Assembly: GCA_963843645.1 (NCBI GenBank)
Contig: CAWJLE010000002.1
Location: 189,909-253,908 of the forward strand
From: an uncultured Chloroflexia bacterium
GTDB taxonomy: Bacteria > Chloroflexota > Anaerolineae > DAOTYC01
Length of the DNA: 64,000 bases
Reading direction: 5' to 3'
Shown: piece by piece, positions 1 through 64,000 of the stretch
Position numbering within the stretch: the first letter of the stretch is position 1
Layout: the number at the start of each line of letters is the position of its first letter
Notes under the pieces: generated by a model
What the model was told of the DNA's origin: nothing
Seen by the model: only the letters and a program-made list of their open reading frames with translations
The model's database searches: none
Program-made: the position numbers and the translations under genes

Positions 1-2
1 TG

Positions 3-194
3 ACGGCGGGGGCGGACGCGGCGAGCGTGACCGTGTACAACAACACGGCGGGCTCGGGGGACAAGGTGTGCGTGCTGAAGGCGGCGGCGGGGACGACGGC
101 GAGCTGGTGCCCGGCGCTGGCGATCGCGTGCGGCGGCGGGCTGTACGCGGCGGTGACCGGGACGACGCCGGACGTGTCGATCGCGTACGTGTGA
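3..194 (+). CDS. hypothetical protein, 3' end (partial; first visible cistron of the co-directional 1-7.7 kb operon)
   Basis: Open frame from the window edge to TGA at ~192-194. Strong third-position G/C bias (gcg/acg/ggg/gtg codons). No start is visible in the window. Confidence 0.4.
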   Translation, partial: TAGADAASVTVYNNTAGSGDKVCVLKAAAGTTASWCPALAIACGGGLYAAVTGTTPDVSIAYV

Positions 195-330
195 GACAGC
201 GGTCAGCTGTCAGCATTCAGCTCTCAGCTGTCAGCAGAAGCCTCACCGGCCGTGAGGGTCGTTGTCATTGCTGATCGCTGATCGCTGACCGCTGAGAGCT
301 GAATGCTGACAGCTGAGTGCTGAGAGCTCG
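190..330. repeat. ~140-nt palindromic intercistronic element (CAGCTGTCAGC / GCTGAGAGCTGAATGCTGAC arms, CCTCACCGGCCGTGAGG apical hairpin), copy A
   Basis: Long perfect stem-loop read directly. An inverted copy lies at 2068-2195. The element is immediately followed by GGGAGG and a start codon. Confidence 0.7.
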
Positions 331-344
331 TCGGGGAGGGTGCG

Positions 345-479
345 GTGAGAGAGCTGGTGTGGGTGGTGGGGTACGCGGTGGTCACGGCGCTGCTGGCGTA
401 TGGACTGGGCAGGCGGCTCCGCCAGGCTGTCCGCCCGGCACAGGCCGCCGGACAGCGTGCGAGGCGGAACGGAGATTGA
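345..479 (+). CDS. small hydrophobic protein (44 aa; one predicted TM helix plus basic tail; holin-like?)
   Basis: GGGAGG RBS 5 nt before GTG. GC3-rich frame translates to VRELVWVVGYAVVTALLAYGLGRRLRQAVRPAQAAGQRARRNGD. Not in the ORF track because of the GTG start. Confidence 0.3.
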   Translation: MRELVWVVGYAVVTALLAYGLGRRLRQAVRPAQAAGQRARRNGD

Positions 480-482
480 GCG

Positions 483-689
483 GTGAAGGTGACGATCGTG
501 CGGTATGGGAAGAAGGTGTCGTTCGGGCACTTCTGCAACGAGGAGGCCCACGTCACGGTGGAAGTAGAGCCGGGCGAAGACGTGATCGCCGCGTTGAACA
601 CAGCCCGGGCGGCGGTCGATGCGACGCTGGCGCAGAGTGAGGCAGAACGGGACGCGGCGTTTGGACTGGATGAAGAGCCGCCGTTCTGA
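483..689 (+). CDS. small hypothetical protein (68 aa)
   Basis: GGAG RBS 6 nt upstream. High GC3 coding frame. Confidence 0.5.
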   Translation: MKVTIVRYGKKVSFGHFCNEEAHVTVEVEPGEDVIAALNTARAAVDATLAQSEAERDAAFGLDEEPPF

Positions 690-766
690 CCAATGGATGT
701 CGGCAATGTGCAGCGACACCGGAACGGTACCGCTGACTGCTGATAGCTGAAAGCTGAGGGCTAACT

Positions 767-2068
767 ATGGCGATGACATTGGCGGCACTGGAAGCGGCGG
801 TGGCGGCGGACCTGGACGACGTGGCGCAGGAGCTGTGGACGACCGGGCAGCTGGAGCGGGCGATCCGGAAAGCGTTGATGCGGTACAGCGAAGTGCGGCC
901 GCAAGTAGTGATGGGGACCGTTGCCTCCGCGGCGACCCGCGAGTACTCGCTGTCGTCGCTGACGGGGTTGGTGGACGTGCTGCGGGTGGAGTGGCCGTGG
1001 GTGCAGGGGGCGGGGATGACGTATCCGCCGCCGTACGTGGATTTCGACGTGCTGGACGACCGGATTTCGATTGCGCTGCGGACGGCGACGTGCCCGAAAG
1101 TGACGGACGCGCCGCTGCGGGTGACATACACGAAGACACACACGCTGTTGGGGTTGGACGGGGCGGCGGGGACGACCGTACCGGCCGAAGACGAAGAGAC
1201 CCTGATCGTGGGGGCGTGCGCCTACGCCGCGATCCAGCGGGCGCGGACCGTCGTCGAGGCCGTCAACCCCAGCGCCGACACCCCGGAGCTGTGGCAGAAG
1301 TGGGGGGAAGCCCGCCTGGCGGAGTTCGAAGCTGAGCTGGCCCGCCTGCAGGCCCGGAAGAGCGCCAAGGGACCCGGACGGACGACCGTCGTCGCGCCGG
1401 CCGGCGACCCGCGAACGCTGGGGTACCTGCGCGACCTGCTGGAGCTGGACCTCAGCGACGTCGAGAACGTGGTGTGGTCCAGCTGGGAGCTGGACCGCGC
1501 CCTGCGCAAAGCCCTGCAGGAGTACAGCGCCGTGCGGCCGCAGGAATACATCTCGACGCTGGCGGCAGCCGACAGCCGCGAGTACGCGCTGACCACGCTG
1601 AACGGGCCGCTGGTGGACGTGCAGCGGGTGTGGTGGCCGTACGACGCCGCGGCGCCCGAATATCCGCCGCAGTGGGTGGAGTTCGAGCTGTGGGACGACA
1701 AGACGATCCTGTTTGTGAAGAGCGATCCGGCGCCGCGGTTGGGGGACAAGCCCCTGCGCATCTTCTACACGAAGGTGCACACCATCGAGGACCTCGACGG
1801 GGCCACGGCGAGCACCTACGGCGCCGAGGACGAAGAAATTCTGCTGGCCGGCGCGGCCGGCTACGCGGCGGCGCAGCGAGCGCGGCAGGCCGGCGCCGAG
1901 TCCGCAGCCAAGTGGACCCGGTGGGGGGACGAGCGGCTGCGGGCCTTCAAAGCCGGCCTGGCGGCGATCGCGCGGCGGATCGAGCGGTACCACGACGCCC
2001 GCGTGGCCATCCAGTGGCCGGACCTGGAGGCCTTCGACGATAAGCACGAAGGCAGCAAGTGGGCGTGA
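767..2068 (+). CDS. hypothetical protein with internal tandem duplication (two homologous ~210-aa repeats)
   Basis: 433-aa ORF. Residues 1-~200 and ~225-430 align (…RALRKAL..YS.VRPQ…REY.L..L.G.LVDV.RV.WP…). Codon choice switches from G-ending to C-ending at ~nt 1260. Confidence 0.7.
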   Translation: MAMTLAALEAAVAADLDDVAQELWTTGQLERAIRKALMRYSEVRPQVVMGTVASAATREYSLSSLTGLVDVLRVEWPWVQGAGMTYPPPYVDFDVLDDRISIALRTATCPKVTDAPLRVTYTKTHTLLGLDGAAGTTVPAEDEETLIVGACAYAAIQRARTVVEAVNPSADTPELWQKWGEARLAEFEAELARLQARKSAKGPGRTTVVAPAGDPRTLGYLRDLLELDLSDVENVVWSSWELDRALRKALQEYSAVRPQEYISTLAAADSREYALTTLNGPLVDVQRVWWPYDAAAPEYPPQWVEFELWDDKTILFVKSDPAPRLGDKPLRIFYTKVHTIEDLDGATASTYGAEDEEILLAGAAGYAAAQRARQAGAESAAKWTRWGDERLRAFKAGLAAIARRIERYHDARVAIQWPDLEAFDDKHEGSKWA

Positions 2069-2195
2069 AGCGGTCAGCGATCAGCGATCAGCGGTCAGCG
2101 ATCAGCAACGACAACGACCCTCACGGCCGGTGAGGCTTCTGCTGACAGCTGAGAGCTGAATGCTGACCGCTGAGAGCTGATCGCTCCTCGGGAGG
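2068..2195. repeat. palindromic intercistronic element, copy B (inverted relative to copy A)
   Basis: Reverse complement matches 190-330 (…CAGCATTCAGCTCTCAGCTGTCAGCAGAAGCCTCACCGGCCGTGAGGGTCGTTGTC…). Followed by GGGAGG and ATG at 2202. Confidence 0.7.
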
Positions 2196-2201
2196 TGGGC
2201 G

Positions 2202-2903
2202 ATGGAGAGTGACGCGGCGGAGTACGGGGTGACCGTGGAGGTCGCGACGGCGGCGGCCGGCGCGAAGTGGCGGTGGGTGGCCACGCGGGTGCACCACCTG
2301 ACGGCGGGCGAGAACAACGGGAATCACAATCTGTACGTCACGCTGCTGGACGAGAACCTGGCGCGGGCGCGGACGCGCACGGCGTGGATCGCCTGGCCGA
2401 CGGAGACCACGTACGAGTACACGATCGAAACGATCCTGCAGGACAAGCCGGAGAATGAGGCGGGCGGCAACGCGCCGCTGTGGAAGCACCAGGTCGTGAG
2501 CTGCGGGGTGAACGTGAACTCGGACGAAGTGAGCGACGTCGTGCGTGGGATCCACACCGAGCATCCGGACGAGCCGCCGGCCACCCCTGGGGGGAACCTG
2601 GGCAACACGCTGTATCACCACTCGTTTCTGGTGGAGTTCACGCGGACGGCGGTAGGCGACCCTGAGCCCACGCCGGACCCGGGCCCGGGCGACGAGGACG
2701 ACGAGGCCTCGGGCGACGAGGACATGCCGGCGTTGGGGGACGTCCCGGAACGGTACTGGGGGTGGATCGAGACGGCGAGCCACGCGCTGAGTCTGGCCAT
2801 GTATCGGCTGAACGTGGTGGTGGCGGCCGGGCCGGCGGTCGGAGACCGGGCGGCGCGAGCGGCGGCCGGCGTCGACGAGGTGCGAAAGGCGTTGACAGGT
2901 TAG
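2202..2903 (+). CDS. hypothetical acidic protein (233 aa)
   Basis: RBS GGGAGG. Uniform G-ending codon usage. Asp/Glu-rich segment PDPGPGDEDDEASGDED. Confidence 0.65.
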   Translation: MESDAAEYGVTVEVATAAAGAKWRWVATRVHHLTAGENNGNHNLYVTLLDENLARARTRTAWIAWPTETTYEYTIETILQDKPENEAGGNAPLWKHQVVSCGVNVNSDEVSDVVRGIHTEHPDEPPATPGGNLGNTLYHHSFLVEFTRTAVGDPEPTPDPGPGDEDDEASGDEDMPALGDVPERYWGWIETASHALSLAMYRLNVVVAAGPAVGDRAARAAAGVDEVRKALTG

Positions 2904-2937
2904 AACGTTGGAACGTTGGAACGTGTGAACGAGGTAG
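2899..2937. repeat. tandem GAACGTTG octamer repeats (AACGTT palindrome cores) upstream of the 2940 gene
   Basis: ttagaacgttggaacgttggaacgtgtgaacgagg read directly. A matching array lies downstream of the gene. Confidence 0.55.
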
Positions 2938-2939
2938 TC

Positions 2940-3926
2940 ATGGGCATACACAAGGGGATCGTGCGGGGGTACGAGGCGGGGACGGGGCTGGTGAGCGTGG
3001 AGCTGGTGGGGAGCCATCCGAGCTTCGTGCAAGTGCCGGCCGGGGCGCACCTGGGGGCGGTGAATCTGGTCGACGGGCGGCGGTGCGCGGTGGTGTTCTT
3101 CGACGAGAGTAACGCGCGGGACGGGCTGGTGGTGGCCACGTACGACGTCGTGGCAGACGCGCACCACACCACGCACGAGAGCGGCGGGGCCGACGAAATC
3201 AGCGTGGCGGGGCTGGCCGGCCAGCTGGCCGAGGCGCAGACGCCCCAAGACTGGACCGCTGCCGGCGAGACCTGGACGTACGCCAGCGCCACGACGGTGA
3301 CCGTAGCCGGCGACGTCACGGGCAAGTACGCCGTGGGCGACAAAGTGCGGCTCAAGCAAGGCGGCGCGTACAAGTACTTCTACGTCGTGAGCGCCACGTA
3401 CAGCGCCCCCAACACCACCCTCACCCTGTACGCCGGCTCGGATTACACCGTGGCCAACGCGGCGATCACCGACCAGGCGTACTCGAAGCTGGCCACGCCC
3501 CAGGGCTTTCCGCACTGGTTCTACTACACGCCCACCTGGACCAGCGGGAGCAACCCGCAGCCGGCCAGTCCCGGCCTGCTGCGCGGCCGCTTCACCCTCA
3601 ACGGCCGACTGTTGTCGTTCGAGTTCGTACTCGTGTACGGACCGTCGACGACCGCGGGCACCGGGCAATGGATCTTTCAGCTGCCGTGGTCCATGGCCGC
3701 GTCGGCCTGGTCGTACGACTGGGCGTACAACTTCCGGGCGCAGATCATCGACGCCGGCACGGGCTACTACTCGCCCGGCCTGTGGGGCTATCCGGCCAGC
3801 GCGGCCACGATCTACGTCATGTTCAACAACTCATTCGGCGTGGGCGGCAACCTCCTGCAGGCCACAGTGCCAATGACCTGGGCCAACGGCGACGTGCTGC
3901 ACGTCAGCGGCGAGTACGAGGTGTGA
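2940..3926 (+). CDS. hypothetical protein (β-rich; possible structural/virion-like protein)
   Basis: ORF track 2916..3926. ATG at 2940 preceded by GAGGTAG. Ser/Thr/Tyr/Gly-rich composition. Codon usage shifts G3→C3 at ~nt 3170. Confidence 0.6.
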   Translation: MGIHKGIVRGYEAGTGLVSVELVGSHPSFVQVPAGAHLGAVNLVDGRRCAVVFFDESNARDGLVVATYDVVADAHHTTHESGGADEISVAGLAGQLAEAQTPQDWTAAGETWTYASATTVTVAGDVTGKYAVGDKVRLKQGGAYKYFYVVSATYSAPNTTLTLYAGSDYTVANAAITDQAYSKLATPQGFPHWFYYTPTWTSGSNPQPASPGLLRGRFTLNGRLLSFEFVLVYGPSTTAGTGQWIFQLPWSMAASAWSYDWAYNFRAQIIDAGTGYYSPGLWGYPASAATIYVMFNNSFGVGGNLLQATVPMTWANGDVLHVSGEYEV

Positions 3927-3927
3927 A

Positions 3928-3975
3928 ACGGGCATTGGAACGTTTGAACGTTTGAACGTTTGAACGTTGGACACC
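3928..3975. repeat. tandem GAACGTTT octamer repeats (4 copies) downstream of the 2940 gene and upstream of the 4024 gene
   Basis: ggaacgtttgaacgtttgaacgtttgaacgttgga read directly. Confidence 0.55.
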
Positions 3976-4023
3976 GCCTGTACGTCTGTCGGTGCAGGAC
4001 GTTGGACTGAGAGGAGCAATGAC

Positions 4024-5223
4024 ATGGGCGAGGCAGCCGAAGGGGCGCGACCGCGGACGGCGGGCGAAGTGTGGGCCGCGGCGAAGGCGGAGCTGGCCGG
4101 GCAAATGACGGGCGCCACGTACGAGCTGTACGTCAGCCGGACGACGGCGGCGGCGCCGGACGCGGACGTCCACGTGGGCGGCGAGCTGGCGGTGGTGGCC
4201 GGCAACGCCCAGGCCGTGGAGTGGCTGGACAAGCGCCTGGGGGCGGTCATCACCCGCACCCTGTGCGGCATCCTGGGCGGCACGGTCAACGTCAGCTACC
4301 AGGTAGCCGCGCCGACGCCGGCGCCGGCCCCCGCCGCGGAACTCGGGCAGCTGGAGCGCGAAGTTCGGGTCGTGGATCGGCGGCGGGGGTTCAGCATCCT
4401 GGAGAACGTCATCGTGGACGAGTACCTGCCGCTGATGGGCTCGACCGTGTTCGCCGTGTACGCCCTGTACAGCCGGCTGGTGAACTACGATCAGGGCTAC
4501 GCCTGGCCCTCGTATCGGACCATCTGCGCCCACCTGCACATCGGGCCGGCGACGCTGGCGGAAGCGAACCAGGTCCTGCAGGTCTTGGGGCTGATCGAAG
4601 TCCGCCCGGGCGACGTGCGGAGCCCCAACGCCTATTACCTGCTCGATGCCGGCGCGATCGACGACGCGCGCCAGGCGGCGATTCTGGCGGCCGCGGCGGC
4701 CTGGGTTCCACCCACGGCGGGGAGCCCGGCCCGCAAGCGCATCGAGGGCGGGCTGAATTCCACCCAGGGCCGGGTCGGCGCGCCGTGGAGCGGCGGCGGG
4801 CGCCCTCGAGGAGATCACAGCACGGCGGAGGGCGCTTCTGATCAGAAGCACCCTGTTACTGACGAGAAGCACCCTGCTTCTAATCAGAAGCACCCTGCTT
4901 CTGGCCCAGAAGCAGAACAAGACAAACAAACAGAACAAACACCAATTGTGGGTCCAGAAACTGTTGTTGTGGATGTGGTTGTGGCCCGCGCTGGCCGCAC
5001 GGACAGTGCGTCCAAAACCGTCGACGACGAAATTTCCGGACACACTCTCCTGGACGAGCTGGTGGCGCTGGGCGTGCAACGGCGGACGGCCCTGGACGCG
5101 GTGATGACGAACGACCGCCGGCGCGTGGCCGGCTGGCTGCGCTACACCCTGGAGCAGGACAACCTCCGCAACCCCGCCGGCTTCCTGCTGAGCATGCTGG
5201 GCACCGGCCGCCAGCCGCCGTAA
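4024..5223 (+). CDS. winged-helix replication-initiator-like protein with an in-frame low-GC 21-nt ×3 tandem-repeat linker
   Basis: ORF 3967..5223. ATG at 4024 after GAGGAG. The segment LPLMGSTVFAVYALYSRLVNYDQGYAWPSYRTICAHLHIGPATLAEANQVLQVLGLIEV resembles initiator/DnaD-type winged helices. Repeats encode (D/E/N)QKHPxx at 4840-4905. Confidence 0.5.
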   Translation: MGEAAEGARPRTAGEVWAAAKAELAGQMTGATYELYVSRTTAAAPDADVHVGGELAVVAGNAQAVEWLDKRLGAVITRTLCGILGGTVNVSYQVAAPTPAPAPAAELGQLEREVRVVDRRRGFSILENVIVDEYLPLMGSTVFAVYALYSRLVNYDQGYAWPSYRTICAHLHIGPATLAEANQVLQVLGLIEVRPGDVRSPNAYYLLDAGAIDDARQAAILAAAAAWVPPTAGSPARKRIEGGLNSTQGRVGAPWSGGGRPRGDHSTAEGASDQKHPVTDEKHPASNQKHPASGPEAEQDKQTEQTPIVGPETVVVDVVVARAGRTDSASKTVDDEISGHTLLDELVALGVQRRTALDAVMTNDRRRVAGWLRYTLEQDNLRNPAGFLLSMLGTGRQPP

Positions 5224-5232
5224 GGGAATCGA

Positions 5233-5339
5233 CCGCAGATGAACGCAGATAAAAGCAGATAAAGACAAGAAACAGAAACGACAAAAAAACAATTGCTTTT
5301 GATCTGTCGTTATCTGTGTTCATCTGCGTTCATCTGCGG
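5233..5339. repeat. AT-rich iteron-like palindromic element (GCAGAT[A/G]AA short repeats in inverted arms around an A-rich spacer)
   Basis: cgcagatgaacgcagataaaagcagataaagacaag … ctgtcgttatctgtgttcatctgcgttcatctgcgg. Related copies at 43555-43650 and 45558-45728. Confidence 0.6.
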
Positions 5340-5374
5340 TTAACTGTCTTTCAGAGACGATTGGGGGTGGGGCA

Positions 5375-7711
5375 TTGAAGGCGTGTTCGGACGAGCTGCT
5401 GGCGGCGATGGCGGGGAAGTCGCTGCAGGCGGAGCTGCAGGTGATCGTCGACGATCGGGCGGTGGGGACACCACGGGCGCGGTGGGAAGACTTCTACAGC
5501 GGGCCGCGGGGCTACGGGCACACCGCGTTTCAGCACATGACCGTGGTGGGCAGCACGCTGTTCGTGGTGGCCTTCGTGAACAGCGCGGGGCAGCTCCTGC
5601 GGCAGAAGCTGAGCGAGGGGACGGCGCCGAACGACGCCTGGTGGCGCACGGCCGGCTCGAACGTCAAGGCCGGCACGCCGATCGCCATGGCGGCGGGGCC
5701 GTACGTGCCGGATGCGTTGGTGTTCTGGGTGGACGCCGACGGGCGGAGTATCAAGTATGCCGACGCCTACACCGACGCCCCCAGCGGCGTCGGGACCACG
5801 GTCGACACCCTGGCGGCCGGGCACACCTGCCTCGGCCTGGCCGCGGTGCGGGTCGACTCCGCGGGGGGCTACGGCATCCGCCTGGCCCTGGTGTACGTCG
5901 ACGGCGCCACCGCCAACGGCAGCGGGGCCGACAAGACCGTCAAGGTCAAGCTGACCGCCGACGGCAGCACCTGGAGCGCCGCCATCGACACCGGCATCCC
6001 GGCCGGCCAAAGCTGCTACGGCGTGGCCGCCCTGAACTACGGCACCACGGCCACCCACGCCGGCCTGCACCTGGTGGTGGCCGGCAAGTACCACGACCTG
6101 GCCCAGGGCGACAACGTCAACGTCTACGCCGTGTCGATCGACGTCGCCGCCAACACCGCCGGCGCGACCTGGCTCGGCTGTCCCCTGCAGGCCAGCAAAG
6201 GGGCCACGGTGAACTGGCGGTACCCGAGCCTCATGCCCGAAACCAGCCTGGACCGCTGCCGCTGCTTTCTGCAGCGCTACGACGGCAGCCTGGCGAGCGA
6301 CAAACGCTGGCGGACCGGCAGCGTCGCCGTGCAGACCCTGGCCGATGGGGCCGTCCTCTTCGGCGACTGGATGCCGTTCGACGCGCGCTGCGCCGTGACC
6401 GTCGGCGTGGGCCGCGTGTGGAACTACCTGTGGTGCCTGTGCGGCGACCACATGTGGCGGGCGCCGTTGTACGACGGCGGCGCCACGTACCGCGTCGACC
6501 TCACCGCCGACGTCGTCGGCCTGCAGCACGCCTACTACGACAACACCCTGTTCCTCGAGGACGTCACCAAAGCCGGCTGGGGTTACCTCATCCTCGACAA
6601 CCATGACAACCGCTATCAGAACCTCGGCCAGAGCGGCAAGTACCAGGCCGTCAAACGCGGCGCCCAGGTCGTCATGAAGGTCGGCTACCGCTGGCGTGAC
6701 CCCGCCACCAGCCAGTGGGTCAGCGAAACCAAGATCCTGCCGCCCATGTGGATCTCGCGGATCATTCAGGTCAACAACCCCGCCGTCAGCACGGCCGGCG
6801 GATTACCGCGGCTGAGCGTGCAGGGCGCGCCCAGCCTGGGCGGCTCGTTCATCGTCCTCAGCCTGTACGACGGGTGGGCCATCACCACCCACCGCCTGGC
6901 CAAGTACTACTTCGGGTGGGACAGTGCCCGGCCGCGCAGCGTCCTGCAGGACGCCTTCCTGACCGGCATGGGGTTCACCTACAGCGACGACGGCACGGCG
7001 GCCCTCGGCGTGGCCGAGACCGGCGTCGTGCGGCAGACCCTGCAGGGCAAGCCCTACTGGGCCATGATCAAAGACATCCTCAACACCGTCGGCTGCCGCA
7101 TGAAGTTCTACACCGAAGACGACGAAGAGGCCACCAGCCCCACCGTGCGGGTCCACGTCTTCACCACCACAGCCGCGGACCAGGCCGACGCCGCGTATGG
7201 CGACACCGGCGAGCCCCGCCTGTACGCCAGTATCTACTGGGAGCAAGACCGGGCCAGCTGGCTGCGGTGGATGTGGTGGTACCAGGTCGTCGAGGACGCC
7301 GCGGCCGCGATCGCGTCGGCCGGCTCGCCCCTGGTGGGCGCCCCGATCACCGGCGCGCGGGTCGAGGGCAAAGACGTCGCGGCGGAGTACATCGCCTTCG
7401 ACGAAGTCGAGCGCCTCGGGCTCTACCAGCCGATGACCATCCTCGACGACAACATCACCACGGCCGAGGCCGCCGAAGCGCGGGCCGCGTTCGCGGCCTC
7501 GCAGGCGGTGCAAGGCATGCAGAGCGGCTGCATCCTCGTGCCCGTGCATCCGGGCTTGGAGCTGTGGGACCGCATCGAGATCACCGACGCGAAGGCCTGC
7601 TTCAACCCGATGAGCCGGCGGGTCGCCGGCGTCGAAACGTTTTATGACAAGCGGGGTAAGCGCTGCCAGTACGAGCAGGTGGTGTATCTGTGGGGACTGG
7701 AGCCGTGGTGA
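5375..7711 (+). CDS. large hypothetical protein (778 aa)
   Basis: Long ORF with consistent GC3. TTG/alternative start per ORF track. No recognisable catalytic motif. G3-type codons in the first ~100 codons, C3-type thereafter. Confidence 0.7.
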   Translation: MKACSDELLAAMAGKSLQAELQVIVDDRAVGTPRARWEDFYSGPRGYGHTAFQHMTVVGSTLFVVAFVNSAGQLLRQKLSEGTAPNDAWWRTAGSNVKAGTPIAMAAGPYVPDALVFWVDADGRSIKYADAYTDAPSGVGTTVDTLAAGHTCLGLAAVRVDSAGGYGIRLALVYVDGATANGSGADKTVKVKLTADGSTWSAAIDTGIPAGQSCYGVAALNYGTTATHAGLHLVVAGKYHDLAQGDNVNVYAVSIDVAANTAGATWLGCPLQASKGATVNWRYPSLMPETSLDRCRCFLQRYDGSLASDKRWRTGSVAVQTLADGAVLFGDWMPFDARCAVTVGVGRVWNYLWCLCGDHMWRAPLYDGGATYRVDLTADVVGLQHAYYDNTLFLEDVTKAGWGYLILDNHDNRYQNLGQSGKYQAVKRGAQVVMKVGYRWRDPATSQWVSETKILPPMWISRIIQVNNPAVSTAGGLPRLSVQGAPSLGGSFIVLSLYDGWAITTHRLAKYYFGWDSARPRSVLQDAFLTGMGFTYSDDGTAALGVAETGVVRQTLQGKPYWAMIKDILNTVGCRMKFYTEDDEEATSPTVRVHVFTTTAADQADAAYGDTGEPRLYASIYWEQDRASWLRWMWWYQVVEDAAAAIASAGSPLVGAPITGARVEGKDVAAEYIAFDEVERLGLYQPMTILDDNITTAEAAEARAAFAASQAVQGMQSGCILVPVHPGLELWDRIEITDAKACFNPMSRRVAGVETFYDKRGKRCQYEQVVYLWGLEPW

Positions 7712-7721
7712 GGGGGGGGAA

Positions 7722-7800
7722 TTCTCTCTTGGAGGCGCAACGATTTCGGAGTATACTAACTGGATTCATAAGCCAACGGTTGAATGCGAAATCCGGAATC
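7722..7800 (+). promoter_or_regulatory. conserved promoter plus structured leader, copy 1 (TTGGAG-17-TATACT, then GATTTCGGAGTATACT…AAGCCAACGGTTG…GCGAAATC)
   Basis: About 80 nt nearly identical to 29996-30076. Contains a σ70-like -35/-10 with 17-nt spacer and a GATTTCG/CGAAATC inverted repeat. Confidence 0.45.
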
Positions 7801-8030
7801 GACGTGTTCGGCAAAGAGGGACGAGGTACTACCACTTCTGGAGACTGGCGGCGTCTCCGGGAACGAGCACTGTGTGGTCACGATCGTGTCTCCAGAAGCC
7901 CCGCGCATGGGGATAAAGCTTCATCGAATACCAACAGAAGTCGGTGAAGCAAAGAAGGTCCGACGAATTGGCCCGGGAATCGCCATCGTGCAAACAACAT
8001 GCCGAGTCTGACTTTCTCTACGGGAGGGGG

Positions 8031-8723
8031 ATGCAAGCCAGAATGGACAACGAACGCCTGACACAGAAGAAACAGCAGCGCTATGATTTCCTCAAGAAGC
8101 TCTACGATAAGACGGACGGAAAAGATCTTGTTCCCGTAAACTTCGACGGGTTCGCGGAAGAACTGGGTTTGAACAAAGAAGCCACACGTGACGTCATCCA
8201 GTACCTAAAGGGTGAAGGCTTAGTGAGGCAGCACACCCAAGAACTGGTGAGCATTACGCACGCGGGAGTTCTCGAGGTCGAGGAGACGATGGAGCATCCA
8301 GATAGGCCGACGTCCCATTTTCCGCCCGGTGTCAACATCCTGCATATCGAGACCGTGAAAGACTCGCAAATACAACAGGGGACCTTCGCCTCGTCGCCCC
8401 AAATCCAATTCCGTGATGACGAGATATCAAGAGCCTTTGCCAGCCTATTACAACAGGTTGAGTCGTTGGCAGAAGGACCAGACAAGCGTGACGCCAAACA
8501 TGCGGTGGAGATGCTTGAAGAAGAGGCACGCAAAGGCACACACGCTCATGAAGGAACCGTGCGGAGGTGGCTCAATTTCCTTCTCGAAACTGCCCCAGCC
8601 GCCGGGGAAGTCGCGGTGACCACCTTCATCAATCCAATTGCCGGAGTGGCTAAAGTATTCCAGAAGGTAGCAGAGAAGGCGAAACAGGAAAGAGAACAAG
8701 GCGCCCATCATGGCCCGAACTGA
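8031..8723 (+). CDS. winged-helix (wHTH) DNA-binding protein with uncharacterised C-terminal domain; first gene of the low-GC island
   Basis: ATG after GGGAGGGGG RBS. N-terminus (KKLYDKTDGKDLVPVNFDGFAEELGLNKEATRDVIQYLKGEGLV) is a typical wHTH. GC ~50% vs ~68% in flanks. Confidence 0.65.
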   Translation: MQARMDNERLTQKKQQRYDFLKKLYDKTDGKDLVPVNFDGFAEELGLNKEATRDVIQYLKGEGLVRQHTQELVSITHAGVLEVEETMEHPDRPTSHFPPGVNILHIETVKDSQIQQGTFASSPQIQFRDDEISRAFASLLQQVESLAEGPDKRDAKHAVEMLEEEARKGTHAHEGTVRRWLNFLLETAPAAGEVAVTTFINPIAGVAKVFQKVAEKAKQEREQGAHHGPN

Positions 8724-8771
8724 GCATCCTGCGAAGAACCTCGCCACTGGAAACCTCAGCGGAGGCGACAG

Positions 8772-9719
8772 ATGAGCGACAAGCAGAACGATGATATCCT
8801 GCAGTCCACGACGCCCAAACCTTTTGTGTTCGTCTTGATGCCCTTTGATCGGTCATTTGACGACATTTACAAGTTCGGAATTAAGGGCGCAGCGGAGCAA
8901 GTTGGAGCCTATGCAGAGCGGGTAGACGAGCAGATCTTCACTGAAGGTATTCTCGACAGGATCTTCAGCGAGATCAACAAGGCTGATGTAGTGGTTGCAG
9001 ATATGACAGGGCGAAATCCCAACGTGTTCTACGAGGTCGGCTATGCCCACGCTCTGGGCAAGATCGTGCTGCTGGTGACAAGAGACGCCAACGACATTCC
9101 CTTTGATCTTCAGCACCAACAGCACACGGTCTATGGCGGGAGCATCGACACATTGAAGAGCGAGCTGGCTAGAAAGCTGCGCTGGGCAATTACCAATCCG
9201 AAGGCAAGATCAGCCGACGTCGTCGTCACTCTGCAGTTCTCGCGACTCGATTCACGCCCGCCCAAAGCGTATATACTTGAGGTGCATATAGCGAATGATG
9301 GGCTTGAGACCATAGAACGCTTCAGTCTGCAGATTGAAGCCCCGCACTATCAACCCAGTAGGGAACCAAAGAATGTCCGTACAGCCGATCTGAGTCTTAG
9401 AGACCATGCTCTTGACCGCTGTGAGACTGAGTTTCTCTCGTTCCCAGACTCGACAAGGACGTCTTTGAAAATGACTTATTGGTCTCCGCATCCTCTCCTG
9501 CCTGGGCAGCGGATCTCGTTAACCAGCAAATTCCGCTACGGACTCGAGTTCCGTGGATTCGACAAGGCCCAGGTCCTCGAGTGGTTCAGAGTCACGTCAA
9601 GCCTAGACAACTCCAAGTTGTCTTGGTCTCTCTATTGTGATCGCCGACCTTCCACAAACGGGCAGCTTTCACTTTCCGAACTATTCGAGGCCGAGCCGTC
9701 GACCTCGGTGTGGCTCTAG
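8772..9719 (+). CDS. nucleoside 2-deoxyribosyltransferase-like / TIR-like (SLOG-superfamily) N-glycosidase-motif protein with unknown ~170-aa C-terminal domain
   Basis: FVFVLMPFD…ADVVVADMTGRNPNVFYEVGYAHALGKIVLLV matches the NDT/DNPH1-type motif (β1-Asp; catalytic Glu in the E-x-G-Y-A motif). GGAGG RBS. Low GC. Confidence 0.65.
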   Translation: MSDKQNDDILQSTTPKPFVFVLMPFDRSFDDIYKFGIKGAAEQVGAYAERVDEQIFTEGILDRIFSEINKADVVVADMTGRNPNVFYEVGYAHALGKIVLLVTRDANDIPFDLQHQQHTVYGGSIDTLKSELARKLRWAITNPKARSADVVVTLQFSRLDSRPPKAYILEVHIANDGLETIERFSLQIEAPHYQPSREPKNVRTADLSLRDHALDRCETEFLSFPDSTRTSLKMTYWSPHPLLPGQRISLTSKFRYGLEFRGFDKAQVLEWFRVTSSLDNSKLSWSLYCDRRPSTNGQLSLSELFEAEPSTSVWL

Positions 9720-10037
9720 TGCGCCCTCATGGGTTCTCGGATCCCGCCTTCGCCATGGCTGTTTCGACGACGTGATCACATTAACCTGATGTGGCCGACT
9801 CATGACATGGGCTCGACTTGTGGATCGCTCAGATGTCGCAGATGTGTGTGAATCCGTGGTGCCGCAACTGGGGCGAAGCAAGCAGAAAAGACGTGTCCTC
9901 GCGGTGCAGCGCAGCCGCGCCTAGAGCTGAGGCCGGGGCAATTGTTGCCGTTTCGAGCGGACAGTGTTCCTGAACGAGGGCCAGTCTCAGTGTCGCCGGA
10001 CGATGCCCGCCACGCCAGCCCGAAAGGGAGATAAGCC

Positions 10038-10988
10038 ATGACAGACTGCGATGCCCCGCCCAACTCGTATGATCGATTTTATGAGCACAATCGCGACACC
10101 TTTGGAGAGTACATGCCAAAGGAAAAGCTGATGGATGCTCTCTACTATCATTTTCTTCCATCTCAATTCGCGATAGATGATCTTGCAAAGCAGAGGATCA
10201 AGGTTAGTACAATAGACACTCTTAATGACCCGTTTGAAATGAACCCCTATATGCGATGCGATGACGACATAAGGCCGGAGTATCGCGAGGAGCGCAGCAG
10301 AATTTGTGACAATTACGGTCTCTTGTGTTTTTGCCATGACTGGCGCGAAACGCTTCTGTGGTCGTACTATGCCGACAAGCACAGAGGCATTGCAATAGGC
10401 TTTGATATTCCATCGGATGACGTGATAGAAGTTTGCTACACCCTCAACCCGACAAGGCAACGAGTTGAGCTGACGGATAACCCAAGAGAGGTCGAGAAGC
10501 AATTCCTAGATTTGGCCAAGGTCAAGTACGGAGAGTGGATGCACGAGAGAGAAGCCAGAGTACTAGTCGAACGGAAAGACTGGAAGGATGAACCAGTTGA
10601 CAAGTGTGGGAAGCAGGCCCTTTACCGCTTCCGCCATTTTGACAATAGGCTACAAGTGAAGGCTATAGTGTTGGGCTGTAGGTTTCCCTATTCGAAAGCA
10701 TGGGAGGACATACTGCGAGAAGCCAAGAAGCTGGAGGCTTGGATTGTTCCTACACGAGAGGCCTGGGAAGGCTACAAGATACGTCTACGCAACCGCAAGG
10801 CCAAACCCGGCACATCAGAGTGTCCGTCCGGCAGTCCATCGGCGTCTGGATCCCCCAGTTCTAGCGCCTCCCCGTCGGAGTGTACGTTTCTCAGTCCGTC
10901 GGCCTCTCCATCTGCCGGTCCCAGCGCCTCCCCGTCTGCGTCCGCATCTCCCAGTCTCAGTGCGGATGAAGATATGCCAAACGATTGA
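10038..10988 (+). CDS. DUF2971-family protein with C-terminal Ser/Pro-rich low-complexity tail
   Basis: Signature motifs LNDPFE and LLCFCHDWRETLLWSYYADKHRGIAIGF match the DUF2971 hallmarks (NDPxE; MWshYAd.hkG). Tail PSGSPSASGSPSSSASPS… is encoded by imperfect ~60-nt repeats. Confidence 0.75.
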   Translation: MTDCDAPPNSYDRFYEHNRDTFGEYMPKEKLMDALYYHFLPSQFAIDDLAKQRIKVSTIDTLNDPFEMNPYMRCDDDIRPEYREERSRICDNYGLLCFCHDWRETLLWSYYADKHRGIAIGFDIPSDDVIEVCYTLNPTRQRVELTDNPREVEKQFLDLAKVKYGEWMHEREARVLVERKDWKDEPVDKCGKQALYRFRHFDNRLQVKAIVLGCRFPYSKAWEDILREAKKLEAWIVPTREAWEGYKIRLRNRKAKPGTSECPSGSPSASGSPSSSASPSECTFLSPSASPSAGPSASPSASASPSLSADEDMPND

Positions 10989-11175
10989 TGTCCTGACAAA
11001 GAAATCATTACGGCAGCGGCGCAGCTTCCCGCTTGTTGCCTGCGACCGGCCATTGGCCAACAGAACGACAAGTTGCTGACCCCCAAACTGCAGGGTGAGC
11101 AGCCGAAGTATCCGTACGGCACGGAGATGACGTTCAAGCAGGCGCAGCGTTGCTATTCTGGAAGTGTGGAGAGCG

Positions 11176-12012
11176 ATGACTGTGCGTGCGCTCGTGGAGG
11201 AGAACAGTGCCATGACCAGAAGGGAGCAAAAGGAAGAGGAGTTGGTTGTCTTCAATGAACTGAAGGCCATCGTTCCGCACTTCCCCACTGCAGAGCAGAG
11301 TGAGTGTCCTGATTTCTTGGCGGAGACTAGCGCTGGGACTCTTGGCATCGAACTCGAGTGCTACATACGAAAACAAAACCCGGGCGCATCTGACGACGAT
11401 AATCCACGTCAGTACGATCAGTTTCGAAAACAGGTTCAAGCCGAGACTCAAGCCAAGTTTGAACGAATGTGCCACCCTCCCGTTTTGGCCACCTTCTTTT
11501 GGTTCTCGTATGACCTGATTCAGAGTAGGAAAAAAACCAACCCGACATGGTATCGAACAAGACCCGCGGAGTTGGCGTCCCAAGCCGCCGATCTGATGTG
11601 TCGCTCTTTGTCCGGGCTTGGCCCGGAAGTAAACCGGATAAGGATCCCACACGTCGAAATGCCGCAATCTCTTCGAGGTTATCTTCACTGCATTGATATG
11701 TGGATCTGGCCGGGTTTGGAACGCACTGAGTGGTCCGCGGTCGATTCTGGTCGGGTGACCGTGGCACCTCAGGAACTGGAGAGACTTATTGCATATAAAG
11801 ACCAAGCGAAGCTCAATGAGTATCTGAAACACTGCCAGTCGTGCTGGTTGGTGATCTACGCAGACGGCAAGCACATCTCCTCCACTGCCTTAATCAGCCC
11901 CGAACTTCCGGCTTACAGATTCAACACGCGTTTCTCGAGGGTATTGTTCTACTATGATCGTTATGAGCACCGTTACCTCGACCTTCTCATAGGGAATCGC
12001 GGTAGTTCCTGA
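11176..12012 (+). CDS. hypothetical protein (last gene of the low-GC island; weak PD-x(n)-ExE nuclease-like motif)
   Basis: ORF 11164..12012. ATG at 11176 after GGAGAG. Low-GC codon usage. PDFLAETSAGTLGIELECYIRK is only weakly nuclease-like. Confidence 0.55.
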   Translation: MTVRALVEENSAMTRREQKEEELVVFNELKAIVPHFPTAEQSECPDFLAETSAGTLGIELECYIRKQNPGASDDDNPRQYDQFRKQVQAETQAKFERMCHPPVLATFFWFSYDLIQSRKKTNPTWYRTRPAELASQAADLMCRSLSGLGPEVNRIRIPHVEMPQSLRGYLHCIDMWIWPGLERTEWSAVDSGRVTVAPQELERLIAYKDQAKLNEYLKHCQSCWLVIYADGKHISSTALISPELPAYRFNTRFSRVLFYYDRYEHRYLDLLIGNRGSS

Positions 12013-12205
12013 ACCCTTCGATCCGGTGAGCAATTCCAAGCTCGGCAAAGACCTGCGGGCCTCCTGCCCGAGTGCCTTCGTTTCTGCTCTAATCCTCGTC
12101 CGGCAACATGATCGTGATCACCGGCTCGCCGGCGTCTCCAGGGCCGCACACGGCCTTAAGGGTGATGAGCTGAGTGCGGTTCCCGACGCGCGGGTGGGTC
12201 GTCCA

Positions 12206-12283
12206 CGAATAATGGCCGCGAATACACGAATAGCGCTCACTGGAGAGGTCGTTATTCGTGTATTCGTGGCCGTTATTCGCGGA
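12206..12283. promoter_or_regulatory. 27-bp inverted repeat (CGAATAATGGCCGCGAATACACGAATA … TATTCGTGTATTCGTGGCCGTTATTCG) upstream of phzF
   Basis: Near-perfect inverted repeat separated by ~22 nt, ~75 nt upstream of the PhzF start. Confidence 0.4.
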
Positions 12284-12358
12284 TGGCCCCCCGCGGGCTT
12301 GCCTTCGCGCCGCAGATATGCTAGAGTCCCGACATCCTGGCGAATAGCGGAGGCGAAT

Positions 12359-13237
12359 ATGCTGGCACGCCGATTCAAGCAAGTCGATGTCTTCACGACG
12401 CAGCCGTATCGCGGCAATCCGGTGGCCGTCATCCTCGATGCAGACGGACTCAGCACGGAGGATATGCAGCAGATCGCGGCCTGGACGAACCTCTCGGAGA
12501 CGACCTTCGTGCTCCCGCCGACACAGCCGGGCGCGGATTTCCGACTGCGGATATTCGGGCGGGTGAACGAGTTGCCCTTCGCCGGCCACCCGACGATCGG
12601 CAGCGCCCACGCGGTGCTGGAGAGCGGGTGGGTCACGCCGACCGCGGGGCGCATGGTGCAGGAGTGCGGCGCGGGCCTCCTCCCGCTCCGGATCGAGACC
12701 GGCGGCCCGGCGCGCCGCATTTTCGTGCGCGCGCCTGAGCCGCGCATTGCCCCGCTTCCGGCCGCGGCCGTCGAGCAGCTCAGCGCGGCGATCGGCTCGA
12801 CGGTTGCGGGGGCGCCGCTGGCGATCGACGTCGGCCCGGTGTGGCTGGTGGCCCGGCTGCCGGACGAGGATGCCGTCCACGCGCTGCGGCCGGACATGGC
12901 GGCCGTCACCCGCCTGAGCCGCGACCTCCACGCCGAAGGCGTCATCGCCTTCGGGCTCACCGGCCGGGCGACCTACCAGGTCTACACGCGCGCTTTTGCC
13001 CCCGTGGTCAACGTGCCCGAGGACCCGGTCTGCGGCTCCGGCAACGCGGGTGTGGCCGCGTTCCTGAACCACTTCGATCTGCTGGCGGCGACGGGGCTCA
13101 CCTATACCGCGCAGCAAGGCTACGAGGTCGGTCGCTGCGGGGTGCTGTCGGTCTGCGTGGACCCGGCCGACCGTTCGATCGAGGTCGGCGGGTCGTCCGT
13201 CACGTGCGTAGACGGCCTGCTGCGCGATCCCGCGTAG
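12359..13237 (+). CDS. PhzF-family phenazine-biosynthesis-like isomerase
   Basis: MLARRFKQVDVFTTQPYRGNPVAVILDADGLSTEDMQQIAAWTNLSETTFV… is the classic PhzF/YddE N-terminus. In frame with ORF 12026..13237. Confidence 0.9.
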   Translation: MLARRFKQVDVFTTQPYRGNPVAVILDADGLSTEDMQQIAAWTNLSETTFVLPPTQPGADFRLRIFGRVNELPFAGHPTIGSAHAVLESGWVTPTAGRMVQECGAGLLPLRIETGGPARRIFVRAPEPRIAPLPAAAVEQLSAAIGSTVAGAPLAIDVGPVWLVARLPDEDAVHALRPDMAAVTRLSRDLHAEGVIAFGLTGRATYQVYTRAFAPVVNVPEDPVCGSGNAGVAAFLNHFDLLAATGLTYTAQQGYEVGRCGVLSVCVDPADRSIEVGGSSVTCVDGLLRDPA

Positions 13238-13599
13238 ACAGGCGCTCACGCACTTCCCCCGCACGAGGTCCGGTGTTCGTCGGCGGCATGGATACCGGCG
13301 GCGTTGGCGCCCAGCGCGCGGGACGTCACCACGCCCTGGCGGTCCCGGCTGTTTGGGTCCCGGGGCAGCCGCTGCCCCCCAGGCCCGCCTCTGAATCGTT
13401 GTGACTCGAGGCCACCCTGCCCGACCGGACAGGGTGGCCTGATTCGTGGGCGCCCCCATCACGTGGATTACCCCGCCCGTCATTCTGAGTTTTCGCATAT
13501 TGCGAATCCATCACTGACAGTTGGGCCGTATATGAATTGTATGCACGATTATTGACATCAGGCTTTCGACGCACGTTCACTTACATGAAGGAGACAACG

Positions 13600-13920
13600 A
13601 TGCCGAAATATCTCGTTCAGGCCAACTACGTCGGCGAAGGAATCAAGGGACTGCTGAAAGAGGGCGGCTCGGGTCGACGCGACGCGATCGAGAAGATGTT
13701 TAAGTCAGCGGGAGGCAGGATGGAAGCCTTCTACTTTGCTTTTGGCGACACTGACGTATACATCATCGCCGATCTGCCCGACAACGCATCGGCGGCGGCG
13801 CTGGTTCTGACCGTCAACGCATCCGGCGCCGCGTCCTGCAAGACGACGGTGCTCATCTCGCCGGAGGAGATCGACGCCGCTGCGAAGAAGTCACCGAGTT
13901 ACAGACCGCCAGGTCGTTAG
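13600..13920 (+). CDS. GYD-domain protein
   Basis: MPKYLVQANYVGEGIKGLLKEGGSGRRDAIEKMFKSAGGRMEAFYFAFGDTDVYIIADLPDN. GAAGGAG RBS. A TTGACA -35 lies ~45 nt upstream. Confidence 0.85.
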   Translation: MPKYLVQANYVGEGIKGLLKEGGSGRRDAIEKMFKSAGGRMEAFYFAFGDTDVYIIADLPDNASAAALVLTVNASGAASCKTTVLISPEEIDAAAKKSPSYRPPGR

Positions 13921-14045
13921 GCGGGGCAGGGGCGTGATGCGTGGCGGGAGCACGGTGCCTCATCTGTCCTCGGACTCACGGGCCCACGAGCGGCAGCGCG
14001 ACCTACCGCGCCCCGCCTCATTCAATCGATTAAGGAGAGCTATTT

Positions 14046-14478
14046 ATGTCAGCACAAGACGAAGTTCGTAAGGCATCAGAAAAATTCTACGCCGCGCTGA
14101 ACCATTTGGTGAAGGGGGATTCGGCTCCGATGGCCGAGATCTGGTCCCACGGTCCCGACGTAATGACCATGCATCCGGTCGGTGGTCGGGAAGTGGGCTG
14201 GGACCAGGTCTGGGGAACGTGGGATCAGGTCTCCAAGGGGTTCTGCGTCTGGTCACGTCGAATTGAAAGACCAAATGATCCAGGTGTTCGGGGATGTGGG
14301 CTACGAGCTCGGCACCGAGCAGGGGCATGCCAAGCTCGGCGGCGAGGAGATCTCGTTCGAGCATCGCGTCACCAACATCTATCGCCGTGAGGCAGGCGCC
14401 TGGAAGATAGTCATGCATCACACCGACGTGTCGCCGGCGATGGTGGCTATTCTCAAGCGCATGACGGCGCACGCATAA
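14046..14478 (+). pseudogene. SnoaL-like/DUF4440 (NTF2-fold) protein, +1 frameshift near 14250
   Basis: N-terminal half is in frame 14046..; C-terminal half (…GDVGYELGTEQGHAKLGGEEISFEHRVTNIYRREAGAWKIVMHHTD…) is in frame 14182..14478. Confidence 0.6.
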
Positions 14479-14641
14479 GGAACCCGTGGCCGGTTTCATC
14501 TGCCGCGACAGGGTATCGCACTGAATTAATGGGAGTGCCCCCCGGTGATCGGAAGCCGGAGGGCACTCCCGTCAATTTTGATGGAATTGTCCGGCGCGCC
14601 GTGATCGGGTGTGTGCAGGGATTTTGGGCGAGACAGCGGTC

Positions 14642-14785
14642 GGTACTGGGGCGACCAAGGTCGCGTCTGGATTACGAAGCCCGCCTCCGCGGGCTACGGC
14701 AACAGGAAGAACGGTCCTTCTGTCGCCGCAGCCCGCGGAGGCGGGCTTCGTAGTCCAGACGCGACCTTGGTCGCCCCGTACCGCC
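14642..14785. repeat. MITE-like palindromic repeat, family P1 (…GGTCGCGTCTGGATTACGAAGCCCGCCTCCGCGGGCTA… hairpin)
   Basis: ~145-bp near-perfect palindrome. Other copies at 55170-55325 and 63621-63775. Spurious ORFs translate it as …RSRLDYEARLRGL…. Confidence 0.75.
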
Positions 14786-14933
14786 GACCGGCACCCCCGC
14801 ATGGACCCCCTGTACAGGCTCCGCTTGGAAGATAGCCATGGCCGTGCTACAATAGGTAAACAAATTGTTGATATAGAGTGACACACCATCCTCCTTTCCG
14901 GTTCGCAGCATCTACCTTGCCCTGGGGGACGTC

Positions 14934-15719
14934 ATGGCGGAGCCCAGAATTCTGATAGTGGACGACGATCCCGGCCTCAGATCGATGCTCGTCCGCGTCC
15001 TCGCCATGGACAAGCACAAGCCGGACGTTGCCAGCAATGGCCTCGAAGCCATGGAGATGATCAAGGCCGTCCACTACGACCTGATCCTGCTCGATCTCGC
15101 CATGTATCCGGTGAGCGGCCTCGAGGTGCTCAAGTTCGTGAAGGAGCACGACCCCGACGTCGTGGTCGTCATCCAGACGGCCCATGCCTCGCTGGACAGC
15201 GCCGTGGAGGCGTTGCGCCTCGGCGCGTTCGACTATCTGTTCAAGCCCTCGTCGATAGACACCATCCTGCAGCGCACCCGCGCCGGCCTGCAGCATCATG
15301 CGCAGGTGCGCCGCCGCAGCGAGGTATTGAGTCAGCTCGACAAGCTGCGGGAGGCGCTCGATGGGATGCCGGCGCCCATCGTCGCTTCGACCCCGCTGCC
15401 GGACCGTGAGCCCCTCATTTGTTCGGGCGGACTCACCATCGACCGGTCCAGTCGCACCGCGACCCTGGACGGCCGGACCCTCAATCTGACGACGACCGAA
15501 TTCGACATGCTGCTGTGCCTGGTCCTCAGCGCGCCCGCGGTCTTGTCCGCGCCGGAGCTGGTCAAGAATGCCATGGGCTACGCCGCCGGTGAGATCGAGG
15601 CGCGCGAGCTGGTGAAGTGGCACATCTACCAGCTGCGGCAGAAGGTGGAGCAGGACCCCTCCAAACCCAAGCGCATCCGGAACGTGCGCAACAAGGGGTA
15701 CTTCTGGTGCAGCGAGTGA
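14934..15719 (+). CDS. OmpR-family response regulator (REC + winged-helix trans_reg_C); orphan
   Basis: ILIVDDDPGLRSMLV…DLILLDLAMYPVSGLEVL…, C-terminal …LTTTEFDMLLCLV…VEQDPSKPKRIRNVRNKGYFW. No kinase gene adjacent. Confidence 0.9.
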   Translation: MAEPRILIVDDDPGLRSMLVRVLAMDKHKPDVASNGLEAMEMIKAVHYDLILLDLAMYPVSGLEVLKFVKEHDPDVVVVIQTAHASLDSAVEALRLGAFDYLFKPSSIDTILQRTRAGLQHHAQVRRRSEVLSQLDKLREALDGMPAPIVASTPLPDREPLICSGGLTIDRSSRTATLDGRTLNLTTTEFDMLLCLVLSAPAVLSAPELVKNAMGYAAGEIEARELVKWHIYQLRQKVEQDPSKPKRIRNVRNKGYFWCSE

Positions 15720-15769
15720 TCTAACCGCCGGTGCCCGATCGTTCCGCCCTGCGCGCGCCGCGCACCGCC

Positions 15770-16030
15770 GCCCTTCGCCGTCGCGCCGCCGCCCCTCGCC
15801 GTCGCACCGCCGCCCCTCGCTGTCGCGCCGCCGCCCCCGAATACTGTCACCCTGAGGAAGCGCCGTATGCGACCGAAGGGTCTCGCGCGCGAAAGACGAG
15901 CCCGTCTAGGTCGACCAAAAGGGCTCGTCTCTCGCGCGCGAGACCCTTCGGTCGCATACGACGCTCCCTCAGGGTGACAGTAATCGAGGGCGGCGGTGCG
16001 CGACGAGGGGCGGCGGTGCGACGGCGCGAC
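15770..16030. repeat. composite palindromic repeat, family P2 core (GTCACCCTGAGGAAGCGCCGTATGCGACCGAAGGGTCTCGCGCGCGA…) flanked by inverted 21-bp tandem repeats
   Basis: Core hairpin 15846-15981. Left arm has 3× CGCCGCCCCTCGCCGTCGCGC; right arm has their reverse complements. Related copies at 27228-27410 and 63361-63520. Confidence 0.7.
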
Positions 16031-16240
16031 GGCGAGAAGCGATCTCTCTCCCAACCCTCCCAACTCTCGCTTCCGGAATCGCCAACCCTCGCTAACCGCA
16101 CCCGACCGTTTCATATGGTATGCTGATATACAGAAAAGAACGCGACGAACACGGTCAGCCCCTCCTGGCGCCAACCGTGCAGCCCAAGGTGCAATGCGTC
16201 AGGCAACGGTCGCGGCAGAGCATCGCCAGAAACGGAGCGC

Positions 16241-16705
16241 GTGCCGGCAATGAAAGACTCTTACGTCCGCCTCAATCTGGAAGATCACGAGTTCCAGCAG
16301 ATTTCGGTCATCCTGAGCGATCTGAGCGCCCAGCTGCCCGCGCGCTATGTGTTGTTGGTCGGCGCCGGGGGGCAGGTCATCGCCGAGTGGGGACGGCGCG
16401 GAGCGAGGAACCCATTCACCCTGGCGGCGCTCATCGTGGGCGAGAAGATGCTTCAGACCGAGCTTTCCCCAACGGAGGGGGAGAGCGAGCCTGATCGCAT
16501 CGTGATCATCGACGGCCGCGACGAGCTGCTGTTCGTGGCGCAGGCCGGACCTTACCTGGCGGTGATCGTCATCGCTTGTCGCGAGATCGCCGTCGAGTGG
16601 GCGAGATTCCTGATACCGCATGCGGTGAATCGTCTGCGCAAGCTCGAGGTGAAACCGGAGGATGCGGACCACGAACCCTGTCTCGACTTCGATGGCGTCG
16701 ACTGA
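16241..16705 (+). CDS. Roadblock/LC7 (MglB-like) domain protein
   Basis: Alternating hydrophobic β-strands and Gly/Pro turns (YVLLVGAGGQVIAEWG…RIVIIDGRDELLFVAQAGPYLAVIVIA) fit the roadblock fold. Confidence 0.5.
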   Translation: MPAMKDSYVRLNLEDHEFQQISVILSDLSAQLPARYVLLVGAGGQVIAEWGRRGARNPFTLAALIVGEKMLQTELSPTEGESEPDRIVIIDGRDELLFVAQAGPYLAVIVIACREIAVEWARFLIPHAVNRLRKLEVKPEDADHEPCLDFDGVD

Positions 16706-16963
16706 ATGGGCGGCCCGGAGGGTGTGCGCCGGCCGCGGCGGCCTAACCAAACCTAACCGCCGTCACACCTTTGCCAACCGCACGCCCGTCACTTTCACCG
16801 TATAATGGTCGTAGGAAACTGAAATCAGCTGCGAGCTGTCATCTCGGACCCGGCGACAGAGCGCAGGCTCCCACAGGGTCGGACGGCATCGAAGGTCCGA
16901 CCAGAAGCAACCGCCAGTGCCGCAAGAACCACCAACCGCTCACAGCAATCCGGAGGTGCCTCT

Positions 16964-19111
16964 ATGAAGTCACAGAGAGCGGTTTCGATCAAGTCGGAGA
17001 GTGGTCAGTCCATTATCATCGTCAGCATGATCCTGGTGGTGCTGATCGCCCTGATGGCCCTGGTGGTGGATGTCGGCAACGCCTACGCCCAGCGGCGCGT
17101 GGCCCAGAACGCGGCCGATTCGGCCGCCCTCGCGGCGACCGGCGAGCTGGCGCGGGGCAGCGCAACGACCAACGCCAAAGTGCTGGCCGCGGCGAAATCG
17201 TACGCGCAGCAGAACGGGATCGACCCGAACGTGGTCGAGGTCCATTACTTCAGCTACAACCCCACTAACCAGCGGCAATCCGATCTCGGTGCGGTGCCGA
17301 ACAACAACAGCGTGCCGCGCTCGGATGCTGACGGGGTCATGGCGACCGTCAGCCGCACCTTCCCCACGTACCTGGCCGGAGTGATCGGGCGCCGCAGCAT
17401 GGCGGCGAGCGCCAGTTCGAGCGGGTACGTGGGTGAGGGCGCGTGCAGTGCCGGCGGCCCCGAGGACCCGCTGTTCCCCATCGCGGTCAGCAGAGACACG
17501 TTCACGCCCCTCGCCGATCAGTGGGTCCCCAAGTTTGGGCGGGACAACATCTACGTGATATGGGGCGAGAAAACGTCGCCCGGAAACTTCCAGTGGCTGT
17601 CCTGGAACCAGGACTCCGGCCACACCAGCGAGCAAACGCTGCTGTACAACCTGGATGGATCGGCGCAGAGCGGCGTTTGGAACGTCGGCGACTCCATTCC
17701 GGCCGGACCGGGCAAGATGACCAGCAGCAACACGGCGAATCTGCTGCAGCAGCGCATCAACGGTCAGCTGCCGAACCCGGTGTCGGTGGCCGTGTACGAT
17801 TACGTTTCCGGAACCGGGGCTAACGCCACCTATCACGTGGCCGGTTTCGCGAAATTCTACATCACCGGCTACAAATTCAAGAGCTCGAGCAAGTATGTGA
17901 AAGGCTACTTCGTGGAAACCGACCCGTCCATTTCGGAGGGTGGCTGCGGCTTCTACGGCACCCGGACCGTCAAACTGCGTCCCCCGATGAAAATCACCCG
18001 AAACATCGAAGGCCGGCTCGCCTACCAGTGGTTGAAGACCGAAGGCGGTGACGCCGCACAGACCGTGAATCCGGCGGACGTGGTGCTGGTCATGGACACG
18101 TCCGGCAGCATGAACCAGACCTGGGGCTCGAACCAGACGAAGATCGCCACGGCGCGCCGCGTGCTCAAGGATTTCGCCGGGCGGCTGCGCTCAGAACTCG
18201 GCGACCAGGTCGCCCTGGTCCACTTCCCCAAGGTGAACAATCTGAACGATGCGGCCGGCTACGAAACCTTCAGCAGCAGCTACAAGCTGAGCTGCAGCAA
18301 TGACCGCAGCAATTACCGCTTCCGAGCGGAAACCCTGGTCGACCTCACGTCGCGCATGCAGAGTATCACAGACACGGTGACGTCGTTGGGCGCCAACGGC
18401 GGCACCCCGATTGCGGATGCGATGGACGCGGCCTTCGAGATCCTGAACGGGCCCGGCCACGTGGACGGGCACGCGAAGGTGGTGATCCTGGCCTCGGATG
18501 GTATGACGAACGTCACCCAGGACGGCCGTTGGACCGGATACAGCGGCAACACGACGTCCGGGATGGGCGGCTGCAACGGCACGGCTGAAGCGCAGGCCAT
18601 GGACGTCGCACAGGCGGCCAAGACGGCCGGCGTCACGGTCTTCACCGTGGCCATCGGCAACGACTTCAGCGACACCATCCTGCAGAGCATGGCGTCGCCC
18701 AGCAGCGATCCGTCCAAGCCCCACTTCTTCGTCGCCTCGGATCCCACGGCGATGGAGCAGATCTACCAGTCGCTGGGCACTCGCGTGACCCACCTGTCCG
18801 GAGAGTGCAAGGTGACCCCCGTCGAACAAGGTGCGGCGAGCGCCTACGTCGCCATTTGGAAGAATGGGGTCAAGGTCGCGGAAACGACTGCCGACTCCGG
18901 TGGGAACTTCGTATTCAGCAACGTGGCGCCAGGCACCTACACGATCGTCGCTTCGACGAGCCGCGATGGATTGACCTACAACGTGTTCATCAATCGTATC
19001 GGCGGGATGGAGATCGATCCGCCCACAGTCGTCGTCGGTGAGCAAGCAGGCGTATACTCCGTCGACGTGTTCCTCAAGTCGTCGACACTGCCGGAATGCG
19101 CCGGAGGGTAA
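16964..19111 (+). CDS. TadG-like Flp-pilus-associated protein with von Willebrand factor A domain and C-terminal Ig/CarboxypepD_reg-like domain
   Basis: N-terminus SGQSIIIVSMILVVLIALMALVVDVGNAYAQRRVAQNAADSAALAA is a TadE/G-like (PF13400-type) motif. vWA MIDAS: VVLVMDTSGSMN…ILASDGMTN. Confidence 0.85.
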   Translation: MKSQRAVSIKSESGQSIIIVSMILVVLIALMALVVDVGNAYAQRRVAQNAADSAALAATGELARGSATTNAKVLAAAKSYAQQNGIDPNVVEVHYFSYNPTNQRQSDLGAVPNNNSVPRSDADGVMATVSRTFPTYLAGVIGRRSMAASASSSGYVGEGACSAGGPEDPLFPIAVSRDTFTPLADQWVPKFGRDNIYVIWGEKTSPGNFQWLSWNQDSGHTSEQTLLYNLDGSAQSGVWNVGDSIPAGPGKMTSSNTANLLQQRINGQLPNPVSVAVYDYVSGTGANATYHVAGFAKFYITGYKFKSSSKYVKGYFVETDPSISEGGCGFYGTRTVKLRPPMKITRNIEGRLAYQWLKTEGGDAAQTVNPADVVLVMDTSGSMNQTWGSNQTKIATARRVLKDFAGRLRSELGDQVALVHFPKVNNLNDAAGYETFSSSYKLSCSNDRSNYRFRAETLVDLTSRMQSITDTVTSLGANGGTPIADAMDAAFEILNGPGHVDGHAKVVILASDGMTNVTQDGRWTGYSGNTTSGMGGCNGTAEAQAMDVAQAAKTAGVTVFTVAIGNDFSDTILQSMASPSSDPSKPHFFVASDPTAMEQIYQSLGTRVTHLSGECKVTPVEQGAASAYVAIWKNGVKVAETTADSGGNFVFSNVAPGTYTIVASTSRDGLTYNVFINRIGGMEIDPPTVVVGEQAGVYSVDVFLKSSTLPECAGG

Positions 19112-19187
19112 TCACCACAGCCCCGCGCGCCGTTGATCGTGAAACGCTGGAACTTCAGCCGGAGTTGGTCCACAAGGGAGGTGAGAC

Positions 19188-20084
19188 ATGGCGGAAGCTG
19201 AGCATCTCGACATCCTCAAGCGGAGCACGACATCCTGGAACGAGTGGCGGAAGCGGTATCCTGAGATCATGCCGGAGCTTGGTGGGGCGAACCTCAGGCA
19301 GGCGCAGCTCCAGCACGCGGACCTCTGCGGAGCGGACCTCCGCGAGGCGGATCTTCGAGAAGCGGAATTGCGGGAGGCGGACCTCTTCGCGGCGAGCATC
19401 ACCGGGGCCAACCTCTTCATGGCGGACCTGCAAGGGGCGAACCTCTGCCGGGCCGAGCTGTGCGGATCGGACCTCCGGAAGGCGAACTTCGCCGGGGCGA
19501 ACCTCGGCGAGGCGGACCTCAGACGAGCGGACCTCAGATGGGCCAACCTGCGCGAGGCGAACCTCAAGTGGGCGGCCATCGAGGGCGCAAACGTGGAGGG
19601 CGCAGGACCGATTGCCGGCGGGAACGCGCGAACAGCCACCGGCCCACGAGCACTCGGCGCCGCCGCTTTCGGTGAAGCCGGCGCGAGCGCGGAGCAGCTT
19701 CGCGTTCTGGAACGCGGTGTTGCGGCCTGGAATCAATGGCGCCGCGAGCATCCTGAGACCCGGCCGCACCTCCGCCGGGCGGACTTGTTCGCGATGAACC
19801 TCGCCAGCGCTCACCTCGAGCGCGCGGACCTGCGTGGCGCGGACCTGCGCTGGGTGGACCTGCGCTGGGCGAACCTCAGCGATGCCAACCTCGAGGGGGC
19901 GGACCTCGAGGACGCGGATCTGCGCTGGGCGGACCTCCGGTGGGCGACCCTCAGCGGCACGAACCTCAGGGGGGCGAACCTCGCCGGCGCGAACTTCGAC
20001 GACTGGCGGCCGGCTCGCGTTACCAATTTGCGGGGCGAGTTCGGATGCGTCAACTCACTTGTGGCCGCACACGAATCGGGTTAG
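19188..20084 (+). CDS. pentapeptide-repeat protein
   Basis: Long run of A(D/N)L(R/x)xA pentapeptides (ADLCGADLREADLREAELREADLF…). Confidence 0.85.
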   Translation: MAEAEHLDILKRSTTSWNEWRKRYPEIMPELGGANLRQAQLQHADLCGADLREADLREAELREADLFAASITGANLFMADLQGANLCRAELCGSDLRKANFAGANLGEADLRRADLRWANLREANLKWAAIEGANVEGAGPIAGGNARTATGPRALGAAAFGEAGASAEQLRVLERGVAAWNQWRREHPETRPHLRRADLFAMNLASAHLERADLRGADLRWVDLRWANLSDANLEGADLEDADLRWADLRWATLSGTNLRGANLAGANFDDWRPARVTNLRGEFGCVNSLVAAHESG

Positions 20085-20145
20085 AACCCGGTCCGTCGAA
20101 CCTCTTCTCCATACGTCGCGCGCAGCCAGTGAAAGGAGGAACTCG

Positions 20146-20295
20146 GTGTCAATCGTCCAGGAACACGGCCAGGGCCTCGTCGAGTACGGATTGATCCTGG
20201 TGCTGGTTTCCATCCTTGCAATTGCCGTTCTGGTGCTGCTAGGAGCAAACATCGGTGGCGTCTATAGCAGCGTCACTGCACACCTTCCATTCTAA
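20146..20295 (+). CDS. flp: Flp-family type IVb pilin
   Basis: AAGGAGG RBS then GTG. VSIVQEHGQGLVEYGLILVLVSILAIAVLVLLGANIGGVYSSVTAHLPF carries the Flp G-x4-EY motif and a hydrophobic helix. 49 aa. Confidence 0.85.
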   Translation: MSIVQEHGQGLVEYGLILVLVSILAIAVLVLLGANIGGVYSSVTAHLPF

Positions 20296-20346
20296 GTCTT
20301 CTTCTATATTCTCTCCACGCCTTCTTCTGTCTCCCTCCTCCAAGAC

Positions 20347-20378
20347 AAAACGGCCCGCGCGACGGCCGTTTTGTCGTT
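20347..20378. terminator. bidirectional Rho-independent terminator between convergent flp and the 20436..21132 gene
   Basis: aaaacggcc-cgcgcgac-ggccgttttgtcgtt gives a 9-bp stem with A-tract and T-tract on opposite sides. Confidence 0.55.
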
Positions 20379-20435
20379 ATGGGACTCAAACGCGTGCGGT
20401 GCAGAAGTCGGGCGACCCCGGCCGCACGTCCCCCC

Positions 20436-21132
20436 TCAGTTCCCGGCGTTGGCCGGCAGGGACTTGCGGGCGAACACCACGATCTCCACCAGCGGGCCGG
20501 CCCACGCGTTCGGCGCCCGCAGCATCCAGTGCGTGACGTGGGTGCCGGCGGTCGGGGCGACGAAGGTCAGGACGAAGCCGTAGGTCGAGCCGGACGGCAC
20601 GCTGGTGCTCGGGCTGACGGCCAGCGGGTTTGCGCCGATCTGGTCCTTCTCCACCCACTTGAACGCCCAGTCCGGCCCCCAGGCGCAGCTGCCGGTATTC
20701 TTCATATTCACCGTGACGTGCGACGGGAACCGGGCGGTGACGACCGTGCTGCTTCGGATCGATTGACACGAGCTGTGCGCCGTTCTCACACGGTGGGGCC
20801 AGCGGACCCGGCGTCACGGCGATCTTGTCCGTGCCGAGGACGCGCGACCGCGTCGGTGTCGGCGTGGGCAAGGCCTTGCCGGGGAGGCCTGGGAGCCGGC
20901 CCGCCCGGCGCGTCGGCGTCGCACCGCTCGCTGCCTGCGGCGTCAAGAGGTTCGAGCACTCCTGGTCGTCGCACGGCGGCGACTTGAACGTCGCCGTCGG
21001 GGCGGGGGACTGCTTGGGAGCGGCGCCGGCGGTGGGCGCCGGCTGCAGCCCGAACCACGACGCGGCGCTGCCCAGAACCAGGAGGGCCAGCAACAGGGTG
21101 CCGAGGAGTATGAGTCGTTTCTGGGTAGACAT
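20436..21132 (-). pseudogene. secreted protein with NBR1-type Ig-like domain, frameshift near 20760
   Basis: Signal peptide MSTQKRLILLGTLLLALLVLGSAASW (AAGGAGG RBS). C-terminal domain (…VNMKNTGSCAWGPDWAFKWVEKDQIG…) lies in a different frame (ORF 20436..20789). Paralogous domain in gene 30238..30924. Confidence 0.55.
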
Positions 21133-21478
21133 AACCAATCCTCCTTGGAAGAGACGAGCGCTTCCACTCGGGGTGGGCCGGGCTGAGCGGCGCCAGGGGG
21201 ACCGATCGACGAAGGACGGGTACTTCCCAATCGCAGGGTGGCGGTCACGACGTAGGGGAGGGTGGCGAGGGATGGCGGCTGTCATCGTGCACGTCGTTCC
21301 TGTGAATTCACGTATATACCGCTTCATTATATTGGCGTTCGCCGATGCGCGGCTATGACGCGCGTCACCCGCGCGCGCCTCGAGGGTGCGGCACCGAGAG
21401 CCGCACCCTCCGGGCCGAACGCCGGGGGGCTACGGTCTCGCCCATAGTCGGATTCACCCGACGCTCGGCAACCTGACT

Positions 21479-21640
21479 CCTACCCACTTTGCTCACTCAG
21501 CCGCCGCAGACCTCTCTCCCGGCCTCTCCCCTGCAAAGGGAGAGGAGAACGTCAACCGATTTGCTCCTCTCCCTTTGCAGGGGAGAGGCCGGGAGAGAGG
21601 TCTGCGGCGGCTGAGTGAGCAAAGTGGGTAGGAGTCAGCT
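21479..21640. repeat. MITE-like palindromic repeat, family P3 (…CTCTCCCGGCCTCTCCCCTGCAAAGGGAGAGGAGAAC… hairpin)
   Basis: ~160-bp near-perfect palindrome. Other copies at 58546-58700 and 60492-60592. Confidence 0.75.
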
Positions 21641-21650
21641 CGGCAACCAC

Positions 21651-21711
21651 TTGACACGTCTTCACGTTCGTCGTATACTCCCATTAATAAACCGTCTGAC
21701 GGTCTATTAAT
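21651..21711 (+). promoter_or_regulatory. σ70-like promoter (TTGACA-17-TATACT) followed by palindromic operator ATTAATAAACCGTCTGACGGTCTATTAAT for the downstream TetR
   Basis: Read directly. Operator lies between the -10 and the GTG start of tetR at 21731. Confidence 0.5.
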
Positions 21712-21730
21712 ATCACGGAGGGAGGCGGCC

Positions 21731-22486
21731 GTGGCCCGCATCGTGAAGCAAGAGGAATACAGCGCCAAGCGCAACCAGATCCTCGACGTGGCGCGGAGCC
21801 TGGTCTACGCGAAGGGGTACGAGCAGATGACCGTTCAGGACATCCTGGACGGCCTGGAGATCTCGCGGGGCGCCTTCTATCACTACTTCGACTCGAAGCA
21901 GGCCCTGCTCGAGGCGCTCGTCGACCGCATGGCGGACGACGCGGGGCAGACCCTTCTGTCCTTCGTGGCGCAGCCGGACCTGCCCGCCATCGAGAAGTTC
22001 CGCCGCTATCTCGACGGCTCGGCGCGGCTGAAATCCGACCAGAAGACGCTGATCGTGGGCCTCCTGCGCACGTGGTACACGGACGAAAACGCGCGCATCC
22101 GCCAGAAATTGACCACGGGGTCGATCGAGCGGACCGCGGCCCTTCTGGCGCCGATCATCCGCCAGGGCATCGAGGAAGGGGTCTTCACGACGCGTTTCCC
22201 CGCGCAGGTGGCCGAGATCATCGCCGGCGTCGCCTTGAGCCAGCTGGACACCATCCTGGCGCTGCTGCTCAATCCGCAATTGGACCAGGCCGGGGTTGAA
22301 GAGCTGCAGACCATCCAGGAGGCCTACGTCGACACGGTCGAGCGGGTTTTGGGCGCGCCGGCCGGCTCTCTCAGGGTCTTCGGCCCGGATGCCTTTCGGG
22401 AGTGGTTCGTGGCGTTACAGCCCGAAGATGGGGCCGGCGCCGCAGAGTCGACGAGGCGGAAGAAAGGAACGAAACAACTATTATGA
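21731..22486 (+). CDS. TetR/AcrR-family transcriptional regulator
   Basis: ILDVARSLVYAKGYEQMTVQDILDGLEISRGAFYHYFDSKQALL is the canonical TetR HTH. Confidence 0.9.
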   Translation: MARIVKQEEYSAKRNQILDVARSLVYAKGYEQMTVQDILDGLEISRGAFYHYFDSKQALLEALVDRMADDAGQTLLSFVAQPDLPAIEKFRRYLDGSARLKSDQKTLIVGLLRTWYTDENARIRQKLTTGSIERTAALLAPIIRQGIEEGVFTTRFPAQVAEIIAGVALSQLDTILALLLNPQLDQAGVEELQTIQEAYVDTVERVLGAPAGSLRVFGPDAFREWFVALQPEDGAGAAESTRRKKGTKQLL

Positions 22487-23174
22487 TGAAGGAAGAACAC
22501 TCCGACTCGAACGTCAGGGTGTGGCTCTCGGTTCTGGGCATGGCCGCGATCATGGCCCTGTTGCTCTTCGTCCCAGCGGGAACGATTCGATACTGGCAGG
22601 CGTGGGTGTATCTCGCCGTGTACTTCGCGGCCTCCGCCCTCATCGTCCTCTACCTGATGAGGAACGATCGGGCGCTGGCCGATCGCCGAATGAGGGGCGG
22701 CCCGACGGCCGAGAAGGAGAGGACGCAGCAGGTCATCATGCTCTTCCTGTCCCTCGGATTCGTCGCCTCGCTGGTCGTGCCGGCGTTCGACGTTCGCTAC
22801 GGGTGGTCGAGCGTGCCGCTCTGGCTCGTCATCCTTGGCGATGCGATGATCGCGCTGTGGTTTTACGTGGTATTCCTGGTTTCAGGGAGAACACCTTCAC
22901 TTCTGCCACGGTCGAGATCGCCGAAGGCCAGAAAGTGATCTCGACGGGGCCGTACGCCTGGGTGCGCCATCCCATGTACGCCGGAGGCCTGTTCTACTTC
23001 ATCGGCGCGCCGCTCGCGCTCGGATCGTTCTGGGGGCTTCTGCCACTCGCGTTCGTGGTGCCCGCCCTGATATGGCGGCTCCTGGACGAAGAGAAGCTGC
23101 TCGCCCGAAGCCTGCCGGGGTACACCGACTACTGTGCCAGGGTCCGCTGGCGGCTGATCCCCGGCGTGTTCTGA
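22483..23174 (+). pseudogene. isoprenylcysteine carboxyl methyltransferase (ICMT)-family membrane methyltransferase, frameshift in a T-run near 22880
   Basis: Start ATG overlaps the tetR stop (ATGA). Protein switches frame where the paralogue 23188..23865 reads FWVLRENRYGS. C-terminus EGQKVISTGPYAWVRHPMYAGG is the ICMT motif. Confidence 0.7.
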
Positions 23175-23187
23175 GCAGAGGAATCAC

Positions 23188-23865
23188 ATGAAGAACGTCA
23201 TCATTCCGACGATAAGAACGTCGCTGCTGGGCGCGATTGCGCTGGCGGCGCTGATAATGCTCCCCGCGTGGACGCTGAGCTACTGGCAGGGGTGGGTCTT
23301 CGTGGCCGTTTTCGTCGTATCGACGAACGCCATCGGCGTCTACCTGGTTCTCTACGACCCCGAGCTCCTGGAGCGGCGCAAGAAGGTCGGGCCGGGGGCG
23401 GAATCGACGCCGGCACAGAAGATCATCGTCACCCTGTTGGTCGCGGCATGTCTCGCCGTCCTGGTATTTTCCTCGCTCGATCACCGCTTCAGCTGGTCGC
23501 GGGTCCCGGCGGGCGTCTCACTGGCCGGAGACGTCCTCGTGGCGCTCGGGCTCCTGGTCGACTTCTGGGTACTCAGGGAGAACAGGTACGGATCCTCCAC
23601 GATCCAGACGGTCGAGGGCCAGAAGGTGATCACCACGGGCCTGTACGCGCTCGTCAGGCACCCCATGTACTCTGGGGTCATGGTCATGTTCGCGGGTGTG
23701 CCGCTCGCGCTCGGCTCCTACTGGGGGCTTCTGATCGTCCTCGCCATCCTGCCAGTTCTCCTCTGGCGGATCTTCGACGAAGAGACGTTCCTCGCCGCCA
23801 ACCTGCCCGGCTACGCCGATTATTGCGCCAAGTTCCGCTGGCGCCTGCTCCCCGGCGTCTTCTGA
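23188..23865 (+). CDS. ICMT-family membrane methyltransferase (paralogue of upstream gene)
   Basis: …EGQKVITTGLYALVRHPMYSGV…, multiple TM helices. Confidence 0.85.
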   Translation: MKNVIIPTIRTSLLGAIALAALIMLPAWTLSYWQGWVFVAVFVVSTNAIGVYLVLYDPELLERRKKVGPGAESTPAQKIIVTLLVAACLAVLVFSSLDHRFSWSRVPAGVSLAGDVLVALGLLVDFWVLRENRYGSSTIQTVEGQKVITTGLYALVRHPMYSGVMVMFAGVPLALGSYWGLLIVLAILPVLLWRIFDEETFLAANLPGYADYCAKFRWRLLPGVF

Positions 23866-23993
23866 CACGAAGGGCGGGATGCGTAATGCGTGATCCAGGT
23901 ACACGTATTACGCATTACCCCCTTCATCCCGCTTTGCGGCGCACGGGGCCCTGTGCTATAGTGGACACCACGATCATACAGGGAGGTGCAACG

Positions 23994-24545
23994 ATGAAGA
24001 TGCTGGCGGTGGTGGGCAGTCCGCGGAAGCGCGGCAATACGGACGTCCTGATGGACGCGGTGATCCGGGGGGCGACGGAAAACGGGGCGGAGGTCGAAAA
24101 AGTGTTTCTGCCCGACCTCGACATCGGGCCATGCGATGCGTGTGACGCGTGCCGCAAGAGCTTCCGCTGCGTGGTCCGGGACGATATGATCGCCCTGTAC
24201 GAGAAGTTGTTCGCGAGCGACGTCTGGGTGCTCGGGACGCCGATCTATTGGTGGGGGCCGAGCGCGCAGCTCAAGGCGTTCGTGGACCGATGGTATGCGT
24301 TCAGCGGCGACGAGGAAGGGCGCGTCAGCGGGAAGCGGGCGGCCCTGGTGGCGGCGTTCGAGGAATCGGATCCTGCGACGGCCCGCCACACCGTGGGGAT
24401 GCTGCAGGACACGTTCGACTACCTGAAGATCGACTTCGTCGATCAGGTGCTCGTCACGGCCGGGCCGCGGGGCGAGGTGGCGAAGAACCAGTCCGCGCTG
24501 GATCGCGCGTCCGCGCTGGGGAAGAGGCTGGCGGCCAGGAAGTGA
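23994..24545 (+). CDS. NADPH-dependent FMN reductase / flavodoxin-like fold protein
   Basis: MKMLAVVGSPRKRGNTDVLMDAV…SDVWVLGTPIYWWGPSAQLKAFVDR. GGGAGG RBS. Start computed in-frame within ORF 23268..24545. Confidence 0.85.
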   Translation: MKMLAVVGSPRKRGNTDVLMDAVIRGATENGAEVEKVFLPDLDIGPCDACDACRKSFRCVVRDDMIALYEKLFASDVWVLGTPIYWWGPSAQLKAFVDRWYAFSGDEEGRVSGKRAALVAAFEESDPATARHTVGMLQDTFDYLKIDFVDQVLVTAGPRGEVAKNQSALDRASALGKRLAARK

Positions 24546-24569
24546 GCGAGCCATGCGTCAATGTTGGCC

Positions 24570-25825
24570 TGGCGGCCTGAGGATTTTATCCTCAGGCTCA
24601 CGTGCCAAAGCCTGCTGAAGCAGGCTGCAACACGGCGGACGAGCCAGCCTGGGCGATTTTAGAGATTAGCGCGGAAGTGAGACGCTGGCCGGCTTCGGAC
24701 CGCACCGTGGCCGGGCGTGAACCCCGACATCCGCGGGGCGGGTGCTTCCGTGTCATTCTGCCAGCCTGCTTCAGCAGGCTGCGACACGGCGGACGAGCCA
24801 GCTTGGGCGATTTAAGAGATTAGCGCGGAAGTGCGTCGCGTGCGTCTCAAGGCAAGCTGCAATGAGCCGAACGAGCGGCCGTGAGACGCTAACCGGCTTG
24901 GCGGCCCGCCCGGCGATGAAGTCGCCGGGCTACACAACAGCGTCCGATGAATCGGACTTTCGGCTGCTCTGAATTCCGATTCATCGGACGCTGTCATGTA
25001 GCCCGGCGACTTTATCGCCGGGCGGGCGTCTTCGGATCGCACGGTGGCCGGGCGTCTTCGGATCGCACCGTGGCCGGGCGCCTTCGGACTGCACCGTGGC
25101 CGGCGTGAACCCCGACATCCGCGGGGCGGGTACCTCCGCGTCATTCTGCCAGCCCGCTTCAGCAGGTTGCGACACGGCGGACGAGCCAGCTTGGGCGATT
25201 TAAGAGATTAGCGCGGAAGTGCATCGTGTGCGTCTCGAGGCAAGCTGCAATGAGCCGAACGAGCGGCCGTGAGACGCTAACCGGCTTGGCGGCCCGCCCG
25301 GCGACGGAACGTGTCGCCGGGCGAGCGTCTTCGGACTGCACCGTGGCCGGGCGCCTTCGGACCGCACCGCGGCCGGGCGTCTTCGGACTGCACCGCGGCC
25401 GGGCGTCTTCGGACCGCACCGTGGTCGGCGTGAACCCTCCCATCCGCGGGGCGGGTACCTCCGCGTCATTCTGCAACCTGCTTCAGCAGGCTGCAACACG
25501 ATGGACGAGCCTGCCTAGGCGATTTAAGACATTGGCGCGGAAGTGAGTCGCGTGCGTCTCGAGGCAAGCTGCAATGAGCTGAACGAGCGGCCGTGAGACG
25601 CTAACCGGCTTGGCGGCCCGACCGGCGAAAAGTCGCCGGGCGGGCGTCTTCGGACTGCACCGTGGCCGGGCGCCTTCGGATCGCACCGTGGCCGGGCGTC
25701 TTCGGACTGCACCGCGGCCGGGCGTGAACCCCGACGTCCGCGGGGCGGGTACCTCCGCGTCATTCTGCCAGCCTGCTTCAGCAGGCTTTCGCTCCGTAGC
25801 CTGAGGATTTATCCTCAGGTCCCGA
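24570..25825. repeat. 1.27-kb non-coding array of nested palindromic and tandem repeats (4-5 degenerate higher-order units, each with a CCTGCT(TCA/GAA)GCAGG hairpin, a conserved ~60-nt segment, 28-bp tandem sub-repeats and palindromes), bounded by CCTGAGGAT(T)TTATCCTCAGG palindromes
   Basis: Repeated strings read directly at ~24612, 24767, 25155, 25469 and 25771. 28-bp units CGTCTTCGGA(C/T)(T/C)GCACCGTGGCCGGGCG ×3 per unit. All overlapping ORFs merely translate repeats. Confidence 0.7.
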
Positions 25826-26044
25826 CGGCGCCCCTCAGGTCCCCGCTGCGGCTGCGGTACCCCTCAGGTCCCCGCCGCGCCACCCCACAGGTCCCCACGG
25901 CGGCCTGCCCGGGCGCCTGACCCGTATGCGCGGCATCATAGCAGCGGACGGACGCCGACGGTATAGTGGAGAGAGTTGAGCGCCTTGGATTCGGTTTGGC
26001 CGTGCCGAGGGGCAGGCCTCTTCTCTTTGCGCCGGAGGTCCGTC

Positions 26045-27222
26045 ATGAACGCGATCCGTCCCCCAACCCGTCCGCTCCGTATCGCCGCGCTGTTGGCCGC
26101 CGTCCTGATGGCCCTCGCGCCCGCTCGCCCGAGCTTCGTCGCCGCGTCGCAGCCCCTGCCGGACCTCGTCGTCACCGACCTGAAGCTCATGGACGCGGGC
26201 GGCGGCACGGCGCTCGACATCCAGTTCAGTGTCAAAAACCAGGGCACCGCCGATGCTCCGGCCTCGTACGCGGAGATCGACGTGGCCGGACGGGCGATCC
26301 AGAACTACCCGGTCGGCCCGCTCCCCGTCGGCACGTCGCAGGCCGTCGAGCTGAAGACCAGCTACCCCGAAAACAAGGTCAAAGTGACCATCATCGCCGA
26401 CTCGAAGAAGAAGATCGACGAACTGCACGAGAGCAACAACAAATCCAGCGCGCAGTTCGAACCCGCCGCCCGGCCGGACCTGGTCATCGACCGCGTGCAC
26501 ATCGAGCAGACGAAGGTGACGCCGCCGGAGCTGAAGGTGACGATCCGCGTCAAGAACCGGGGCAAAGGCGACGCGGCCGGCCTGACCGTGAAAGCCTGGC
26601 AGCCGGAGATCCCTGAGACGGTCTGGGTCCTGGGTTTCAACACCGGCAAGCCGCTGAAGGGCGGCCATTCGCGGGAGGACTCGTTCACCGCGACGCCCTT
26701 CAACAATCCCGTCACGTTCAAGGCGAAGGTGATCCCCAACCCCGGCGTCAACGATTCGAACCCGAATGACAAGCAGGGCTCCGGCAGCCTCAAGCTGAAG
26801 GCCGGCTCCAAGTCGCCCGATCTCGTCGTTCAGATCAACAAGATCGAGCTCGACCCGTCCATGACCAACGCTCAAGGCAAGCTCTGGGCGTTTACTTTGC
26901 CATCCTCAACACCGGCGGCAAGGACGTGACGTCACCGATTGCGGTCCGGTACCACTTCGCGAACAACTTGCTGCCCGACGTGCAGGACACGATCATCCCG
27001 AACGGCCTCCACGCCGGCGAGGTGACCGACTGGGTCCATCCGCAGGAGCTGGGCGCCACCCCGCAGGATTTCTACGGCACCCAGCTCGTGGTGACTCTCG
27101 ACCCCGGCAACACCATCAGCGAGTCCGACAAGGCCAACAATACCGCCACCGCCACCATTCCGAATCCGATCAGGAAGGTCCCCATCACGAATCCCCTCCC
27201 TACGCTTGAAAACAAGCCGTAG
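26045..27222 (+). pseudogene. secreted CARDB-domain (cell-adhesion-related) repeat protein, frameshift near 26885
   Basis: Signal peptide MNAIRPPTRPLRIAALLAAVLMALA. PDLVV…N.G…ESNN CARDB repeats. Third repeat continues in frame 26926..27222. Confidence 0.65.
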
Positions 27223-27227
27223 GCGGG

Positions 27228-27410
27228 GCGGCAGACCTCTCGAAAACTGTCACCCGAGGAGGACGGCCGTATCGTCCGACGAGGGGTCTCGCGCGCGAGG
27301 GAGGACATTGTCAATCGCACGACTGGGGCGTCCTTGTCGCGCGCGAGACCCTTCGTCGGACGATACGGCCGTCCTCCTCAGGGTGACAGTTTTCGAGAGG
27401 TCTCCCGCCC
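27228..27410. repeat. MITE-like palindromic repeat, family P2 copy
   Basis: …TGTCACCCGAGGAGGACGGCCGTATCGTCCGACGAGGGGTCTCGCGCGCGAGGGAGGACATTGTCAATCGCACGACTGGGG… palindrome. Confidence 0.7.
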
Positions 27411-27522
27411 TTGGACACCCAACGAAAATCAGCTATACTGGTCCCATCAGCGATTGGTTGATTGCGAGCGTGTCGAGCGAGGATGGTTCTTTGGCGATTT
27501 GCGCCGAAAGGAGGCAACCCAC

Positions 27523-28059
27523 ATGTCGGCTTCAGTTCTGGTAGCTTATGCGACGAAATTCGGCTCAACGCAGGAAGTGGCGGAGGCGGTGGCCGCGACA
27601 ATGCGCGAACAGGGGCTCGCGGTCGATCTACAGCCCGTGCACAGCGTGCGCAGCGTCGAGGGTTACGACGCCGTCGTGCTGGGCGCGCCCCTCATCATGT
27701 TTCGCTGGCACAAGGACGCGCGCCGCTTCCTGTCGCGGTACCGTGAGGCTCTGGCGGCGCGGCCGGTGGCGGTGTTCGCCATGGGTCCCGTGAAGAACCC
27801 GAGGGACGAAGACGAGTGGCAGGGTTCCCGCGAACAGCTCGACAAGGCGCTGGTGCAGTTTCCCTGGCTCAAGCCGATAGCCGTGGACGTCTTGGGCGGC
27901 AAGTTCGACCCGACGGCGCTGCGTTTTCCTTACACCCTTCCGGGCAACCCCCTCAAGAAGATGCCGGTGTCCGACTCACGGGATTGGGCGGAGATCGGCG
28001 CGTGGGCCGGCCGCCTGGTCGCGAAGCTCGACGTTTCGGCTGCGGCGCCGAAGGGTTAG
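27523..28059 (+). CDS. flavodoxin-domain protein (HemG/flavodoxin-like)
   Basis: MSASVLVAYATKFGSTQEVAEAVA… with AAAGGAGG RBS. Confidence 0.8.
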   Translation: MSASVLVAYATKFGSTQEVAEAVAATMREQGLAVDLQPVHSVRSVEGYDAVVLGAPLIMFRWHKDARRFLSRYREALAARPVAVFAMGPVKNPRDEDEWQGSREQLDKALVQFPWLKPIAVDVLGGKFDPTALRFPYTLPGNPLKKMPVSDSRDWAEIGAWAGRLVAKLDVSAAAPKG

Positions 28060-28072
28060 TACCCGGTCTGCC

Positions 28073-28939
28073 CTACGCCGTCTTGCGGGCCTCCAGATAC
28101 ATCCACGTCCGGGGAATCGCCGTCAGCCCCTTGGCCTGCAACCGCTTGAAGTAGCCGTCCGCGGCGTCCTGCAAACACCCAATGGCCAGGTCGATGTCGA
28201 CTCCGGGCAGGGCGCCCTTCGCGAAGCCGTCGTAGCCGAAAATCGCGCGGATCGCGTCGATGTCCATATCGACCGTGTGGTGCTCCAGCTTGATGTCACC
28301 GAATCCGGCCTGAGTGGCGATCCGGCAGTAGTCGTCCGCAGAGTAATTCAGCAGATTCACCGGATTGGGGATGTCGTTGTGGTGCCCACGTTCCTTGGCC
28401 AGCTTTCTCGCCGAGGCGACCATGACGCCCCAATGCCGTTCGGAGCCCGGCGGGTACGCGTGCAGCGCCTCGTACGCGCTGTTGAGCAACAGCGTGCCGT
28501 CCTTCTGCAGCAGGCGGTTGGCCTCGCCCAGCGACCGTTCGAGATTGGTCAGGTGCGCGGAGTTCAAAAAGGTGACCAGCTCTTGCGAGCCGCTGGGAAG
28601 AGGGACCTCCTCCACGCTGCCCAGCATGAAGCGCACCGTGATCTCCGTGGGCGATTCGTCGAGGAAATCCGCGAACTTCAACCTCGCTGTGGCCAGGCTT
28701 TCTTCATCTACATCGACCCCATGGACCATCGCGCCGCGCTTGAGTTTGCCGAGCGCAATCAGATGCTCGATCGCCGCGCCTGTGCCCGTCGCGAAGTCCA
28801 CGACGCTTCCCACTTCCGGTGCTCTTTCGAGAAGCTCGCTGTCGATCTTCTCGTAAAACGGCTGCCGGGCAAAGGATTCATATGATCGAGGCGATGCTTC
28901 TACGTGACGAACTCGTCGCTCGCCATCCGGACTACTCAT
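28073..28939 (-). CDS. class I SAM-dependent methyltransferase
   Basis: VVDFATGTGAAIEHLIA…VHGVDVDEE is SAM-binding motif I plus post-I. GGAGG RBS 8 nt before the ATG chosen (MSSPDG…). Confidence 0.8.
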   Translation of the reverse strand: MSSPDGERRVRHVEASPRSYESFARQPFYEKIDSELLERAPEVGSVVDFATGTGAAIEHLIALGKLKRGAMVHGVDVDEESLATARLKFADFLDESPTEITVRFMLGSVEEVPLPSGSQELVTFLNSAHLTNLERSLGEANRLLQKDGTLLLNSAYEALHAYPPGSERHWGVMVASARKLAKERGHHNDIPNPVNLLNYSADDYCRIATQAGFGDIKLEHHTVDMDIDAIRAIFGYDGFAKGALPGVDIDLAIGCLQDAADGYFKRLQAKGLTAIPRTWMYLEARKTA

Positions 28940-29184
28940 GGCACAATCCTCCCATCGTGATACGAGTGTCGAATACACGCAGACTCCGACGGCCGTCTTC
29001 TCCTGTACATTTCGTGTGACGCATTATTTTACCCGCAATTTTCATACAGGCAAATTGGCCTAAGCCGGCCGGTCGAGCGTCTTCATTATGACGCAAATCC
29101 TGTCGCGTGGCGCGCCGCCGTGCTAATCTGGGGGCAGGTATCGGACGACTCAGTTCACTGCCGCGGGCCGGAGGAGGTGGCGCG

Positions 29185-29796
29185 ATGAAATACAGGAACG
29201 CAATGGGAATATTGATCGTGGCGCTCATGGCAGCCGTGTTGTGGCCCGGCGCCGGGCCGGCAGCGGCGCTCGCCGGGCACCGTCACTTCGACAAGCCGGA
29301 ATGGCACGTGGCGATGGATTACCCTTCGGGTTGGACGGCGCGGATGGTCGGCGAGACGCTGCAGTTCAGCCGTCTGACCGGCACGAGTGCACTCGTGTTT
29401 GTGCTGGCCCACGACAAGGCATACCTCGACCCCACGCTGTCCATGGACGACATCTTCGCGGACATCCTGAGCAAGGCCGGCGCGCAGATGGCCTTCCAGA
29501 CCCAGCCCGCTCCATCGCGCACGATCTCAGGCGCCCCGGCGCGTGTGGCGACCTTCGCCGCGGTAGGGACGCTGCTCCCCGCGGCGGGCGGGTACGTGTA
29601 CCAGTTCTCGGTCGGCTCCGACGGCTTCGGCGCGCTGGCGTCGGTGCCGCCCGGCTCGTGGCAGCTCCACCAGGCGGACTTCGACGTGATCCTGAACAGC
29701 ATCGTCGTATCGCCGAGCGGCACGCCGTCCGCGCCGAAGCCCGCACCGAAAGCCACGCCGGCCAATTCGGGCGCCGTTGCGCCCCCGCCCCAGTAA
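29185..29796 (+). CDS. secreted hypothetical protein
   Basis: MKYRNAMGILIVALMAAVLWPGAGPAAALA signal peptide. Pro/Ala-rich C-terminus. Confidence 0.6.
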   Translation: MKYRNAMGILIVALMAAVLWPGAGPAAALAGHRHFDKPEWHVAMDYPSGWTARMVGETLQFSRLTGTSALVFVLAHDKAYLDPTLSMDDIFADILSKAGAQMAFQTQPAPSRTISGAPARVATFAAVGTLLPAAGGYVYQFSVGSDGFGALASVPPGSWQLHQADFDVILNSIVVSPSGTPSAPKPAPKATPANSGAVAPPPQ

Positions 29797-29832
29797 GGAC
29801 GGCAGACCTCTCTCAAGAACAGGGCAATCGCA

Positions 29833-29975
29833 TCTTAGCCGGGCCCGCCCGGCGATAAAGTCGCCGGGCTATACGACAGCGTCCGATGAATCGGACTTCA
29901 GAGCAGCCAGAAGTCCGATTCATCGGACGCTGTCATGTAGCCCGGCGACTTTATCGCCGGGCGGGCCGGCTAAGA
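29833..29975. repeat. palindromic repeat, family P5 (…CGCCGGGCTA(T/C)ACAACAGCGTCCGATGAATCGGACTT…); second copy at 24905-25030
   Basis: Both copies read directly. Near-perfect hairpin. Confidence 0.7.
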
Positions 29976-29995
29976 TGCGATTGCCCTGCCCAACA

Positions 29996-30076
29996 GAAAT
30001 TCCCTCTTGAATCTGGAGGGATTTCGGAGTATACTTTACGTACAAGCCAACGATTGTAGCGAAATCAATTCGGCCC
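29996..30076 (+). promoter_or_regulatory. conserved promoter plus structured leader, copy 2 (TTGAAT-17-TATACT)
   Basis: cttgaatctggagggatttcggagtatact…aagccaacgattgtagcgaaatc is near-identical to 7722-7800. Lies ~160 nt upstream of gene 30238. Confidence 0.45.
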
Positions 30077-30237
30077 GACGGCGTCAGCAGCCGTGAGGGC
30101 CATGCGTCCACATTCAAGTGCGTCGAGTCTGAGCTGAAACCCCCAGCCCAAGTCCCCCGGCCAGGCGGGTTTCACTGTTCTCACCGTGGCGTCATCGCCT
30201 GACCGCCTCATCTCAATATGCGACGAAGGAGCCTGCC

Positions 30238-30924
30238 ATGTCCAGCAAAGTCGGTGCCGTCCTCCTGGTCCTCATCCTGTTGGCCTCGTTCATCGGCCCA
30301 TCGAGCGCGCACGCCTGCACTCCGGGCATGTCCTTCATCGCCGACGTGACGATCCCGGATGGGACGCACCTCCCGGCGGGCCAGGCTTTCGACAAGGTCT
30401 GGCGGCTGAAGAACAAGGGCACCTGCGACTGGTCTCCGCGCTACGCGATGACCTACGTGGGCGGGCAGCGGCTCACCGTGGCGGACAGCTTCCCGATCGA
30501 GCGTGAGGTCCCCGCCGGCAGCACCGTGGACCTGACGGTCAAGATGCAGACGCCGCTGGACGTCGGGACGACGGAAAGCATGTGGGCGCTGATCGACGAC
30601 GCGGGCCTGGGCGTGCATCCCCACATCGGCGAGATGATCTTCGTGCGGATCGTCGTCGACGAAGGCGACCCCGATGCCCCGGCGGTCTCCATCGACGGCC
30701 CGGTCCTGACCCCCGACCAGCCGAACGCCGTCTGGCTGTGGGGCGCGCCGAACGCGGACCACGCTGAGGGCGACGTGCTGCCCGCCGGGCGCTACCACAT
30801 TCTCGGGACCGAGCAAGACGGCGCGTGGACGCAGATCGAATTCGGCAGCCGCACGCCGTGGGTCTTCACCGGCCCCGATTCGGGCACGCACACTATCCCG
30901 GCGGCCGCTCCCACGTCCCAGTAG
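30238..30924 (+). CDS. secreted protein with NBR1-type Ig-like domain
   Basis: Signal peptide. …FDKVWRLKNKGTCDWSPRYAMTYVGGQRL… is the NBR1-like Ig motif. Confidence 0.7.
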   Translation: MSSKVGAVLLVLILLASFIGPSSAHACTPGMSFIADVTIPDGTHLPAGQAFDKVWRLKNKGTCDWSPRYAMTYVGGQRLTVADSFPIEREVPAGSTVDLTVKMQTPLDVGTTESMWALIDDAGLGVHPHIGEMIFVRIVVDEGDPDAPAVSIDGPVLTPDQPNAVWLWGAPNADHAEGDVLPAGRYHILGTEQDGAWTQIEFGSRTPWVFTGPDSGTHTIPAAAPTSQ

Positions 30925-30976
30925 CGACGCGAGCCTGAGGCGTGGTGTAAGGCATGCGCCTCACTGACGAGGAAGG

Positions 30977-33013
30977 ATGCAAGCGAACATGACAACGGAT
31001 CTGGGTTCATCGTTGGATATCGGTCAGCTGGCCTCCGGCTCGCTGTGGTTGGTGCTGGTACTACTCCTGCTGGTGCTGATCTTGCCCTCCATCCAAACTA
31101 TCGGACCCACCCAGGTGGGCCTGCTCACCAAGCGATTTTCGTTCAAGAAGTTGAAGGAAGGCAACGTGATCGCCTTCAGGGGCGAGGCCGGGTACCAGGA
31201 AGCTCTGCTCATGCCCGGCTGGCGCTTCGTGTTCTGGCCGAGCTACATCTGCACCAAATACCCCTGGGTGCAGGTGCCGGTCGGGCAGGTGGGCGTCGTG
31301 ATCAGCCAGGTCGGAGAGACGCTTCCGGTCGGCGCCAAGTCGGCCGTTTATAAGGATGTGTTTGGCGATTTCCGGAACCTGCGCACGTTCATCGAGAACG
31401 GGGGGCAAAAAGGCGTCCAACGCCCGGTGCTGCCGCCCGGCGCCACCGTCCCCATGCACCCCATCGGCTTCCTGGTCATCACCCAAAATCAGGTCTACGG
31501 CCACCCGATGCAACCGGAGTTGGAAGCTGCGTACCGCCGGCGGACCCTGTCGTGCTCGGATTTTGGCCTCGACCCCGCACAGCTGAACGTGGTCCGGATC
31601 GAACCAACTCTGACCGACTCCGGGCTGATTCAGGACATGGTGGGCATCGTCACCACGCTGGAAGGGCCGCCCCTCGATGAGGGGGACATCGCCTGCCGGC
31701 TCGGCGGCTACACCGACCTCACGGAGCTGGAGGAGGACTCAGGGCTTCCCGACACTCAGATCATCGAGCGCCTGTTCGGCAGCAAGAACGACCTGCACGG
31801 GTCTTACCAGAACTTTCAGGCGTTCCTGGATGCGGGCGGCAAGATGGGCCTGCAGCACGACCCGATACTGTACGGCGCCTACACGCTCAACCCCTTCCTG
31901 GTCAACGTCCAACTCGTGCCGATGCTGGTCGTCCAGCAGGGCGAGGTGGCAGTCATCAAGTCCTACGTAGGCCTGGAGACCAAAGACACCTCGGGCGCGG
32001 AGTTCAAGTTCGGCTCCCTGGTGCGGCCCGGGCACCGTGGCATCTGGCAGGAGCCGCTGCGCACCGGCAAGTATCCGCTGAATCCTCGCATCTACGCGGC
32101 CGAAATGGTCCCGACCGCCATCCTGACGCTCAGCTGGGCCAGCTACAGCTCCAAGGCCCACGATCTCGACCGGGAGCTGGAGTCGATCATCGCCAAGAGC
32201 CGCGAGGGTTTCGTCTACAAACTCGATCTGCAGGTCCTCATCCACATCGCCGATACCATGGCCAGCCGGGTCATCTCGATGGTGGGCACCATGAGGAACC
32301 TGGTCGACGAGGTGCTCCAATCGGCGGTCGGCAACCACTTCCGCAACAGAGTCCAGTCCATGCCCGCAGTGCAGTTCATCGAGAACCGGCAGTCGGTCCA
32401 GGTGGAGGCCACCGAGCACATCGTCCAGCAATTGGCCCAATACTACGTCGAAGTGAGGGGCGTTTACATCCAGGACGTGAACCTGCCCGAGGCGCTGGTC
32501 ACCGTCCTGACTCAGCGCGAAATCGCTCATCAGGACATCGAGACCTTCAACATGCAGCGCCAGGCCGAGGAGGGACGCATCCAGAAGGAGCAGGCCAAGG
32601 GCCAGGCCGACAAGCAGGGCGAGCTGGCGGCCTCAGTGGTCAATATCCAGATCAAGCAGAACGACGCCCAGGCCCGCACCGCCGAAGCGAAGGGCGAGGC
32701 GACGTACATCTCCGAGACGGGTGCGGCCAAGGCCGTCGAAGTGAGAGCCACCGGCGTCGCGCGGGCCGAAGCCTACCGGCTGCAGGTCGAGGCGCTCGGC
32801 CAGGGTCCGACCGCCTGGGTCAACGCCATCAACGCGCTGGCCGAGCACAACGTCAAGATCGTGCCCGAGGTGCTGGTCGCCGGGGGCGGCGACGCCTTCA
32901 GCGCCCTCGCCGCCGCCTTCACCCAGAAGCTCCGCGCGGAGCAGAAGGGGGAGATGGTGGAGGTGGTGGAGGCAGAGGAAGAGCCCGGAGAGGAGCCGGC
33001 AGAGGGCGTTTGA
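30977..33013 (+). CDS. SPFH/band-7 (flotillin-like) membrane protein
   Basis: N-terminal TM helix, SPFH core, long Ala/Glu/Gln coiled-coil C-terminus (…EAKGEATYISETGAAKAVEVRATGVARAEAYRLQVEALGQG…). Confidence 0.8.
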   Translation: MQANMTTDLGSSLDIGQLASGSLWLVLVLLLLVLILPSIQTIGPTQVGLLTKRFSFKKLKEGNVIAFRGEAGYQEALLMPGWRFVFWPSYICTKYPWVQVPVGQVGVVISQVGETLPVGAKSAVYKDVFGDFRNLRTFIENGGQKGVQRPVLPPGATVPMHPIGFLVITQNQVYGHPMQPELEAAYRRRTLSCSDFGLDPAQLNVVRIEPTLTDSGLIQDMVGIVTTLEGPPLDEGDIACRLGGYTDLTELEEDSGLPDTQIIERLFGSKNDLHGSYQNFQAFLDAGGKMGLQHDPILYGAYTLNPFLVNVQLVPMLVVQQGEVAVIKSYVGLETKDTSGAEFKFGSLVRPGHRGIWQEPLRTGKYPLNPRIYAAEMVPTAILTLSWASYSSKAHDLDRELESIIAKSREGFVYKLDLQVLIHIADTMASRVISMVGTMRNLVDEVLQSAVGNHFRNRVQSMPAVQFIENRQSVQVEATEHIVQQLAQYYVEVRGVYIQDVNLPEALVTVLTQREIAHQDIETFNMQRQAEEGRIQKEQAKGQADKQGELAASVVNIQIKQNDAQARTAEAKGEATYISETGAAKAVEVRATGVARAEAYRLQVEALGQGPTAWVNAINALAEHNVKIVPEVLVAGGGDAFSALAAAFTQKLRAEQKGEMVEVVEAEEEPGEEPAEGV

Positions 33014-33193
33014 CTGGGATCGAGACGCCACAGGCCGGGGGCTTTCCCTGCACCGGCTGCATCTTGTGGGAGGTGAGCGCGGGGTGGTCGACGCCGACGA
33101 CGATTGAGCGTCGGCGGCGTCACGAAAATTCCGTTACATAACGTAGCTCGTCGAATGAAGCAGGATGCATCAGCGAAGACACGGAGGTGACCG

Positions 33194-34387
33194 ATGAGGA
33201 TCCGTTTTCGCTTCGCGGCGTTGGCATTCGGGTGCTTCTTGGCTCTATCCGTGGCGTGGGTGGGGGCGGCGCCTCCCGCGGGCAGCACGGCCCAGCAGGT
33301 GTCCGCCGCGCGGGGCGGCGTGGTCGTGTCGCCCTCCGGCCGCCTCGTGCTGACCATCCCGGCGGGCGCGCTGGCCGCAGACACGACTGTCTTCGTTGCG
33401 GAGACCGCGCCCGGCGAGGACCTCTTCGTCGGCCCCACCTTCGTTCTGCAGCCGGACGGGCTACAGTTCCGACAACCCGCCGGGCTCACGATCCGCTACG
33501 CGCCCGCTGACCTTCCGGCCGGCTACGAGCCTGACGACGTGGCGATCACCGAGGTGAACCCGGAGGGGAAGGGGACGGCCGCTGCCGCGCCGCCGGGCGG
33601 AGATATTCTGGCGACCGGCGGCTGGCAGTACCTGGACAGCGACGTCGACGCGGACGCGGGGACCGTCTCCGGCGAGATCAGCCACTTCTCGCGCTACTCG
33701 CTGCGCGCAATCGCCGGCTACCGTCTCGGTACAGGCATGACGACCCTCAAGGGCCCTTTCGACTACGGCATCAAGTACGCCGACGAGACGGGGGCCGGGG
33801 CGGCGAAGGCAAACTGGGGCAAAGTGGGCGAGGTCTTCGAAGACGTGGCGGTAACGTTCGGCTCCGAGGGGCTGGCCATGGCGCACGTCGAGATCGCAAA
33901 GTGGTTCCGGGTAAAGCCCGGCAAAACGGGGCAGCGCTCCAGCGACCAGGTCTACATCACCGGGGGCGTCGAGCACAACGCGCTGTTCGTCGGCGGTACG
34001 AACCAATACATCATCACCCTGGGCTTCGTCCTGGCCGACGCGGCCGCGCAGCCCATCGGCACGCCGGAGATCACGAGCATCTTGCCGCCGAAGGGTGGGC
34101 GCTTCACCTCGCAGGGTGTGCTGAACCAGGTCTATTTCCACGACCCGATGATGCCCAACCTGACCCAGTTCCCGGCTGGGCCGCCGTACGAAGTGGAGCA
34201 CCTCAAGGTGACGTTCAAGAATTGCCGCCTCGTCGCCGGGCGTATCTATGGGCTGACGACGAGCGTGACGACGTCCGTGGCGGGACGCGCCGCGCAGCCG
34301 CACGTGGACCCGACCGGCGGGGGCGTGCGATTCTACGGGCCGTTCCCAGGGAAGTGCATGATCGACCTGCCCTACGTGGACGAATAG
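33194..34387 (+). CDS. secreted hypothetical protein
   Basis: Signal peptide MRIRFRFAALAFGCFLALSVAWVGA. No recognisable motif. Confidence 0.6.
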   Translation: MRIRFRFAALAFGCFLALSVAWVGAAPPAGSTAQQVSAARGGVVVSPSGRLVLTIPAGALAADTTVFVAETAPGEDLFVGPTFVLQPDGLQFRQPAGLTIRYAPADLPAGYEPDDVAITEVNPEGKGTAAAAPPGGDILATGGWQYLDSDVDADAGTVSGEISHFSRYSLRAIAGYRLGTGMTTLKGPFDYGIKYADETGAGAAKANWGKVGEVFEDVAVTFGSEGLAMAHVEIAKWFRVKPGKTGQRSSDQVYITGGVEHNALFVGGTNQYIITLGFVLADAAAQPIGTPEITSILPPKGGRFTSQGVLNQVYFHDPMMPNLTQFPAGPPYEVEHLKVTFKNCRLVAGRIYGLTTSVTTSVAGRAAQPHVDPTGGGVRFYGPFPGKCMIDLPYVDE

Positions 34388-34426
34388 CCGAACCGCCGCG
34401 CCGGTCCGGGTGGCGCACGCAAGAAA

Positions 34427-34457
34427 CCTCCCTTCTCGCACACCCGGAGAAGGGAGG
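34427..34457. terminator. bidirectional terminator hairpin between convergent genes (CCTCCCTTCTC-n9-GAGAAGGGAGG)
   Basis: 11-bp perfect stem read directly. Confidence 0.5.
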
Positions 34458-34495
34458 GGACTGCATTTCTTCCATTTTCGAGAGCACCAGCCGCG

Positions 34496-35101
34496 TTACT
34501 GGCTCTGCAGCTTGCCGCCGCCCCGGTTGATGTTGGGCATGGCTCCGCCGCCGCCCGGCGCGAAGCGGGCTGACTCACAGACGAGCTGGAACTTCTCCCA
34601 GGTGTTGACGTGCGTCGCATCCGAGTGCATGGTCTCCGGGACTTCCGTGCCGTGGCCGCCGCCTCCGGTCGCGGTCAGGTAGTGCCCGTTCACCGTCTTG
34701 ATGTCGTACCACCCATACCCCAGGGATTCGAATACGAACTGCTCCCAGGCGTTCGGCTGAGTCGCATCGGAGTGAATGACGTCGGAGATGCGCCCGCCGC
34801 CGTCCACCGCGGTGAGGTAGTGCCCGTTGGCGGTCTTGATGCCGTACGTGATGACCGGCGTCCCCAGATCCAGGTCCTCCAGCGTGAACTTCTCCCAGCT
34901 TCTGGCTTGTGTCGCGTTCGTGTGGATGACGTCTTTGATCCGCCCTCCGCCGCCGACTGCGGTGAGGAAGTGCCCGTTGTAGGTCTGGATCGCGCAGACG
35001 ACGGGCCCGTTTTTGGCGGAAACAGTAGCGGCCGGGACGACGACAGCGCCCAGCATAACGGCGATCAGCAGCAACGAACCGGTTACCCAAAACGTTTTCA
35101 T
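34496..35101 (-). CDS. secreted β-trefoil protein with three (N/R)xWE(K/Q)F repeats (ricin-B/fascin-like)
   Basis: Signal peptide. Three ~45-aa repeats NGH(Y/F)LTAV.GGGRI.DVIH.(D/N)AT..N.WE.F resemble a QxW trefoil. Confidence 0.55.
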   Translation of the reverse strand: MKTFWVTGSLLLIAVMLGAVVVPAATVSAKNGPVVCAIQTYNGHFLTAVGGGGRIKDVIHTNATQARSWEKFTLEDLDLGTPVITYGIKTANGHYLTAVDGGGRISDVIHSDATQPNAWEQFVFESLGYGWYDIKTVNGHYLTATGGGGHGTEVPETMHSDATHVNTWEKFQLVCESARFAPGGGGAMPNINRGGGKLQSQ

Positions 35102-35319
35102 GGTTCGAGATCCTCCAAATGCGGCTGCCCCTGCTCTTTCGGTCGCTGATGGTCCTCAGAATAATGAAGCACCCGCGGTGACTATGGCCGACTATACCGG
35201 AAGAACGCTAAATCCCGACGCCTGCGCTGAGTGTTGTTATATTCGCACATAAATAGAGTGTACGTGAAGAGCTCCGGGGAGTGTATGATGCAGGTCATGA
35301 GGTGGCGGGCTGGCGGGGT

Positions 35320-35931
35320 TCATTCACACAGCTCTCGCAGGCCGCGCACAAACACCTGGAAGCTCTTCGACTGGTTCCGATCCGGGTTCATGTGCGGGGC
35401 GATCCGCCGGGCAGCGGAAATCTTGGCGAGGCCGCTGCGATGATACCCGGCCCGTTGGAGTTCCCGCTCCAGGGCGTCACTCGTCTTGCCGGCGATCTGA
35501 TCGGAGTTGCGGTATTTTGCCCGCCTTGCCAGGTTGACCGGAACTCCGGGGTAGGCAGCGTGCAGGGCTTCCACATCTCCAAAGAACCAGGCCTCCAGCT
35601 CCTTGACCGCCAGCCGGTTCAAGACCTGAACGTGCGAGCTGAACAGAGAGGTCGACCGGGTCGCCAACCGCGCGCGGTGCGCCATTTCTTCCAACGATGC
35701 CTTCAAATCACGGCAATCGCCCTCGTCCGCGTCGAGCAGGACCACGATCCGCCAATCGTCAGGCAGCCAGTTGTGATATGCTCTGAGGAGCCCCGGCAGC
35801 TTCGAGAGGAGGTCGTCCTTGCCCTGATGGGGGTGGATGGCGAACGTGACGGCCGCTCCCACGACCTTGGGCACCAGTATCTGCAGCGCTGCTTCAGACG
35901 AGGACTCTTCCACCAAGAATTCGATGTGCAT
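35320..35931 (-). CDS. DUF4276-family protein (Toprim-like; partner of the upstream AAA_21 ATPase)
   Basis: MHIEFLVEESSSEA…IVVLLDADEGDC…LEAWFFGD carry the conserved E…E, D-x-D and E-A-W motifs recalled for DUF4276. Lower GC (~60%). Confidence 0.7.
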   Translation of the reverse strand: MHIEFLVEESSSEAALQILVPKVVGAAVTFAIHPHQGKDDLLSKLPGLLRAYHNWLPDDWRIVVLLDADEGDCRDLKASLEEMAHRARLATRSTSLFSSHVQVLNRLAVKELEAWFFGDVEALHAAYPGVPVNLARRAKYRNSDQIAGKTSDALERELQRAGYHRSGLAKISAARRIAPHMNPDRNQSKSFQVFVRGLRELCE

Positions 35932-35951
35932 CGGGGCCGTCTTCCTTGGGC

Positions 35952-37178
35952 TCAGTGTTGTGGAATCTTCAGACCACCGGAAGCGGTCAGCGGGTCGCCG
36001 GCGTCGAAGAACCCGCTCATCCAGAGGTTCCCCAGCAGATTGCCCTGGGCCATGAATTCCCTGATGCCTCTCATATCGGCGGCCCGGCGGGCCTGCGTGT
36101 AGCCTCGTTCATCCCGGTAGAGCACCCACAGCTCCTCGGGCTTGAGTCCGTTCACGAAGAAGGGCGAGTGCGTGGTCACCATCAACTGACTGCGGCCCGA
36201 CGCTTCGCGGCATTCCTCGGCCAACTCCGGCAGCAAACGAGGATGAAGGTGGTTTTCCGGTTCCTCTATGCCGATCAGTTGGGGCGGGTCCGGATCGTAC
36301 AGCACCGTGAGGTACGAGAGCATCTTCAGCGTACCATCGGACGCGAATCTGGCCAGAATGGGGCGCTCAAACGGCGCGTCCTTGATCTGCAGCAACAGCC
36401 GGCCATCGGCCATAAGCTCCGCGTCTACCTTCTCCAGCCGCGGTACACGCTCTGACAGTGCCTGGAGAATCTGGGTCAACCGATCCTCGTGTTGCTCTTT
36501 GAGATACTGGATGACGTTCGGCAGGTTGTCCCCGGTGGCCGATAGGCGTTCCTGAGGTCCGGCCTCGGGCACCGCCCGCGCGTTGTCGGCGGTGAGGTAG
36601 GAGAGATACCACCCCGTGATGAAGCGGCGAAGAGCGCTGACGCGTGGGTTCCTGGCCAGTTGGCCCAGTGTGTTCACGGCAAGCATCTCGGACGAGTCCA
36701 GGGTCTCCGACATGCGCTGATCTGTGGCGTCCGGCACCTCGCCACTCACTACCATGCCGCTGCCCATCTGGAAGTCGACGAACCTGAAGGGCCGGCCCCA
36801 CTGCCCGCGTCGCCACTGCAGCCATTCTTCGGTGACGAAGGGGCCCCTCGAACCCTCATCGATGGCCAGATGGTAGGTGATGAGCGGTGATTCGCGCGTC
36901 TCGCGGTATTTCAGCTCGATGACGATGGGACCGTCCGATCCGCGGGTGCGTAGCTCTTTGAACCGTCCGCGGCGGTCCCAGGCCTTGCGCAGGCCGACGG
37001 AAAAGCACTCCGCGAGGAATGCGAACACGTCGAAGAGCGTCGACTTGCCGCTCCCGTTGGGACCGAGCAGAACGGTCAATGGGGTCAGTCCCTTCAGTTG
37101 AAGGTCCCGGAGAGCCCGATAGTTCCTGACCGCCAACGCTTCGATGCGCGGGATGGAGGGCCTGTTGTAGCTGCTCAT
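35952..37178 (-). CDS. AAA_21/ABC-type ATPase (OLD-family-like N-terminal ATPase)
   Basis: Walker [18 protein letters not shown] signature and Walker B/H-loop region …[14 protein letters not shown]…. Stop 20 nt before the DUF4276 start. Confidence 0.85.
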
Positions 37179-37348
37179 CGCTCACCTGGTTCCCCGAGTC
37201 CGTCACGGACTCTCGGCGTGGGAAGCCCCCATCGTCAGAGGGGGCTCATTCGCACATGACATATGAATGGGCGAATTATACCACACAATCGCGAAACGTC
37301 TACGGACCTTGCCCTGCCCGAAGCCCATTCGGCTTCCCGAGCGGGCCG

Positions 37349-38675
37349 CTACGTGGACGAAAGTCCGGGGACAGGGGCGGCGCCCTGACTCCGGTCCGGC
37401 TCCGATTCCAGGGCGCGGATCTTGCCGACGCGCCCGATGATGACCGCCAGGATGGACACGAACAGGCCCGACAGGATGAACATCAGGCCGATGCCCCTGC
37501 CCGGGCCGGTGCCGATCATGCGCCCGACGCTCTGGCCCAGCACACCGTTCGGCAGGAGCGCCGGGTTGAACAGGCGGTCCGCCAGGAACCCGGCCGAGGC
37601 AAACGCCAGTATGTAGCCGATCTGCGAAATGGCGGACACCAGCGACCAGGCCCGGCCCTGGCGTTCGTTGTCGACGTTCCGGCGGATGAGCACCTCCAGG
37701 CTCGTGTTCGCGAACGGCAGCGTGGCAAAGAACAGGAAGCCGAAGACGATGATCCACTTGACTGACGTGAACAGGCCCATGCAGGCATAGCACAGGCCGG
37801 CCAGCGCGAGGAACAGCGAGAGCATGAATACCTTGTTGCCCTTCATGCCGAGCACGCCGATGAACAGGCTGCTGACCATCATCCCTGATGCCGATGCGGA
37901 CAGGGCCACGCCTAACGTCTGTGAGTTGGCGAGGGTCAGCATCATGGGACCGTACAGCGATTGCAGCAATCCGATGTAGAAGCAGAGCACGGAGGTCAAC
38001 ACCACCAGCCACAACACTCCTTGCTGCGCCGTGAGGTAGCGGAAGGAATCGCGCATATCGTGGAAGAACGTCTGTGTCTCGTGCTTCTGGGGAGCGGCAT
38101 ACGGCGTCCCGATCAGCAAAACCGCGGCTACCGCGATCAGGAAGGTGGCGATGTCGATCGCCAGGACCCACTTCACGTCGTACACGCTCATCAGCAACCC
38201 GGCGACGATCGGGGAGATGGAGATACTGCGCCGATCCCGCCAGCTGAATCAGGCCGCTGGCCTGGGAGTACAGCTCTTCGGAAACCAGATCGGTGACGGC
38301 GGCCTTGTAGGCGGGGCTCTGAATTGCTGCGAACACCGCGCTCATGGCCACGCCGACGTAGATGTGCCACACTTCCAGGCGCCCCGACCCCATGGCCAGC
38401 AGGATGAACAGCAGTCCGCTGATGGCGCCCGCGTCCCCTACGATCATCATCTTCCGGCGATCGAAGCGGTCGGCCAGCACTCCGGCAAACGGCAGCAGGA
38501 CGAACGTCGGCAGAAACGCGAACAGAATCACCAGGGAGTAGCTCGTGGCCGACTGGGTCTTCTGAAAGACGAAGACCCCCAGGGCGAACGCGGTGAGCCC
38601 GCTGCCGATGGCTGAGATCAGCTGTCCCAGCCAGACGACGAGAAATCTCTTGAAGGTTCGATCTGGAGTGTTCAA
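37349..38675 (-). pseudogene. MFS transporter (EntS/macrolide-efflux-like), frameshift near 38215; TTG start overlapping upstream stop (TTGA)
   Basis: N-terminal half (…VWLGQLISAIGSGLTAFALGVFVFQ…LADRFDRRKMMIVGD…) and C-terminal half (ORF 37349..38197) are in different frames. Confidence 0.65.
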
Positions 38676-39538
38676 CTCTGCATTGCTCCTTCGGTCGCGA
38701 CGGACCGCGCGGGGGCCGATTCGACTTCCGGCTGCGCCTCGAAGAACGCCCGGTCGTAGATCACGATGCCGGCGGCCACGATCAGCAGCAGCGCGGTCTG
38801 GATGAATTTCGTCGATTCCACCGTGGCGAACGCTTCCGCCGAGATCACGGTCATGAAGTGCAGCAATATGGCGGCCGGGATGCTGCGGTGGTTCCGGTAA
38901 TAGACCCAGTTCAGGATGAACGCCATGGGTAGGATGCTGAGGAAGAAGTTGACGACGTAGGGGCCGCCCATCTTCCACAGCTCGTTGTGGTAGTAGTTGT
39001 TGATGAAGAACAGCGGCACGTGCCATGCCCCCCACAGAACGGCGAACAGGACGCTCGTCTTCAGCAGCGTGAATCTCTGGCGCAGGCTGTCGACGCCGTA
39101 ACCCCGCCACCCGATTTCCTCGAAGGTTGGGGCCAGAATCGAGATCAGCAGGCTGGCGAGGACCTGCCCGCCCACGATGTCGAACTGATCGGACAGCGAG
39201 AACTGCGCCGGGGATGCGCCGAACAGCAGGGAGACGGCGATCGCCGCCAGGACCGACGCCGGCATCAGCAGTACGATGACCGGTACGTATCGCAGGTCGA
39301 TCCGCCGGATCTGGGTGAGCCTGCTCCAGAAGTCGGACTTCAGGTCGCGGCTGCCGGACCCGAAAACCATGAACAGGCCGATGACCATCGGCGCGATCAA
39401 GCCGGGGATCAGCAATAGGAACTCGATGGACTCCATGCCGGCGCGATGGCTGAAATAGGCGGCGGCGAACCAGGACGCCCAGGTCAACAACAAGGTCGAA
39501 GCGAAGAATTTCGTGGGTTTGTACGCATGGCGACTCAT
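38672..39538 (-). CDS. CPBP-family intramembrane metalloprotease (CAAX protease/Abi domain)
   Basis: …APTFEEIGWRGY…FAVLWGAWH… motifs. Confidence 0.85.
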   Translation of the reverse strand: MSRHAYKPTKFFASTLLLTWASWFAAAYFSHRAGMESIEFLLLIPGLIAPMVIGLFMVFGSGSRDLKSDFWSRLTQIRRIDLRYVPVIVLLMPASVLAAIAVSLLFGASPAQFSLSDQFDIVGGQVLASLLISILAPTFEEIGWRGYGVDSLRQRFTLLKTSVLFAVLWGAWHVPLFFINNYYHNELWKMGGPYVVNFFLSILPMAFILNWVYYRNHRSIPAAILLHFMTVISAEAFATVESTKFIQTALLLIVAAGIVIYDRAFFEAQPEVESAPARSVATEGAMQS

Positions 39539-39580
39539 GATGATCTCCTGTAGGGTGAAAGTGATGCACGCACTGCGCGC

Positions 39581-40192
39581 TTACATGAACGAGAAGGTTC
39601 CCGGGGCGGCACGGAGCGCCCGTTCGATGACGGCCTGCATGGCTCGAGCGCGCTTCATCTGCTCGTCCTGATTCCAATCGAAGAGGCCCGATTCCAGCAG
39701 GAACTGGGATCCCGCCAGCAGGAACTGCACGGTTTCGAGCGGGTCTTCCACGTCGAACACGGCTTCCTGCTTGCCCTGTTCGATCACTCGCGCCAGAACA
39801 GGGGCCAGCTCGACGATGGTCACCACGCTGATGCGCTCGTGAAGCTCCCGGTTCTCCGGTCGATGGAGGCTTTCCATCAACCAGTCGCCGTGTTCCGAGG
39901 GCCGGTTTTCTCCCCGCAGGATCTGCCGCAGCTTGTCGACGGCGCCGATGGCGGGGTCGTCGGCGATGGCCTCGTAGTCTTCGCGCAGCCGGTCGACCAT
40001 CGCCTGGGCCAGCGCGACCAGGACGTCTTCCTTGGATTTGAAGTAGTAGTAGAACGTCCCCTTCGCCACGCCCACGTGCTGGACGATCGCGTCCACGCTG
40101 GTGTTGCCGTATCCCTGCTCCGCGAACAGCTCTCCGGCGGCCGCCAGTATCTCCGCTCGCCGCGTCTCGGGATCCTTGGTGATTCTCTTCAT
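39581..40192 (-). CDS. TetR/AcrR-family transcriptional regulator (first gene of tetR-CPBP-MFS operon)
   Basis: ILAAAGELFAEQGYGNTSVDAIVQHVGVAKGTFYYYFKSKEDVL. Confidence 0.9.
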   Translation of the reverse strand: MKRITKDPETRRAEILAAAGELFAEQGYGNTSVDAIVQHVGVAKGTFYYYFKSKEDVLVALAQAMVDRLREDYEAIADDPAIGAVDKLRQILRGENRPSEHGDWLMESLHRPENRELHERISVVTIVELAPVLARVIEQGKQEAVFDVEDPLETVQFLLAGSQFLLESGLFDWNQDEQMKRARAMQAVIERALRAAPGTFSFM

Positions 40193-40205
40193 GTGCTATC
40201 TCCTT

Positions 40206-40259
40206 TGACTGACGGTCAGTCAGTGATTCAAATTATAGCACATGACTGACCGTCAGTCA
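40206..40259. promoter_or_regulatory. two copies of palindromic TetR-type operator TGACTGAC(G/C)GTCAGTCA upstream of tetR
   Basis: ttgactgacggtcagtcagtg … catgactgaccgtcagtcaata, 10-60 nt upstream of the 40192 start. Confidence 0.55.
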
Positions 40260-40304
40260 ATAGGAAAATCGGTGAATTTTGGACGAGTTTGGTCAGCTGG
40301 GAAA

Positions 40305-40338
40305 AAAACTTCCGAAGTTTCCAAAACTTCGGAAGTTT
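40305..40338. promoter_or_regulatory. AACTTCCGAAGTTT / AACTTCGGAAGTTT palindrome pair (site 1 of 5)
   Basis: aaaaacttccgaagtttccaaaacttcggaagtttag read directly. Confidence 0.45.
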
Positions 40339-40366
40339 AGCTGAGGGGTGACGCTCACGCCTCGGC

Positions 40367-40540
40367 GTACGCCGTCCCGGTCACGGTGTCGGCGAGGGCC
40401 CAGAAGTTCTCCAACGGAGTATCGAGCTGGACGTGGTGCGTGGGGCCGAGGATGAGGCCGCCGCGCCGGCCGAGGGTGCGCAGGCGGGCGAGGACTTCGC
40501 CCCGCACGTCGGCGGGGGAGCCGAAGGGCGCTCGGCCAAG
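40367..40540 (-). pseudogene. orphan ~170-bp duplicate of the 3' end of the UroD-family gene 42412..43527 (gene fragment)
   Basis: gtacgccgtcccggtcacggtgtcggcgagggcccagaagttctccaacgga…gggggagccgaagggc is identical to 42424-42586 except for 2 mismatches. Confidence 0.6.
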
Positions 40541-40543
40541 TGC

Positions 40544-41671
40544 TCAGGCGTAGAGCCAATCTTCCTCTGAGGAAACCGGCAAGTCGTCGCAAGCGCGGGC
40601 GTGAAGCCAACCCAAGGCTCCAAGATCTCGAATTGCTGTCGCGACCGTCTTTTCGTCCAGAGGCGGTGTTCGCCGTTGCTTCCATTGCATAACTTCCGCA
40701 AGTACCTCACACTCGGTCGGCTGTGTGTCTCTGGCCGCCCGTAGCGCGCGGGCCGTGAACAGCACGGTGGCGGTCACCTCGGCCTGCTGCGTGTCCATCC
40801 GCAGGAACAAGTCAGCCACTCTGTTCAGAATAGATTCCCATTGTTGCAGATGCTCGGCGTAGGACTGGCGAGCATCGGAAAAGGTCGGTCCGACGTTGAC
40901 GGCGAACATTTGACCGAGACGAGATTCGACGATTAGCCCGTTGTTTACTAATCTTGTGACAACTCCCTTGAGCGCAGGAGCGAACGGGCCATAGCTGCTC
41001 CGCTTATACTCGAGCCCGGTAGGAATTCCCTCTTGTGTCGCCACATAGGCGATCTTCTGGAAGGTGGTTCGACCTACCGGCCAGTGGTACGGTTGCTCTT
41101 CGATGCGCCGAAGAATGTCGACGAGAGCCACCAGCCCCGCATGCACCCAGCGCGGCTCCGGCATGCTGACCCCATTGGCATCAGGCGTCTCCCGAGCCAG
41201 GAAAGCCGGCTGCAACTCCTCGTGTGGGGTACCGTAAGGGGCATACAGCTCTATCGGAATCTCCAGGCGACTGAAGCGGCGATACAGCGTCGGTCCCACG
41301 ATGCGCCACTCAAGCTGACCCTCGCCACAGCCGAGTGGCGGAACCGCCAACGAACTGATGCCCCAGGCCTGGTAGTTTTCGAGGAGGTAGTCGACGCCTT
41401 GCACGATGCTGTCCAATCGAGCAACTGACCGCCAATGGTCCTTCGTTGGGAAATTCAATACCCAGGGAAAGACGAGACGCTTGTATAGATAGGGGCGGCC
41501 GAGTCGGACTTCGCGCCGCTGGCAACGGCGAACGTAATCTGCGAACATCTCTGGAAAGCGGGTTTTGAACCCTAACGCGATGCCCTTGCCCATTACACCG
41601 ACGCAGTTCACCGTATTCACCCAGGTTTGGGCATTGGATTCGAACATGTCGCCAATCAAAACCTTTATCAT
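40544..41671 (-). CDS. darG: DarG-like antitoxin (N-terminal macrodomain + C-terminal DarT-binding domain)
   Basis: MIKVLIGDMFESNAQTWVNTVNCVGVMGKGIALGFKTRFPEMF… macrodomain. 375 aa. Immediately downstream of the DarT-like gene. Confidence 0.75.
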   Translation of the reverse strand: MIKVLIGDMFESNAQTWVNTVNCVGVMGKGIALGFKTRFPEMFADYVRRCQRREVRLGRPYLYKRLVFPWVLNFPTKDHWRSVARLDSIVQGVDYLLENYQAWGISSLAVPPLGCGEGQLEWRIVGPTLYRRFSRLEIPIELYAPYGTPHEELQPAFLARETPDANGVSMPEPRWVHAGLVALVDILRRIEEQPYHWPVGRTTFQKIAYVATQEGIPTGLEYKRSSYGPFAPALKGVVTRLVNNGLIVESRLGQMFAVNVGPTFSDARQSYAEHLQQWESILNRVADLFLRMDTQQAEVTATVLFTARALRAARDTQPTECEVLAEVMQWKQRRTPPLDEKTVATAIRDLGALGWLHARACDDLPVSSEEDWLYA

Positions 41672-41688
41672 GGCGTACCCTCCTGTGT

Positions 41689-42279
41689 CTAGCGGAAGAA
41701 TAGAACCGCATTCACTGCTACGTCCAGGGTCGGTGCCAGTTCGTTCAGACTCAATCGAGCCTCTTCACAAGACACGTAGGCGCCCAGGATGTGATGGGGC
41801 GGTACCCGATTAGGGACCAACACCTCAGCACATTTAATCCGCTTCTTCCGCCACTGCTCAATCTGATTGGCGTCCGTCCAGTATGTGGCGAAAACCAGTG
41901 TCTCGTCAACTTCGCTGAGTCCGTAAGGAGATGGGAGGAAGCGCGTATAATTGCTGGCAGCGTTCCCATCTGTGATCACTACCCCAGACAAATCGAGGAT
42001 CGCCTGGCTGACCCGCAACACGCACAATTCCATATGAGAATCCCTGCGTTTGTAAATCATCGGGTTCCTGGCGCAGAGGTACAGATTCACGTATGTGTGG
42101 AGAGGTCGGCCACCAGGTACTGTTTTTCTCGTTCGTATTTCCTGAACCTCAGGCATTGCAACTGAAATTGGTCCCATCGGCTTAGCTCTCTGGTATGAAA
42201 GGATGCCGTGGATCAGGATCGAAGGGACGTTAGCGATGTTGGTTATGTAGTGCAATTCAGGGAGATCTGACCTATTCAT
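41689..42279 (-). CDS. darT: DarT-like toxin (DUF4433 ssDNA ADP-ribosyltransferase)
   Basis: LHYITNIANVPSILIHGILSY… matches the DarT N-terminal hallmark (YHxTHxxNLxSIL). 196 aa. GC ~52-55%. Confidence 0.75.
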   Translation of the reverse strand: MNRSDLPELHYITNIANVPSILIHGILSYQRAKPMGPISVAMPEVQEIRTRKTVPGGRPLHTYVNLYLCARNPMIYKRRDSHMELCVLRVSQAILDLSGVVITDGNAASNYTRFLPSPYGLSEVDETLVFATYWTDANQIEQWRKKRIKCAEVLVPNRVPPHHILGAYVSCEEARLSLNELAPTLDVAVNAVLFFR

Positions 42280-42411
42280 ATTTCATCTTTTCGTGTGGAT
42301 TGGCCAAACCAAACTGCGCACGCAGGCAGAAGCCTCTTGATCAAGAACCATTTGCCTCGAACAGGGTTTGTCTTTAGTTGTGCACGACCTCATTATACCA
42401 CGCTGATGCGA

Positions 42412-43527
42412 CTACAGCGACTCGTACGCCGTCCCGGTCACGGTGTCGGCGAGGGCCCAGAAGTTCTCCAACGGAGTGTCGAGCTGGACGTGGTGCGTGG
42501 GGCCGAGGATGAGGCCGCCGCGCCGGCCGAGGGTGCGCAGGCGGGCGAGGACTTCGCTCCGCACGTCGGCGGGGGAGCCGAAGGGCAGGGTGTGCTGCTC
42601 GTCGACGGAGCCCCAGAAGCAGAGCCGGTCGCCGTAGGCACTTTTCAGGCGCTCCGGGTCCATGCACGCGGGCTGGATAGGGTTCAGGACGTCGAGGCCG
42701 ATGTCGATGAGGTCCGGAATGATGGGTTCGATCGCGCCGTCGGAGTGGTAGGCGACCTTCACCCGCGGATTGACGGCCTTCAGCGTGGCGATGAACTCGG
42801 CCATGCGCGGCTTGAAGAAACGCCGCCACGTGGCCGGCGCGACGAGCATGTGGTGCTGGGCGCCGACGTCGTCGCCGATCCAGATCATGTCGACGCCGAG
42901 CTCCACCAGTCGCCGGGCGGCCGCCAGGTGGTAGCGGAAGGGAATCTCGAAGATGCGGTCGACGAGGTCCGGGTTGAGGGCGAAGTCCATCAGCATCTGG
43001 GCGTACCCACGCAGCGCCCAGGCCGTCTCGAAAATCGTCGTCACCGTGACGCCGACGATCCAATACTCGTCGGCGTACGCGTGGATGACGCGCTCGGCGT
43101 CAGCGTACAGCTCGGGCCGGTGCGGATCGGGCGGCCGGTAGGCGTCGAGGGCGCGCTCGTCGGCCAGGGGGTGGCCGACGATCTCCGTGTAGTGGCCGAC
43201 CCCGAAGCGCGTCTGGTAGGGTGCGTTGCGCCACCCGACGCCCCACTCGTCGGTGTAGGTCTCGCTGTCCTGGCTGAGGGCCTCCATCGCGTAGTACGAG
43301 TTCGCCCAGCCCACCGAGGTCAGCAGCAGGTCCTGATCGAGCAGACGCTCCAGGACGTAGGTGTTGCCGCCGCCGTGCGGATTGTGGCGGGCGCGCTCGG
43401 TGAGCCCCTCGTCGGCCGCCAGGCGGGCGTTGAACTCCGGCGTGAAGCTGGCCTGCCATGGGCAGCGGTCCGGCTCCTCGTGGTGCAGCGCCATGAGTAC
43501 GCGGTCACGGTGTCGCATGAGAGGCAC
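42412..43527 (-). CDS. uroporphyrinogen-decarboxylase (URO-D) family protein (HemE/MtaA-like)
   Basis: 371 aa. URO-D fold motifs …WIGDDVGAQHHMLVAP…, …DVLNPIQPACMDPERL…. Last gene of the minus-strand sugar ABC operon. Confidence 0.8.
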   Translation of the reverse strand: MPLMRHRDRVLMALHHEEPDRCPWQASFTPEFNARLAADEGLTERARHNPHGGGNTYVLERLLDQDLLLTSVGWANSYYAMEALSQDSETYTDEWGVGWRNAPYQTRFGVGHYTEIVGHPLADERALDAYRPPDPHRPELYADAERVIHAYADEYWIVGVTVTTIFETAWALRGYAQMLMDFALNPDLVDRIFEIPFRYHLAAARRLVELGVDMIWIGDDVGAQHHMLVAPATWRRFFKPRMAEFIATLKAVNPRVKVAYHSDGAIEPIIPDLIDIGLDVLNPIQPACMDPERLKSAYGDRLCFWGSVDEQHTLPFGSPADVRSEVLARLRTLGRRGGLILGPTHHVQLDTPLENFWALADTVTGTAYESL

Positions 43528-43554
43528 CCTCCTTTTATGCGAGCCGGAATGTCT

Positions 43555-43650
43555 AACCGCCGATGAACGCGGATAAACGCAGATGGATTAGATGAATGTT
43601 TTGTTTTCATCTTGTTCTTAATCTGTGTCTATCTGCGTTCATCGGCGGTT
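43555..43650. repeat. AT-rich iteron-like palindromic element (same family as 5233-5339)
   Basis: aaccgccgatgaacgcggataaacgcagatggattagatgaatgttttgttttcatcttgttcttaatctgtgtctatctgcgttcatcggcggtt. Confidence 0.6.
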
Positions 43651-43663
43651 ACGAAACCAGCCC

Positions 43664-44689
43664 TTACAGCGCCAGGCGGCGGCGCAGTACGCTGTGCATC
43701 GAGACGGACAGGACGATGATCAGGCCGTAGATGAGCTGGGTCCAGAAGCCGGCCAGGCCCATGGCGACGATCCCGGCGTTGATCGAGCCGATGATGAACG
43801 AGGCGATGAAGGTGCCGAACACGGTGCCCGTGCCGCCGAAGACCGACGTGCCGCCCAGGAACACGGACGATAGCGTGGTCAACAGGTAGCCGTCGCCCAG
43901 GGTCGGCCAGAAGTACAGCACTTCCATACTGGCGACCAGGCCGGAAAACGCGGCCGCGACGCCCATGATGGCGAAGATCCACAGCTTGGCGCGCGAGACG
44001 TTGACGCCCATCAGCCGAGCGCTCTCCACGTTATCGCCCACCAGGTAGGTGTGCGCGCCCAGGCGGGTGCGGTTCAAGATCACCCAGATCAAGATGGCAA
44101 TCGCGATCGCCCACAGCATCTGGCCGGGAATAGTGCCGAACAGCCGGCCCACCAGCCCGTCGTGAAAGATCGTGCCCACCGTTGGGTTGAGCGACCGCCC
44201 GTTGCCGCCCGTGACGACCAGCACGACGCCGCGCCAGAAGAACTGGGTGCCGATGGTCGCCACCAGGGACGGGATGCCCAGCCGGGTGACGATCCAGCCG
44301 TTCAGCAGACCGGCTACCAGCCCGGCCAGCAAGCAGGCCGCAACGGCCAGCTCTAGGCTGCCCGTCGCCCCAAGGGTCAGTGAAAAGGCGGTCATACCCC
44401 AGGCCATCACCGACGGGAAAGACAGGTCCATCTCACCGGCGATGATGAGCATGGTCAGCGGCAGGGCCATGATCGTAAAGAACGGTGTCGAGGACATCAT
44501 GGCGCCGTAGATGTTGAACGACAGAAAGGTGCGAGGGGCCCCCACCAGGAAGATCAGCCAGATGACCAGGCCGACCGCCACGATTCCGATCTGGAGCCCG
44601 TTCCGGCGAACGATCCGCTCCAGAGGGCTGCGCCCGACCCGCGCGGGGGCTGAAACGTGATTCTCTTGCTTTTCCGCTTCAGAAGCCAT
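43664..44689 (-). CDS. sugar ABC transporter permease (RbsC/AraH family)
   Basis: Multi-TM protein. Start MASEAEKQEN with GAGGAAGG RBS, in-frame within ORF 43664..44905. Confidence 0.85.
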   Translation of the reverse strand: MASEAEKQENHVSAPARVGRSPLERIVRRNGLQIGIVAVGLVIWLIFLVGAPRTFLSFNIYGAMMSSTPFFTIMALPLTMLIIAGEMDLSFPSVMAWGMTAFSLTLGATGSLELAVAACLLAGLVAGLLNGWIVTRLGIPSLVATIGTQFFWRGVVLVVTGGNGRSLNPTVGTIFHDGLVGRLFGTIPGQMLWAIAIAILIWVILNRTRLGAHTYLVGDNVESARLMGVNVSRAKLWIFAIMGVAAAFSGLVASMEVLYFWPTLGDGYLLTTLSSVFLGGTSVFGGTGTVFGTFIASFIIGSINAGIVAMGLAGFWTQLIYGLIIVLSVSMHSVLRRRLAL

Positions 44690-44739
44690 ATAAACACCTT
44701 CCTCAGGATGGTTAGGTAAAATCGCCACGCCGTCGCGCG

Positions 44740-45507
44740 TCAGTCCAGGCTGCCTGTCTGAGCCACCCGGTACATCTTCTCCATTAGCTGGTCCAGGGTA
44801 ATGTTCTTGGTGAGGAATTCTCCGGCGACGGATCCGCGATCCAGCACGACCACCCGGTCCGCCACTGAGTAGACGTGGAACACGTTGTGGTCGATGAAGA
44901 TGCACGCCTTGCCGGCGTTGCGGATGTCGCGCACGAACTCCAGCAGCTTCTTGGTCTCGGACAGCGACAGGCCCATGGTGGGCTCGTCCAGGATGATTAA
45001 CTCGGCCTTGAAGTACAGGGCCCGCACGATGGCCACGCCCTGCTTTTCGCCGCCGGAGAAGGAGCCGACGACCGAATCGGGCGTGACGGCGGACGAGGTG
45101 AAGCCCATGGAGCCGACCATCAACTTGTGGGTCTCGGTGCGCATGGCGTGCACGTCCAGAAGGCCGAGCGGCGTCGTCATCTCACGGCCCATGAAGATGT
45201 TGCGCCACAGGGTCTGCTGGTTAGCGAGGGCGCGCTCCTGGTAGACCGTCTCGATGCCGAGGTTGCGGGCCTGGGCCACCGAGTTGTCCACCAGCCTCCG
45301 GCCGTTAAAATAGATCTCGCCCGTCGTAGGCTGGTGGTACCCGGTAATCATTTTAATGAGAGTCGATTTGCCGGCGCCGTTATCGCCCAACAGGCCGAGG
45401 ACCTCGTTTCGACCAACGTTTAAGCTGACGTTCCGCAGCGCGTCGACCTCGCCGAACGACTTGCAGACGTTTCGCAGCTCGATGATGTAATCCTGATCTG
45501 CCATCAC
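44740..45507 (-). CDS. sugar ABC transporter ATP-binding protein
   Basis: Walker A GDNGAGKSTLIKM. LSGGEKQ signature. Walker B ILDEPT. Confidence 0.9.
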   Translation of the reverse strand: MMADQDYIIELRNVCKSFGEVDALRNVSLNVGRNEVLGLLGDNGAGKSTLIKMITGYHQPTTGEIYFNGRRLVDNSVAQARNLGIETVYQERALANQQTLWRNIFMGREMTTPLGLLDVHAMRTETHKLMVGSMGFTSSAVTPDSVVGSFSGGEKQGVAIVRALYFKAELIILDEPTMGLSLSETKKLLEFVRDIRNAGKACIFIDHNVFHVYSVADRVVVLDRGSVAGEFLTKNITLDQLMEKMYRVAQTGSLD

Positions 45508-45557
45508 CCTCTCCTTACCGATTCAGATGCCTGGCTTTTTCGCCGTCCAGCGGCATC

Positions 45558-45728
45558 ATAACAGGATGCACAGGATGGACAGGATAAAGACAAAGATGAG
45601 AAAAAAGCATGAGAGCACGGGTACGTCCCAGAGAACCCTGCGACGAGTGTTGTCAACGGCGTCTTCGGCCGGTTGGCTCTTTCATCTTGTCTCTTTTATC
45701 CTGTGCATCCTGTCTATCCTGTCACACA
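45558..45728. repeat. AT-rich iteron-like palindromic element with ~80-nt central spacer (same family as 5233-5339)
   Basis: aacaggatgcacaggatggacaggataaagacaaagatgag … catcttgtctcttttatcctgtgcatcctgtctatcctgt. Confidence 0.6.
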
Positions 45729-45784
45729 CGTCGTTCAGGGCTGCGAATGGGGCAGGCGGCACATAGGGGCCGCCTGCCCCTCTT

Positions 45785-45856
45785 AAACTTCCGAAGTTTT
45801 TAAAACCTCGGAAGTTTGACAGAACCTCGGAAGTTTGACAGAAACTCCGGAAGTTC
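45785..45856. promoter_or_regulatory. four tandem AAC(T/C)TC(C/G)GAAGTT-type half-palindromes (site 2 of 5) upstream of the ABC ATPase
   Basis: aaacttccgaagtttttaaaacctcggaagtttgacagaacctcggaagtttgacagaaactccggaagttcgg. Confidence 0.45.
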
Positions 45857-45861
45857 GGCGT

Positions 45862-46872
<1,011 letters not shown>

Positions 46873-47470
46873 TTCTTCCTCCTTCGTAGAAGAACCCTTG
46901 CTCTGTCTGGTCCGGTTGCCTGCCGGCCGTGGGATCGGCCGCAGGACGGGTATGGGTGGCTAACCACGGCGTGGAACAGCCCGTCAGTGGGGTGTTGCGA
47001 TCACCTCCCTTCAGCTCTGTGAATGAGAGCCGGGCCGGCCGGTGGCGCCCCATTCGCGGGACCACCTGCCGGGACGGCGGTGTAAGTTGGCGGCTGAGAA
47101 ATCGAGATCACGATTATTATAATCCAGTGATCGATGGCCGTCAAGGGCTTTTGCGCAAATTTGCAGATATCATCCGTGGTGGGCCATCCGCGAATGAAAC
47201 GCGAGCGCCCACAATTCTAACGCGATTGCCCCTGCACGTCTCCCCGGAGGTTATTGACAAATGCTGCAGTACCATGCTATATTATTGCCATCAAATTGCT
47301 CCCCCAACTGGTCAACCCCCTCCAGGCTCCGAATCACGTGAGGAGGCTTGAGGGGACATAGCCGGCACCGTTGCCTGGCCGCTAAGCCCCACTCCGGCGG
47401 CGCGTTTTCTGTGAGACGTACGTCAGTGTTACTGGTATTGTCATCCGATCGAAAGGACGCGAAGCCAGAC

Positions 47471-48454
47471 ATGACTACCTCCGCCTTCTCCGGATTCATG
47501 AATCGCCATCGCGACTCAGCCCTGGATATCCTGTTCGTGTTCGTCGTGGTGCAGATCGGCTGCGTCGTGGCCGGACTGGCTTTCCCCGACACTTTCCACT
47601 ACCTTAGCCCGGCCAACATCTCGGTGCAGTTGAAATCCATCCCGGTGCTGGGCATCATCGCCCTGGGCGTCGGGGTGCTGATGATCTCCGGCGAGTTCGA
47701 TCTGTCGGTCGGCGCCAATTACACCTTCACGGCGATCGTTATGGCCACCATGGTGCAAGACGGCAAATCGGCCTTCATCGCGGCGCCGGTCGCGCTGATC
47801 ATCGGGGTGCTCATCGGGCTGCTCAACGGCTTCATCACCCTGCGGTTCAACATCCCGTCCTTCATTGCCACTCTGGGCGCCATGTTGTTCTGGAAGGGCA
47901 TGACCCTGCTGTACCACGGAGCCACGTCGTTCCGTTTCCGGCCCTGAGCAAGCCTTCACGGACCTGATGGCGGGCAGCCGTCGGACCACTGGAGGCGGCC
48001 TTCCTCTGGTTCGTCGCCCTGAGCCTGCTCTTCTGGGCGCTGCTGCATCATCACAAGCTGGGCAATCATTTCTACGCCGTGGGCGGCAATAAGGCGGCCG
48101 CCACCGCGATCGGCATCAACCCCGACCGGACCAAGATGATCGCATTCGGTTTGGCCGGCTTCTGCTCGGCGATGGCCGGCATCCTGGCCACCGCGCGGGT
48201 CGGCAGCATCCTGCCCGGCAGCGGCCTGGGTCTGGAGCTGCAGGCCATCGCCGCCTGCGTGATCGGCGGGCTGGCGCTGACCGGCGGGCGCGGGCACCAT
48301 CCTGGGCATCTTCCTGGGCGCGGCGTTCATGTACACCATCCAGGACGTCCTGCTGTTGGTACGCGCGCCCGGCTTCTACCTGGACATCTTCGTCGGCGTG
48401 CTGATCGTGGTGGCTGTGATCTTCAATGAAGTCGTTGGCCAGCACGGAAAGTGA
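47471..48454 (+). pseudogene. sugar ABC permease (RbsC family), at least two frameshifts (~47940, ~48290)
   Basis: Protein continues across three frames (47348.., 48079.., then …GTILGIFLGAAFMYTIQDVLLLV…). Confidence 0.65.
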
Positions 48455-48461
48455 GGAAGGT

Positions 48462-49245
<784 letters not shown>

Positions 49246-49452
49246 ACCGGGCGCCCCGCGGCTGCCGGCGTCAGGCAGCCGCACCATTCGTCCGAGGAAC
49301 CCCTGCAAGGGGGGCGAGAGGTTCGTGGGTCCGGCATGACGGCTCCATCAGCGTCGAAAGGAGGTGTCAGCGAAGACTATTATTGGGTTGAGACGTGGTC
49401 GATACTCAGGCATTCGGCGTATCTCCCATAACGAAAAAGGAGAAAGTGAAAG

Positions 49453-50424
49453 ATGCGGTCGAGTAAGATCATCAACCTGTTAGTCGTGGCGGCCCTGCTG
49501 CTCGGTGTGGTGGCCATGATTCAAGCGCCCACCGCCCAGGCGGCCGAACCCAAGCCGAAGATCACCCTCATCATCTACACCGCCGCCACCGTCGAGTTCT
49601 TCATCCCTGTCGTGAATGGCGCCAAAGAGGCCGCAGACATGTTTGGCGTGGACCTCGATATTCAGTACGGCGACAGTGATCCGGTCAAGCAGAACAATCT
49701 GATCGAGACCGCGGTCGCGAACAAGGTCAACGGCATCGCGGTCTCGATTCAGGACGACGATGCGTTCGACGAGAGCGTCGCCAACGCCATGAAGGCCGGG
49801 ATTCCGGTGGTCTCCTTCAACGTAGACGACTCGAAGGGCGCGGCCGGCAACGCGCGCATGGCCTTCATGGGCCAGGATTTCGTCGCGACCGGCTATCTGA
49901 TCGCGCAGCGCATGATCAAGGACCACAACATCGGCAAGGGTGACCTGGTCTTCACGCCAGTGGAATGGCCGGAAGCCGTGTATGCCACGCTGCGGTACGC
50001 CGGCGTCAAGAAAGCCCTGGACGAAGTCGGCGCCAAGTCGGAGATGATCGGCACCGGAGCGAACCTGCCGGACGTCCAGACCAAGGAAGTCCAGTATTTG
50101 CTCGGTCACCCCGAGACCAAGGCCATCATCGGCCTCGGTTCCTCGCCGCTGACGGTCGCCCCGAAAGCCATCGAAGAGGCGAAGATGAAGATCCCCCTCG
50201 GCGGCTTCGACCTGACGTCAGGATATCATCGACGGCATCGAGAACGGGACGATCACCGCCACCGTCGACCAGCAGCCGTATTCCCAGGGGTTCTACTCCG
50301 TGGCGCAGCTCGCCCTGTACCTGAAGTATGGCCTCTATCCGTCCGACATGAACACCGGCGGTCTGGGCCTCGTCGACAAGACGAACGTGGCCAAGGTAAA
50401 AGAGTTCGTCGGCAAGTACCGATA
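49453..50424 (+). pseudogene. sugar ABC substrate-binding protein, frameshift near 50220
   Basis: Signal peptide plus PBP fold. C-terminus (…DIIDGIENGTITATVDQQPYSQGFYSVAQLALYLKYG…) is in another frame. Confidence 0.65.
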
Positions 50425-50517
50425 ACTTCGACGATCAGGCCTCGGGGGACTCTCCGAGCCCACTGGCCGTTCGGCCAGCGGGCTGGAAGTCTCCTTACGT
50501 CGGGGAGAGAAGAAGCG

Positions 50518-51746
50518 ATGAATTTGCGAGAGCGGTTCCTCGAAGTCATGCAGTTCAACACGGGCGTGCATTCCATCAAGTGGGAATTCGGCTACTGGGG
50601 CGAAGTGCTGGACAACTGGTACGAGGCCGGCCTGCCCAAGCAGCATTATCCGGAGATCCCCGTCGGGCACAACCCCACGTCCGGGCTGTACCACGTCGCG
50701 TGGAAGTCGGTCAAGGGCGGCAGGCTGCCGAAAGGCATCGCCGTGATGGGCGGCGGCCTGTACTGGCCGACGCAGAGCTTCCCGATCGACCACGACGTGC
50801 GCGCCTACTTCGGGATGGACACGCCGCTCCGGCTGGTGGACGTGAACCAGATTTTCTACCCCAGTTCAAGGTCGAAGGTTCTGGAGGAAGACGAGAAGCA
50901 GATGGTCTACGTCGACCTGGACGGCGTCAAGCGGCGCTTCCTGAAGGCCACGGCGACCATGCCGTCCGGCGAAGGCTACCCCATCCGCGACCGGGCCACG
51001 TGGCAGAAGCTGAAAGAAGAGCGCTCAGGCATGGACAACTCACGGCCGCTTCCCGCCCAACTGGGACGAGCTGACGCAACGAATACCGCAACCGCGATTA
51101 TCCCCTGGCGCTGATGGGCTACCCACACGGTTTCTTCGGCATTCTGGCCAACCTGATGGGCTACGAGAACCTGTTCTACTCCTATCACGACGATCCGGCG
51201 CTGATCCACGACATCGTCAACACGTTCACTGAGCTGTGGATCGCCCTGTACGAGGAGGTGCTGCGGGACACGGACGTCGACTGCGTGCACATCTGGGAGG
51301 ACATCTCCTACGGCCGCGGCTCGATGATCTCGAAGGACGTCGTGCGCGAGTTCATGCTGCCGTACTACAAGCGCTTCACCGGCTTCCTGAAGGGCAAGGG
51401 CGTGAAGAACATCTTCGTCGACACAGACGGCGACTGCTGGGACCTGATCCCGCTGTTCATCGAGGGCGGCGCGACGGGCATGTACCCGTTCGAGACGGCT
51501 TGCGGCATGGACATCGTCAAGGTGCGCCGGACCTATCCGCAGCTCCAGATGATGGGCGGCATCCCCAAGTCGGACATCAGCCGGCGCGACCGCGTCGACG
51601 AGTTCCTGGGCCCCGTGGAAGAGGTCCTCAAGACGGGCGGATACATCCCCTACGGCGACCACTTCATCCCCCCGGACGTCACCTGGGACGGCTTCAAGTA
51701 CTATCGCACCCGCCTGAACGACCTGATCGACAAGTACGGGCAGTAG
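50518..51746 (+). pseudogene. URO-D-family protein (paralogue of 42412..43527), two frameshifts near 51030-51080
   Basis: N-terminal part MNLRERFLEVMQFNTGVHSIKWEFGYWGEV… and C-terminal part MGYPHGFFGILANLMGYENL…IWEDISYGRG… are in different frames. Confidence 0.6.
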
Positions 51747-51764
51747 GGGCGCCTGCTTGTTCAG

Positions 51765-53490
51765 AGCCGGCCCCCCGGACTTCTGTCATTCTGAGCTGCA
51801 ATATGGTCCGCGGCGGACCACTGATTGGGCAAGAAACAGACTCGCGGGCGGTGAGGTGTATGTGTATAATGGGGGGCGAGTTCAGACAGTTAAGACCGGC
51901 GCCTCATTGGTGCGCACGAGCCCGTCTCTGAGCTTGGTTCCGACTATTAGTGACTCATTGATTGGTGGCGTAGACCCCGGTTAGTAGCATTCCGAGTTCG
52001 TACGAGATAGTCGGGTCTGGACTCTGTGCAGCGAGATATTTAACCTAGAGTAGAGGTGAGTCCATGAGTCAGAAGACCAGTCGTCGCCCCCGCGTGGCGC
52101 CCGCCCCCGTGTTGGAACAGTTGAATCTCGATGCCGCCGGGCTAGATATCGGCGCCAGCGAGATCTACGCCTGTGTGCCGGGGGACCGGACCGACCAGCC
52201 GATTCGGGTGTTTCGCACGTATACGGCCAGCCTGCATGAGTTAGCCGATTGGCTGGCCCAATGTGGGATCAAAACCGTGGCGATGGAATCGACGGGCGTG
52301 TATTGGATCGCGGTGTACAACATCTTGGAAGCGCGTGGCTTCGAAGTCTATCTGGTCAATGCCCGCCACCTCAAGAACGTGCCAGGGCGCAAGTCGGATG
52401 TATCGGATTGCGAGTGGTTGCAGCAACTGCACAGTCACGGCTTGTTGCGGGCCTCGTTTCAGCCACCGGCCGAGATCTGTGCGTTGCGGACCCTGGCGCG
52501 CCAGCGCGAGAGCCTTATCAAGTCGCAGGCGAGCCATATTCAGCACATGCAGAAAGCGTTGCAAGTGATGAACGTCAAACTGAGCGAGGTCGTGTCGGAC
52601 ATCACGGGCCTGACCGGGCAGCGCATCATCCGGGCCATCCTGGCGGGCGAGCACGAGCCCGGCCGCTTGGCGCAGTTGCGTGACCCGAAGTGTGCCAAGA
52701 GCGAGGCGGAGTTCGCCCTGGCGCTGGCCGGCACCTACCAGTCCGAGCAGGTGTTCGTCCTGCAGCAAGCTGTGGCGCAATACGATTTCTTCCAGGGCCA
52801 ACTCCAGGAGTGTGATGCGCAACTGGAGGCCGTGTACGCCCAACTGCCACCGGCCACGCCGGGCGCCAACTGCCCGCCCCCAGCGGCCCGAACGACCAAA
52901 CGGCGCAAAAACCAAGCTCACTTTGATCTGTCGGGCCACCTGTATCAGCTGACCGGCGTGGACCTGACGGCCATTGATGGCCTGGGGGCCTTAACCGTCC
53001 ACACGATCATCTCCGAAGTGGGGGTCGACCTGACCAAATGGGAGACGGCCAAACACTTCACGTCCTGGCTCGGCCTGGCGCCGTGTCCGGAGAAATCGGC
53101 CGGCCAGGTCCTCCATACGGGCACCAAGAAGACCGACAACCGGGCCAATCAGGCCTTCCGCCTGGCCGCGCAGAGTGTGAGCCGCAGCCAGTCGTCGATC
53201 GGGGCCTGTTACCGCCGCTGGCGCGCCCGCTTTGGTGCCGCCGAAGCCATCACTGCCACGGCCCACAAATTGGCCCGCATCTTTTACAAACTGCTCAAGG
53301 ATCACGTGCCCTACAAGGATCCGGGCCCAGACGACTACGACCGCAAACACCGGGCCCGCACCATTCGCAACTTGGAACGCAAGGCCAGCGCCGTGGGTAT
53401 GCGCGTGGTACCGATCGACATACCTCTTGTTTCTTAGTAGGAGCGCCGTTCAGCGACGAAGAATGACAGAAGTCCGGGGGGCCGGCTCGC
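51765..53490 (+). mobile_element. IS110-family insertion sequence with short terminal inverted repeats
   Basis: GCCGGCCCCCCGGACTTCTGTCATTC at 51768 and its reverse complement GAATGACAGAAGTCCGGGGGGCCGGC at 53458 bracket the transposase gene. Confidence 0.75.
52064..53437 (+). CDS. IS110-family transposase
   Basis: N-terminal DEDD-type motif LDIGASEIYACV. C-terminal Transposase_20 motif …FTSWLGLAPCPEKSAGQV…. Confidence 0.9.
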   Translation: MSQKTSRRPRVAPAPVLEQLNLDAAGLDIGASEIYACVPGDRTDQPIRVFRTYTASLHELADWLAQCGIKTVAMESTGVYWIAVYNILEARGFEVYLVNARHLKNVPGRKSDVSDCEWLQQLHSHGLLRASFQPPAEICALRTLARQRESLIKSQASHIQHMQKALQVMNVKLSEVVSDITGLTGQRIIRAILAGEHEPGRLAQLRDPKCAKSEAEFALALAGTYQSEQVFVLQQAVAQYDFFQGQLQECDAQLEAVYAQLPPATPGANCPPPAARTTKRRKNQAHFDLSGHLYQLTGVDLTAIDGLGALTVHTIISEVGVDLTKWETAKHFTSWLGLAPCPEKSAGQVLHTGTKKTDNRANQAFRLAAQSVSRSQSSIGACYRRWRARFGAAEAITATAHKLARIFYKLLKDHVPYKDPGPDDYDRKHRARTIRNLERKASAVGMRVVPIDIPLVS

Positions 53491-53566
53491 CCCGTCCGGC
53501 AGACGACCGCCTGGTTGACAGACTCCGCCGTGCCATGTATAGTGTACCCGTCTCAGAACACAGGCA

Positions 53567-53600
53567 GACTTCCGAAGTTTTCAAAACTTCGGAAGTCTCA
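53567..53600. promoter_or_regulatory. GACTTCCGAAGTTTTCAAAACTTCGGAAGTC palindrome (site 3 of 5), 20 nt upstream of the FGGY kinase start
   Basis: Read directly. Confidence 0.45.
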
Positions 53601-53621
53601 TCAAACCTCGAGGATGAGCGA

Positions 53622-55160
53622 ATGACGAGGGGATACCTGCTGGGCATAGACGTGGGCACGTACGAATCGAAAGGCGTCATTACCACCCCGGAGGGGCAGG
53701 TGGTGGTCAGCGCGGCCGTGGGGCACGGGCTGTCGCTGCCGGGCCCCGGCCTGGTGGAGCAGGACGCCGACGAGGTCTGGTGGCATGATTTCGCCACGCT
53801 GTGCCGCGAGTTGCTGGGCCAGTCCGGGATCGATCCCAGGCAGATCCTGGGCGTCGGGCTGAGCGCGCTGGCCCCGTGCGTGCTGCCCATCGACGACGAC
53901 GGACGGCCGCTCCGTCCGGGCATCCTCTACGGCGTGGACACGCGGTCCGCGGCGGAGATCGCCGAATTGGAGTCCGAGCTGGGACGCGAGGCTATCTTCG
54001 CCAACAGCTGCCTGCACCTGTCGGCACAGTCGGCCGGCCCCAAGGTCCTCTGGGTCCGCCGCCACGAGCCGGACGTGTGGGCGCGCACTGCGACGATACT
54101 GACGACCAGCGGGTACCTGGTGTTCAAGCTGACGGGCGAGCGCATCCTGGACCACTACACGGCGGCCGCCTACCCGCCGCTGTACGACATCCGCAACGCA
54201 TGCTGGTCCGCCGATATGGCGCGGGCGATCACGCCGCTGGACCGGCTGCCGCGCCTGATCTGGCCCATGGACGTCGCCGGGACCGTCACGCCACAGGCCG
54301 CGGCCGAGACCGGCCTGGTGGCCGGCACGCCGGTCATCGCCGGGACCTCGGATGCGGGCTCCGAGGCGCTGAGCGCCGGCCTGTGCGAGATCGGCGACAT
54401 GATGATCATGTACGGCAGCAGCCTGGTGCTGATCCAGCGCACCGCCCACATGGTGAGCACGGAGAACCTGTGGCCAGGGCTCTACCTCGAGCGCGACACC
54501 TTCTCGCTGATCGCCGGCATGGGCACCACCGGCAGCCTCACCCGCTGGTTCCGCGACCTCTTCGCTCCGGCGGAGGTCGCCGCGGAGCGGGCCGGCGGCC
54601 CCAACGCGTATGGGATCCTGGCCGAGGAAGCCGCGCAGTCGCCGCTCGGGAGCAAAGGCCTGGTGCTGCTGCCCTACTTCGCGGGCGAGCGCACGCCGCT
54701 GAACGACTCGGAGGCGCGCGGCCTGTGGGTGGGCCTCACGCTGGCGCATACGCGCGGCGACCTGTTCCGCGCGGTGCTGGAAAGCGTGGCGTACGGCATC
54801 CGCCACAACATCGAGGTGATGCGCGCCCAGGGCGGGCCGGCGGCGCGGGTCGTGGTCATGGGTGGGGGCACGCGCAATCCGCTGTGGATGCAGATCGTCA
54901 GCGACGTCGCCGGCATCGAGCAGCACATCCCGGATCAGCACTACGGCGCCTGCTACGGCGACGCGCTCATGGCGGGCATCGGCATCGGGCTCTTCTCCGG
55001 CATCCACCACGCCACGAAGTGGGTGAAGTACCGCCAGGTGGTCGAGCCGAACCTGGAGGCCCACGAGCGCTATCAGCCCTACTTCGACATCTACCGCCGG
55101 CTCTACCCCGACAACGTCGCCGCCATGCACGAGCTGGCGCGCCTGGCGTGCCAGGGGTGA
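53622..55160 (+). CDS. FGGY-family carbohydrate kinase (xylulokinase/glycerol-kinase-like)
   Basis: YLLGIDVGTYESKGVI… N-terminal ATPase motif. FGGY C-terminal region …MGGGTRNPLWMQIVSDV…. Confidence 0.9.
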   Translation: MTRGYLLGIDVGTYESKGVITTPEGQVVVSAAVGHGLSLPGPGLVEQDADEVWWHDFATLCRELLGQSGIDPRQILGVGLSALAPCVLPIDDDGRPLRPGILYGVDTRSAAEIAELESELGREAIFANSCLHLSAQSAGPKVLWVRRHEPDVWARTATILTTSGYLVFKLTGERILDHYTAAAYPPLYDIRNACWSADMARAITPLDRLPRLIWPMDVAGTVTPQAAAETGLVAGTPVIAGTSDAGSEALSAGLCEIGDMMIMYGSSLVLIQRTAHMVSTENLWPGLYLERDTFSLIAGMGTTGSLTRWFRDLFAPAEVAAERAGGPNAYGILAEEAAQSPLGSKGLVLLPYFAGERTPLNDSEARGLWVGLTLAHTRGDLFRAVLESVAYGIRHNIEVMRAQGGPAARVVVMGGGTRNPLWMQIVSDVAGIEQHIPDQHYGACYGDALMAGIGIGLFSGIHHATKWVKYRQVVEPNLEAHERYQPYFDIYRRLYPDNVAAMHELARLACQG

Positions 55161-55169
55161 TGGGCCCGC

Positions 55170-55325
55170 CGGCGTGTTCCAGGGCGACCGAGGTCGCGGC
55201 TGGACTACGAAGCCCGCCTCCGCGGGCTAACGGCAACGGAAATGCAACGTTTCCTGCCATTGCCGTTAGCCCGCGGAGGCGGGCTTCGTAGTCCAGCCGC
55301 GACCTCGGTCGCCCTGGAACACGCC
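55170..55325. repeat. MITE-like palindromic repeat, family P1 copy
   Basis: …GGTCGCGGCTGGACTACGAAGCCCGCCTCCGCGGGCTAACGGCAACGG… palindrome. Confidence 0.75.
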
Positions 55326-55384
55326 GGGCGGTCCGCGCCATCTGTGGCACCGTCGCCTTGGACCAAACGATGCCCGCGGGGTGA

Positions 55385-55417
55385 GACTTCCGAAGTTTTC
55401 GAAACTTCGGAAGTCCT
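55385..55417. promoter_or_regulatory. GACTTCCGAAGTTTTCGAAACTTCGGAAGTC palindrome (site 4 of 5)
   Basis: Read directly. ~110 nt upstream of gene 55527. Confidence 0.45.
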
Positions 55418-55526
55418 GGTTACACTCGAATACGCGAATACCCTTGTACCCCCTGCCGGTTTGTGGTATACTGTGAGCAACGGTGCCCCTTGGAGCCGCG
55501 TCCGTCTTGGCCTACGTTACAGTTGA

Positions 55527-57005
55527 ATGAAAAAGCCGACGATGCATCGATTGGTCGATTGGAAGGCGCATTACGCCGCAGCCCTGAGCGCCGCCGAGGC
55601 GCAGGGGAAGCGGGAATCCCGGATCGCCTGCGGATTCACCAACAACGTCGACGTCCTCCTGAAGCTCGACGGCGACACGCGGCGCGTGCTGCAGGCGATT
55701 GCGTCCGCCGAAGGGCCGCTGGGTCGGCTGCCGGACCGCATTCGAAACCCCGCGGATCTGCTGGACAGTCTGTGGCACCACATGTCCGCCGGCACCGGCG
55801 ACGTGATGGCGATCGATTCGGCCGGGATGGCGCAGTGGATGGAGGACCGTTTCCACGGTCCCTTGCAGCTGGGCGGCACCGGCGCGCAGGCGGCCAACAC
55901 GCTCGCCCACCTGGGTTATCCGTCCTTGCTGCACGTCACCCGGCTGTCCGCGATCGACGCCGGCGTGTATGCGGACGGCGCCAGCGGCGACCACATCGTC
56001 GTCGCCACCGCGGAGGGGCTCCGGCCCCTGGCGCAGGCGGTCCGCGCGGCCGATCGGCCCACGTATCACTTCGTGTTCGAATACCAGACGGGCGACGAGC
56101 TGCGCGTGGGCGAACGTGCCGTCACCGCGGCCCGGGCCAACCGCATCATCACGGGCTACGATCCGATCAACGCCGTGCTGCCCATCGATCCCCTGTTCAT
56201 GAAAGCCGTCGCCGACCCTGATTCGCGGGTCGATCGTGTTTTGATCTCCGGCTACACCGACCTGAAGGATACGGACGTGGCCCGCGCGCGCATCGCCGAA
56301 ACCGTCGCCTATCTGCACGATCTGCGTCAGCAGCGCCCGGAGCTGCTGTTTCACCTGGAGATGGCGTCGGTCACCGAGGCTGCCGTGATGCGCCCGATCC
56401 TGGACGAGATGGCGCCGCACGCCGATTCCGTCGGCCTGAACGACCAGGAGCTGGCCCTGGCGGCCGAGGCCTGGGGCTGGCCCGAACCCGCAACGCTGGA
56501 CGAGCGCCTCGCCACGCTGCACCGCATGCGCGAGCGGCTGGGCCTGTACGGGAGGGAGACCGGGCAACCACCGGGCGTAGGGGCGACCCTGTGTGGTCGC
56601 CCGCCCGATGGACGGCCGTCCCCCGCCGGCATTCGGCGTGTCAGCATGCACACGCAGGATTACTGCCTGACGCTGACCGACGGCGACGCGGCGGCCGAGC
56701 GGAATGCCCTGCTGTTCGCGTCGCTGGTGGCCGGCACGCGGGCGCGGCTGGGGCGGTTCCCTACGGGGCCGGACCTGCACCAGACGCTCGCGGCCGCGGC
56801 GCCCGGCGAGGCGGGGCTCGAGGCGGAGGAGCAGCTGGCGGGCCGAGTGGGCCTGCACGAGGGTATCGGTCGATACGAAGGCGCGACGCTCGTGTTCGCG
56901 CCGACTTTGAGCGTGTCCCATCCCGCGGGCACCGTGGGCCTGGGCGACAGCTTCACTGCCGGCGTTCTCGTCTTCCTCGACGACAGCCGGCTGCACGGGA
57001 ATTGA
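55527..57005 (+). CDS. ADP-dependent glucokinase/phosphofructokinase-family (ribokinase-superfamily) sugar kinase
   Basis: LQLGGTGAQAANTLAHLG, …SVGLNDQELALAAE… (NxxE motif) and C-terminal GLGDSFTAG match ADP_PFK_GK-type motifs. Confidence 0.55.
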   Translation: MKKPTMHRLVDWKAHYAAALSAAEAQGKRESRIACGFTNNVDVLLKLDGDTRRVLQAIASAEGPLGRLPDRIRNPADLLDSLWHHMSAGTGDVMAIDSAGMAQWMEDRFHGPLQLGGTGAQAANTLAHLGYPSLLHVTRLSAIDAGVYADGASGDHIVVATAEGLRPLAQAVRAADRPTYHFVFEYQTGDELRVGERAVTAARANRIITGYDPINAVLPIDPLFMKAVADPDSRVDRVLISGYTDLKDTDVARARIAETVAYLHDLRQQRPELLFHLEMASVTEAAVMRPILDEMAPHADSVGLNDQELALAAEAWGWPEPATLDERLATLHRMRERLGLYGRETGQPPGVGATLCGRPPDGRPSPAGIRRVSMHTQDYCLTLTDGDAAAERNALLFASLVAGTRARLGRFPTGPDLHQTLAAAAPGEAGLEAEEQLAGRVGLHEGIGRYEGATLVFAPTLSVSHPAGTVGLGDSFTAGVLVFLDDSRLHGN

Positions 57006-57126
57006 TATGAGGAGGTGATGCCCATACCCCAATCGTGTCCATTTTCGAATCCATATTTGGCGGACAATCGATAGCTGTCAGTTGGCCGGCCGCTTTTAGC
57101 TCGTTCACTGATGAAAGGAGCTTCCC

Positions 57127-58488
57127 ATGTCCGACCTGAAGGAAACTCGTGTCAGCCGTCGTACGTTCCTAAAAGGCTCAGCCGGCGCGATTGCCGCGGC
57201 CCTCGCCGCCTCGTCGCTGCCGTCCCTGGCCCAAGCCGCCGAGATGACCCGCAGCAAGTATGAGATCCCGCACGTCGCTCAGACGGTCACTCTGCGTTGG
57301 ATCGAGTGGATCACACCCGAAATCTCCGAAGAGAAGATGCAAACCGTGCTGAAGGGCTTCGCGGCCACCGATGCGGGCAAGAACATCACGATCGAGCGGA
57401 TCTCCATGCCGTTCGCGCAGATTCACGACACGGTCGTGGCCCAGCACCTGGCCAAGAAGACCCCGGACATCCTGAACATGAACGGCCCGTGGCAGGTGGA
57501 GTTCGCCGACATGGGGATTCTGGAGCCCCTGGACGGCTACCTGGCCAAAGAGACCAAGGACTGGGTCGACGCCCTGGTCAAGGGCCCGATGCAGCCCTGG
57601 AAGGGCAAGATCTACCTGGTTCCCCTCACTTCCATTCCGTTCTTGCTCTACTACAACGAGACGAAGCTGGCCGATGCCGGCCTGACCGCGCCGCCCGCGA
57701 CCTGGGCCGACGTCGAAGCCATGGCGCCCAAGCTGACCGATCCGGCCAAGAACACCTATGCCTTCGCCTCCGGCATGGCGGCGAAGTCGCCGTACAACGG
57801 CCCGGAAATCGAGCTGTTCCCGCTGATCTACCAGGAGAACGACACGGTCCTGAAGAACGGCATGCCGAACCTCACCTCGCCGGCCGCGCTCAAGGCGCTG
57901 ACGTTCTACCTGCACCTGGTCAACGACCTGAAGGTCTACGCGCCGGGCGTCACGACCAACATCGAGAAGGACAAACTGGAGGCCTTCGGCGCGGAGCAGA
58001 CGGCGCTGATGGACAGTAACGTCGCGCACGTGACGGTGCTCGAGCAGCGCAACGCCGCCCTCAAGTTCAACCTGGCGCCGCTGCCGTCCGACGCCACGTT
58101 CGGCACCGTGCTGACCGGCTGGAACACGTCCATGTCGGCCACCTCCGCGGACAAGTCGGCGGCCTGGGAGTTCGTGCGCTACCTGGCCGGACCCGACGGG
58201 AACACGCTGATGACGCTCGCGGCGAAGCACCTGCCCGGCAACAACATGGACGACGTGAGCGAGATGGTCAAGGCCGAGCCGCGGCTCCAAGTCCCGCTGG
58301 ACATCCTGAAGAAGGGCCGCGTCTTCATGGAGGCGGCGGCCATGCCCAACCAGACGGAGTGCGCGCGCATCTTCACCGAGCAGGTCGTCGAGGCGCTCAG
58401 CGGCAACAAGAGCGCCGAGGAGGCGCTGAAGTACACCAACGACGAGTGGGTGAAGATCTTCGAGGCCGCCGGCATGAAGGCGTCCTGA
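57127..58488 (+). CDS. extracellular solute-binding protein (family 1 sugar ABC SBP) with Tat signal
   Basis: SRRTFLKGSAGAIAAALAASSLPSLAQA twin-arginine signal. AAGGAG RBS. Confidence 0.9.
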   Translation: MSDLKETRVSRRTFLKGSAGAIAAALAASSLPSLAQAAEMTRSKYEIPHVAQTVTLRWIEWITPEISEEKMQTVLKGFAATDAGKNITIERISMPFAQIHDTVVAQHLAKKTPDILNMNGPWQVEFADMGILEPLDGYLAKETKDWVDALVKGPMQPWKGKIYLVPLTSIPFLLYYNETKLADAGLTAPPATWADVEAMAPKLTDPAKNTYAFASGMAAKSPYNGPEIELFPLIYQENDTVLKNGMPNLTSPAALKALTFYLHLVNDLKVYAPGVTTNIEKDKLEAFGAEQTALMDSNVAHVTVLEQRNAALKFNLAPLPSDATFGTVLTGWNTSMSATSADKSAAWEFVRYLAGPDGNTLMTLAAKHLPGNNMDDVSEMVKAEPRLQVPLDILKKGRVFMEAAAMPNQTECARIFTEQVVEALSGNKSAEEALKYTNDEWVKIFEAAGMKAS

Positions 58489-58545
58489 TCCCGTGCGTCG
58501 ACAGGGCCAGCGCCCGCCCGATGGGCGCTGGCCTCCTGGATGACC

Positions 58546-58700
58546 TCCCTCCACGCAGGGGGACCTCTCTCCCGCCTCGGCGGACCCCTCTCCCACCCTC
58601 TCCCCCACAGGGAGAGAGGAGAACATCAACAGCATGGCTCCTCTCTCCCTGTGGGGGAGAGGGTGGGAGAGGGGTCCCCCTGCGTGGAGGGGTTCCGACC
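58546..58700. repeat. MITE-like palindromic repeat, family P3 copy (intercistronic)
   Basis: …CTCTCCCACCCTCTCCCCCACAGGGAGAGAGGAGAAC… palindrome. Confidence 0.75.
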
Positions 58701-58720
58701 ACAACACAAGGATACCCGTG

Positions 58721-59644
58721 ATGACTGAAGCAACGGCAACGAGGGCAACGATGCTGCGGCGGCAGCGGTTCTCCAGGCGAGTCGGCAAATTGATGCCTTT
58801 CCTGTTCGTCGCGCCGACCGTGCTCGTGCTGATGTTCTTGATCCTGTATCCGATCATTCAGGTCTTCTACATGAGCGTGTGGGACAACTACTTCGTGTCC
58901 CCGCATCCCCGCTTCGTCGGGCTGGACAACTACCGGTGGTTGTTCCAGCAAGACGTGTTTCCGCGCATCTTCTCCAACACGGTCCTCTTCACCATCGGGT
59001 CGGTCGCCCTGCACCTGATCTTCGGGCTGGCCCTGGCCGTGCTGCTCTCCGCGAAAATCAACGAACGCGCGCGGGGCATCTTCCGCGGCGTTTTGTTGCT
59101 GCCCTGGACGTTCACCCTGGTCGTCGTGTCCGTGATCTGGCGCTTGATTCTGAACCCCTTCGGCCTGCTGAACGGCCTGCTGTCGGCCGTGGGACTGATG
59201 CAGCTGGCCGCCCCGCTCAACTGGCTCGGGGACCCGAACATCGCTCTGCCGGCGATCATCCTGATCAACTTCTGGGCGGGTTACCCGTTCGTCTTCCTGA
59301 TGCTCCTGGCGGCGCTGCAGAGCGTCCCCGCGGAGCTGTACGAGGCGGCGACCGTGGACGGCGCCGGGGAATGGGCTAAATTCTTCTTCGTGGCGATTCC
59401 GATCATCCGGCCGGTCATCCTCAGCGTTTGCCTGCTGGACGGGATCTGGAGCTTCCGGCTCTTCGACCTGGTGTACCTGACCACCGGCGGCGGCCCGCTG
59501 AACGCCACGCACGTGCTGGCCACGTTCAACTACCAGCTGGCCTTCGAAGGCTTCCAGTTCAGCCGGTCCGCGGCGCTGTCGGTCGTCCTGCTCATCTGCA
59601 CCTCGGTGATGGCCCTCTTCTACTTCCGGTTCCAGAAGGCATAG
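58721..59644 (+). CDS. sugar ABC transporter permease (MalF/UgpA-like)
   Basis: Six TM helices. EAA-like loop …AALQSVPAELYEAATVDGAGEW…. Confidence 0.9.
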   Translation: MTEATATRATMLRRQRFSRRVGKLMPFLFVAPTVLVLMFLILYPIIQVFYMSVWDNYFVSPHPRFVGLDNYRWLFQQDVFPRIFSNTVLFTIGSVALHLIFGLALAVLLSAKINERARGIFRGVLLLPWTFTLVVVSVIWRLILNPFGLLNGLLSAVGLMQLAAPLNWLGDPNIALPAIILINFWAGYPFVFLMLLAALQSVPAELYEAATVDGAGEWAKFFFVAIPIIRPVILSVCLLDGIWSFRLFDLVYLTTGGGPLNATHVLATFNYQLAFEGFQFSRSAALSVVLLICTSVMALFYFRFQKA

Positions 59645-59648
59645 GCCC

Positions 59649-60485
59649 ATGTTCACCAAAACGAACCTGCGACAACGGACGGTGATCTATTTCCTGCTGC
59701 TGCTGTCGGCCACCTTCGCCCTGACGCCCATCCTGTGGATGGCGTCCATCTCCGTCCGCCCCAACGTCGAGATCTTCCGCATCCCGCCGGCGCTGCTGCC
59801 GCCCACGTTTACCCTGGAGGCGTTCAAGACGATCTTCTCGACGCCGCAGTACCTGAGCATGTTCTTCAACAGCTACTTCGTCGGCACGTCGGTCACGCTG
59901 GTCTCACTGTTGCTGGCCACGCTGGCGGGCTACGGCTTCTCGCGCTATCGCCTGCGGGGGGGCCGGCTCTTGCAGCTCTTCATCATCGGCACGCAGATGC
60001 TGCCGCCGGTGTCGCTCATCGTGCCCTACTTCATCCTGATGAGCACGCTGAACCTGTACGACACCTATCCCGGCCTGATCGTGACCCACACCGCGTTCGT
60101 GCTGCCGTTTGCCACGCTGATGCTCACCAGCTACTTCAACACCATCCCGCAGGACCTGGAAGAGGCGGCGATGATCGACGGCTGCAGCCGCGTCGGCGCG
60201 CTGTGGCGCGTGCTCATGCCGCTGATGGTCCCCGGCGTGATCGCCACGGGCATCTATTCGTTTTTGCTGTCGTGGAACGAGTTCCTGTTTTCGGTCACCC
60301 TGACGCAGAGCGTGAACATGCGCCTGGTGCCGGTGGGCATCGCCATGTTGATGGGGGAGCACGTGTACCAGTGGAGCGTGATGATGGGCCTGTCGGTCTT
60401 CGCCAGCATCCCGCTGCTGATCATGTTCCTGTTCTTGCAGAAGTACCTCATCGCCGGCCTCACGCACGGCGCCGTGAAGGCGTAG
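59649..60485 (+). CDS. sugar ABC transporter permease (MalG/UgpE-like)
   Basis: …DLEEAAMIDGCSRVGALWRVLMPLMVPGV… EAA motif. Confidence 0.9.
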   Translation: MFTKTNLRQRTVIYFLLLLSATFALTPILWMASISVRPNVEIFRIPPALLPPTFTLEAFKTIFSTPQYLSMFFNSYFVGTSVTLVSLLLATLAGYGFSRYRLRGGRLLQLFIIGTQMLPPVSLIVPYFILMSTLNLYDTYPGLIVTHTAFVLPFATLMLTSYFNTIPQDLEEAAMIDGCSRVGALWRVLMPLMVPGVIATGIYSFLLSWNEFLFSVTLTQSVNMRLVPVGIAMLMGEHVYQWSVMMGLSVFASIPLLIMFLFLQKYLIAGLTHGAVKA

Positions 60486-60491
60486 AAGGAT

Positions 60492-60592
60492 GACCTCTCT
60501 CCCGGCCTCTCCCCTGAGAAGGGAGAGGAGAACGACAACGACCTTCTCCTCTCCCTTCTCAGGGGAGAGGCCGGGAGAGAGGTCTGCCGCTC
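60492..60592. repeat. MITE-like palindromic repeat, family P3 copy (between convergent genes; may act as terminator)
   Basis: acctctctcccggcctctcccctgagaagggagaggagaacgacaacgaccttctcctctcccttctcaggggagaggccgggagagaggt. Confidence 0.75.
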
Positions 60593-60596
60593 CAGC

Positions 60597-61664
60597 CTAC
60601 AATCGGCCTTCGCCGCCGAAGAAGCGGCCGAACGGGACCTCCGGCGTGCGGCCGTGGACGACGATGTCGATCAGGGTGCGCATGAGGGGGAACTCGTCGG
60701 GCCGGACCACGCCGCGCTCCGTGAGCCGGGGCAGGGCCTTGCCCATGTTGCGGATGATCTCCGCCGATTCCAGGGTCTCGCCGGCCATGATCTGCCGGGC
60801 CTCGGCGTAGGTGTGGCCCGCGCCGAGCAGGTTCCCCAGGCGGACCGTGCGCCCGCCCTGGGCGGTGACGTACTGGTCGCCGGCGCCGGGCAGGCCGTAC
60901 GCGAACTTCAGCGTGCCGCCCACGATCTCCATCCAGCGCGCGATCTCGGTCGTGCCCTGGGCGAACAGGCCGGACGCCATGTTCCACGTGCTGCCGCCGT
61001 ACTCGTTGGCGCCGCCCAGCTTCTGCAGCGCGCCGCCGGCCAGGCCCACGCCCAGCACGTAGGCGTTCTTCAGGGCCGCGCAGGACTCCAGGCCCAGGAG
61101 ATCGGTCGTCGTCCAGATGTGATAGTAGGAGGTGCGGAAGGTCGAGGCCAGCCGCTCCACGGCGTCCCCGTCGCGGCAGCCGAACACGACGCAGATCGTG
61201 CGCCTGGCCGCCAGCTCCCCGGCGATGCACGGGCCGCCGACCGCCGCCAGCTGAACCCGGTCGCGGACCGCCGCCGGCAGCTCGCCGCGCACCACGTCGG
61301 GCAGGATCACCAGGTCGCCGTCGTCCGTGGCCTCCAGGCCCTTGGTGATGGCGATGATGAGCTGGCCGGGGCGCACGTACGGGCCGATGGCCGGGCCGAT
61401 CCAGTGGACGCCCAGCGAGTTCACGCCGCTGACGATGATGTCCGCGCCGTCCAGGGCCTCCGCCAGGTCCTCCACGAAGTAGGCCTGCACGCCCGCGGGC
61501 AGCTCCCGCTTCAGCTTCGGGTGGATGCGCGTCTCGCGGCAGCTGCGGATGATGTCCGCGTCCAGGTGGGTGCCGACCAGCCGAACCTCGTGCCCGTTGT
61601 CCGCCAGGGGATAGGCCACCGCCGTCCCCATGAATCCCGCTCCCACGATCGTGACTCTCGCCAT
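60597..61664 (-). CDS. gpsA: NAD(P)H-dependent glycerol-3-phosphate dehydrogenase
   Basis: MARVTIVGAGFMGTAVAYPLADNGHEV… Rossmann N-terminus. …GLESCAALKNAYVLGVGLAGG… GpsA core. AAAGGAG RBS. Confidence 0.9.
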   Translation of the reverse strand: MARVTIVGAGFMGTAVAYPLADNGHEVRLVGTHLDADIIRSCRETRIHPKLKRELPAGVQAYFVEDLAEALDGADIIVSGVNSLGVHWIGPAIGPYVRPGQLIIAITKGLEATDDGDLVILPDVVRGELPAAVRDRVQLAAVGGPCIAGELAARRTICVVFGCRDGDAVERLASTFRTSYYHIWTTTDLLGLESCAALKNAYVLGVGLAGGALQKLGGANEYGGSTWNMASGLFAQGTTEIARWMEIVGGTLKFAYGLPGAGDQYVTAQGGRTVRLGNLLGAGHTYAEARQIMAGETLESAEIIRNMGKALPRLTERGVVRPDEFPLMRTLIDIVVHGRTPEVPFGRFFGGEGRL

Positions 61665-61677
61665 GGTCATCTCCTTT

Positions 61678-61744
61678 AAACTTCCGAAGTTTTGGGAACT
61701 TCGGAAGTTTGGAAATATTGGAAATTTGGACACATCGGAAGTCT
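61678..61744. promoter_or_regulatory. AACTTCCGAAGTTTTGGGAACTTCGGAAGTTT palindrome pair plus GGAAAT repeats (site 5 of 5), abutting the gpsA RBS
   Basis: Read directly. Confidence 0.45.
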
Positions 61745-62124
61745 TAGCTGATATTCAACGCCCAGCAGAGGCAGGATGGTGGGCAAGCCCGTGGCCAGTC
61801 TCTGCGGTCCCACATTGTACCACATCACGCGCGCTATTCCGAAGCCTGCCCTGCCCTGCGCCCCCCCACCGAGTTGACAGACCATTCGAATCAGGTTACA
61901 TTGACCTGAACCTGGATGTGATCGTACTGACGGCCGCGGCGGCGATGAATTTCACCCGGCGCGACATCGCGTACACGCTGGTGGTCCTGTGGGGGCTGGG
62001 CGGGGTCGCGGTCGAGCACGCCGCCCACCTGGATCACCCATGACACTGGTGGTGCTGACCCTGCCGGCCGCATCGGCGCTCGGACGCGACCCGGATCGGG
62101 AGACGCAGCGTTAGGAGGAACCCC

Positions 62125-62592
62125 GTGCCCAAAGTTGACCTGAACGTTCCCGCCCCCGATTTTACCTTGGCCGATTTCACGGGCCGCACGGTTCGACTGT
62201 CGGATTTCCGCGGCAAGTCGCACGTTCTGCTCGTGTTCAACCGCGGCTTTGCCTGACCGTTCTGCCGACAGCACATGGCACAGTTGTGCCAGGACTACGA
62301 GGAGTTCGTCCGCAGGCAAGCCGAGGTGATCGCGGTCGGTCCGGAAGACGCCCGCGCCTTTGAGGCGTACTGGCGTGAGCTCGACCTGCCCTTCATCGGC
62401 CTGCCGGACCCAAAGGTCTCGGTGCTCAAGCTGTATGGGCAGGAAGTCAACCTGTTCAGACTGGGCCGCATGCCGGCCCAGGTGATCGTGGACAAGGCCG
62501 GCGTAGCGCGCTTCGTGCACTACGGCCACTCGATGTCCGACATCCCGGAGAACGCCGAGGTCCTGGCGTTGCTGGATGGATTGAATGCCTGA
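62125..62592 (+). CDS. thioredoxin-fold redoxin/peroxiredoxin-like protein with in-frame TGA at the first Cys of a CxxC motif (candidate selenoprotein, U-P-F-C)
   Basis: AGGAGG RBS then GTG. …HVLLVFNRGFA-TGA-PFCRQHMAQL… with TGA at 62254-62256 in frame. Codon bias continues through it. Small hairpin UGGCAC-AGUU-GUGCCA lies 20 nt downstream. Confidence 0.55.
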
Positions 62593-62745
62593 TTCCGGCG
62601 GTGCACAGCAATGAGACGAGGCACACTGCCTGTAGTGCGCCTCGTCTCATTGCCACAATATGGGCGATGAACACAACTCAGCCGAGAATTTCCAATCGCC
62701 GTGGGCGCTGAAATCAGGTCTCCGGCAACGACCGGTTAATCCACA

Positions 62746-63249
62746 TCATTCGCCCAAATTCTTGAATATCGGCAGGTCGCCCGGCTCGTAGGTGAGCATA
62801 TCAGCGACGTCGCGCGTCTCCTCGATGCTGAGCGGGAAGAACTTGCCGCGGCCGCGCGCGTAGATCGTGCCTTCGGCGTCGCGCACCTCGCCCTCGGCGA
62901 CCCAGTAGCGCCCCCGATCCTCCGCCACCCACGACACGATGTGGTACGGCCGCTCGCTCGCCAACGGCTTGACGTAACGCACGGTCAGCTCCGCGGTCAC
63001 CGTGAAGCGGTCGCACTGCAGCGAGACCGCCCAGCCCAGAATTTCATCCAACACCGTGCCGACGATCCCGCCGTGCACGACGCCGGTGTAACCCGTGAAA
63101 TGTTCGGCCGGCGTGAAGTCGACGTGGACCCGGCCGTCGCCCAAAGTATAGAAGCGGACGTGCAGTCCGCCCTGGTTGTCCGCCCCGCACACGAAACAGG
63201 TGGCGCCCGTTGGCAGGTAGCGCCGGCCGTTCTCATTGCTTGCTGGCAT
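62746..63249 (-). CDS. PaaI/hotdog-fold thioesterase
   Basis: …FTGYTGVVHGGIVGTVLDEILGWA… is the thioesterase-superfamily motif. Confidence 0.85.
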   Translation of the reverse strand: MPASNENGRRYLPTGATCFVCGADNQGGLHVRFYTLGDGRVHVDFTPAEHFTGYTGVVHGGIVGTVLDEILGWAVSLQCDRFTVTAELTVRYVKPLASERPYHIVSWVAEDRGRYWVAEGEVRDAEGTIYARGRGKFFPLSIEETRDVADMLTYEPGDLPIFKNLGE

Positions 63250-63360
63250 GGTAGTTTCCTCCCGGGACCGAGATGAATGCGTGGCTATTCTACCACAAAC
63301 GGCGGGACTACTGAAGTCTTCGATTGAACCGGGTGTATCCCCGATTTTGGGTGAGATCGT

Positions 63361-63520
63361 GGCCGCGACTTATGTCACCCTGAGGGAGCGCCGTTTGCGA
63401 CCGAAGGGTCTCGCGCGCGAGAAAGGACATTGTCAATCGCACGACTGGGGACATTCCTTCTCGCGCGCTAGACCCTTCGGTCGCAAACGGCGCTCCCTCA
63501 GGGTGACATAAGTCGCAGCC
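63361..63520. repeat. MITE-like palindromic repeat, family P2 copy
   Basis: …ATGTCACCCTGAGGGAGCGCCGTTTGCGACCGAAGGGTCTCGCGCGCGAGAAAGGACATTGTCAATCGCACGACTGGGG…. Confidence 0.75.
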
Positions 63521-63935
63521 GCGATCTCGCCCATAATCGGGGATTTGCCCTGGGCGAGTGACTTCTCTCCGGGCGGTCTCCGATGCCCGCCGGTCCAGGC
63601 GCCGGGCCGGTCTCCGATGCCCGCCGGTCCAGGGCGACCAAGGTCGCGTCTGGATTACGAAGCCCGCCTCCGCGGGCTAACGACAACGAAAATGCAATTT
63701 CCCTGTCGTTGCCGTTAGCCCGCGGAGGCGGGCTTCGTAATCCAGACGCGACCTTGGTCGCCCTGGACCGGCGGGCATCGGAGACCGGCCCGGCGCCTAG
63801 ACCGGCGGGCATCGGAGACCGCCCGGCGCCTAGACCGGCGGGCATCGGAGACCGGCCCGGCGTCTAGACCGGCGGGCATCGGAGACCGGCCCGGCGTCTA
63901 GACCGGCGGGCATCGGAGACCGCCCGGAGAGAAGT
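63512..63935. repeat. composite ~420-bp palindrome: family P1 core (63621-63775) flanked by 2+5 tandem ~34-bp repeats (AGACCGGCGGGCATCGGAGACCGGCCCGGCGTCT) inside an outer inverted repeat
   Basis: Nested inverted and tandem repeats read directly. Confidence 0.7.
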
Positions 63936-64000
63936 CACTCGCCCAGTCGTGGTCTTACGGCCGGCCGCCGGAGGCCTGCTCGAACATGCGGCGCTTGCTG

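Follow-up and report, generated by a model that had tools for sequence, protein, structure and literature searches.

Repeat-filled gene junctions and a putative internal replication origin in an operon probably derived from a tailed-phage-like element

Eight co-directional coding open reading frames fill positions 3–7711 of the window (the whole stretch of 64,000 nucleotides that was analysed). All eight lie on the plus strand and have coding-type GC3 values (0.78–0.98), compared with GC3 values of 0.65–0.70 and GC1 values of 0.78–0.95 for the antisense frames. A scan for sigma-70-like promoters found none within positions 1–7700, so one long transcript would fit this arrangement, and the operon would end at 7711. 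The frames encode, among others, a fragment of a small conserved virion-module protein, a protein made of duplicated 211-aa units, a tail fibre, an initiator-like protein and a large conserved orphan. This gene content agrees with the original prediction, which had listed six to eight plus-strand genes, including a protein with an internal duplication, a 778-aa protein, a small single-TM protein and an initiator-like protein.

The first frame (3–194) starts outside the window and encodes the C-terminal 63 residues of a phage protein of about 89 aa belonging to the phrog_28102 family. The fragment is 56% identical (E 3e-18) to an 89-aa protein of the related locus L004 and shares 38–62% identity with the IMG/VR loci L008–L015 by tblastn, and the 89-aa homologues match phrog_28102 at 1.7e-6 to 3.6e-5. 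In L008, this gene is located between protease-capsid and tape-measure genes, with portal, head morphogenesis, protease-major head and tape-measure genes around it. A 44-aa frame (345–479, GC3 0.78), preceded by GGGGAGGG, encodes a putative single-pass membrane peptide, hydrophobic over one stretch (LVWVVGYAVVTALLAYGLG) and basic in its tail, and gave no family match. It is followed by a 68-aa frame (483–689) with coding-type GC3, for which no significant homologue was found (E 0.22 against an 84-aa frame of L015). The 433-aa protein (767–2068) consists of two tandem units of about 211 aa, and its halves are 40% identical (E 1e-45). L004 (211 aa) and L015 (221 aa) each encode a homologue with one unit, and L002 and L016 encode duplicated ones; in L016, a protease-major head fusion lies about 7 kb upstream of the gene for the 435-aa homologue. 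Searches of Pfam, PHROG and PDB with the 433-aa protein gave no match, and its AF2 model reached a pLDDT of 38; it may be a structural-module protein of unrecognised fold. The 233-aa frame (2202–2903, GC3 0.91) had no family match and no homologue among the fetched loci.

The 328-aa protein (2940–3926) was assigned as a tail fibre or receptor-binding protein. Residues ~104–328 matched 7746 cluster representatives at E ≤ 1e-3, in some of which this domain is joined to a beta-helix tailspike, as in P0023, or to a collagen-like tail fibre, as in P0073. The protein also matches phrog_13144 (1.5e-7) and, weakly, a gene of Pseudomonas phage BUCT566 annotated as 'putative pectate lyase'. Judged by these matches, its C-terminus is a tail-fibre/tailspike tip domain of wide occurrence. 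In L004, the gene in the equivalent position shares 39% identity with the N-terminal 69 aa, which also resemble positions 1696–2307 of L015. The last operon gene (5405–7711) encodes an ORFan of 767 aa, or of 778 aa if read from a TTG at 5375, with coding-type GC3. Among 5.8 billion proteins it matched itself and P0002 (71%) only, and it is 38% identical over its full length to a 764-aa homologue in L015. Pfam, PHROG, PADLOC and PDB yielded no match, and the AF2 model had a pLDDT of 30. In L001, an intrinsic terminator lies directly 3' of the corresponding gene.

Between these two genes lies that of a 399-aa replication-initiator-like protein (4024–5223) with a central HTH, a low-complexity linker and a conserved C-terminal domain. 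It matches the PHROG categories replication initiation O-like (7.5e-6) and replication initiation protein (1.1e-4), and Pfam HTH_36 at a sub-cut-off 1e-3; these family matches are weak. Its L015 homologue (39% identical over 392 aa) independently matches the same PHROGs (O-like at 1.1e-5), and the C-terminal 66 aa are 53% identical to a fragment in L001. No plasmid match was found for the initiator. Four dyad iterons (GCTTCT-N4-5-AGAAGC) with 21-nt spacing are found inside the gene at 4834–4914, followed by an A-rich tract (~4913–4965, 40–42% GC). The iteron core and the GAACAAAACAAAC... tract recur in the same place in L015, kept nearly base for base though the initiators are only 39% identical. 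At the corresponding place L001 has different 27-nt dyad repeats beside the conserved C-terminal domain. With good support, we infer that iterons and A-rich tract form a replication origin within the initiator gene (4834–4965). The HTH domain would bind the iterons, which are two helical turns apart, and melt the A-rich tract, as in the O gene of phage lambda. The lambda origin likewise has four dyad-symmetric iterons ahead of an AT-rich tract, placed in the linker-coding part between DNA-binding and C-terminal domains; the retention of the iterons in L015 and their exchange in L001 next to a conserved C-terminal domain, as well as the weak O-like PHROG matches, fit the same picture. However, the initiator has no significant sequence similarity to lambda O and only sub-threshold matches in Pfam, a P-like or helicase-loader gene is not visible beside it, and it is encoded among structural-type late genes instead of an early replication module.

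Short tandem repeats or long hairpins take up nearly every gap of the operon. Hairpin 1 (197–328; −92.5 kcal/mol, z −7.0) begins 3 nt past a stop codon, leaves about 5 nt to the next frame's SD and is composed of (CAGCNNT)x5.6, a small GC hairpin within an asymmetric core, and (GCTGANN)x8; no U-tract was found 3' of its stem. Hairpin 2 (2069–2185; −74.8 kcal/mol, z −4.65), which begins right after a stop codon and ends before the SD GGGAGGTGGG, is an inverted copy with 91% complementarity to 197–307 over 111 nt and an identical 26-nt core on the opposite strand. The first octamer array (2899–2931, plus strand), (GAACGTTG)x3–4, shares nucleotides with the stop codon that ends the 233-aa gene, continues into the fibre-gene SD GAACGAGG and folds no better than shuffles (z −0.7). 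The second (3938–3968, plus strand), (GAACGTTT)x3.9, follows the stop codon of the fibre gene at 12 nt, precedes the ATG of the initiator gene by 55 nt and is moderately structured (z −2.7), its palindromic units pairing with themselves. GAACGTT octamer arrays gave 5 matches against 0.01 expected. Hairpin 3 (5231–5340; −60 kcal/mol, z −7.4) begins 8 nt past the initiator stop codon and has arms of 10-nt units (GCAGATRAAM) around an AT-rich centre (28% GC). The inverted hairpin copies and GAACGTT arrays had been described in the original prediction. An additional heptamer array that it did not mention, purely direct, is located at 732–764 (plus strand); its (GCTGANN)x4.5 units run into the SD GCTGAGGG of the 433-aa gene and are no better structured than shuffles (z −0.4). 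Three consecutive GCTGANN units were matched 20 times against 0.01 expected, all within 196–2180.

The further claim that each gap holds a structured element stood for the three hairpins, which fold strongly (z −4.6 to −7.4), but not for two of the three direct arrays, so clearly structured elements are present in three gaps only. The AT-rich palindrome at 5231–5340, once regarded as iteron-like, was rejected as an origin, since members of its repeat family are found in the chromosome at 43554–43651 and 45561–45722 and the real iterons lie inside the initiator gene. Hairpins in gaps are not distinctive of the operon, because long hairpins are a genome-wide habit here: 16 of the 19 intergenic long inverted repeats of the window lie outside the operon, about 40% of the larger gaps of the adjacent chromosome have long hairpins, and equivalent hairpins occupy housekeeping operon gaps, such as the one at 58579–58680 that separates a gene for an ABC-transporter binding protein from the ORF next to it.

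Downstream of the operon, a non-coding block, CTTGGAGGCGCAACGATTTCGGAGTATACT (7728–7757, plus strand; TTGGAG-17 nt-TATACT), is identical to L001 at 25 of 30 positions, while the flanks diverge and different cargo follows in L001. The block was not called by a simple promoter scan; it is a candidate promoter for the island downstream. This low-GC island (7944–12012, plus strand, 52–56% GC) comprises four co-directional genes with defence-type domains (TCAD2 at 1.2e-8; Nuc_deoxyrib_tr/TIR-like) and PADLOC matches to a TIR effector (1.9e-11) and PDC-S31 (1.8e-22), and is probably cargo at the end of the element. A link between operon and island, as originally suggested, is plausible in view of the block conserved ahead of other cargo and the defence-type proteins.

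The operon proteins are near-orphans without housekeeping identity, as had been expected, and none turned out to be a conserved core-genome family. All of their relatives come from metagenome contigs or from viral contigs of IMG/VR (those of the 89-aa and 211-aa families include IMG/VR UViGs), and more distant ones adjoin portal, protease-capsid and tape-measure genes. Together with the tail-fibre/tailspike tip domain, these relationships support a phage origin of the operon, previously raised as a possibility and consistent also with the initiator-like gene. Of the full relatives, L015 is the closest: this IMG/VR contig of 9.8 kb shares the gene set, lacks a capsid gene and additionally encodes an HNH endonuclease, a PAPS-reductase-like protein and, as we read its sequence, a SprT-like protease; it is probably incomplete, as no terminal repeat was found. 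In L005, a triple HNH homing endonuclease is inserted between the 89-aa and 211-aa family genes.

Taken as a whole, the explanation that we consider somewhat more probable than not is that positions 3–7711 are the distal part of a long co-directional operon of an integrated tailed-phage-like element from an undescribed lineage. The status of a complete prophage was withheld: as the window starts inside the element, cutting it at its left edge, genes for capsid, portal, terminase and integrase are not visible, nor is an att site. An initiator and origin among same-strand structural-type genes are atypical for tailed phages, which was counted against this explanation. The 433-aa and 767-aa proteins, lacking a recognisable fold and with unusable AF2 models, were also counted against it; a structural role for both is suggested by their gene neighbourhood, its sole support.

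For the gap repeats, a role at the RNA level, in processing or coupling on the polycistronic mRNA, is a weaker inference. The three long hairpins, placed right after stop codons and without U-tracts, might act as intercistronic elements of REP or RNase III type that stop 3' exonucleases or supply processing sites and in this way set the relative levels of the upstream and downstream cistrons. The strand-specific direct heptamer and octamer arrays abut SD sequences and would form leaders, for the most part weakly structured, on which ribosomes are loaded or to which an RNA-binding protein that recognises the repeats attaches, so that translation of the next gene might be tuned. Heptamer repeats directly upstream of start codons have a precedent in the TAACTGA-type repeats (MacGregor 2015, PMC4679880), an unexplained class that the arrays of the operon resemble. 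Like TAACTGA-type heptamers, cyanobacterial STRR heptamers and long simple sequence repeats (Mrazek 2007), its direct heptamer arrays are predicted to be unstructured, and the (A/G)CTGA core of TAACTGA recurs in the CCACTGA units of L004 and in GCTGANN. In contrast, the units are not TAACTGA, the arrays in this window are limited to the phage-like element and not genome-wide, some pair with inverted copies into 110–130-nt hairpins, and periods of 8 and 10 nt are found as well.

Alternatively, the repeats might be functionless by-products of slippage, which expands 7–10-nt units in gaps, and of a host-wide spread of hairpins, with the element sharing the mutational habits of its host. We regard this as the least unlikely of the alternatives. 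In favour of the main explanation, the closest relatives have same-strand short-period arrays abutting start codons too, with completely different units: four heptamer arrays in L004, (GGRTGAA)x5 right after the initiator stop codon in L001, and an 8-mer-built hairpin plus 30-nt units ahead of three starts in L015. L005 and the more distant phages compared have no such arrays. Since units differ completely among relatives and L005 is without arrays, neutral slippage fits as well as function; periods also vary among close relatives and even between gaps of one element, and several of the many long hairpins in the chromosomal part of the window have tandem sub-units. Heptamers are described as the commonest long simple-sequence repeats in prokaryotes and attributed to polymerase slippage (Mrazek 2007, as cited in PMC4679880). 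Yet the GCTGANN and GAACGTT arrays are confined to the operon and absent from the other 56 kb of the window, the start-proximal arrays are all on the coding strand and merge into the SD, and arrays occur at homologous junctions in relatives of 57–68% GC. Moreover, an ACGTT core before the fibre gene is common to the window and L004, and a GATGAA core after the initiator to the window and L001, each with an estimated chance of about 2–5%.

It is rather doubtful that the three hairpins arrived in the gaps, in one orientation or the other, as MITE/REPIN-like miniature mobile elements instead of having evolved as operon signals. The opposite orientation and shared core of the 91% identical hairpins 1 and 2, the chromosomal relatives of hairpin 3 and other multi-copy families in the window (24904/29842 and 58579/60492) would suit such an origin. 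However, no target-site duplications are evident, the heptamer hairpin has only two copies in 64 kb, both in the operon, its arm heptamer also makes the direct array at 732–764, and no RAYT-type or other transposase is nearby (the IS110 at 52064–53437 is unrelated).

Among known systems, the hairpins come closest to REP/BIME and Correia/ERIC-type intercistronic hairpins and T7 RNase III sites: long imperfect palindromes without U-tracts directly follow stop codons in co-directional operons and are multi-copy in the genome, and the hairpin at 58579–58680 is equivalent. In contrast to these systems, they have no sequence relation to them, their arms are made of tandem 7–10-nt sub-units and no RAYT or transposase was identified.

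That the element is a small self-replicating satellite, phage-plasmid or PICI-like island, with its own initiator and origin and a few virion-modifying genes in place of a full prophage, appears unlikely. The initiator and origin amid structural-type genes, the capsid-free gene set of L015 and the visible 7.7 kb without a tape-measure or capsid gene would be in line with it, but L015 is probably incomplete, the left edge of the window cuts the element, distant homologues of two genes belong to ordinary full-size phage structural modules, and the initiator lacks a plasmid match. Least probable is that the arrays are DNA operators, cooperatively bound by a small ribbon-helix-helix-type regulator that silences or road-blocks the operon in lysogeny with a stoperator-like effect: tandem units of 7 or 8 bp, arrayed both directly and inverted, have the architecture of omega (pSM19035)/ParR heptads and MetJ met boxes, GAACGTTK units contain the palindrome AACGTT and many junctions of one mobile element have arrays, as with omega, MetJ and stoperator sites, but no array is overlapped by a sigma-70-like promoter, no RHH or other small DNA-binding protein was recognised among the visible genes, shared cores change period among relatives (7 vs 8, 7 vs 10), which is hard for a protein lattice on duplex DNA, the L004 arrays all have a single orientation, and mycobacteriophage stoperators are single 13-bp sites, not tandem arrays.

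In the main explanation, the conserved promoter-like block after 7711 would drive variable, low-GC defence cargo, and the hairpins all over the host chromosome would probably do the same job as those of the operon.

Eight plus-strand open reading frames (ORFs) lie within 3-7711, and their third-position GC (GC3) of 0.78-0.98 is of the coding type, whereas the long antisense ORFs of the operon show the mirror pattern in codon-position GC that is typical of non-coding frames. The co-directional gene cluster proposed in the original prediction is therefore real. According to the ORF calls, it starts with the C-terminal fragment of an 89-aa-family protein cut by the window edge (3-194), followed by a 44-aa ORF with one 19-residue hydrophobic stretch and then a basic tail (345-479), a 68-aa ORF (483-689), a 433-aa protein consisting of two halves (767-2068), an ORF between hairpin 2 and octamer array 1 (2202-2903), a 328-aa protein with matches to fibre tip domains (2940-3926), a 399-aa initiator-like protein with a PHROG match (4024-5223), and a 767-aa protein (5405-7711; 778 aa with a TTG start at 5375). 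The 68-aa ORF was considered as a homologue of an 84-aa ORF of the viral contig L015 and rejected (E 0.22).

Searches of the operon proteins against Pfam, PHROG, PADLOC, and PDB sequences gave almost no matches. An internal duplication had been predicted and was found in the 433-aa protein, the halves of which are 40% identical to each other (E 1e-45). Among 5.8 billion clustered proteins, this protein has one relative (49% identity; contig L002), and the 767-aa protein also has one (71% identity; contig L001). Exact-protein look-ups found nothing for the 778-aa, 767-aa, and 433-aa proteins, and for other window proteins they returned only 100%-identical short contigs of run ERR11571143 (L003 and L007), which gave no reading of copy-number variation. 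Profiles of the 211-aa unit of the 433-aa protein and of the 767-aa family gave nothing significant against PDB sequences, and AlphaFold2 on two-sequence alignments reached a pLDDT of 30 for the 767-aa and 38 for the 433-aa protein. An identity of the 211-aa unit and the 767-aa protein with the T7 gp11/gp12 adaptor/nozzle was dropped, as only the sizes are similar and no match supports it.

In tblastn comparisons with GenBank phages and plasmids, the 778-aa, 433-aa, and 89-aa proteins and the initiator remained without a match; among the GenBank phages, the fibre tip was the only part of the operon proteins to be matched. Residues ~104-328 of the 328-aa protein have matches in 7746 cluster representatives, some of these being beta-helix tailspikes or collagen-like tail fibres that end in this tip domain, and a weak match was obtained to a gene of Pseudomonas phage BUCT566 annotated as putative pectate lyase. 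By these matches, the 328-aa protein is a tail-fibre or receptor-binding protein. The candidate for the winged-helix initiator-like protein of the original prediction is the 399-aa protein, with an E-value of 7.5e-6 against the PHROG family 'replication initiation O-like' (1.1e-5 for its L015 homologue) and 19 bits against Pfam HTH_36, which is under the 25-bit cut-off. A word-index search with the initiator returned no protein besides itself.

Two scans of 185,579 GTDB species genomes detected no relatives. Relatives were obtained from a metagenome scan queried with the 433-aa alignment (contigs L004, L005, and L006) and from IMG/VR scans queried with family alignments (L008-L016). They thus occur in viral and metagenomic contigs and not as core genes of bacterial genomes, and the opposite pattern, core-genome families shared among relatives, was not seen. 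By tblastn, L004 has an 89-aa protein with 56% identity to the fragment in the window, one copy of the 211-aa unit, and the N-terminal part of a fibre gene (39%). The related genes of the 9.8-kb viral contig L015 all share one strand. Its initiator is 39% identical over 392 aa and its homologue of the 767-aa protein, 764 aa long, 38% over the full length; the contig also carries the 89-aa protein, a fibre-like gene, and just one 221-aa unit. In L016, a head protease-major capsid fusion is followed, ~7 kb further downstream, by a duplicated 435-aa homologue, and in L008 the 89-aa gene is flanked by portal, head-morphogenesis, and protease-capsid genes at one end and by a tape-measure gene at the opposite end.

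Relatives in viral and metagenomic contigs, structural-gene neighbours, and the tail-fibre domain together mark the cluster as phage-derived, as had been suspected. Capsid, portal, and terminase genes are absent from the visible 7.7 kb and present only in the more distant L008 and L016; the element continues to the left beyond the window edge. No integrase was matched among the scanned ORFs from 7.7 to 19 kb, the left end again lying outside, the window contains no tRNA in a tRNA scan, and Rfam at gathering thresholds gave no hit in the whole window. The feature set is real and well-delimited, and its most fitting interpretation is the distal operon of a novel phage-like element, in which the initiator gene contains a lambda-style origin and the junctions are filled with repeats. 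The window starts inside the element, which may be a full tailed-phage (Caudoviricetes) prophage or a smaller satellite-like replicon. The window, L001, L002, L004, L005, L015, and L016 form a small, coherent, unannotated virus lineage, and the gene content is ordinary viral dark matter, that is, an integrated phage-like module with orphan proteins.

Some of these contigs carry further features. Between the 89-aa and 433-like genes of L005, a 326-aa protein (715-1695) is inserted that has three HNH / His-Me finger endonuclease modules in tandem and resembles a free-standing homing endonuclease. In L015, structural-type genes flank a PAPS-reductase-like gene (5127-5984; PHROG 1.7e-32), and the 15-mer GTATCGTACCTTACA recurs four times at module boundaries (266-283, 3870-3890, 8371-8390, and ~9060), where it may serve as promoter or operator.

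Phage lambda has its origin, ori-lambda, within gene O; the part coding for the linker contains the iterons and an AT-rich tract, and specificity is tied to the N-terminal domain. The window shows the same layout inside the initiator ORF (4024-5223), where four GCTTCT-N4-5-AGAAGC dyad units spaced 21 nt apart (4834-4914) are followed by the A-rich tract GAACAAGACAAACAAACAGAACAAACACCAA. GC content is 40-42% at about 4900-4974 vs 66-82% in the preceding 250 nt (4600-4849). Despite a protein identity of only 39%, the initiator gene of L015 has the same iteron core in four copies, spaced 22 nt, and in the corresponding position a nearly identical tract, GAACAAAACAAACAACAACACCAA. L001, which is cut here, has two 27-nt dyad repeats whose sequence differs from that of the window iterons; shortly behind them follows a C-terminal domain with 53% identity to that of the window initiator. 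Owing to the ori-lambda-like layout, the candidate origin was placed in the initiator gene and not at the AT-rich hairpin, and a putative replication origin would lie at the iterons and the A-rich tract. The AT-rich palindrome (hairpin 3, 5231-5340), originally regarded as iteron-like, was rejected as an origin or iteron set in view of its chromosomal relatives and of the conserved iterons at 4834-4914.

Directly after the 767-aa gene, a 30-nt block (7728-7757, TTGGAG-17-TATACT) is identical in 25 of 30 positions in L001, where its flanks diverge and a different downstream sequence follows. In the window, four co-directional genes of a low-GC island (7944-12012, 52-56% GC) lie downstream of the block, with matches to TCAD2, a TIR-effector (PADLOC 1.9e-11), and the candidate defence protein PDC-S31 (1.8e-22), and with a 282-aa protein as the fourth. 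The same gene arrangement is present in the Logan contig L003 (run ERR11571143). For the proposal that island and operon are one composite element, the block shared with L001 ahead of different cargo supports, but does not prove, that the island would be variable cargo of the same element.

The repeats predicted for the gaps of the operon were all recovered, namely two mutually inverted hairpins, GAACGTT octamer arrays, and an AT-rich hairpin. Three consecutive GCTGANN units were observed 20 times vs 0.01 expected, all within 196-2180, and there were no (GCTGANN) matches in the other 56 kb of the window. Hairpin 1 (197-328) and hairpin 2 (2069-2185), 117-132 nt long, are built of (CAGCNNT)n opposite (GCTGANN)n across an asymmetric core, and they match each other over 111 nt with 91% complementarity, their 26-nt cores being identical on opposite strands. 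Folding energies are -92.5 kcal/mol (z -7.0) for hairpin 1 and -74.8 kcal/mol (z -4.65) for hairpin 2, and hairpin 3, with 10-nt GCAGATRAAM units in the arms and a 28%-GC centre, reaches z -7.4. A direct heptamer array (732-764) continues into the Shine-Dalgarno (SD) sequence of the 433-aa gene, and GAACGTTK octamer arrays are present at 2899-2931 and 3938-3968. The claim that every gap holds a structured element stands for the three gaps with hairpins but not for the direct heptamer array (z -0.4) and octamer array 1 (z -0.7), neither of which folds better than shuffled sequence; octamer array 2 folds moderately better than shuffles (z -2.7) because of the palindrome AACGTT within its units. 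Canonical intrinsic terminators were rejected for the hairpins, as these have no U-tract and a terminator scan gives only a small inner stem.

Long inverted repeats with arms of 17-121 nt are also found in many gaps of the other 56 kb. A scripted census of the window counted 19 long inverted repeats in intergenic DNA, of which 16 lie beyond the operon, and 14 of the 35 gaps of at least 90 nt are occupied (16 of 35 if two that overlap over-extended start codons are counted). As 16 of 19 lie outside the operon and ~40% of the larger gaps are filled, gap hairpins are a habit of this genome, and the hairpins largely reflect the host. Some chromosomal hairpins are made of tandem sub-units like those of the operon; the one at 43554-43651 (CCGATGAACGCGGATAAACGCAGAT) clearly belongs to the same family as hairpin 3, and the one at 45561-45722 has GATAAAGACAA in common with it. 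Hairpin 58579-58680 separates an ABC-transporter binding-protein gene from the ORF that follows, which is the classic location for REP elements. The hairpins might be MITE/REPIN-like insertions; as in such elements, they are imperfect palindromes present in several copies in intergenic DNA, hairpins 1 and 2 being two copies of one element and hairpin 3 having relatives at 43554 and 45561, whereas no target-site duplications were found at the hairpin flanks and no RAYT or hairpin-cognate transposase was found, the only transposase seen in the window being of the IS110 family (52064-53437). Hairpin 'anomalies' in this genome should thus not be read as element-specific; unlike the hairpins, heptamer and octamer arrays occur nowhere in this window but in the operon.

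Several further observations concern the chromosome part (12193-63826). Its 16 hairpins include those at 14648-14777, 15824-16000, 21473-21638, 24904-25027, 27253-27382, 29842-29967, 55162-55334, 58579-58680, 60492-60584, 63337-63544, and 63569-63826; arms are often 93-100% complementary, there are several multi-copy families, co-directional, convergent, and divergent gaps are all occupied, and the density is unusually high. A 1.4-kb gene-free stretch contains three 26-nt tandem-repeat blocks (CGGGCGTCTTCGGATCGCACCGTGGC, 3-4 copies each) with a 324-nt period (25023-25725). Two different genes have upstream of them (at 45787-45855 and 61678-61742) a palindromic box AAACTTCCGAAGTTT and, behind it, 2.7-3.8 tandem copies of a 17-19-nt unit containing CGGAAGTTTG; this arrangement resembles a shared operator for one regulator. 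The GC3 of the IS110-family transposase gene is below that of neighbouring genes, and its best plasmid matches, on Nostoc and Tolypothrix plasmids, are ~51% identical. An 824-aa ORF on the minus strand (37203-39677) has MFS transporter matches only in residues 344-482 and is overlapped by same-strand frames at 37349-38197 and 38672-39538 with a coding-type GC3 of 0.89, which suggests frameshifts, a pseudogene, or overlapping mis-called ORFs.

Arrays comparable to those of the operon were found in its closer relatives. L004 has (TTCACGY)x5.6, (CCACTGA)x5, (TCACGYT)x11.4, and (TTTCACG)x12 on the coding strand, each extending from the stop codon of one gene up to the SD or start of the following one. 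L001 has (GGRTGAA)x5 right behind the initiator stop codon. In L015, a hairpin of CGCCAAGG units with an AT-rich loop (z -3.5) lies between the 89-aa and fibre genes, and one to four copies of a 30-33-nt unit GATTCTTCACTGCGTTCAGAATGACAGGGG precede three start codons; in L002, repeated hairpin-forming units precede the 433-aa homologue. No 7-8-nt gap arrays were detected in L005 or in the more distant phages L008-L014 and L016. Before the fibre gene, the window and L004 share an ACGTT core (period 8 vs 7), and after the initiator, the window and L001 share a GATGAA core (period 10 vs 7). As each of these shared cores at matching junctions has a chance expectation of 2-5% by rough estimate, they are merely suggestive. 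Within the lineage, gene junctions are thus systematically filled by short tandem repeats that adjoin the start codons, and such arrays are a trait of the lineage. Apart from this, the gap before the 767-aa homologue of L001 (384-584) holds a ~105-nt tandem duplication ending in CCTCAGAATGACATGGGG, and the TCAGAATGACAKGGGG leader from this gap recurs before the homologous gene in L015 and, in the degenerate form TTCAGAGACGATTGGGGG, at 5351-5368 of the window.

To our knowledge, a function has never been established for heptamer repeats of this placement. Tandem direct heptamers, forward, intergenic, and a few nucleotides from a start codon, are present at 270-328, 732-764, and 2141-2185 of the window and at 101-139, 605-639, 1140-1221, and 2386-2471 of L004, and these arrays share their position and orientation with TAACTGA-type repeats, whereas the units GCTGANN, CCACTGA, TTCACGY, and GGRTGAA all differ from TAACTGA. 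Also, TAACTGA-type repeats are spread over many unrelated genes, whereas GCTGANN arrays are confined to 196-2180 within the 64 kb of the window. A role as leader, in ribosome loading or for a repeat-binding protein, has been proposed (PMC4679880) for the TAACTGA repeats that immediately precede start codons in Beggiatoaceae, cyanobacteria, and Bacteroidetes.

Directly observed are the placement, strand bias, and folding propensity of the repeats and the conservation of the trait. The whole cluster would be one transcript, with no sigma-70-like site in 1-7700, and in L001 an intrinsic terminator follows the last gene homologue. The hairpins, being without U-tracts, would stabilise or process the mRNA in a REP-like or RNase III-like manner, and the arrays would form leader sequences that load ribosomes or are bound by a repeat-binding protein. 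In its full form, the proposal is that the strand-specific tandem 7-10-nt leader arrays of this phage-like lineage are a post-transcriptional code, in which each junction array, sometimes folded on an inverted copy, is read by a repeat-binding protein or the ribosome and sets translation and stability of every late-operon gene; this is speculative and unlikely. Alternatively, the repeats might be neutral products of slippage. Another possibility is that the arrays are operators in duplex DNA, bound by an RHH-type regulator, an architecture with precedents in omega heptads and MetJ boxes, but 1-7700 contains no promoter-like site and the visible ORFs, the small ones being hard to classify, have no RHH or regulator match. 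All-frame stop 'insulators' were rejected, as the TGA in GCTGANN and CCACTGA would fit while TTCACGY arrays are without forward-frame stops.

For annotators, a lineage with two new conserved protein families and a recognisable origin in the initiator gene provides a handle on such contigs. The junction arrays are its unusual part and tie the element to an unexplained class of repeats. If the leader-array proposal were true, the heptamer repeat class (TAACTGA, STRR) would gain a compact and testable model system. In any case, a 10-kb phage operon with 5-8 such junctions is far easier to work with as a test bed than an uncultured giant bacterium.

Follow-up and report, generated by a model that had tools for sequence, protein, structure and literature searches.

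The window analysed here, a stretch of 64,000 nucleotides from an uncultured Chloroflexia bacterium, contains a low-GC, compositionally foreign block of ~4.3 kb (7712-12012; GC 0.54, compared with 0.65 elsewhere in the window), which is delimited by its GC content and GC3 and outside which the host-type repeats lie. Across 400-nt windows the GC content drops from 0.69-0.71 (5400-7600) to 0.49-0.57 (7600-12000) and reaches 0.72-0.76 by 12400-13000, and the stretch 7712-12340 (GC 0.541, against 0.646 in the remainder of the window) is the minimum-GC 4.6-kb stretch within the 64 kb, ~3.5 standard deviations under the mean. GC3 is 0.56-0.63 in the four genes of the block and 0.82-0.94 in the flanking host genes, so that both measures bear out the abrupt fall in GC described in the original prediction. 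Intergenic palindromic repeats of the host type are absent from 7712-12012 and are found to its right, at 12193-12292; the right edge of the block is thus placed between 12013 and ~12190, where these repeats start again. The four + strand open reading frames that had been proposed are present, at 8031-8723 (P1), 8772-9719 (P2), 10038-10988 (P3) and, depending on the start codon, 11164, 11176 or 11212 to 12012 (P4), and the placing of three of them in families tied to biological-conflict or defence contexts is supported.

P1 (230 aa) consists of a wHTH domain (residues 1-88), a conserved linker that is predicted to be disordered and a C-terminal, helical TCAD2 domain. Since a Shine-Dalgarno-like GGGAGGGGG directly abuts its ATG at 8031, position 8043 is retained as an alternative start. 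The wHTH had been recognized earlier and is confirmed by the structure model, while the TCAD2 domain (Pfam PF19971, residues 134-220, 8430-8690 on the + strand; 35.9 bits; cut-off 27) had been missed and emerged from the Pfam search. The linker motif, defined by alignment and model (residues 90-121, 8298-8393 on the + strand; P..PT.HFPP.VNI.HI....DSQIQQGT..S), includes a segment, S112-T118, that is invariant in alignment A3, and residues 104-124 have a pLDDT below 50 in the structure model. This linker motif recurs in AbiTii-type proteins whose genes adjoin P1-family genes. An exhaustive search returned 1661 relatives of P1, which split into two independent modules. Elsewhere, TCAD2 is fused to TIR_2, Roc-COR, STAND-like AAA (AAA_35), kinase-like TCAD9 and transglutaminase domains; its fusion to the wHTH and linker is rare, with one other example (P0123) among the best 150 matches listed, whose gene is followed 27 bp on by that of a 627-aa pentapeptide-repeat protein. 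P1 shares a bona fide TCAD2 with proteins of the "ternary", NTP-dependent conflict systems (Kaur et al. 2020; PMC7159879); the block holds no MoxR, vWA, VMAP, STAND or GTPase partner. The vWA gene at 16964-19111 is a TadG-like pilus gene in DNA of host GC. In its wHTH and its upstream position, P1 resembles the AbiEi and BrxR/CapW wHTH regulators and antitoxins, but it lacks a WYL or AbiEi domain.

Enough downstream sequence is available at 47 metagenomic loci of the P1 N-module family, and at 37 of these an ORF of 100 aa or more, in the same direction as the N-module gene, begins within 400 bp downstream. These downstream ORFs are highly variable, with 39 clusters among 46 ORFs. TIR or NDT-like proteins make up three of the 34 downstream genes scanned (a TIR_2 protein at locus L090, a CAP12/Pycsar TIR at L121 and an NDT-like+LuxR protein at L106) and a DUF2971 protein one (L094); an NDT-like partner was found at one of 80 P1-family loci. 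Further downstream genes encode AbiTii, Tlde1, DUF5677, trypsin and PADLOC PDC-S35 and PDC-S05 proteins, as well as the non-defence types SRPBCC, GNAT and beta-helix, and an unannotated ORF at L091/L160 carries an RNFLIHE stretch that is HEPN-like by eye. What recurs is a two-gene pattern, in which a gene of the P1 N-terminal family usually lies just 5' of a single variable, co-directional gene whose product is in many cases defence- or toxin-like; the enrichment for defence was judged by eye against the set of P2 neighbours rather than a formal background.

P2 (315 aa), which has a good ribosome-binding site (GGAGG, 7 nt 5' of its ATG), joins an N-terminal DNPH1/NDT-like domain of the DrHyd superfamily to a C-terminal beta-sandwich-like domain. 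The NDT-like motif initially reported in this gene holds up, with a match to Pfam PF05014 of 30.1 bits (cut-off 28.8) that spans profile positions 52-103 of 117 only. Homologue alignment and modelling delimit an N-glycosidase-type domain (residues 14-141, 8811-9194 on the + strand) and a mainly beta C-terminal domain (9213-9719 on the + strand). The fold of the former is common to DNPH1/Rcl and the nucleoside 2-deoxyribosyltransferases (PF05014; DrHyd of the TIR-DrHyd-SLOG clade), and the FYEVGYAHALGK of P2 aligns with the GYELGRAVALGK motif of DNPH1/Rcl at DNPH1-like spacing. Glu88 (codon 9033-9035 on the + strand), which lies within FYEVGYAHALGK, does not vary among 34 homologues and corresponds in the alignment to the Glu of GYELG in DNPH1/Rcl, the catalytic nucleophile of those enzymes. 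Foldseek matches of the P2 model include human DNPH1 (TM 0.70-0.75), Leishmania NDT and SPARTA TIR-APAZ, and the sole PADLOC match at E <= 0.1 is to the CBASS "Effector TIR" model (1.9e-11). The model has a pLDDT of 86-95 in the N-domain and, at low confidence, of 30-75 in the C-domain. Identity of the N-domain to its counterparts in archaea and many bacterial phyla is 60-82%; the C-domain is divergent, barely alignable within the family and, in the version seen here, common to one homologue only (P0002). Such very high N-domain conservation is unusual for a defence effector.

P2 differs from DNPH1 and NDT in the addition of the C-terminal beta-sandwich domain, ~170 aa in length, and in a family distribution like that of a mobile accessory gene. 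Its architecture is also that of Swarozyc (DUF4062), a single-gene defence system with an N-terminal TIR-like NADase and an auxiliary domain (bioRxiv preprint 10.64898/2026.05.01.722283). Swarozyc and P2 both place a C-terminal auxiliary domain behind a TIR/NDT-class domain with a catalytic-type Glu, and both families are stand-alone genes of patchy distribution, but P2 has no Pfam DUF4062 match and the two auxiliary domains, within the reach of the tests made, are unrelated. The NDT effectors of type II retrons (Retron-Eco1/Ec86, Sen2), NDT-like proteins that serve in defence, likewise have an N-terminal NDT-like N-glycosidase and a C-terminal domain in ~310 aa; unlike a retron, the block lacks an ORF for a reverse transcriptase, and no ncRNA was detected in it (no Rfam match; the 318-nt spacer is unstructured).

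P2 belongs to a large and patchily distributed family whose genes normally stand alone. The search yielded 3875 homologues; relatives lie on 118 plasmids and 12 viral or prophage contigs, and a pattern scan over 185,579 species genomes located 352 stretches that match, at 60-80% identity and scattered over many phyla and archaea. This rare and patchy occurrence, which extends to plasmids and prophages, fits a mobile accessory gene rather than core metabolism. Around P2 homologues in 80 genomes, the neighbours are mainly housekeeping genes (gyrA, RNR, EPSP synthase, tRNA synthetase and others), integrases account for three of 150 neighbours and no neighbour is conserved across the 80 loci. Because P2-family genes are normally solitary and amid such neighbours, the association of P2 itself with defence islands is weak. 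Searches with phmmer and family HMMs found no relative of P1, P3 or P4 within ±8 kb of the 80 homologues, and the closest homologue, at 64% identity, adjoins trypsin/PDZ genes and has none of the three beside it.

P3 (10038-10988; 316 aa) is a protein of the DUF2971 / PADLOC PDC-S31 type. Its low-complexity, Ser/Pro-rich tail begins at ~10809 and is encoded in part by a 60-nt tandem duplication (10815-10934). Its DUF2971 assignment, made in the original prediction, narrowly misses the Pfam threshold (21.3 bits; cut-off 22) and is backed by PDC-S31 (1.8e-22), phrog_1762 (6e-25) and tblastn. The latter placed relatives of P3 on 72 plasmids, one of them next to a Shedu gene; most among the matches listed are annotated DUF2971, and Lactococcus is not among the organisms listed. 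DUF2971 is the sole Pfam domain of Aristaios, a validated single-gene anti-phage system of lactococci (PMC11381338) for which an ADP-ribosyltransferase-like fold is reported. On these matches P3 belongs to the family of Aristaios and PDC-S31, and it is equal in length to Aristaios (316 aa), but it carries the Ser/Pro-rich tail and is no close relative of Aristaios.

P4 (266 aa) is an orphan: a search of 5.8 billion protein clusters found no homologue, nor did that of any other library, and no domain was detected; its earlier description as weakly nuclease-like found no support in any search. Judging from the sequence, translation most likely starts at 11212, where GGAGGAG lies 9 nt 5' and from where the public gene call likewise gives 266 aa; 11176 and 11164 are the alternatives. 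An antisense ORF of 246 aa (11134-11874) overlaps P4. Codon usage (score 0.113 for the + frame, 0.064 for the antisense) and amino-acid composition favour, and do not settle, the + strand as the coding strand.

These genes were originally viewed as one operon with short gaps, a description that fits P1-P2 (48 bp) and fails for P2-P3 (318 bp) and P3-P4 (187-223 bp, according to where P4 starts). It is very improbable that they form one new four-component defence system, with P1 as sensor or regulator, P2 and P3 as effectors and P4 as nuclease. Such a system would account for four contiguous genes of one strand and one foreign composition, between which no significant terminator was found, and NDT/TIR-like and DUF2971 genes each occur downstream of P1-family genes elsewhere. 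Against it, the combination was seen nowhere else: relatives of P1, P3 and P4 are missing from all 80 P2 loci, the P2 homologue at 64% identity lacks the three as well, no P1-family locus has both an NDT-like and a DUF2971 partner, and P4 is an orphan. Moreover, the gaps of 318 and ~200 bp leave space for independent promoters, and the DUF2971 / PDC-S31 and P2 families act as single-gene units. The block has the look of several candidate anti-phage modules that were acquired separately, not of a single conserved system of four genes, and is, for that reason, a modest lead and not a new system. Even the P1-P2 pairing may be a chance juxtaposition, as no P1-like or TCAD2 gene lies by any of the 80 P2 homologues; P2 also lacks both a TCAD2 domain and a linker motif of the P1 type, either of which could have accounted for a physical link to P1.

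The reading we favour, with some reserve, is that horizontal transfer brought in a mosaic islet, made up of accessory genes of the biological-conflict type (phage defence or toxin) and with a possible P1+P2 pair. We infer a two-gene unit in which P1 would most likely be a DNA-binding regulator, antitoxin or adaptor for the downstream gene, by analogy with AbiEi or BrxR/CapW-type wHTH proteins, and its TCAD2 helical bundle a protein-protein interface. P2 would be the effector which, once activated, may halt an infected cell by cutting NAD+ or a (deoxy)nucleotide at its N-glycosidic bond; DrHyd and TIR domains have been described as NADase effectors of conflict systems (PMC9503650). Its fast-diverging C-terminal beta-sandwich could serve in recognition or regulation, as may be supposed from the auxiliary domain of Swarozyc. 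P3 would form a second, independent module, a single-gene DUF2971 / PDC-S31-type candidate, with P4 as a probable passenger.

An unlikely alternative to this mosaic islet of conflict genes is acquired cargo that has no role in phage defence, with P2 as a DNPH1-like nucleotide-salvage or detoxifying N-glycosidase, P1 as an ordinary transcription factor and the remaining two genes as selfish or neutral passengers. The nearest solved structures to P2 are indeed metabolic enzymes (DNPH1, NDT), its catalytic domain shows strong purifying selection across the family, its homologues lie amid housekeeping genes without defence neighbours in most of the 80 genomes, and P1 has a generic wHTH plus helical architecture like that of GntR/FadR-type regulators. 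Yet the rare, patchy, plasmid- and prophage-borne P2 family has the pattern of a mobile accessory gene, a hypervariable C-domain is unexpected in a salvage enzyme, the partners of TCAD2 and of the N-module family are overwhelmingly of conflict-system type, and the P3 family contains a validated anti-phage gene. Less likely still is an addiction module of toxin-antitoxin type, in which a wHTH antitoxin or autorepressor (P1) and an N-glycosidase toxin (P2) would stabilize their mobile DNA and any anti-phage effect would be secondary; since toxin-antitoxin and abortive-infection functions overlap in practice, it is not cleanly separable from the favoured mosaic islet. P2 homologues normally have no such partner, so that P2 is presumably not constitutively toxic, and no neutralizing interface is evident. 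On the other side, the order of wHTH gene, 48-bp gap and enzyme gene is like that of AbiEi/AbiEii-type pairs, one conserved wHTH family with many toxin-like downstream genes (TIR, Tlde1, trypsin, AbiTii and the HEPN-like-by-eye ORF) is typical of modular toxin-antitoxin systems, and PIN/PhdYeFM and VapB genes are neighbours of some TCAD2 genes.

The low-GC block at 7712-12012 is of foreign composition. The GC profile falls from 0.69-0.73 at 5400-7600 to 0.49-0.57 at 7600-12000 and is back at 0.72-0.76 by 12400-13000, bearing out the abrupt drop described in the original prediction. The 4.6-kb stretch at 7712-12340 (GC 0.541 vs 0.646 in the remaining window) is that with the lowest GC in the 64 kb, ~3.5 sd under the mean. 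Likewise, GC3 is 0.56-0.63 in the four genes of the block as compared with 0.82-0.94 in the flanking genes (a replication-initiator-like gene, a 778-aa gene, phzF, a response regulator and a vWA gene). Palindromic arrays of 7-8-nt units are conspicuous in host intergenic regions and absent from the block, the nearest on the right lying at 12193-12292; this absence, along with the low GC and GC3, marks the block as compositionally foreign. The four predicted plus-strand ORFs are all present: P1 (8031-8723), P2 (8772-9719), P3 (10038-10988) and P4 (11212-12012). The short gaps attributed to them hold for P1 and P2, which lie 48 bp apart, and not for the others, with 318 bp between P2 and P3 and 187-223 bp between P3 and P4. 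Operator-like palindromes 5' of P1, P3 and P4 amount to nothing notable, and the promoter-like and terminator-like sites scanned for occur at or under chance.

The window contains no tRNA genes, a scan of flanking ORFs turned up no integrase domain, and no convincing repeats surround the block. There is just an 11-mer, TCGCCGGCGTC, at 7623-7633 (3' end of the 778-aa gene) and 12126-12136 (spacer upstream of phzF), for which the chance expectation is 0.07, and a 10-mer overlapping it, CGGCGTCTCC, at 7849-7858 and 12130-12139. These common words could be the trace of an insertion-site duplication, or chance. To the left, 767-7711 is a run of plus-strand ORFs that have host-like GC and match next to nothing in the databases. 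Within it, 2916-3926 matches phrog_13144, 3967-5223 resembles a phage O-like/DnaD-like replication initiator (phrog_391, 8e-6; HTH_36), and the 778-aa protein of 5375-7711 has no match in Pfam, PHROGs or phage genomes. The whole run may represent an element integrated long ago, on whose border the low-GC islet would lie.

The four genes had been proposed to form one undescribed defence-type system. Their defence-type character is supported by the family assignments discussed below; their unity is not. At 80 genomic loci of P2 homologues with ±8 kb of flank, phmmer on six-frame ORFs detected no relatives of P1, P3 or P4, nor did the HMMs for the P1 family and for TCAD2, the C-terminal helical domain of P1, match anything there. 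No neighbour is conserved across these loci, where all-against-all clustering gave just antisense shadows, and a Pfam scan of the 150 nearest neighbours returned mainly housekeeping families, along with three integrases, two PIN and two HerA proteins. In place of P1, P3 and P4, trypsin/PDZ genes accompany the closest P2 homologue on its contig. Given the lack of conserved neighbours and a closest homologue without the other genes, P2-family genes are normally solitary. Loci of the P1 family, in turn, have a single variable partner, and P4 has no homologue. A conserved four-gene system is thus rejected, and the block fits a small mosaic of conflict-type accessory genes that move independently of one another, not a four-component system. 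Two known architectures fare no better. A vWA-MoxR or GTPase-centric 'ternary' system, as described by Kaur et al. (2020), is rejected, since no MoxR AAA+, vWA, VMAP/iSTAND or GTPase core genes occur in or adjoining the block; the sole vWA protein (16964-19111) has Tad/TadE/Tad_C domains and host GC. A type II retron, which combines an RT, an ncRNA and an NDT effector, would accommodate P2 as the effector. It is disfavoured because there is no RT-like ORF in 7700-12400, Rfam has no match on the block at E <= 1, and the 318-nt spacer at 9720-10037 is unstructured, being less stable than its shuffles (z +2.4).

The NDT-like motif predicted for P2 is upheld by several lines of comparison, and the N-terminal half of the protein is, as judged from its sequence, a member of the NDT/DNPH1 (DrHyd) family. 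The match to Pfam PF05014 (Nuc_deoxyrib_tr) is partial, covering residues 60-109 and profile positions 52-103 of 117, and lies above the cut-off (30.1 vs 28.8 bits; E 5.9e-7). In PADLOC, P2 partially matches the CBASS 'Effector TIR' model, and in PHROGs it matches phrog_3634. Residues 61-105 align with DNPH1/Rcl among PDB sequences, so that Glu88 of FYEVGYAHALGK coincides with the Glu of GYELGRAVALGK, and P2 carries the (Y/F)E(L/I/V)G motif of the family. The Glu of this motif is the nucleophile in DNPH1 and NDT, and Glu88 is invariant across 34 homologues. The AlphaFold (AF2) model is confident for the N-domain (pLDDT 86-95), which has the Rossmann-like three-layer alpha/beta fold of DNPH1/NDT; the C-domain is mostly beta and poorly defined. 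Foldseek aligns the model with human DNPH1 at a TM score (target) of 0.70-0.75 and an rmsd of about 3.2 A, with further matches to Leishmania NDT and the TIR domain of SPARTA TIR-APAZ. The GH3 enzymes among the matches reflect the order of an alpha/beta domain followed by a beta-sandwich. No canonical TIR domain (PF01582 / PF13676) is detectable, as TIR, TIR_2 and DUF4062 all fail to match in Pfam at E <= 0.1, and P2 is TIR-related at the clade level only. DrHyd is the superfamily name used by the Aravind laboratory, and the conflict-system versions of the superfamily are described there as NADase effectors equivalent to TIR (PMC9503650).

The P2 family is large, with at least 3875 homologous clusters. 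Its N-domain is 60-82% identical across Chloroflexota, Acidobacteriota, Planctomycetota, Proteobacteria, Bacteroidota and Methanosarcina. The C-domain can hardly be aligned, with weak motifs common to most members, and the version found in the window occurs in one other protein only, the homologue P0002 (64% identity). Relatives of P2 were found on 118 plasmids and 12 viral or prophage contigs. Two plasmids, of Sphingorhabdus (NZ_CP022549.1; L164) and Paraburkholderia (NZ_CP125297.1; L165), encode remoter relatives, 279-aa proteins in which the P2-type catalytic domain is C-terminal; one of the two genes immediately follows a type II restriction-modification operon (dcm-vsr-REase), and the other is near an AbiEi/AbiEii pair and IS elements.

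P1 is a two-module protein. Its structure model (overall pLDDT 85) comprises a winged helix at residues 1-88, in agreement with the predicted wHTH, a low-confidence linker at residues 104-124 and a helical bundle at residues 129-226 (pLDDT about 90). The linker holds the most conserved motif of the family, HFPP.NI..I..M.NSQIQQGT, of which S112-T118 are invariant in the family alignment. Foldseek returned weak matches only, to GntR/FadR-, MarR- and ArsR-type regulators. The C-terminal part matches TCAD2 (PF19971) over residues 134-220 and profile positions 2-90 of 90 (35.9 bits; cut-off 27). A word-indexed search for relatives returned P1 alone, and an exhaustive HMMER search returned 1661, splitting into the two modules. 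Proteins of ~207 aa are the usual carriers of the N-terminal module (residues about 8-125), and TCAD2 is found elsewhere at the C-terminal end of proteins with TIR_2, Roc-COR, STAND-like AAA, kinase-like TCAD9 or transglutaminase domains. At an hhalign probability of 0.3%, TCAD2 and the C-terminal helical module of the ~207-aa family cannot be counted as homologues, and P1 is therefore a module-swapped member. Neither 'TCAD2' nor 'PDC-S31', the PADLOC name relevant to P3, is mentioned in the full-text-searchable literature, and the term 'TCAD' is absent from the main text of the Aravind-laboratory papers checked.

The genomic setting of the P1 N-terminal module was surveyed at 80 metagenomic loci, found by a scan with a narrow P1 alignment. 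A co-directional ORF of at least 100 aa starts within 400 bp downstream at 37 of the 47 loci with enough downstream sequence. These ORFs are highly diverse (39 clusters from 46), and many, in an informal tally, are of defence or toxin families. They include TIR_2 (L090), a CAP12/Pycsar TIR (L121), an NDT-like protein fused to a LuxR HTH (L106), DUF2971 (L094), AbiTii (e.g. L107/L108), Tlde1 (L096), DUF5677 (L124), a trypsin-like protease (L150), a type I methyltransferase and the PADLOC candidates PDC-S35 and PDC-S05; SRPBCC, GNAT and beta-helix proteins represent the non-defence partners. At P0123, the only other wHTH+TCAD2 protein among the matches listed, a 627-aa pentapeptide-repeat protein begins 27 bp downstream. 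This survey points to a recurrent unit of a P1-family gene and one variable partner. At L107/L108, the downstream AbiTii-type protein itself has the linker and helical module of its upstream neighbour (E 1.3e-34), an arrangement reminiscent of the paired 'effector-associated domain' logic known from conflict systems (Kaur et al. 2020; PMC7159879). The linker motif (P1 residues 90-121; 8298-8393), predicted by AlphaFold to be disordered, recurs with or without the helical module in AbiTii-type or other proteins directly downstream of P1-family genes (L107:6718-7626, L138:6600-7280, L120:6636-7898), and could be a common interaction or processing element.

We infer that the variable partner of P1 in the window is P2, and that the two together are the best-supported functional unit of the block, given the 48 bp between them, their common composition and the way P1-family genes behave elsewhere. 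What speaks against the pairing is that P2 homologues normally occur without any such partner. Were the pair to function as a unit, P1 would act as a wHTH regulator, antitoxin or adaptor, and P2 as an effector in which a DrHyd N-glycosidase is joined to a variable domain for recognition, by analogy with Swarozyc (bioRxiv 10.64898/2026.05.01.722283) and other TIR/DrHyd NADase effectors. It is rather unlikely that the full joint reading holds, in which the wHTH-linker part of P1 defines a widespread but undescribed partner family, P1 and P2 form a new two-gene anti-phage system and the solitary DrHyd proteins constitute a new class. If it did, P1-type partners would be regulators, antitoxins or adaptors serving many abortive-infection effectors (TIR, DrHyd/NDT, DUF2971, AbiTii, Tlde1 and proteases), with the conserved disordered linker as their common interaction or processing element, and the solitary 'DrHyd + variable beta-sandwich' proteins, with 3875 clusters or more, would make up a class of single-gene sensor-effectors comparable to Swarozyc.

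Judged by its profile matches, P3 stands apart as a single-gene candidate of PDC-S31/Aristaios type. Four PDC-S31 models of PADLOC match it, including those at 1.8e-22 (the best), 1.2e-20 and 3.6e-14, as does phrog_1762 (6e-25), and the score against Pfam DUF2971 falls just under the cut-off (21.3 vs 22 bits). Relatives were found by tblastn on 72 plasmids, most among the matches listed being annotated 'DUF2971 domain-containing protein' (best E 2e-17 for genes so annotated), and one adjoins a Shedu nuclease gene. The earlier DUF2971 assignment therefore stands on PDC-S31, phrog_1762 and tblastn in agreement, with Pfam borderline. Aristaios, a lactococcal protein of 316 aa whose anti-phage activity as a single gene has been validated by experiment, has DUF2971 as its sole Pfam domain and a reported ADP-ribosyltransferase-like predicted fold (PMC11381338). 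The C-terminus of P3 is a Ser/Pro-rich tail, encoded in part by a 60-nt tandem duplication at 10815-10934 (75% identity).

P4 is an orphan. Its start is most likely at 11212, where GGAGGAG lies 9 nt upstream and the public gene call also gives 266 aa. Overlapping it on the minus strand is an antisense ORF of 246 aa (11134-11874), probably a mere shadow. By codon usage, with P1-P3 as the training set, the P4 frame scores better (0.113 vs 0.064 bits per codon), and amino-acid composition favours it too, the antisense product being Leu/Arg-rich and acidic-poor. A search of 5.8 billion protein clusters returned P4 itself alone; no domain was found in Pfam, PADLOC or NCBIfam (E <= 0.1) or PHROGs (E <= 0.01), no match among PDB sequences at E <= 10 and none on plasmids by tblastn. 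The description of P4 as 'weakly nuclease-like' finds no support in sequence searches, with no profile match to PD-(D/E)xK or any other nuclease in any library searched.

As it stands, the locus is an ordinary small islet in which foreign accessory genes have collected, and no new multi-gene system is defined by it. If the inferences hold, two family-level leads emerge from it, for which the functions are predicted here and which both merit systematic survey. One is a very large cross-domain family of stand-alone putative N-glycosidases, with an almost invariant catalytic domain, a hypervariable C-terminal domain and NAD+ or nucleotides as candidate substrates. The other is a wHTH family with a conserved disordered linker, directly upstream of many unrelated effector genes, which might serve defence loci in general for control or as an adaptor.

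Two further features of the window were observed. The palindromic arrays (197-347, 2069-2204, 2900-2931, 3935-3966, 5231-5340, 12193-12292, 14648-14777 and 15824-16000) consist of tandem 7-8-nt units forming long imperfect palindromes in intergenic DNA of host GC. The units vary by place (GCTGAnC, TTGGAACG, GCAGATn, CGAATAn), the arms reach up to 111 nt at 91% complementarity, and the arrays are candidates for a repeat family, regulatory sites or terminators. A second low-GC stretch, at 40750-42000 (0.53-0.58 in 1-kb windows vs a window mean of 0.64), overlaps the minus-strand ORF 40544-41671 and may be another foreign insertion.

Follow-up and report, generated by a model that had tools for sequence, protein, structure and literature searches.

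The DNA analysed here lies in the gap between an FMN-reductase gene (FMN_red, ending at 24545) and a CARDB gene (starting at 26046), within a 64-kb stretch that was studied as a whole and is referred to below as the window. The gap holds a genuine non-coding repeat array of ~1.25 kb (24573-25822), for which direct-repeat families and Tandem Repeats Finder gave a period of 324 bp (score 1137). The array is composed of four tandem units of 154, 388, 324 and 295 bp with a mutual identity of 88-93%, and its edges are two inverted copies of a 53-nt module. The features, with coordinates in the window, are as follows.

24573-24626, minus strand: left bounding module
24627-24780, plus strand: unit 0 (154 bp, body and hairpin P2), from alignments with 88-93% identity over 154 aligned bases
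24781-25168, plus strand: unit 1 (388 bp, body and P2), from repeat finding and unit alignments
about 24902-25027, no strand: family D inverted dimer in unit 1 (inverted repeat I1, ~126 nt)
25169-25492, plus strand: unit 2 (324 bp, body and P2), from repeat finding, inverted repeat I12 and unit alignments
25493-25787, plus strand: unit 3 (295 bp, body and P2), from repeat finding and unit alignments
25770-25822, plus strand: right bounding module
25813-25904, plus strand: minisatellite of four direct CCTCAGGTCCCC copies (spacing 20, 29 and 23 nt)

Bounding modules, tandem units and nested palindrome

Both ends of the array follow the same 53-nt plan: P2, a hairpin that varies in sequence, is joined to the conserved hairpin P1, CCTGAGGAT..ATCCTCAGG, by a linker of ~10 nt whose last bases are GT(G)AG. 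With its 9-bp stem, loop of 2-3 nt and extragenic position, P1 is a short extragenic palindrome of the REP kind. In the right module, P2 (25770-25787, loop TTCA), which is also the terminal P2 of unit 3, is followed by a linker ending in GTAG (25796-25799) and by P1 (25800-25819). The left module consists of P1 (24576-24596), the foot CTCAC (24597-24601; reverse complement GTGAG) and P2 (24609-24626, loop TGAA). With the model CM R1 the left module scores 60 bits on the minus strand and the right one 65 bits, both being training members, as they are among the 32 sequences from which the model was built. Independently of the model, the left module is nearly identical to the left half of a dimer in contig L106 and has a minus-strand P2 match with one mismatch; the GTAG-tagged hairpin on the right was found without CM R1, and P2 and P1 of the right module are also present in L105, L106, L118 and L126. 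The ends form a 52-nt inverted repeat (83% identity across the aligned stretch) because the inner hairpin at the left end is opposite in orientation to every other copy in the array. They do not make a simple hairpin, because the centre that separates the pair measures 1,143 nt. Junctions between units have P2 and lack P1, in which they differ from the tandem arrays of L120, L107 and Nostoc described below.

Within the units, a conserved 77-nt block with the AT-rich core GGCGATTT(A/T)AGAGATTAGCGCGGAAGTG is present in four copies (none expected in shuffles), the hairpin AGCCTGC-TTCA/TGAA-GCAGGCT in five copies across the array, and a 26-bp sub-repeat in 9-11 copies, distributed as 1, 3, 4 and 3 over units 0 to 3. 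Unit 0 has undergone an internal deletion and has just one sub-repeat of 26 nt (~24688-24713) and no D-type hairpin. In unit 1 the family D inverted dimer is complete (126 nt) and there are three sub-repeats (25023-25103); unit 2 has a single collapsed D-type hairpin (25292-25326) and four sub-repeats (25318-25428), and unit 3 a collapsed D-type hairpin (25616-25645) and three sub-repeats (25641-25725). Divergence is about equal across the units. Their identity of roughly 92% points to a fairly old age for a bacterial 300-bp tandem repeat, and could hint at retention by selection.

Each half of the family D palindrome is built of an extragenic REP hairpin with a 9-bp stem and a 5-nt loop (GCCCGGCGA-N5-TCGCCGGGC), CTAC, ~8 nt, and a second hairpin, GTCCGAT-GAA-TCGGAC; a centre of 12 nt is then followed by the mirror image of the first half, with GTAG. 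The arms span 56-58 nt and are 93-97% complementary (56 nt and 93% in the unit 1 copy, I1), so that two inverted REPs make one long hairpin, which is the arrangement of a REPIN doublet. CM R1 matches both arms in unit 1 (24906-24958, minus strand; 24973-25025, plus strand) at 25-29 bits (E ~1e-5 to 1e-4). It also matches both arms of a second copy with 94% identity, located ~5 kb away (29842-29968). The unit 1 palindrome is a second dimer of the bounding-module type. With the sole exception of this 126-nt palindrome, array-specific motifs do not recur elsewhere in the 64-kb window, which in total contains two family D copies and one P1/P2 pair, the exact P1/P2 type being found at the two array ends only.

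The CCTCAGGTCCCC minisatellite (four matches versus 0.56 expected) begins within the 3' arm of the right P1, is seeded by this hairpin arm, and separates the array from the CARDB promoter region. Other palindromes of the window are also flanked by minisatellites, with repeats of 34 nt at 63569-63927 and of 21 nt at 15744-15837. Searches for the ~250-nt unit body found no match in genome and metagenome contigs (pattern GATTTWAGASATTRGCGCGGAAG), viral contigs or plasmids; the 26-mer, the end pattern and the family D pattern had no match in viral contigs, nor did the whole array, used as a query, have one in plasmids.

A first-pass annotation, made from the sequence alone, had placed here a satellite-like array between FMN-reductase and CARDB genes, bracketed at both ends by the same palindrome, with a CCTGC-TGAA/TTCA-GCAGG hairpin and a conserved segment in each unit and a further palindrome in one of them. 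All of this is borne out: the bracketing palindrome is CCTGAGGAT(T)TTATCCTCAGG at 24576-24596 and 25800-25819, the hairpin is the one present in five copies (inverted at the left end), the segment corresponds to the 77-nt block, and the further palindrome is the 126-nt one, confined to unit 1. One description needs amending: the tandem sub-repeats have a period of 26 rather than 28 bp, and their number varies with the unit. The degenerate units, put at four to five of ~155-390 bp, number four here, and their make-up is nested and palindromic as described. A CRISPR array had rightly been dismissed, since whatever separates the repeats is repeated as well and unique spacers are absent; the sole CRISPR-DR match in Rfam has E = 2.2. 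The same holds for the view that the gap has no credible CDS: its ORFs read through the repeats and are rich in Arg and Pro. Frames of 79-110 aa on the minus strand recur from unit 1 to unit 3; they have this Arg/Pro-rich composition and no Shine-Dalgarno sequence, and it is the scarcity of stop codons alone that keeps them open. Five concatenated ORF frames had no relative among 5.8 billion proteins.

The module in other genomes and its Y1 transposase neighbours

A metagenome scan found the P1 pattern in 45 contigs with a GC content of 37-69%, and P1 is preceded in most of these, at a distance of 8-13 nt, by a hairpin whose sequence varies. This hairpin, P2, covaries: both sides change in five of its seven pairs, pairing is kept in 95.5% of cells, and the covariation score reaches 0.288 versus 0.098 in shuffles, with none of 500 shuffles scoring as high. 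CM R1 yielded 115 matches across the 45 contigs and none in 841 kb of unrelated loci used as a control. The commonest layout (n at least 20) is a minus-strand module followed by a plus-strand one, with a gap of -18 to +25 nt, so paired in many bacteria as a palindrome of ~125 nt, and 'empty' dimers are seen in L106 and L097. Modules also form tandem arrays elsewhere, with periods of 148 nt (L120, three units), 361 (L107), 171 (L130) and 192 nt (Nostoc, two units), and L134 has four module copies inside 12 kb. The hairpin foot is GTAG at the right P1 and in family D and GTGAG at the left end of the array; metagenome and Nostoc members have GTGAG, ATGAG, ATCAG, CTTAG and others, to be compared with GT[AG]G of REPs. 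A literature search by sequence with CCTGAGGAT/ATCCTCAGG returned only unrelated primer and shRNA matches, and the motif is not listed in PMC3733652.

At six loci, two of which were picked by protein alone, modules adjoin Y1 (IS200-like) genes, and all six Y1 genes examined have a two-hairpin module within ~150 nt. Y1_Tnp genes (Pfam, 4e-25; NCBIfam IS200, 75 bits) abut modules in L102, L122, L120 and L098, and at the loci found by protein homology only, in Nostoc sp. PCC 7107 and a Chloroflexi contig, modules lie at most 120 nt from the Y1 gene. In L102, L122 and L098 a module lies on either side of the gene, the distance between the two being 520-740 bp. Such modules are oriented directly both where the gene is forward (L102) and where it is reverse (L122). 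The neighbouring proteins of ~140-156 aa carry DH[ILV]H, WQRGYG and Y[VI]xxQKxHH, the signature of TnpAY1 subclass 1.2. According to Quentin et al. 2018 (PMC6006769), members of this subclass are low-copy, have no IS properties, are entered as 'REP: no', generally lack terminal hairpins and are found in Cyanobacteria, Nostoc among them, whereas here the family is also present in Chloroflexi and other contigs. It is a mildly new observation that the module-linked Y1 genes match a subclass recorded in that study without REPs.

No Y1 gene was found in the 64-kb window, nor a degraded one in the array, and the array has no similarity to tnpA or tnpB. In the relative L002 the syntenic gap between FMN_red and CARDB is 332 bp long, lacks the array and retains 21 codons of a decayed Y1 gene of this kind; a promoter block near the array flank is common to L002 and the window. 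Contigs of relatives at 82-87% identity, which are short or not syntenic, show no array, and close-relative contigs stop right past the FMN-reductase gene (that of L083 ends 12 nt after the stop codon).

Known repeat systems and alternative explanations

The array is probably non-coding repetitive selfish DNA, that is, a cluster of REP/REPIN/BIME type, amplified locally by slippage or recombination. It resembles the REPIN/RAYT system in its short extragenic hairpins and their inverted pairing into a long hairpin, in the tie of these hairpins, at other loci, to a Y1 HUH transposase gene that they flank, in its tandem clusters of pair plus flank, in the decay to single hairpins, and in part in the foot, which is GTAG at the right P1 and in family D (PMC3116915). 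In P. fluorescens SBW25, REPINs form ordered tandem clusters that include flanking sequence, the largest reported cluster being just over 700 bp as compared to 1.25 kb here (Bertels & Rainey 2011, PMC3116915), and REP dimers are on record in which the spacer is structured and DNA has been inserted between the two partners (PMC3733652). Unlike in REPIN/RAYT, however, each arm has two hairpins (variable P2 and conserved P1) instead of one REP, the foot is GT(G)AG or ATGAG and not strictly GTAG, the Y1 proteins linked to the module are IS200-like with the subclass-1.2 signature and do not belong to the classical RAYT groups, and the tandem units lie inside one pair, with only the inner hairpin at their junctions. 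The BIMEs of E. coli share with the array mosaic intergenic REP clusters with alternating orientation, short linker motifs, some tandem iteration and a location downstream of genes, between co-directional ORFs. Their period is ~100 bp or less, their linker motifs are defined, and they are known to bind IHF or gyrase, whereas the array repeats at ~300 bp and includes a body that is unique, a second element nested within it, and minisatellites. The REPtron around tnpA-REP is the subject of Ton-Hoang et al. 2012 (PMC3333891).

The strongest of the alternatives, in itself rather unlikely, is that the modules are ends of active IS200-type insertion sequences and of their gene-less PATE/MITE-like derivatives, not REPs of a domesticated single-copy Y1, in which case the array would be a cluster of miniature elements. 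PATEs are gene-less IS200/IS605 derivatives, small and non-coding, which are dispersed in intergenic DNA, have hairpin ends recognised by Y1, and keep their left and right ends in the same orientation, as does the parent IS. NCBIfam does assign the Y1 proteins next to the modules to its IS200/IS605 transposase equivalog, and the 520-740 bp between the modules around the gene in L102, L122 and L098 correspond to the size of IS200. However, those modules are direct whichever way the gene points, and the dominant form of the module is an inverted dimer, unlike the arrangement of IS200 ends. The elements here are such dimers, unlike PATEs, and the array ends are inverted, whereas in IS200/IS605 and PATEs end hairpins of the same orientation bound tnpA/tnpB or a gene-less core. 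The window's four units are, moreover, tandem copies of one unit, not separate insertions, and the Y---Q--HH / WQ signature is that of subclass 1.2, low-copy and devoid of IS properties (PMC6006769). A decayed cluster of MITE insertions, one of three origins suggested in the first-pass annotation, comes closest among the three: the bounding palindromes and that of unit 1 are indeed copies of a dispersed module associated with transposase genes, but the four units are tandem duplicates of one composite unit in the centre of a single inverted pair, and not mainly independent insertions.

Improbable is a second reading, according to which the array consists of tandem small structured RNA genes or a long structured ncRNA. 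Tandem sRNA arrays exist in other bacteria, hairpins are many in this one, and the bounding module covaries across organisms with G-U pairs on one strand. Nevertheless, the covariance search for structured RNA that had been proposed together with an ncRNA origin, run here against Rfam 15, gave no gathering-score match in the window or in 20 module-bearing loci, and nothing relevant at E<=10, where the matches were at chance level and on the palindrome only. Whole units fold no better than shuffles do (z = -0.8 and -0.5), and the internal hairpins have acquired substitutions without compensating changes: P2 of unit 2 has one mismatch and one wobble, P2 of unit 3 an A-C mismatch, and the D stems of units 2 and 3 one mismatch each. 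The sequence of the body is not conserved beyond the locus. There is no sigma-70-like promoter and one terminator-like site versus 1.3 expected, and an array of promoters or terminators was rejected on the same counts. By inspection, the 26-mer was also rejected as an RNA hairpin with a UUCG loop, showing no covariation and an invariant A opposite a C/T position.

Slightly less credible still is an array of selected protein-binding sites, with the 26-bp repeats being iteron-, operator- or centromere-like. Clusters of three to four tandem 26-bp repeats recur unit by unit, the units are still 88-93% identical and have not collapsed, and the CARDB promoter region has four CCTCAGGTCCCC repeats immediately ahead of it. 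Yet there is no adjacent replication, partition or regulator gene for such sites to serve, the 26-mer is absent from the viral contigs and the whole array unmatched in the plasmids, and the syntenic relative L002 lacks all of the array. Similar minisatellites accompany other palindromes of the window, which points to a mutational by-product of hairpins rather than to specific sites. Least credible of all is an assembly artefact with a mis-joined or inflated repeat, which the apparently metagenome-assembled source and the end of the L083 contig 12 nt after the FMN-reductase stop would favour, but the units differ by 7-12% substitutions, unlike near-identical artefactual copies, and by unit-specific indels (the 126-nt palindrome in unit 1 only, 26-mer counts of 1, 3, 4 and 3), and the array joins cleanly to conserved flanking genes and to the promoter block common to L002.

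Proposed origin and implications

As a REP-type cluster, the array may have formed as follows. By analogy with REPIN/RAYT and IS200/IS608, the inverted module pairs would be non-autonomous elements, recognised as hairpins in single-stranded DNA and moved by a Y1 enzyme whose gene would lie at another site of the genome. The centre of one such pair, i.e. the loop of the extruded hairpin, would have gained extra DNA, including a second pair of the sister family D. The body together with the inner hairpin P2 would then have been duplicated to four tandem copies, either by slipped-strand mispairing or by unequal recombination between P2 copies, and the 26-nt minisatellites would have grown out of the 3' arm of the nested hairpin. 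Decay at a later stage would have left units 2 and 3 with one hairpin in place of the nested pair and unit 0 without its middle part, and would have lowered the identity of the units to 88-93%. Most likely, the array has no dedicated cellular function; at most, its many hairpins could form a barrier or terminator that separates the FMN-reductase gene from the CARDB gene. A recombination hotspot, the remaining suggestion of the first-pass annotation, is plausible as a consequence of the array.

More tentatively, the two-hairpin module, with its covarying P2, ~10-nt linker and conserved CC-N6-A..T-N6-GG hairpin, may represent the REP/REPIN that is cognate to TnpAY1 subclass 1.2, which we regard as possible rather than probable. 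If so, the tandem arrays and the minisatellites at 3' arms, in the window as well as next to the genes of Nostoc and L120, could result directly from the action of the subclass 1.2 enzyme, arising by cleavage and ligation on single-stranded DNA and not by passive slippage, and the locus in the window would be a gene-less relic of such a 'REPtron'.

The 'satellite' of the window is probably explained as a REP-type cluster, and the array should be masked as repetitive non-coding DNA and not mined for genes or RNAs. Beyond this locus, the 53-nt covarying element, absent from Rfam 15, is present in contigs with a GC content of 37-69%, including those of Cyanobacteria and Chloroflexi. If confirmed genome-wide, it would add one REP/REPIN system to the known set and would offer a tractable case for the study of hairpin-seeded tandem repeats, by insertion into dimer loops and by the growth of minisatellites from hairpin arms.

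Organization of the intergenic array

In the 1.5-kb gap between the FMN-reductase and CARDB genes, Tandem Repeats Finder identified a 324-bp period (score 1137) together with three runs of 26-bp period, and a repeat finder returned families of 203, 130, 77, 35 and 19 nt. The motif counts in the array all far exceed the shuffled expectation. Phased as a body followed by the variable hairpin P2, the array (24573-25822) resolves into four units, flanked on the outside by the conserved hairpin P1:

gene for an FMN-reductase/flavodoxin-like protein (Pfam FMN_red, 9e-23), stop codon at 24545, one border of the gap
24627-24780, unit 0, 154 bp
24781-25168, unit 1, 388 bp
25169-25492, unit 2, 324 bp
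25493-25787, unit 3, 295 bp
25813-25904, four CCTCAGGTCCCC repeats, starting inside the right P1, in its 3' arm
gene for a CARDB-domain protein (CARDB, 3e-22), starting with ATG at 26046, other border of the gap

Every pair of units is 88-93% identical over aligned bases. The differences in unit length have three sources, namely, an internal deletion in unit 0, a 126-nt perfect-type palindrome present only in unit 1, and the copy number of a 26-nt sub-repeat (1, 3, 4 and 3 in units 0-3). Each copy of this sub-repeat starts with GCCGGGCG, an octamer from the 3' arm of the neighbouring hairpin. Both repeat searches and the four aligned units thus bear out the first-pass annotation in describing a real array of nested and tandem repeats, except that its 28-bp sub-repeat period is corrected by Tandem Repeats Finder to 26 bp.

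The same annotation saw no credible CDS in the gap, and this view holds: the ORFs are Arg/Pro-rich read-throughs of the repeats without a ribosome-binding site, and five of them, concatenated, had nothing in common with 5.8 billion proteins. Its suggestion of an ncRNA array, to be followed up by a structured-RNA search, fared worse. Rfam 15 gave no matches in the window at gathering score and, at E<=10, just chance-level matches on the long palindrome, while the fold of a whole unit did not improve on that of dinucleotide-shuffled sequence for either strand (z = -0.8 and -0.5). Base changes within the internal hairpins are uncompensated: P2 of unit 2 (AGCCCGC..GCAGGTT) carries one C-A mismatch and one G-T wobble, P2 of unit 3 has an A-C mismatch, and in both unit 2 and unit 3 the stem of the nested hairpin has one mismatch. 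Simple scans of the array detected a single terminator-like site (1.3 expected) and nothing resembling a sigma-70 promoter. Outside the array, and left intact by it, a promoter-like block common to relatives (GTATGCGC..(G)TCATAGC..N17-22..TATAGT, TATACT or TATAAT) lies upstream of the downstream gene (25925-25975; 2160-2215 in the syntenic relative L002; 11040-11090 in L001).

A two-hairpin module and its inverted dimers

The inner hairpin at the left end (24609-24626, loop TGAA) is inverted, reading as the reverse complement of every other inner hairpin (loop TTCA), so that the array ends form a 52-nt inverted repeat (P1, 12 nt, P2). GTAG (25796-25799) directly precedes the right P1, and CTCAC directly follows the left one. 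Scanning a metagenome collection with the exact P1 pattern, AGCCTGAGGAT-N2-4-ATCCTCAGG, retrieved 45 contigs (median length ~3 kb, G+C 37-69%), most of which have a second hairpin 8-13 nt upstream of P1, fixed in shape and varying in sequence from contig to contig. In an alignment of 32 modules, both array ends among them, P1 is invariant because the search pattern fixed it; P2 was free to vary. Five of the seven P2 pairs vary on both sides, with 95.5% of cells paired, and the covariation score is 0.288 versus 0.098 for shuffled alignments (0 of 500 shuffles as high); shifting the pairing by one column lowers the paired share to 38-51%. Taken together, the shared plan and the covariation of P2 identify the bounding palindromes of the array as copies of a conserved two-hairpin 53-nt module, widespread in bacteria. 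Rfam 15 had no match to the module at gathering score in 20 module-bearing loci.

R1, the covariance model of the module, recognized 115 copies in the 45 contigs. Most commonly, in at least 20 cases, a plus-strand copy comes directly after a minus-strand copy, the gap between them being -18 to +25 nt, and the typical inverted dimer, P1-P2'-centre-P2-P1, spans ~125 nt. Examples are:

L106 (module-bearing contig), 1699-1819, inverted dimer
L097 (module-bearing contig), 1343-1461, inverted dimer

The left half of the L106 dimer and the left end of the array are almost the same in sequence. The right and left ends score 65 and 60 bits with R1, both being in its training set. The unit-1 palindrome and its 94% identical copy at 29842-29968 have four arms between them, none in the training set, and all four score 25-29 bits (E ~1e-5 to 1e-4). 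This sister family, D, shares the plan of the module: a hairpin GCCCGGCGA-N5-TCGCCGGGC, CTAC, ~8 nt, a hairpin GTCCGAT-GAA-TCGGAC, a 12-nt centre and the mirror image with GTAG. Given the usual dimer layout and the R1 matches in the window, the array is one inverted dimer with a centre of 1,143 nt versus the usual ~15 nt, and a second dimer, of family D, is nested within unit 1. In units 2 and 3 the nested dimer is reduced to a single hairpin, the change expected of a deletion between the 9-nt direct repeats inside the dimer; the same route has been noted for 'double-foot' REPs (PMC6006769). At 29820-29990, the second family D dimer in turn occupies the middle of a further palindrome (CAGGGCAATCGCATCTTAGCCGG ... 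CCGGCTAAGATGCGATTGCCCTG) and, since it too is nested, insertion into hairpin loops seems to recur in the window.

Long intergenic palindromes are unusually abundant in the window, where at least four families occupy 12 loci in 64 kb. In families A-C the arms measure 41-121 nt and are 92-100% complementary:

14648-14777, 55162-55334 and 63569-63826, family A (arms weak R1 matches, E ~0.05)
15824-16000, 27253-27382 and 63337-63544, family B
21473-21638, 58579-58680 and 60492-60584, family C

Several of these palindromes have short tandem repeats next to them. Mirror-oriented 34-nt tandem repeats lie on both sides of a family A palindrome (63569-63633, two copies; 63762-63927, five), and four copies of a 21-nt repeat (15744-15837) adjoin a family B palindrome, the same pattern of minisatellites arising from hairpin flanks as in the array. 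Intergenic runs of 7-10-nt repeats (197-235, 2069-2106, 3938-3968 and 5302-5338; CAGCTGT, AGCGATC, GAACGTTT and ATCTGCGTTC) add to the repeat-rich character of the genome. A GTAG-tagged hairpin at 56577-56602 (GTAG GGGCGACC CTGTGT GGTCGCCC), within a long ORF (55527-57005), may be an intragenic REP-like insertion. The only transposase gene recognized in the window belongs to the IS110 family (52064-53437; DEDD_Tnp_IS110, 1e-22; Transposase_20, 6e-14).

Association with Y1 transposases

In four of the 45 contigs (L102, L122, L120 and L098), a gene for a Y1 (HUH-tyrosine) transposase lies directly beside modules; the L102 protein matches Pfam Y1_Tnp (4e-25) and the NCBIfam IS200/IS605 equivalog (75 bits). 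To test this link independently, two loci were taken by protein alone from a collection of L122 protein homologues. Nostoc sp. PCC 7107 carries two tandem 192-nt module-dimer units at 9601-9962, upstream of a Y1 gene starting at 10001, and in the Chloroflexi contig L134 a module begins 30 nt past the Y1 stop codon, with three further copies within 12 kb. Across 841 kb of unrelated prokaryotic loci, taken as a negative control, R1 had no matches with E<=0.01. All six module-linked proteins (140-156 aa) contain DH[ILV]H, WQRGYG and Y[VI]xxQKxHH, the signature of TnpAY1 subclass 1.2, which was described as low-copy, mostly without terminal hairpins and 'REP: no' (Quentin et al. 2018; PMC6006769). 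A limited literature search found no later paper on this subclass.

The Y1 gene of L120 (533-922, minus strand), which adjoins an array of three module units, is interrupted by an in-frame stop within the N-terminal motif (HLV*STKNR) and may be a pseudogene. In L134 (4600-11459) the Y1 gene is flanked by the hsdS and hsdR genes of a type I restriction-modification system, and in L102 (6204-9999) it lies a short way downstream of a 993-aa ORF, a putative DNA methyltransferase judging by its sequence; this shared context may be coincidence.

The 64-kb window has no Y1 gene. In L002, the one syntenic relative compared (JGI metagenome; FMN-reductase 80% identical, order FMN_red then CARDB kept), the gap is 332 bp and lacks the array. 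In it, 21 N-terminal codons of a subclass-1.2-like Y1 gene persist as a remnant (2003-2065, MAHWRLFYHLVWTTKNREPWL; 71% identical to L122, E = 9e-6), followed by a palindrome whose 23-nt arm starts with TGAGGAT, as P1 does. The remnant and palindrome suggest that this intergenic site has hosted such elements repeatedly in the lineage. No array was seen in other relatives (82-87% identity), which are non-syntenic or on very short contigs.

Known counterparts and a proposed origin

The array is explained as a variant form within an established class of repetitive DNA in bacteria, its elements having the hairpin shape and inverted pairing of REPs and REPINs. The closest known objects are the ordered tandem REPIN clusters of P. 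fluorescens SBW25, in which a REPIN is repeated along with flanking sequence (16 clusters, the largest slightly longer than 700 bp; PMC3116915). E. coli BIMEs come near as well, and PMC3733652 describes REP dimers that have structured spacers and REP dimers with an insertion of DNA between the two members. Unlike in REPIN clusters and BIMEs, each arm here consists of two hairpins forming a module, the motif at the foot is only loosely kept (GT(G)AG), and the partner enzyme, as seen for the module family at other loci, is IS200-like. In addition, the tandem units all lie within one dimer, their internal junctions lack P1, and the array is larger (1.25 kb, units of ~300 bp).

By analogy with REPIN/RAYT and IS200/IS608 (PMC3116915, PMC6006769 and PMC3333891), the dimers would be mobile but non-autonomous, handled by the Y1 enzyme as single-stranded hairpins. 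The loop of one extruded dimer could then have taken in extra DNA, the family D dimer included, and body plus P2 could have been amplified to four copies, likely by slipped-strand mispairing or by unequal exchange among copies of P2. The left P2, despite its inversion, matches the direct copies at 16 of 18 positions and so could act as the first direct repeat. Slippage from the 3' arm of the adjacent hairpin may have produced the 26-nt minisatellite, the CCTCAGGTCCCC repeats beginning likewise in the right P1. The array would be selfish or neutral DNA that does no more than form a hairpin barrier separating two co-directional genes.

Worth following is the covarying hairpin module, which has no match in Rfam 15 and is linked to a Y1 subclass listed as lacking REPs.

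Follow-up and report, generated by a model that had tools for sequence, protein, structure and literature searches.

Does the gene pair at positions 35,320 to 37,178 of a 64,000-nucleotide piece of DNA from an uncultured Chloroflexia bacterium encode an anti-phage system and, if so, which of the described combinations of an ABC ATPase with a Toprim protein does it represent? An earlier note, made from the sequence alone, had regarded the pair as a split, OLD-like arrangement of ATPase and Toprim protein and as a likely defence module of mobile character. The locus was followed up by profile searches, structure prediction and a survey of homologous loci, with the whole stretch of 64,000 nucleotides (the window) serving as genomic background. 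Judged by its sequence, the locus is a textbook copy of the two-gene module HEC-01, which is an already catalogued candidate defence system and, as such, not new. Both the split architecture and the likely role in defence proposed earlier are thus borne out by the PADLOC assignment and the HEC-01 literature.

Identity of the two genes

HEC-01 (Hma-embedded candidate 01) was described as the combination of an ABC ATPase with a TOPRIM protein (Payne et al., bioRxiv 10.1101/2024.01.29.577857; PADLOC-DB v2), the latter carrying a conserved metal-binding site common to Burkholderia OLD (10.1101/2024.01.29.577857). In the window, two co-oriented open reading frames on the minus strand are separated by a gap of 20 nt. 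HEC-01A (35952..37178), recognized by its ORF as well as by Pfam and PADLOC matches, codes for a 408-aa ABC-type (SMC/Rad50/OLD-like) ATPase, which is presumed to act as sensor and regulator. It is followed by HEC-01B (35320..35931), coding for a 203-aa DUF4276 protein with Toprim-like fold and presumed to be the metal-dependent nuclease effector. Lengths, gap and coordinates of both reading frames had been given exactly in the earlier note. Approximately 97 nt 5' of the HEC-01A start codon, a consensus scan revealed a promoter-like site (TAGACG-16 nt-TATAAT with TG extension; 37275..37302, minus strand), which is a consensus match only and the sole such site between positions 34900 and 37600. 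A PADLOC run, suggested earlier as a check, labelled the pair HEC-01. Here, HEC-01A matched the corresponding profile PDLC04182 with an E-value of 6.4e-171 and 566.8 bits (residues 10-395 on profile positions 2-404 of 406), and HEC-01B matched profile PDLC04202 with an E-value of 1.1e-86 (residues 1-202 on profile positions 1-201 of 204). Hence, all sequence-level features of HEC-01, i.e., both profiles, adjacency and co-orientation, are found together, and the strongest PADLOC profile matches of the pair are all defence-system models.

The ATPase was assigned by Pfam to AAA_21 (2.5e-31) and AAA_15 (8e-19), and its sequence displays a complete and intact set of nucleotide-binding motifs, including the Walker A motif and the ABC signature already noticed before. 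All four motifs, invariant among the homologues compared, were located on the minus strand by sequence and conservation: Walker A or P-loop GPNGSGKST (residues 39-47; 37038..37064), which is invariant in 38 homologues and, across 72 genomic copies, conserved to 95% or more, ABC signature SDGTLK (residues 280-285; 36324..36341), Walker B/D-loop LIGIEEPE (residues 301-308; 36255..36278) and H-loop TTHSP (residues 335-339; 36162..36176). An AF2 model of HEC-01A, being of low confidence (pLDDT 58), comes nearest to SMC/RecN/Rad50 heads, followed by retron Eco8 OLD, PtuA, OLD, GajA and AriA. This poor model supports an SMC/Rad50/OLD-like ABC head and nothing finer. In a PDB sequence search, HEC-01A gave weak matches to PtuA, OLD and Rad50 only, and lesser PADLOC profile matches were obtained for AriA (2e-31, partial), mad3 (7e-25), AbiLi (5.5e-24) and PtuA. 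Altogether, more than 8,000 relatives of HEC-01A are detectable.

For HEC-01B, the earlier assignment to DUF4276 was confirmed by a Pfam match of 8.1e-27 covering profile positions 1-191 of 192; at E <= 0.01, DUF4276 was the sole Pfam family found, and TOPRIM_OLD (PF20469) gave no match. The acidic motifs E…E, D-A-D-E and E-A-W, which had been compared with a Toprim-type nuclease core, proved to be real and invariant. They correspond to E8-E9 at the end of strand beta-1, the position of the Toprim catalytic glutamate (35905..35910, minus strand; invariant in 39 homologues, model strand 2-7), to D67-A-D69, followed by E, directly after strand beta-3 at the place of the Toprim DxD metal-binding motif (35725..35733, minus strand; invariant, model strand 60-65), and to E111-L-E113-A-W115 (35587..35601, minus strand), a second invariant acidic cluster recognized by conservation. 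The block comprising residues 111-120 is also the most conserved part of the protein, with a mean conservation of 0.96. An AlphaFold model, calculated with 39 homologues as input (pLDDT 86.5, pTM 0.84), predicts an alpha/beta core in the order beta1 (2-7), alpha1, beta2 (29-34), alpha2, beta3 (60-65) and alpha3, and according to model and alignment the invariant acidic residues occupy the expected Toprim catalytic positions. Fold, catalytic glutamate and DxD motif of a Toprim protein are therefore all present in the predicted structure, in line with the published placement of DUF4276, together with RloB, as new members of the Toprim superfamily (PMC12065111). The suggested resemblance to a Toprim nuclease core is thus supported by model, acidic positions and family placement alike. 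Neither Pfam and PADLOC searches nor a PDB sequence search yielded an AriB or TOPRIM_OLD match for HEC-01B, and the proposed link to these proteins rests on the predicted fold. The PDB search likewise returned no DUF4276 relative and no PHROG family was found for the DUF4276 protein; about 2,000 relatives of HEC-01B are detectable.

Position among ABC ATPase plus Toprim systems

With catalogued HEC-01, the locus shares both proteins, their order and profile matches along the full length of each, but the window copy lies outside any Hma or restriction system. A further likeness exists to MADS, in which the AAA_15/21-type ATPase MAD3 is accompanied by the DUF4276 Toprim protein MAD4 (Maestri et al. 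2024, cited in PMC12065111 and PMC11464382); Mad4 is named as a component of this defence system (PMC12065111), and MADS3-4 have been placed, together with AbiL, in the group that combines an ABC ATPase with TOPRIM (PMC11464382). Moreover, HEC-01A is covered over its whole length by the mad3 profile (PADLOC 7e-25, NCBIfam 1e-32). However, HEC-01A scores 113.7 bits with NF047739, compared to the MAD3 equivalog cut-off of 420, and MADS is a multi-gene, methylation-based system of which no other genes adjoin the pair in the window. Hence, with its ATPase below the MAD3 cut-off and the other MADS genes absent, the locus is not MADS.

PARIS is composed of the ABC ATPase AriA and the DUF4435 Toprim tRNase AriB. 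In contrast, the effector in the window is a DUF4276 protein of 203 aa without AriB match, AriB itself measuring about 300 aa; in the absence of any DUF4435 or AriB match, the locus is not assigned to PARIS. AriA models do align with HEC-01A, yet partially (stretches 228-343 and 298-342, with 2.4e-31 and 1.1e-21) and far more weakly than the HEC-01A profile. Additionally, PARIS is often encoded by phages or satellites, whereas HEC-01 is rarely viral, and HEC-01A is highly conserved, unlike the sensor pores of AriA, which have been reported as variable or poorly conserved. Across bacteria and archaea, mean pairwise identity amounts to 73% for HEC-01A and thereby exceeds the 59% of HEC-01B. Such conservation of the ATPase is unusually high for a phage sensor and fits poorly with a simple PARIS analogy.

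The class 1 and class 2 enzymes OLD and GajA unite ATPase and Toprim domains in a single chain, whereas the window has a separate gene for each, divided by a stop codon and 20 nt of spacer; Gabija differs further in its GajB-like helicase partner, which is absent at the pair. As the genes are split and no TOPRIM_OLD match was obtained, the locus is neither OLD nor GajA. AbiL and RloA-RloB, often located in type I R-M loci, resemble it in combining an ATPase with a small partner of the Toprim superfamily, and the AbiLi profile matches HEC-01A weakly (5.5e-24). Here, however, the partner belongs to DUF4276 and matches neither RloB (PF13707) nor AbiLii, and for want of a RloB match an assignment to AbiL/RloAB was dismissed as well. 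In Menshen, finally, NsnC variants carry DUF4276, but genes for NsnA and NsnB are absent at the pair.

Genomic neighbourhood and distribution

On the strand of the pair, the window displays the gene order DarT, DarG, TetR, CPBP/Rce1-like protease, MFS transporter, HEC-01A, HEC-01B and a small secreted repeat protein. The MFS transporter gene, located between the protease gene and HEC-01A, contains an apparent frameshift near position 38200. DarT (41689-42279, minus strand; PADLOC 1.7e-39) and DarG (40544-41671, minus strand; PADLOC 4.8e-85) form a complete DarT-DarG system 3.4 kb from the pair, and they were the only clear matches in a PADLOC scan of its 10 neighbours. A weak mad2 match (1.5e-10) concerns a SAM methyltransferase of generic type at a distance of 7 kb, and no restriction or Hma system surrounds the pair in the window. 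From gene order and PADLOC results it follows that the pair is stand-alone, situated in a loose defence neighbourhood and not embedded in another system. A general functional link between HEC-01 and DarG was considered and rejected. Two homologous loci do show the order HEC-01A, HEC-01B and DarG-like gene without DarT; among close DarG relatives, DarT lies upstream in 77 of 80 cases and HEC-01 within 6 kb in none of the 80, and the proximity is read as co-localisation in defence islands.

The base composition does not bear out the drop to about 60% GC against about 68% in neighbouring genes that had been claimed earlier. The pair has a GC content of 62.7% compared to an average of 63.8% over the window (sd 3.5% among windows of the same size), corresponding to the 33rd percentile, and its 5-kb flanks reach 65.3% and 60.5%; a value of 68% is attained by a single neighbour, a 397-aa ORF. 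These figures rule out a GC island at the pair, the true low-GC patches of the window being DarTG (52-58%) and the region at 8-12 kb. As for the mobile character proposed in the earlier note, the patchy phylogenetic distribution described below speaks in its favour. The window itself offers no further sign: neither direct nor inverted repeats were found framing the pair, tRNA genes are absent from all 64 kb, and the nearest transposase, an IS110 element, is 15 kb away.

A survey of the close HEC-01 subfamily, based on one genome for each of 185,579 species, yielded at least 456 loci, i.e., about 0.25% of species-representative genomes. The best 80 of these 456 loci are spread over more than 12 bacterial phyla and methanogenic archaea, including Chloroflexota, Desulfobacterota/Thermodesulfobacteriota, Nitrospirota, Cyanobacteria, Planctomycetota, Acidobacteriota, Elusimicrobia, WOR-3, Poribacteria, Bacillota and Zixibacteria as well as Methanothrix/Methanosarcinales on the archaeal side. 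Among these best 80, the ATPase gene is located directly 5' of the DUF4276 gene on the same strand in all 78 loci with upstream DNA; the operon of ATPase and subsequent nuclease is strictly co-inherited. Patchy inheritance across phyla is consistent with horizontal transfer. Carriage by plasmids is rare (10 of 72,556 plasmid records) and carriage by viruses near nil (2 matches in 2.9 million viral contigs), so that HEC-01 is mostly chromosomal.

Defence genes frequently neighbour the pair, and in the flanks of up to 78 loci no third gene is conserved beside it. HsdR is the commonest gene immediately downstream (8 of 71 loci) and an N6 methylase the commonest immediately upstream (3 of 69), while TIR, Schlafen/AlbA, SEFIR, Macro and other AAA_21 genes were each encountered once or twice; the remaining neighbours are heterogeneous metabolic genes. 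One homologous locus is Hma-like, with PLD-SNF2 helicase, Eco57I-type methylase and ATPase, and another one lies inside a type I R-M island. On a plasmid of Meiothermus taiwanensis, the order is hsdM, DUF262, hsdS, DarT, DarG, ATPase, DUF4276 and hsdR, and on pSYSM of Synechocystis PCC 6803 the pair is found among toxin-antitoxin and Dnd-related genes. Two outcomes had been named beforehand as speaking against a defence module, namely a DUF4276 assignment without profile support and a pair conserved in a housekeeping context across the phylum. Given the DUF4276 match, the pairing in 78 of 78 loci, the spread over phyla and the varied flanks, the opposite was found in either case: distribution over phyla is patchy, flanks are heterogeneous and no conserved context is apparent.

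Proposed function and its alternatives

The pair probably constitutes a self-contained module of the HEC-01 type directed against phages or mobile elements. In analogy primarily to PARIS AriA/AriB, but also to OLD and Gabija, whose mechanisms have been described (PMC11464382, PMC12409363), an oligomer of the ATPase would hold or gate the nuclease and serve as sensor. Upon an infection cue, binding or hydrolysis of ATP would release or activate the Toprim nuclease. By two-metal catalysis, this enzyme might then cleave DNA of the invader or of the host, in the manner of OLD and GajA, or else tRNA, like AriB. Phage replication would be blocked in this way, perhaps at the expense of the infected cell. 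We infer this working likeness to the ABC ATPase plus Toprim group from the characterised systems.

Assays of the family conflict, with one negative and one positive outcome. In the founding study, none of the phages tested was countered by HEC-01 (10.1101/2024.01.29.577857), and a cold-seep representative was reported, in the accessible portion of PMC12881386, which states neither a magnitude nor mutants, to protect E. coli B from one or more of the phages T7, T5 and T4. The discovery of HEC-01 embedded in Hma, along with the missing protection when used alone (10.1101/2024.01.29.577857), would fit an accessory of restriction-modification resembling RloA/RloB, which depends on type I R-M or Hma as its partner and of which the window copy would be a near-inactive orphan. 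Some contexts point in the same direction, such as HsdR directly downstream of the pair, the position between hsdS and hsdR on the Meiothermus plasmid and, more generally, the type I R-M genes (HsdM or HsdR) that tblastn detected in the flanks of about 10 of 78 loci (about 13%). Nevertheless, the flanks of about 87% of loci are free of restriction genes, a conserved third gene is lacking, the catalytic motifs of the window copy are all intact, and the cold-seep HEC-01 was reported to be protective on its own. Dependence on such a partner is thus considered improbable.

A role as a selfish, toxin-antitoxin-like addiction module, in which loss of the ATPase unleashes the nuclease and defence is not the primary function, appears very improbable. 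It could account for the cross-domain patchiness combined with very high sequence conservation and for plasmid copies among toxin-antitoxin genes, and the Pfam label of AAA_21 reads 'putative AbiEii toxin, type IV TA'. This label is historical, however, and HEC-01A is a full ABC ATPase; moreover, the nearest characterised systems of ATPase and Toprim protein are defence systems, and the mostly chromosomal location also disagrees with addiction. The combination of an SMC-like ATPase with a Toprim protein or nuclease is likewise reminiscent of housekeeping DNA repair or recombination by RecF-RecR or SbcCD. Considering a pair that is present in about 0.25% of species-representative genomes from unrelated phyla, that lacks a conserved genomic context and whose top profile matches are all defence-system models, such a function can hardly be credited.

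Within the preferred reading as a defence module, HEC-01 could furthermore represent a mechanistically distinct branch of ABC-ATPase/Toprim defence which senses a universal, invariant cue, although we regard this as rather unlikely. The idea arises from the identity of about 73% that HEC-01A retains across phyla and methanogenic archaea, higher than that of the nuclease and unlike what would be expected for a sensor of fast-evolving phage proteins of the PARIS type. In such a branch, the cue might be, e.g., a nucleic-acid structure, free DNA ends or damaged tRNA, which would license a minimal Toprim nuclease of 200 aa. If true, sensing of a universal cue would explain both the portability of HEC-01 across domains and the inconsistent assays in E. 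coli.

For annotation of this genome, HEC-01 and DarTG, 3.4 kb apart, mark a small defence neighbourhood. The locus itself adds one example to a candidate system already in the catalogue, and the pair would be recognized as such by any run of PADLOC. Its remaining value is general and not local: environmental bacteria and archaea harbour HEC-01 in abundance, the assays of the family contradict one another, and the well-conserved, stand-alone copy in the window with its intact motifs is a reasonable candidate for biochemistry.

Genes flanking the HEC-01 pair in the window

Immediately upstream of the ATPase gene HEC-01A, an MFS transporter gene (37349-38720, minus strand) does not keep a single reading frame: it is split near 38200, and its N-terminal half and its C-terminal half of 282 aa are read in different frames. 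Either the gene is a pseudogene with a frameshift, or the split comes from an error in sequencing. On the other side of the pair, the downstream neighbour (34496-35101, minus strand) encodes a protein of 201 aa with a signal-like N-terminal segment. The protein is made of three internal repeats, each about 150 nt long, which share 66-76% identity in their DNA and all carry a GGGG/R-I-x-D-V-I-H-type motif. The sole match of this protein is a weak one to DUF7910. Apart from an IS110-family transposase (52064-53437, plus strand; DEDD_Tnp_IS110 and Transposase_20), located 15 kb from the HEC-01 pair, no mobile-element gene was seen in the window.

The lowest GC content of the window, about 53.5%, is reached over 8-12 kb. 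Within this stretch, three plus-strand genes (7944-10988) encode proteins of kinds typical for conflict or defence islands, namely a TCAD2-domain protein (7944-8723), a protein with a nucleoside 2-deoxyribosyltransferase-like domain (8772-9719) and a protein with a weak DUF2971 match (10038-10988). The region 7944-10988 may represent a second, unclassified defence locus.

DarT-DarG in the vicinity of HEC-01

A complete DarT-DarG toxin-antitoxin/defence pair is located at 40544-42279 (minus strand), 3.4 kb upstream of the ATPase gene. It is composed of DarT (41689-42279, minus strand; Pfam 2e-36, PADLOC 1.7e-39) and the macro protein DarG (40544-41671, minus strand; PADLOC 4.8e-85) and lies in the lowest-GC patch of the HEC-01 neighbourhood (52-58%). 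Of 80 close relatives of DarG, 77 have DarT directly upstream, the same arrangement as in the window.

Elsewhere, DarG-like macro proteins directly adjoin HEC-01 pairs at several loci. In L002 (8747-11776) and L007 (7436-10473), the gene order is ATPase, DUF4276 and DarG-like, and DarT is absent within 10 kb of this set in both. In L167, a plasmid of Meiothermus taiwanensis, the order DarT, DarG, ATPase, DUF4276 is found (4019-7627) inside a type I restriction-modification locus. Starting from DarG, no general link emerges, as HEC-01 was found within 6 kb in none of the 80 close DarG relatives surveyed, and the adjacency is therefore read as island co-localisation.

Divergence and conservation of the pair

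In a Phycisphaerae MAG (L084, 9251-9952), the ATPase upstream of an intact DUF4276 gene is detectable over residues 171-404 only, so that this copy may be decaying. In L001 (51-1310), a short-read assembly that apparently represents the same locus as the window, the ATPase is called at 419 aa, and its first ~36 residues fail to align with the window protein.

Across 72-81 genomic copies (L005-L084) compared with the window pair (35320-37178), mean pairwise identity amounts to 73% for the ATPase versus 59% for the nuclease partner, and this higher ATPase conservation is consistent, extending to comparisons of bacteria with Methanothrix archaea. Variation of the ATPase clusters at residues 1-10, 81-160 and 231-260 as well as in the C-terminal 40 residues. 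For a presumed phage sensor, such conservation of the ATPase relative to its partner is unusual.
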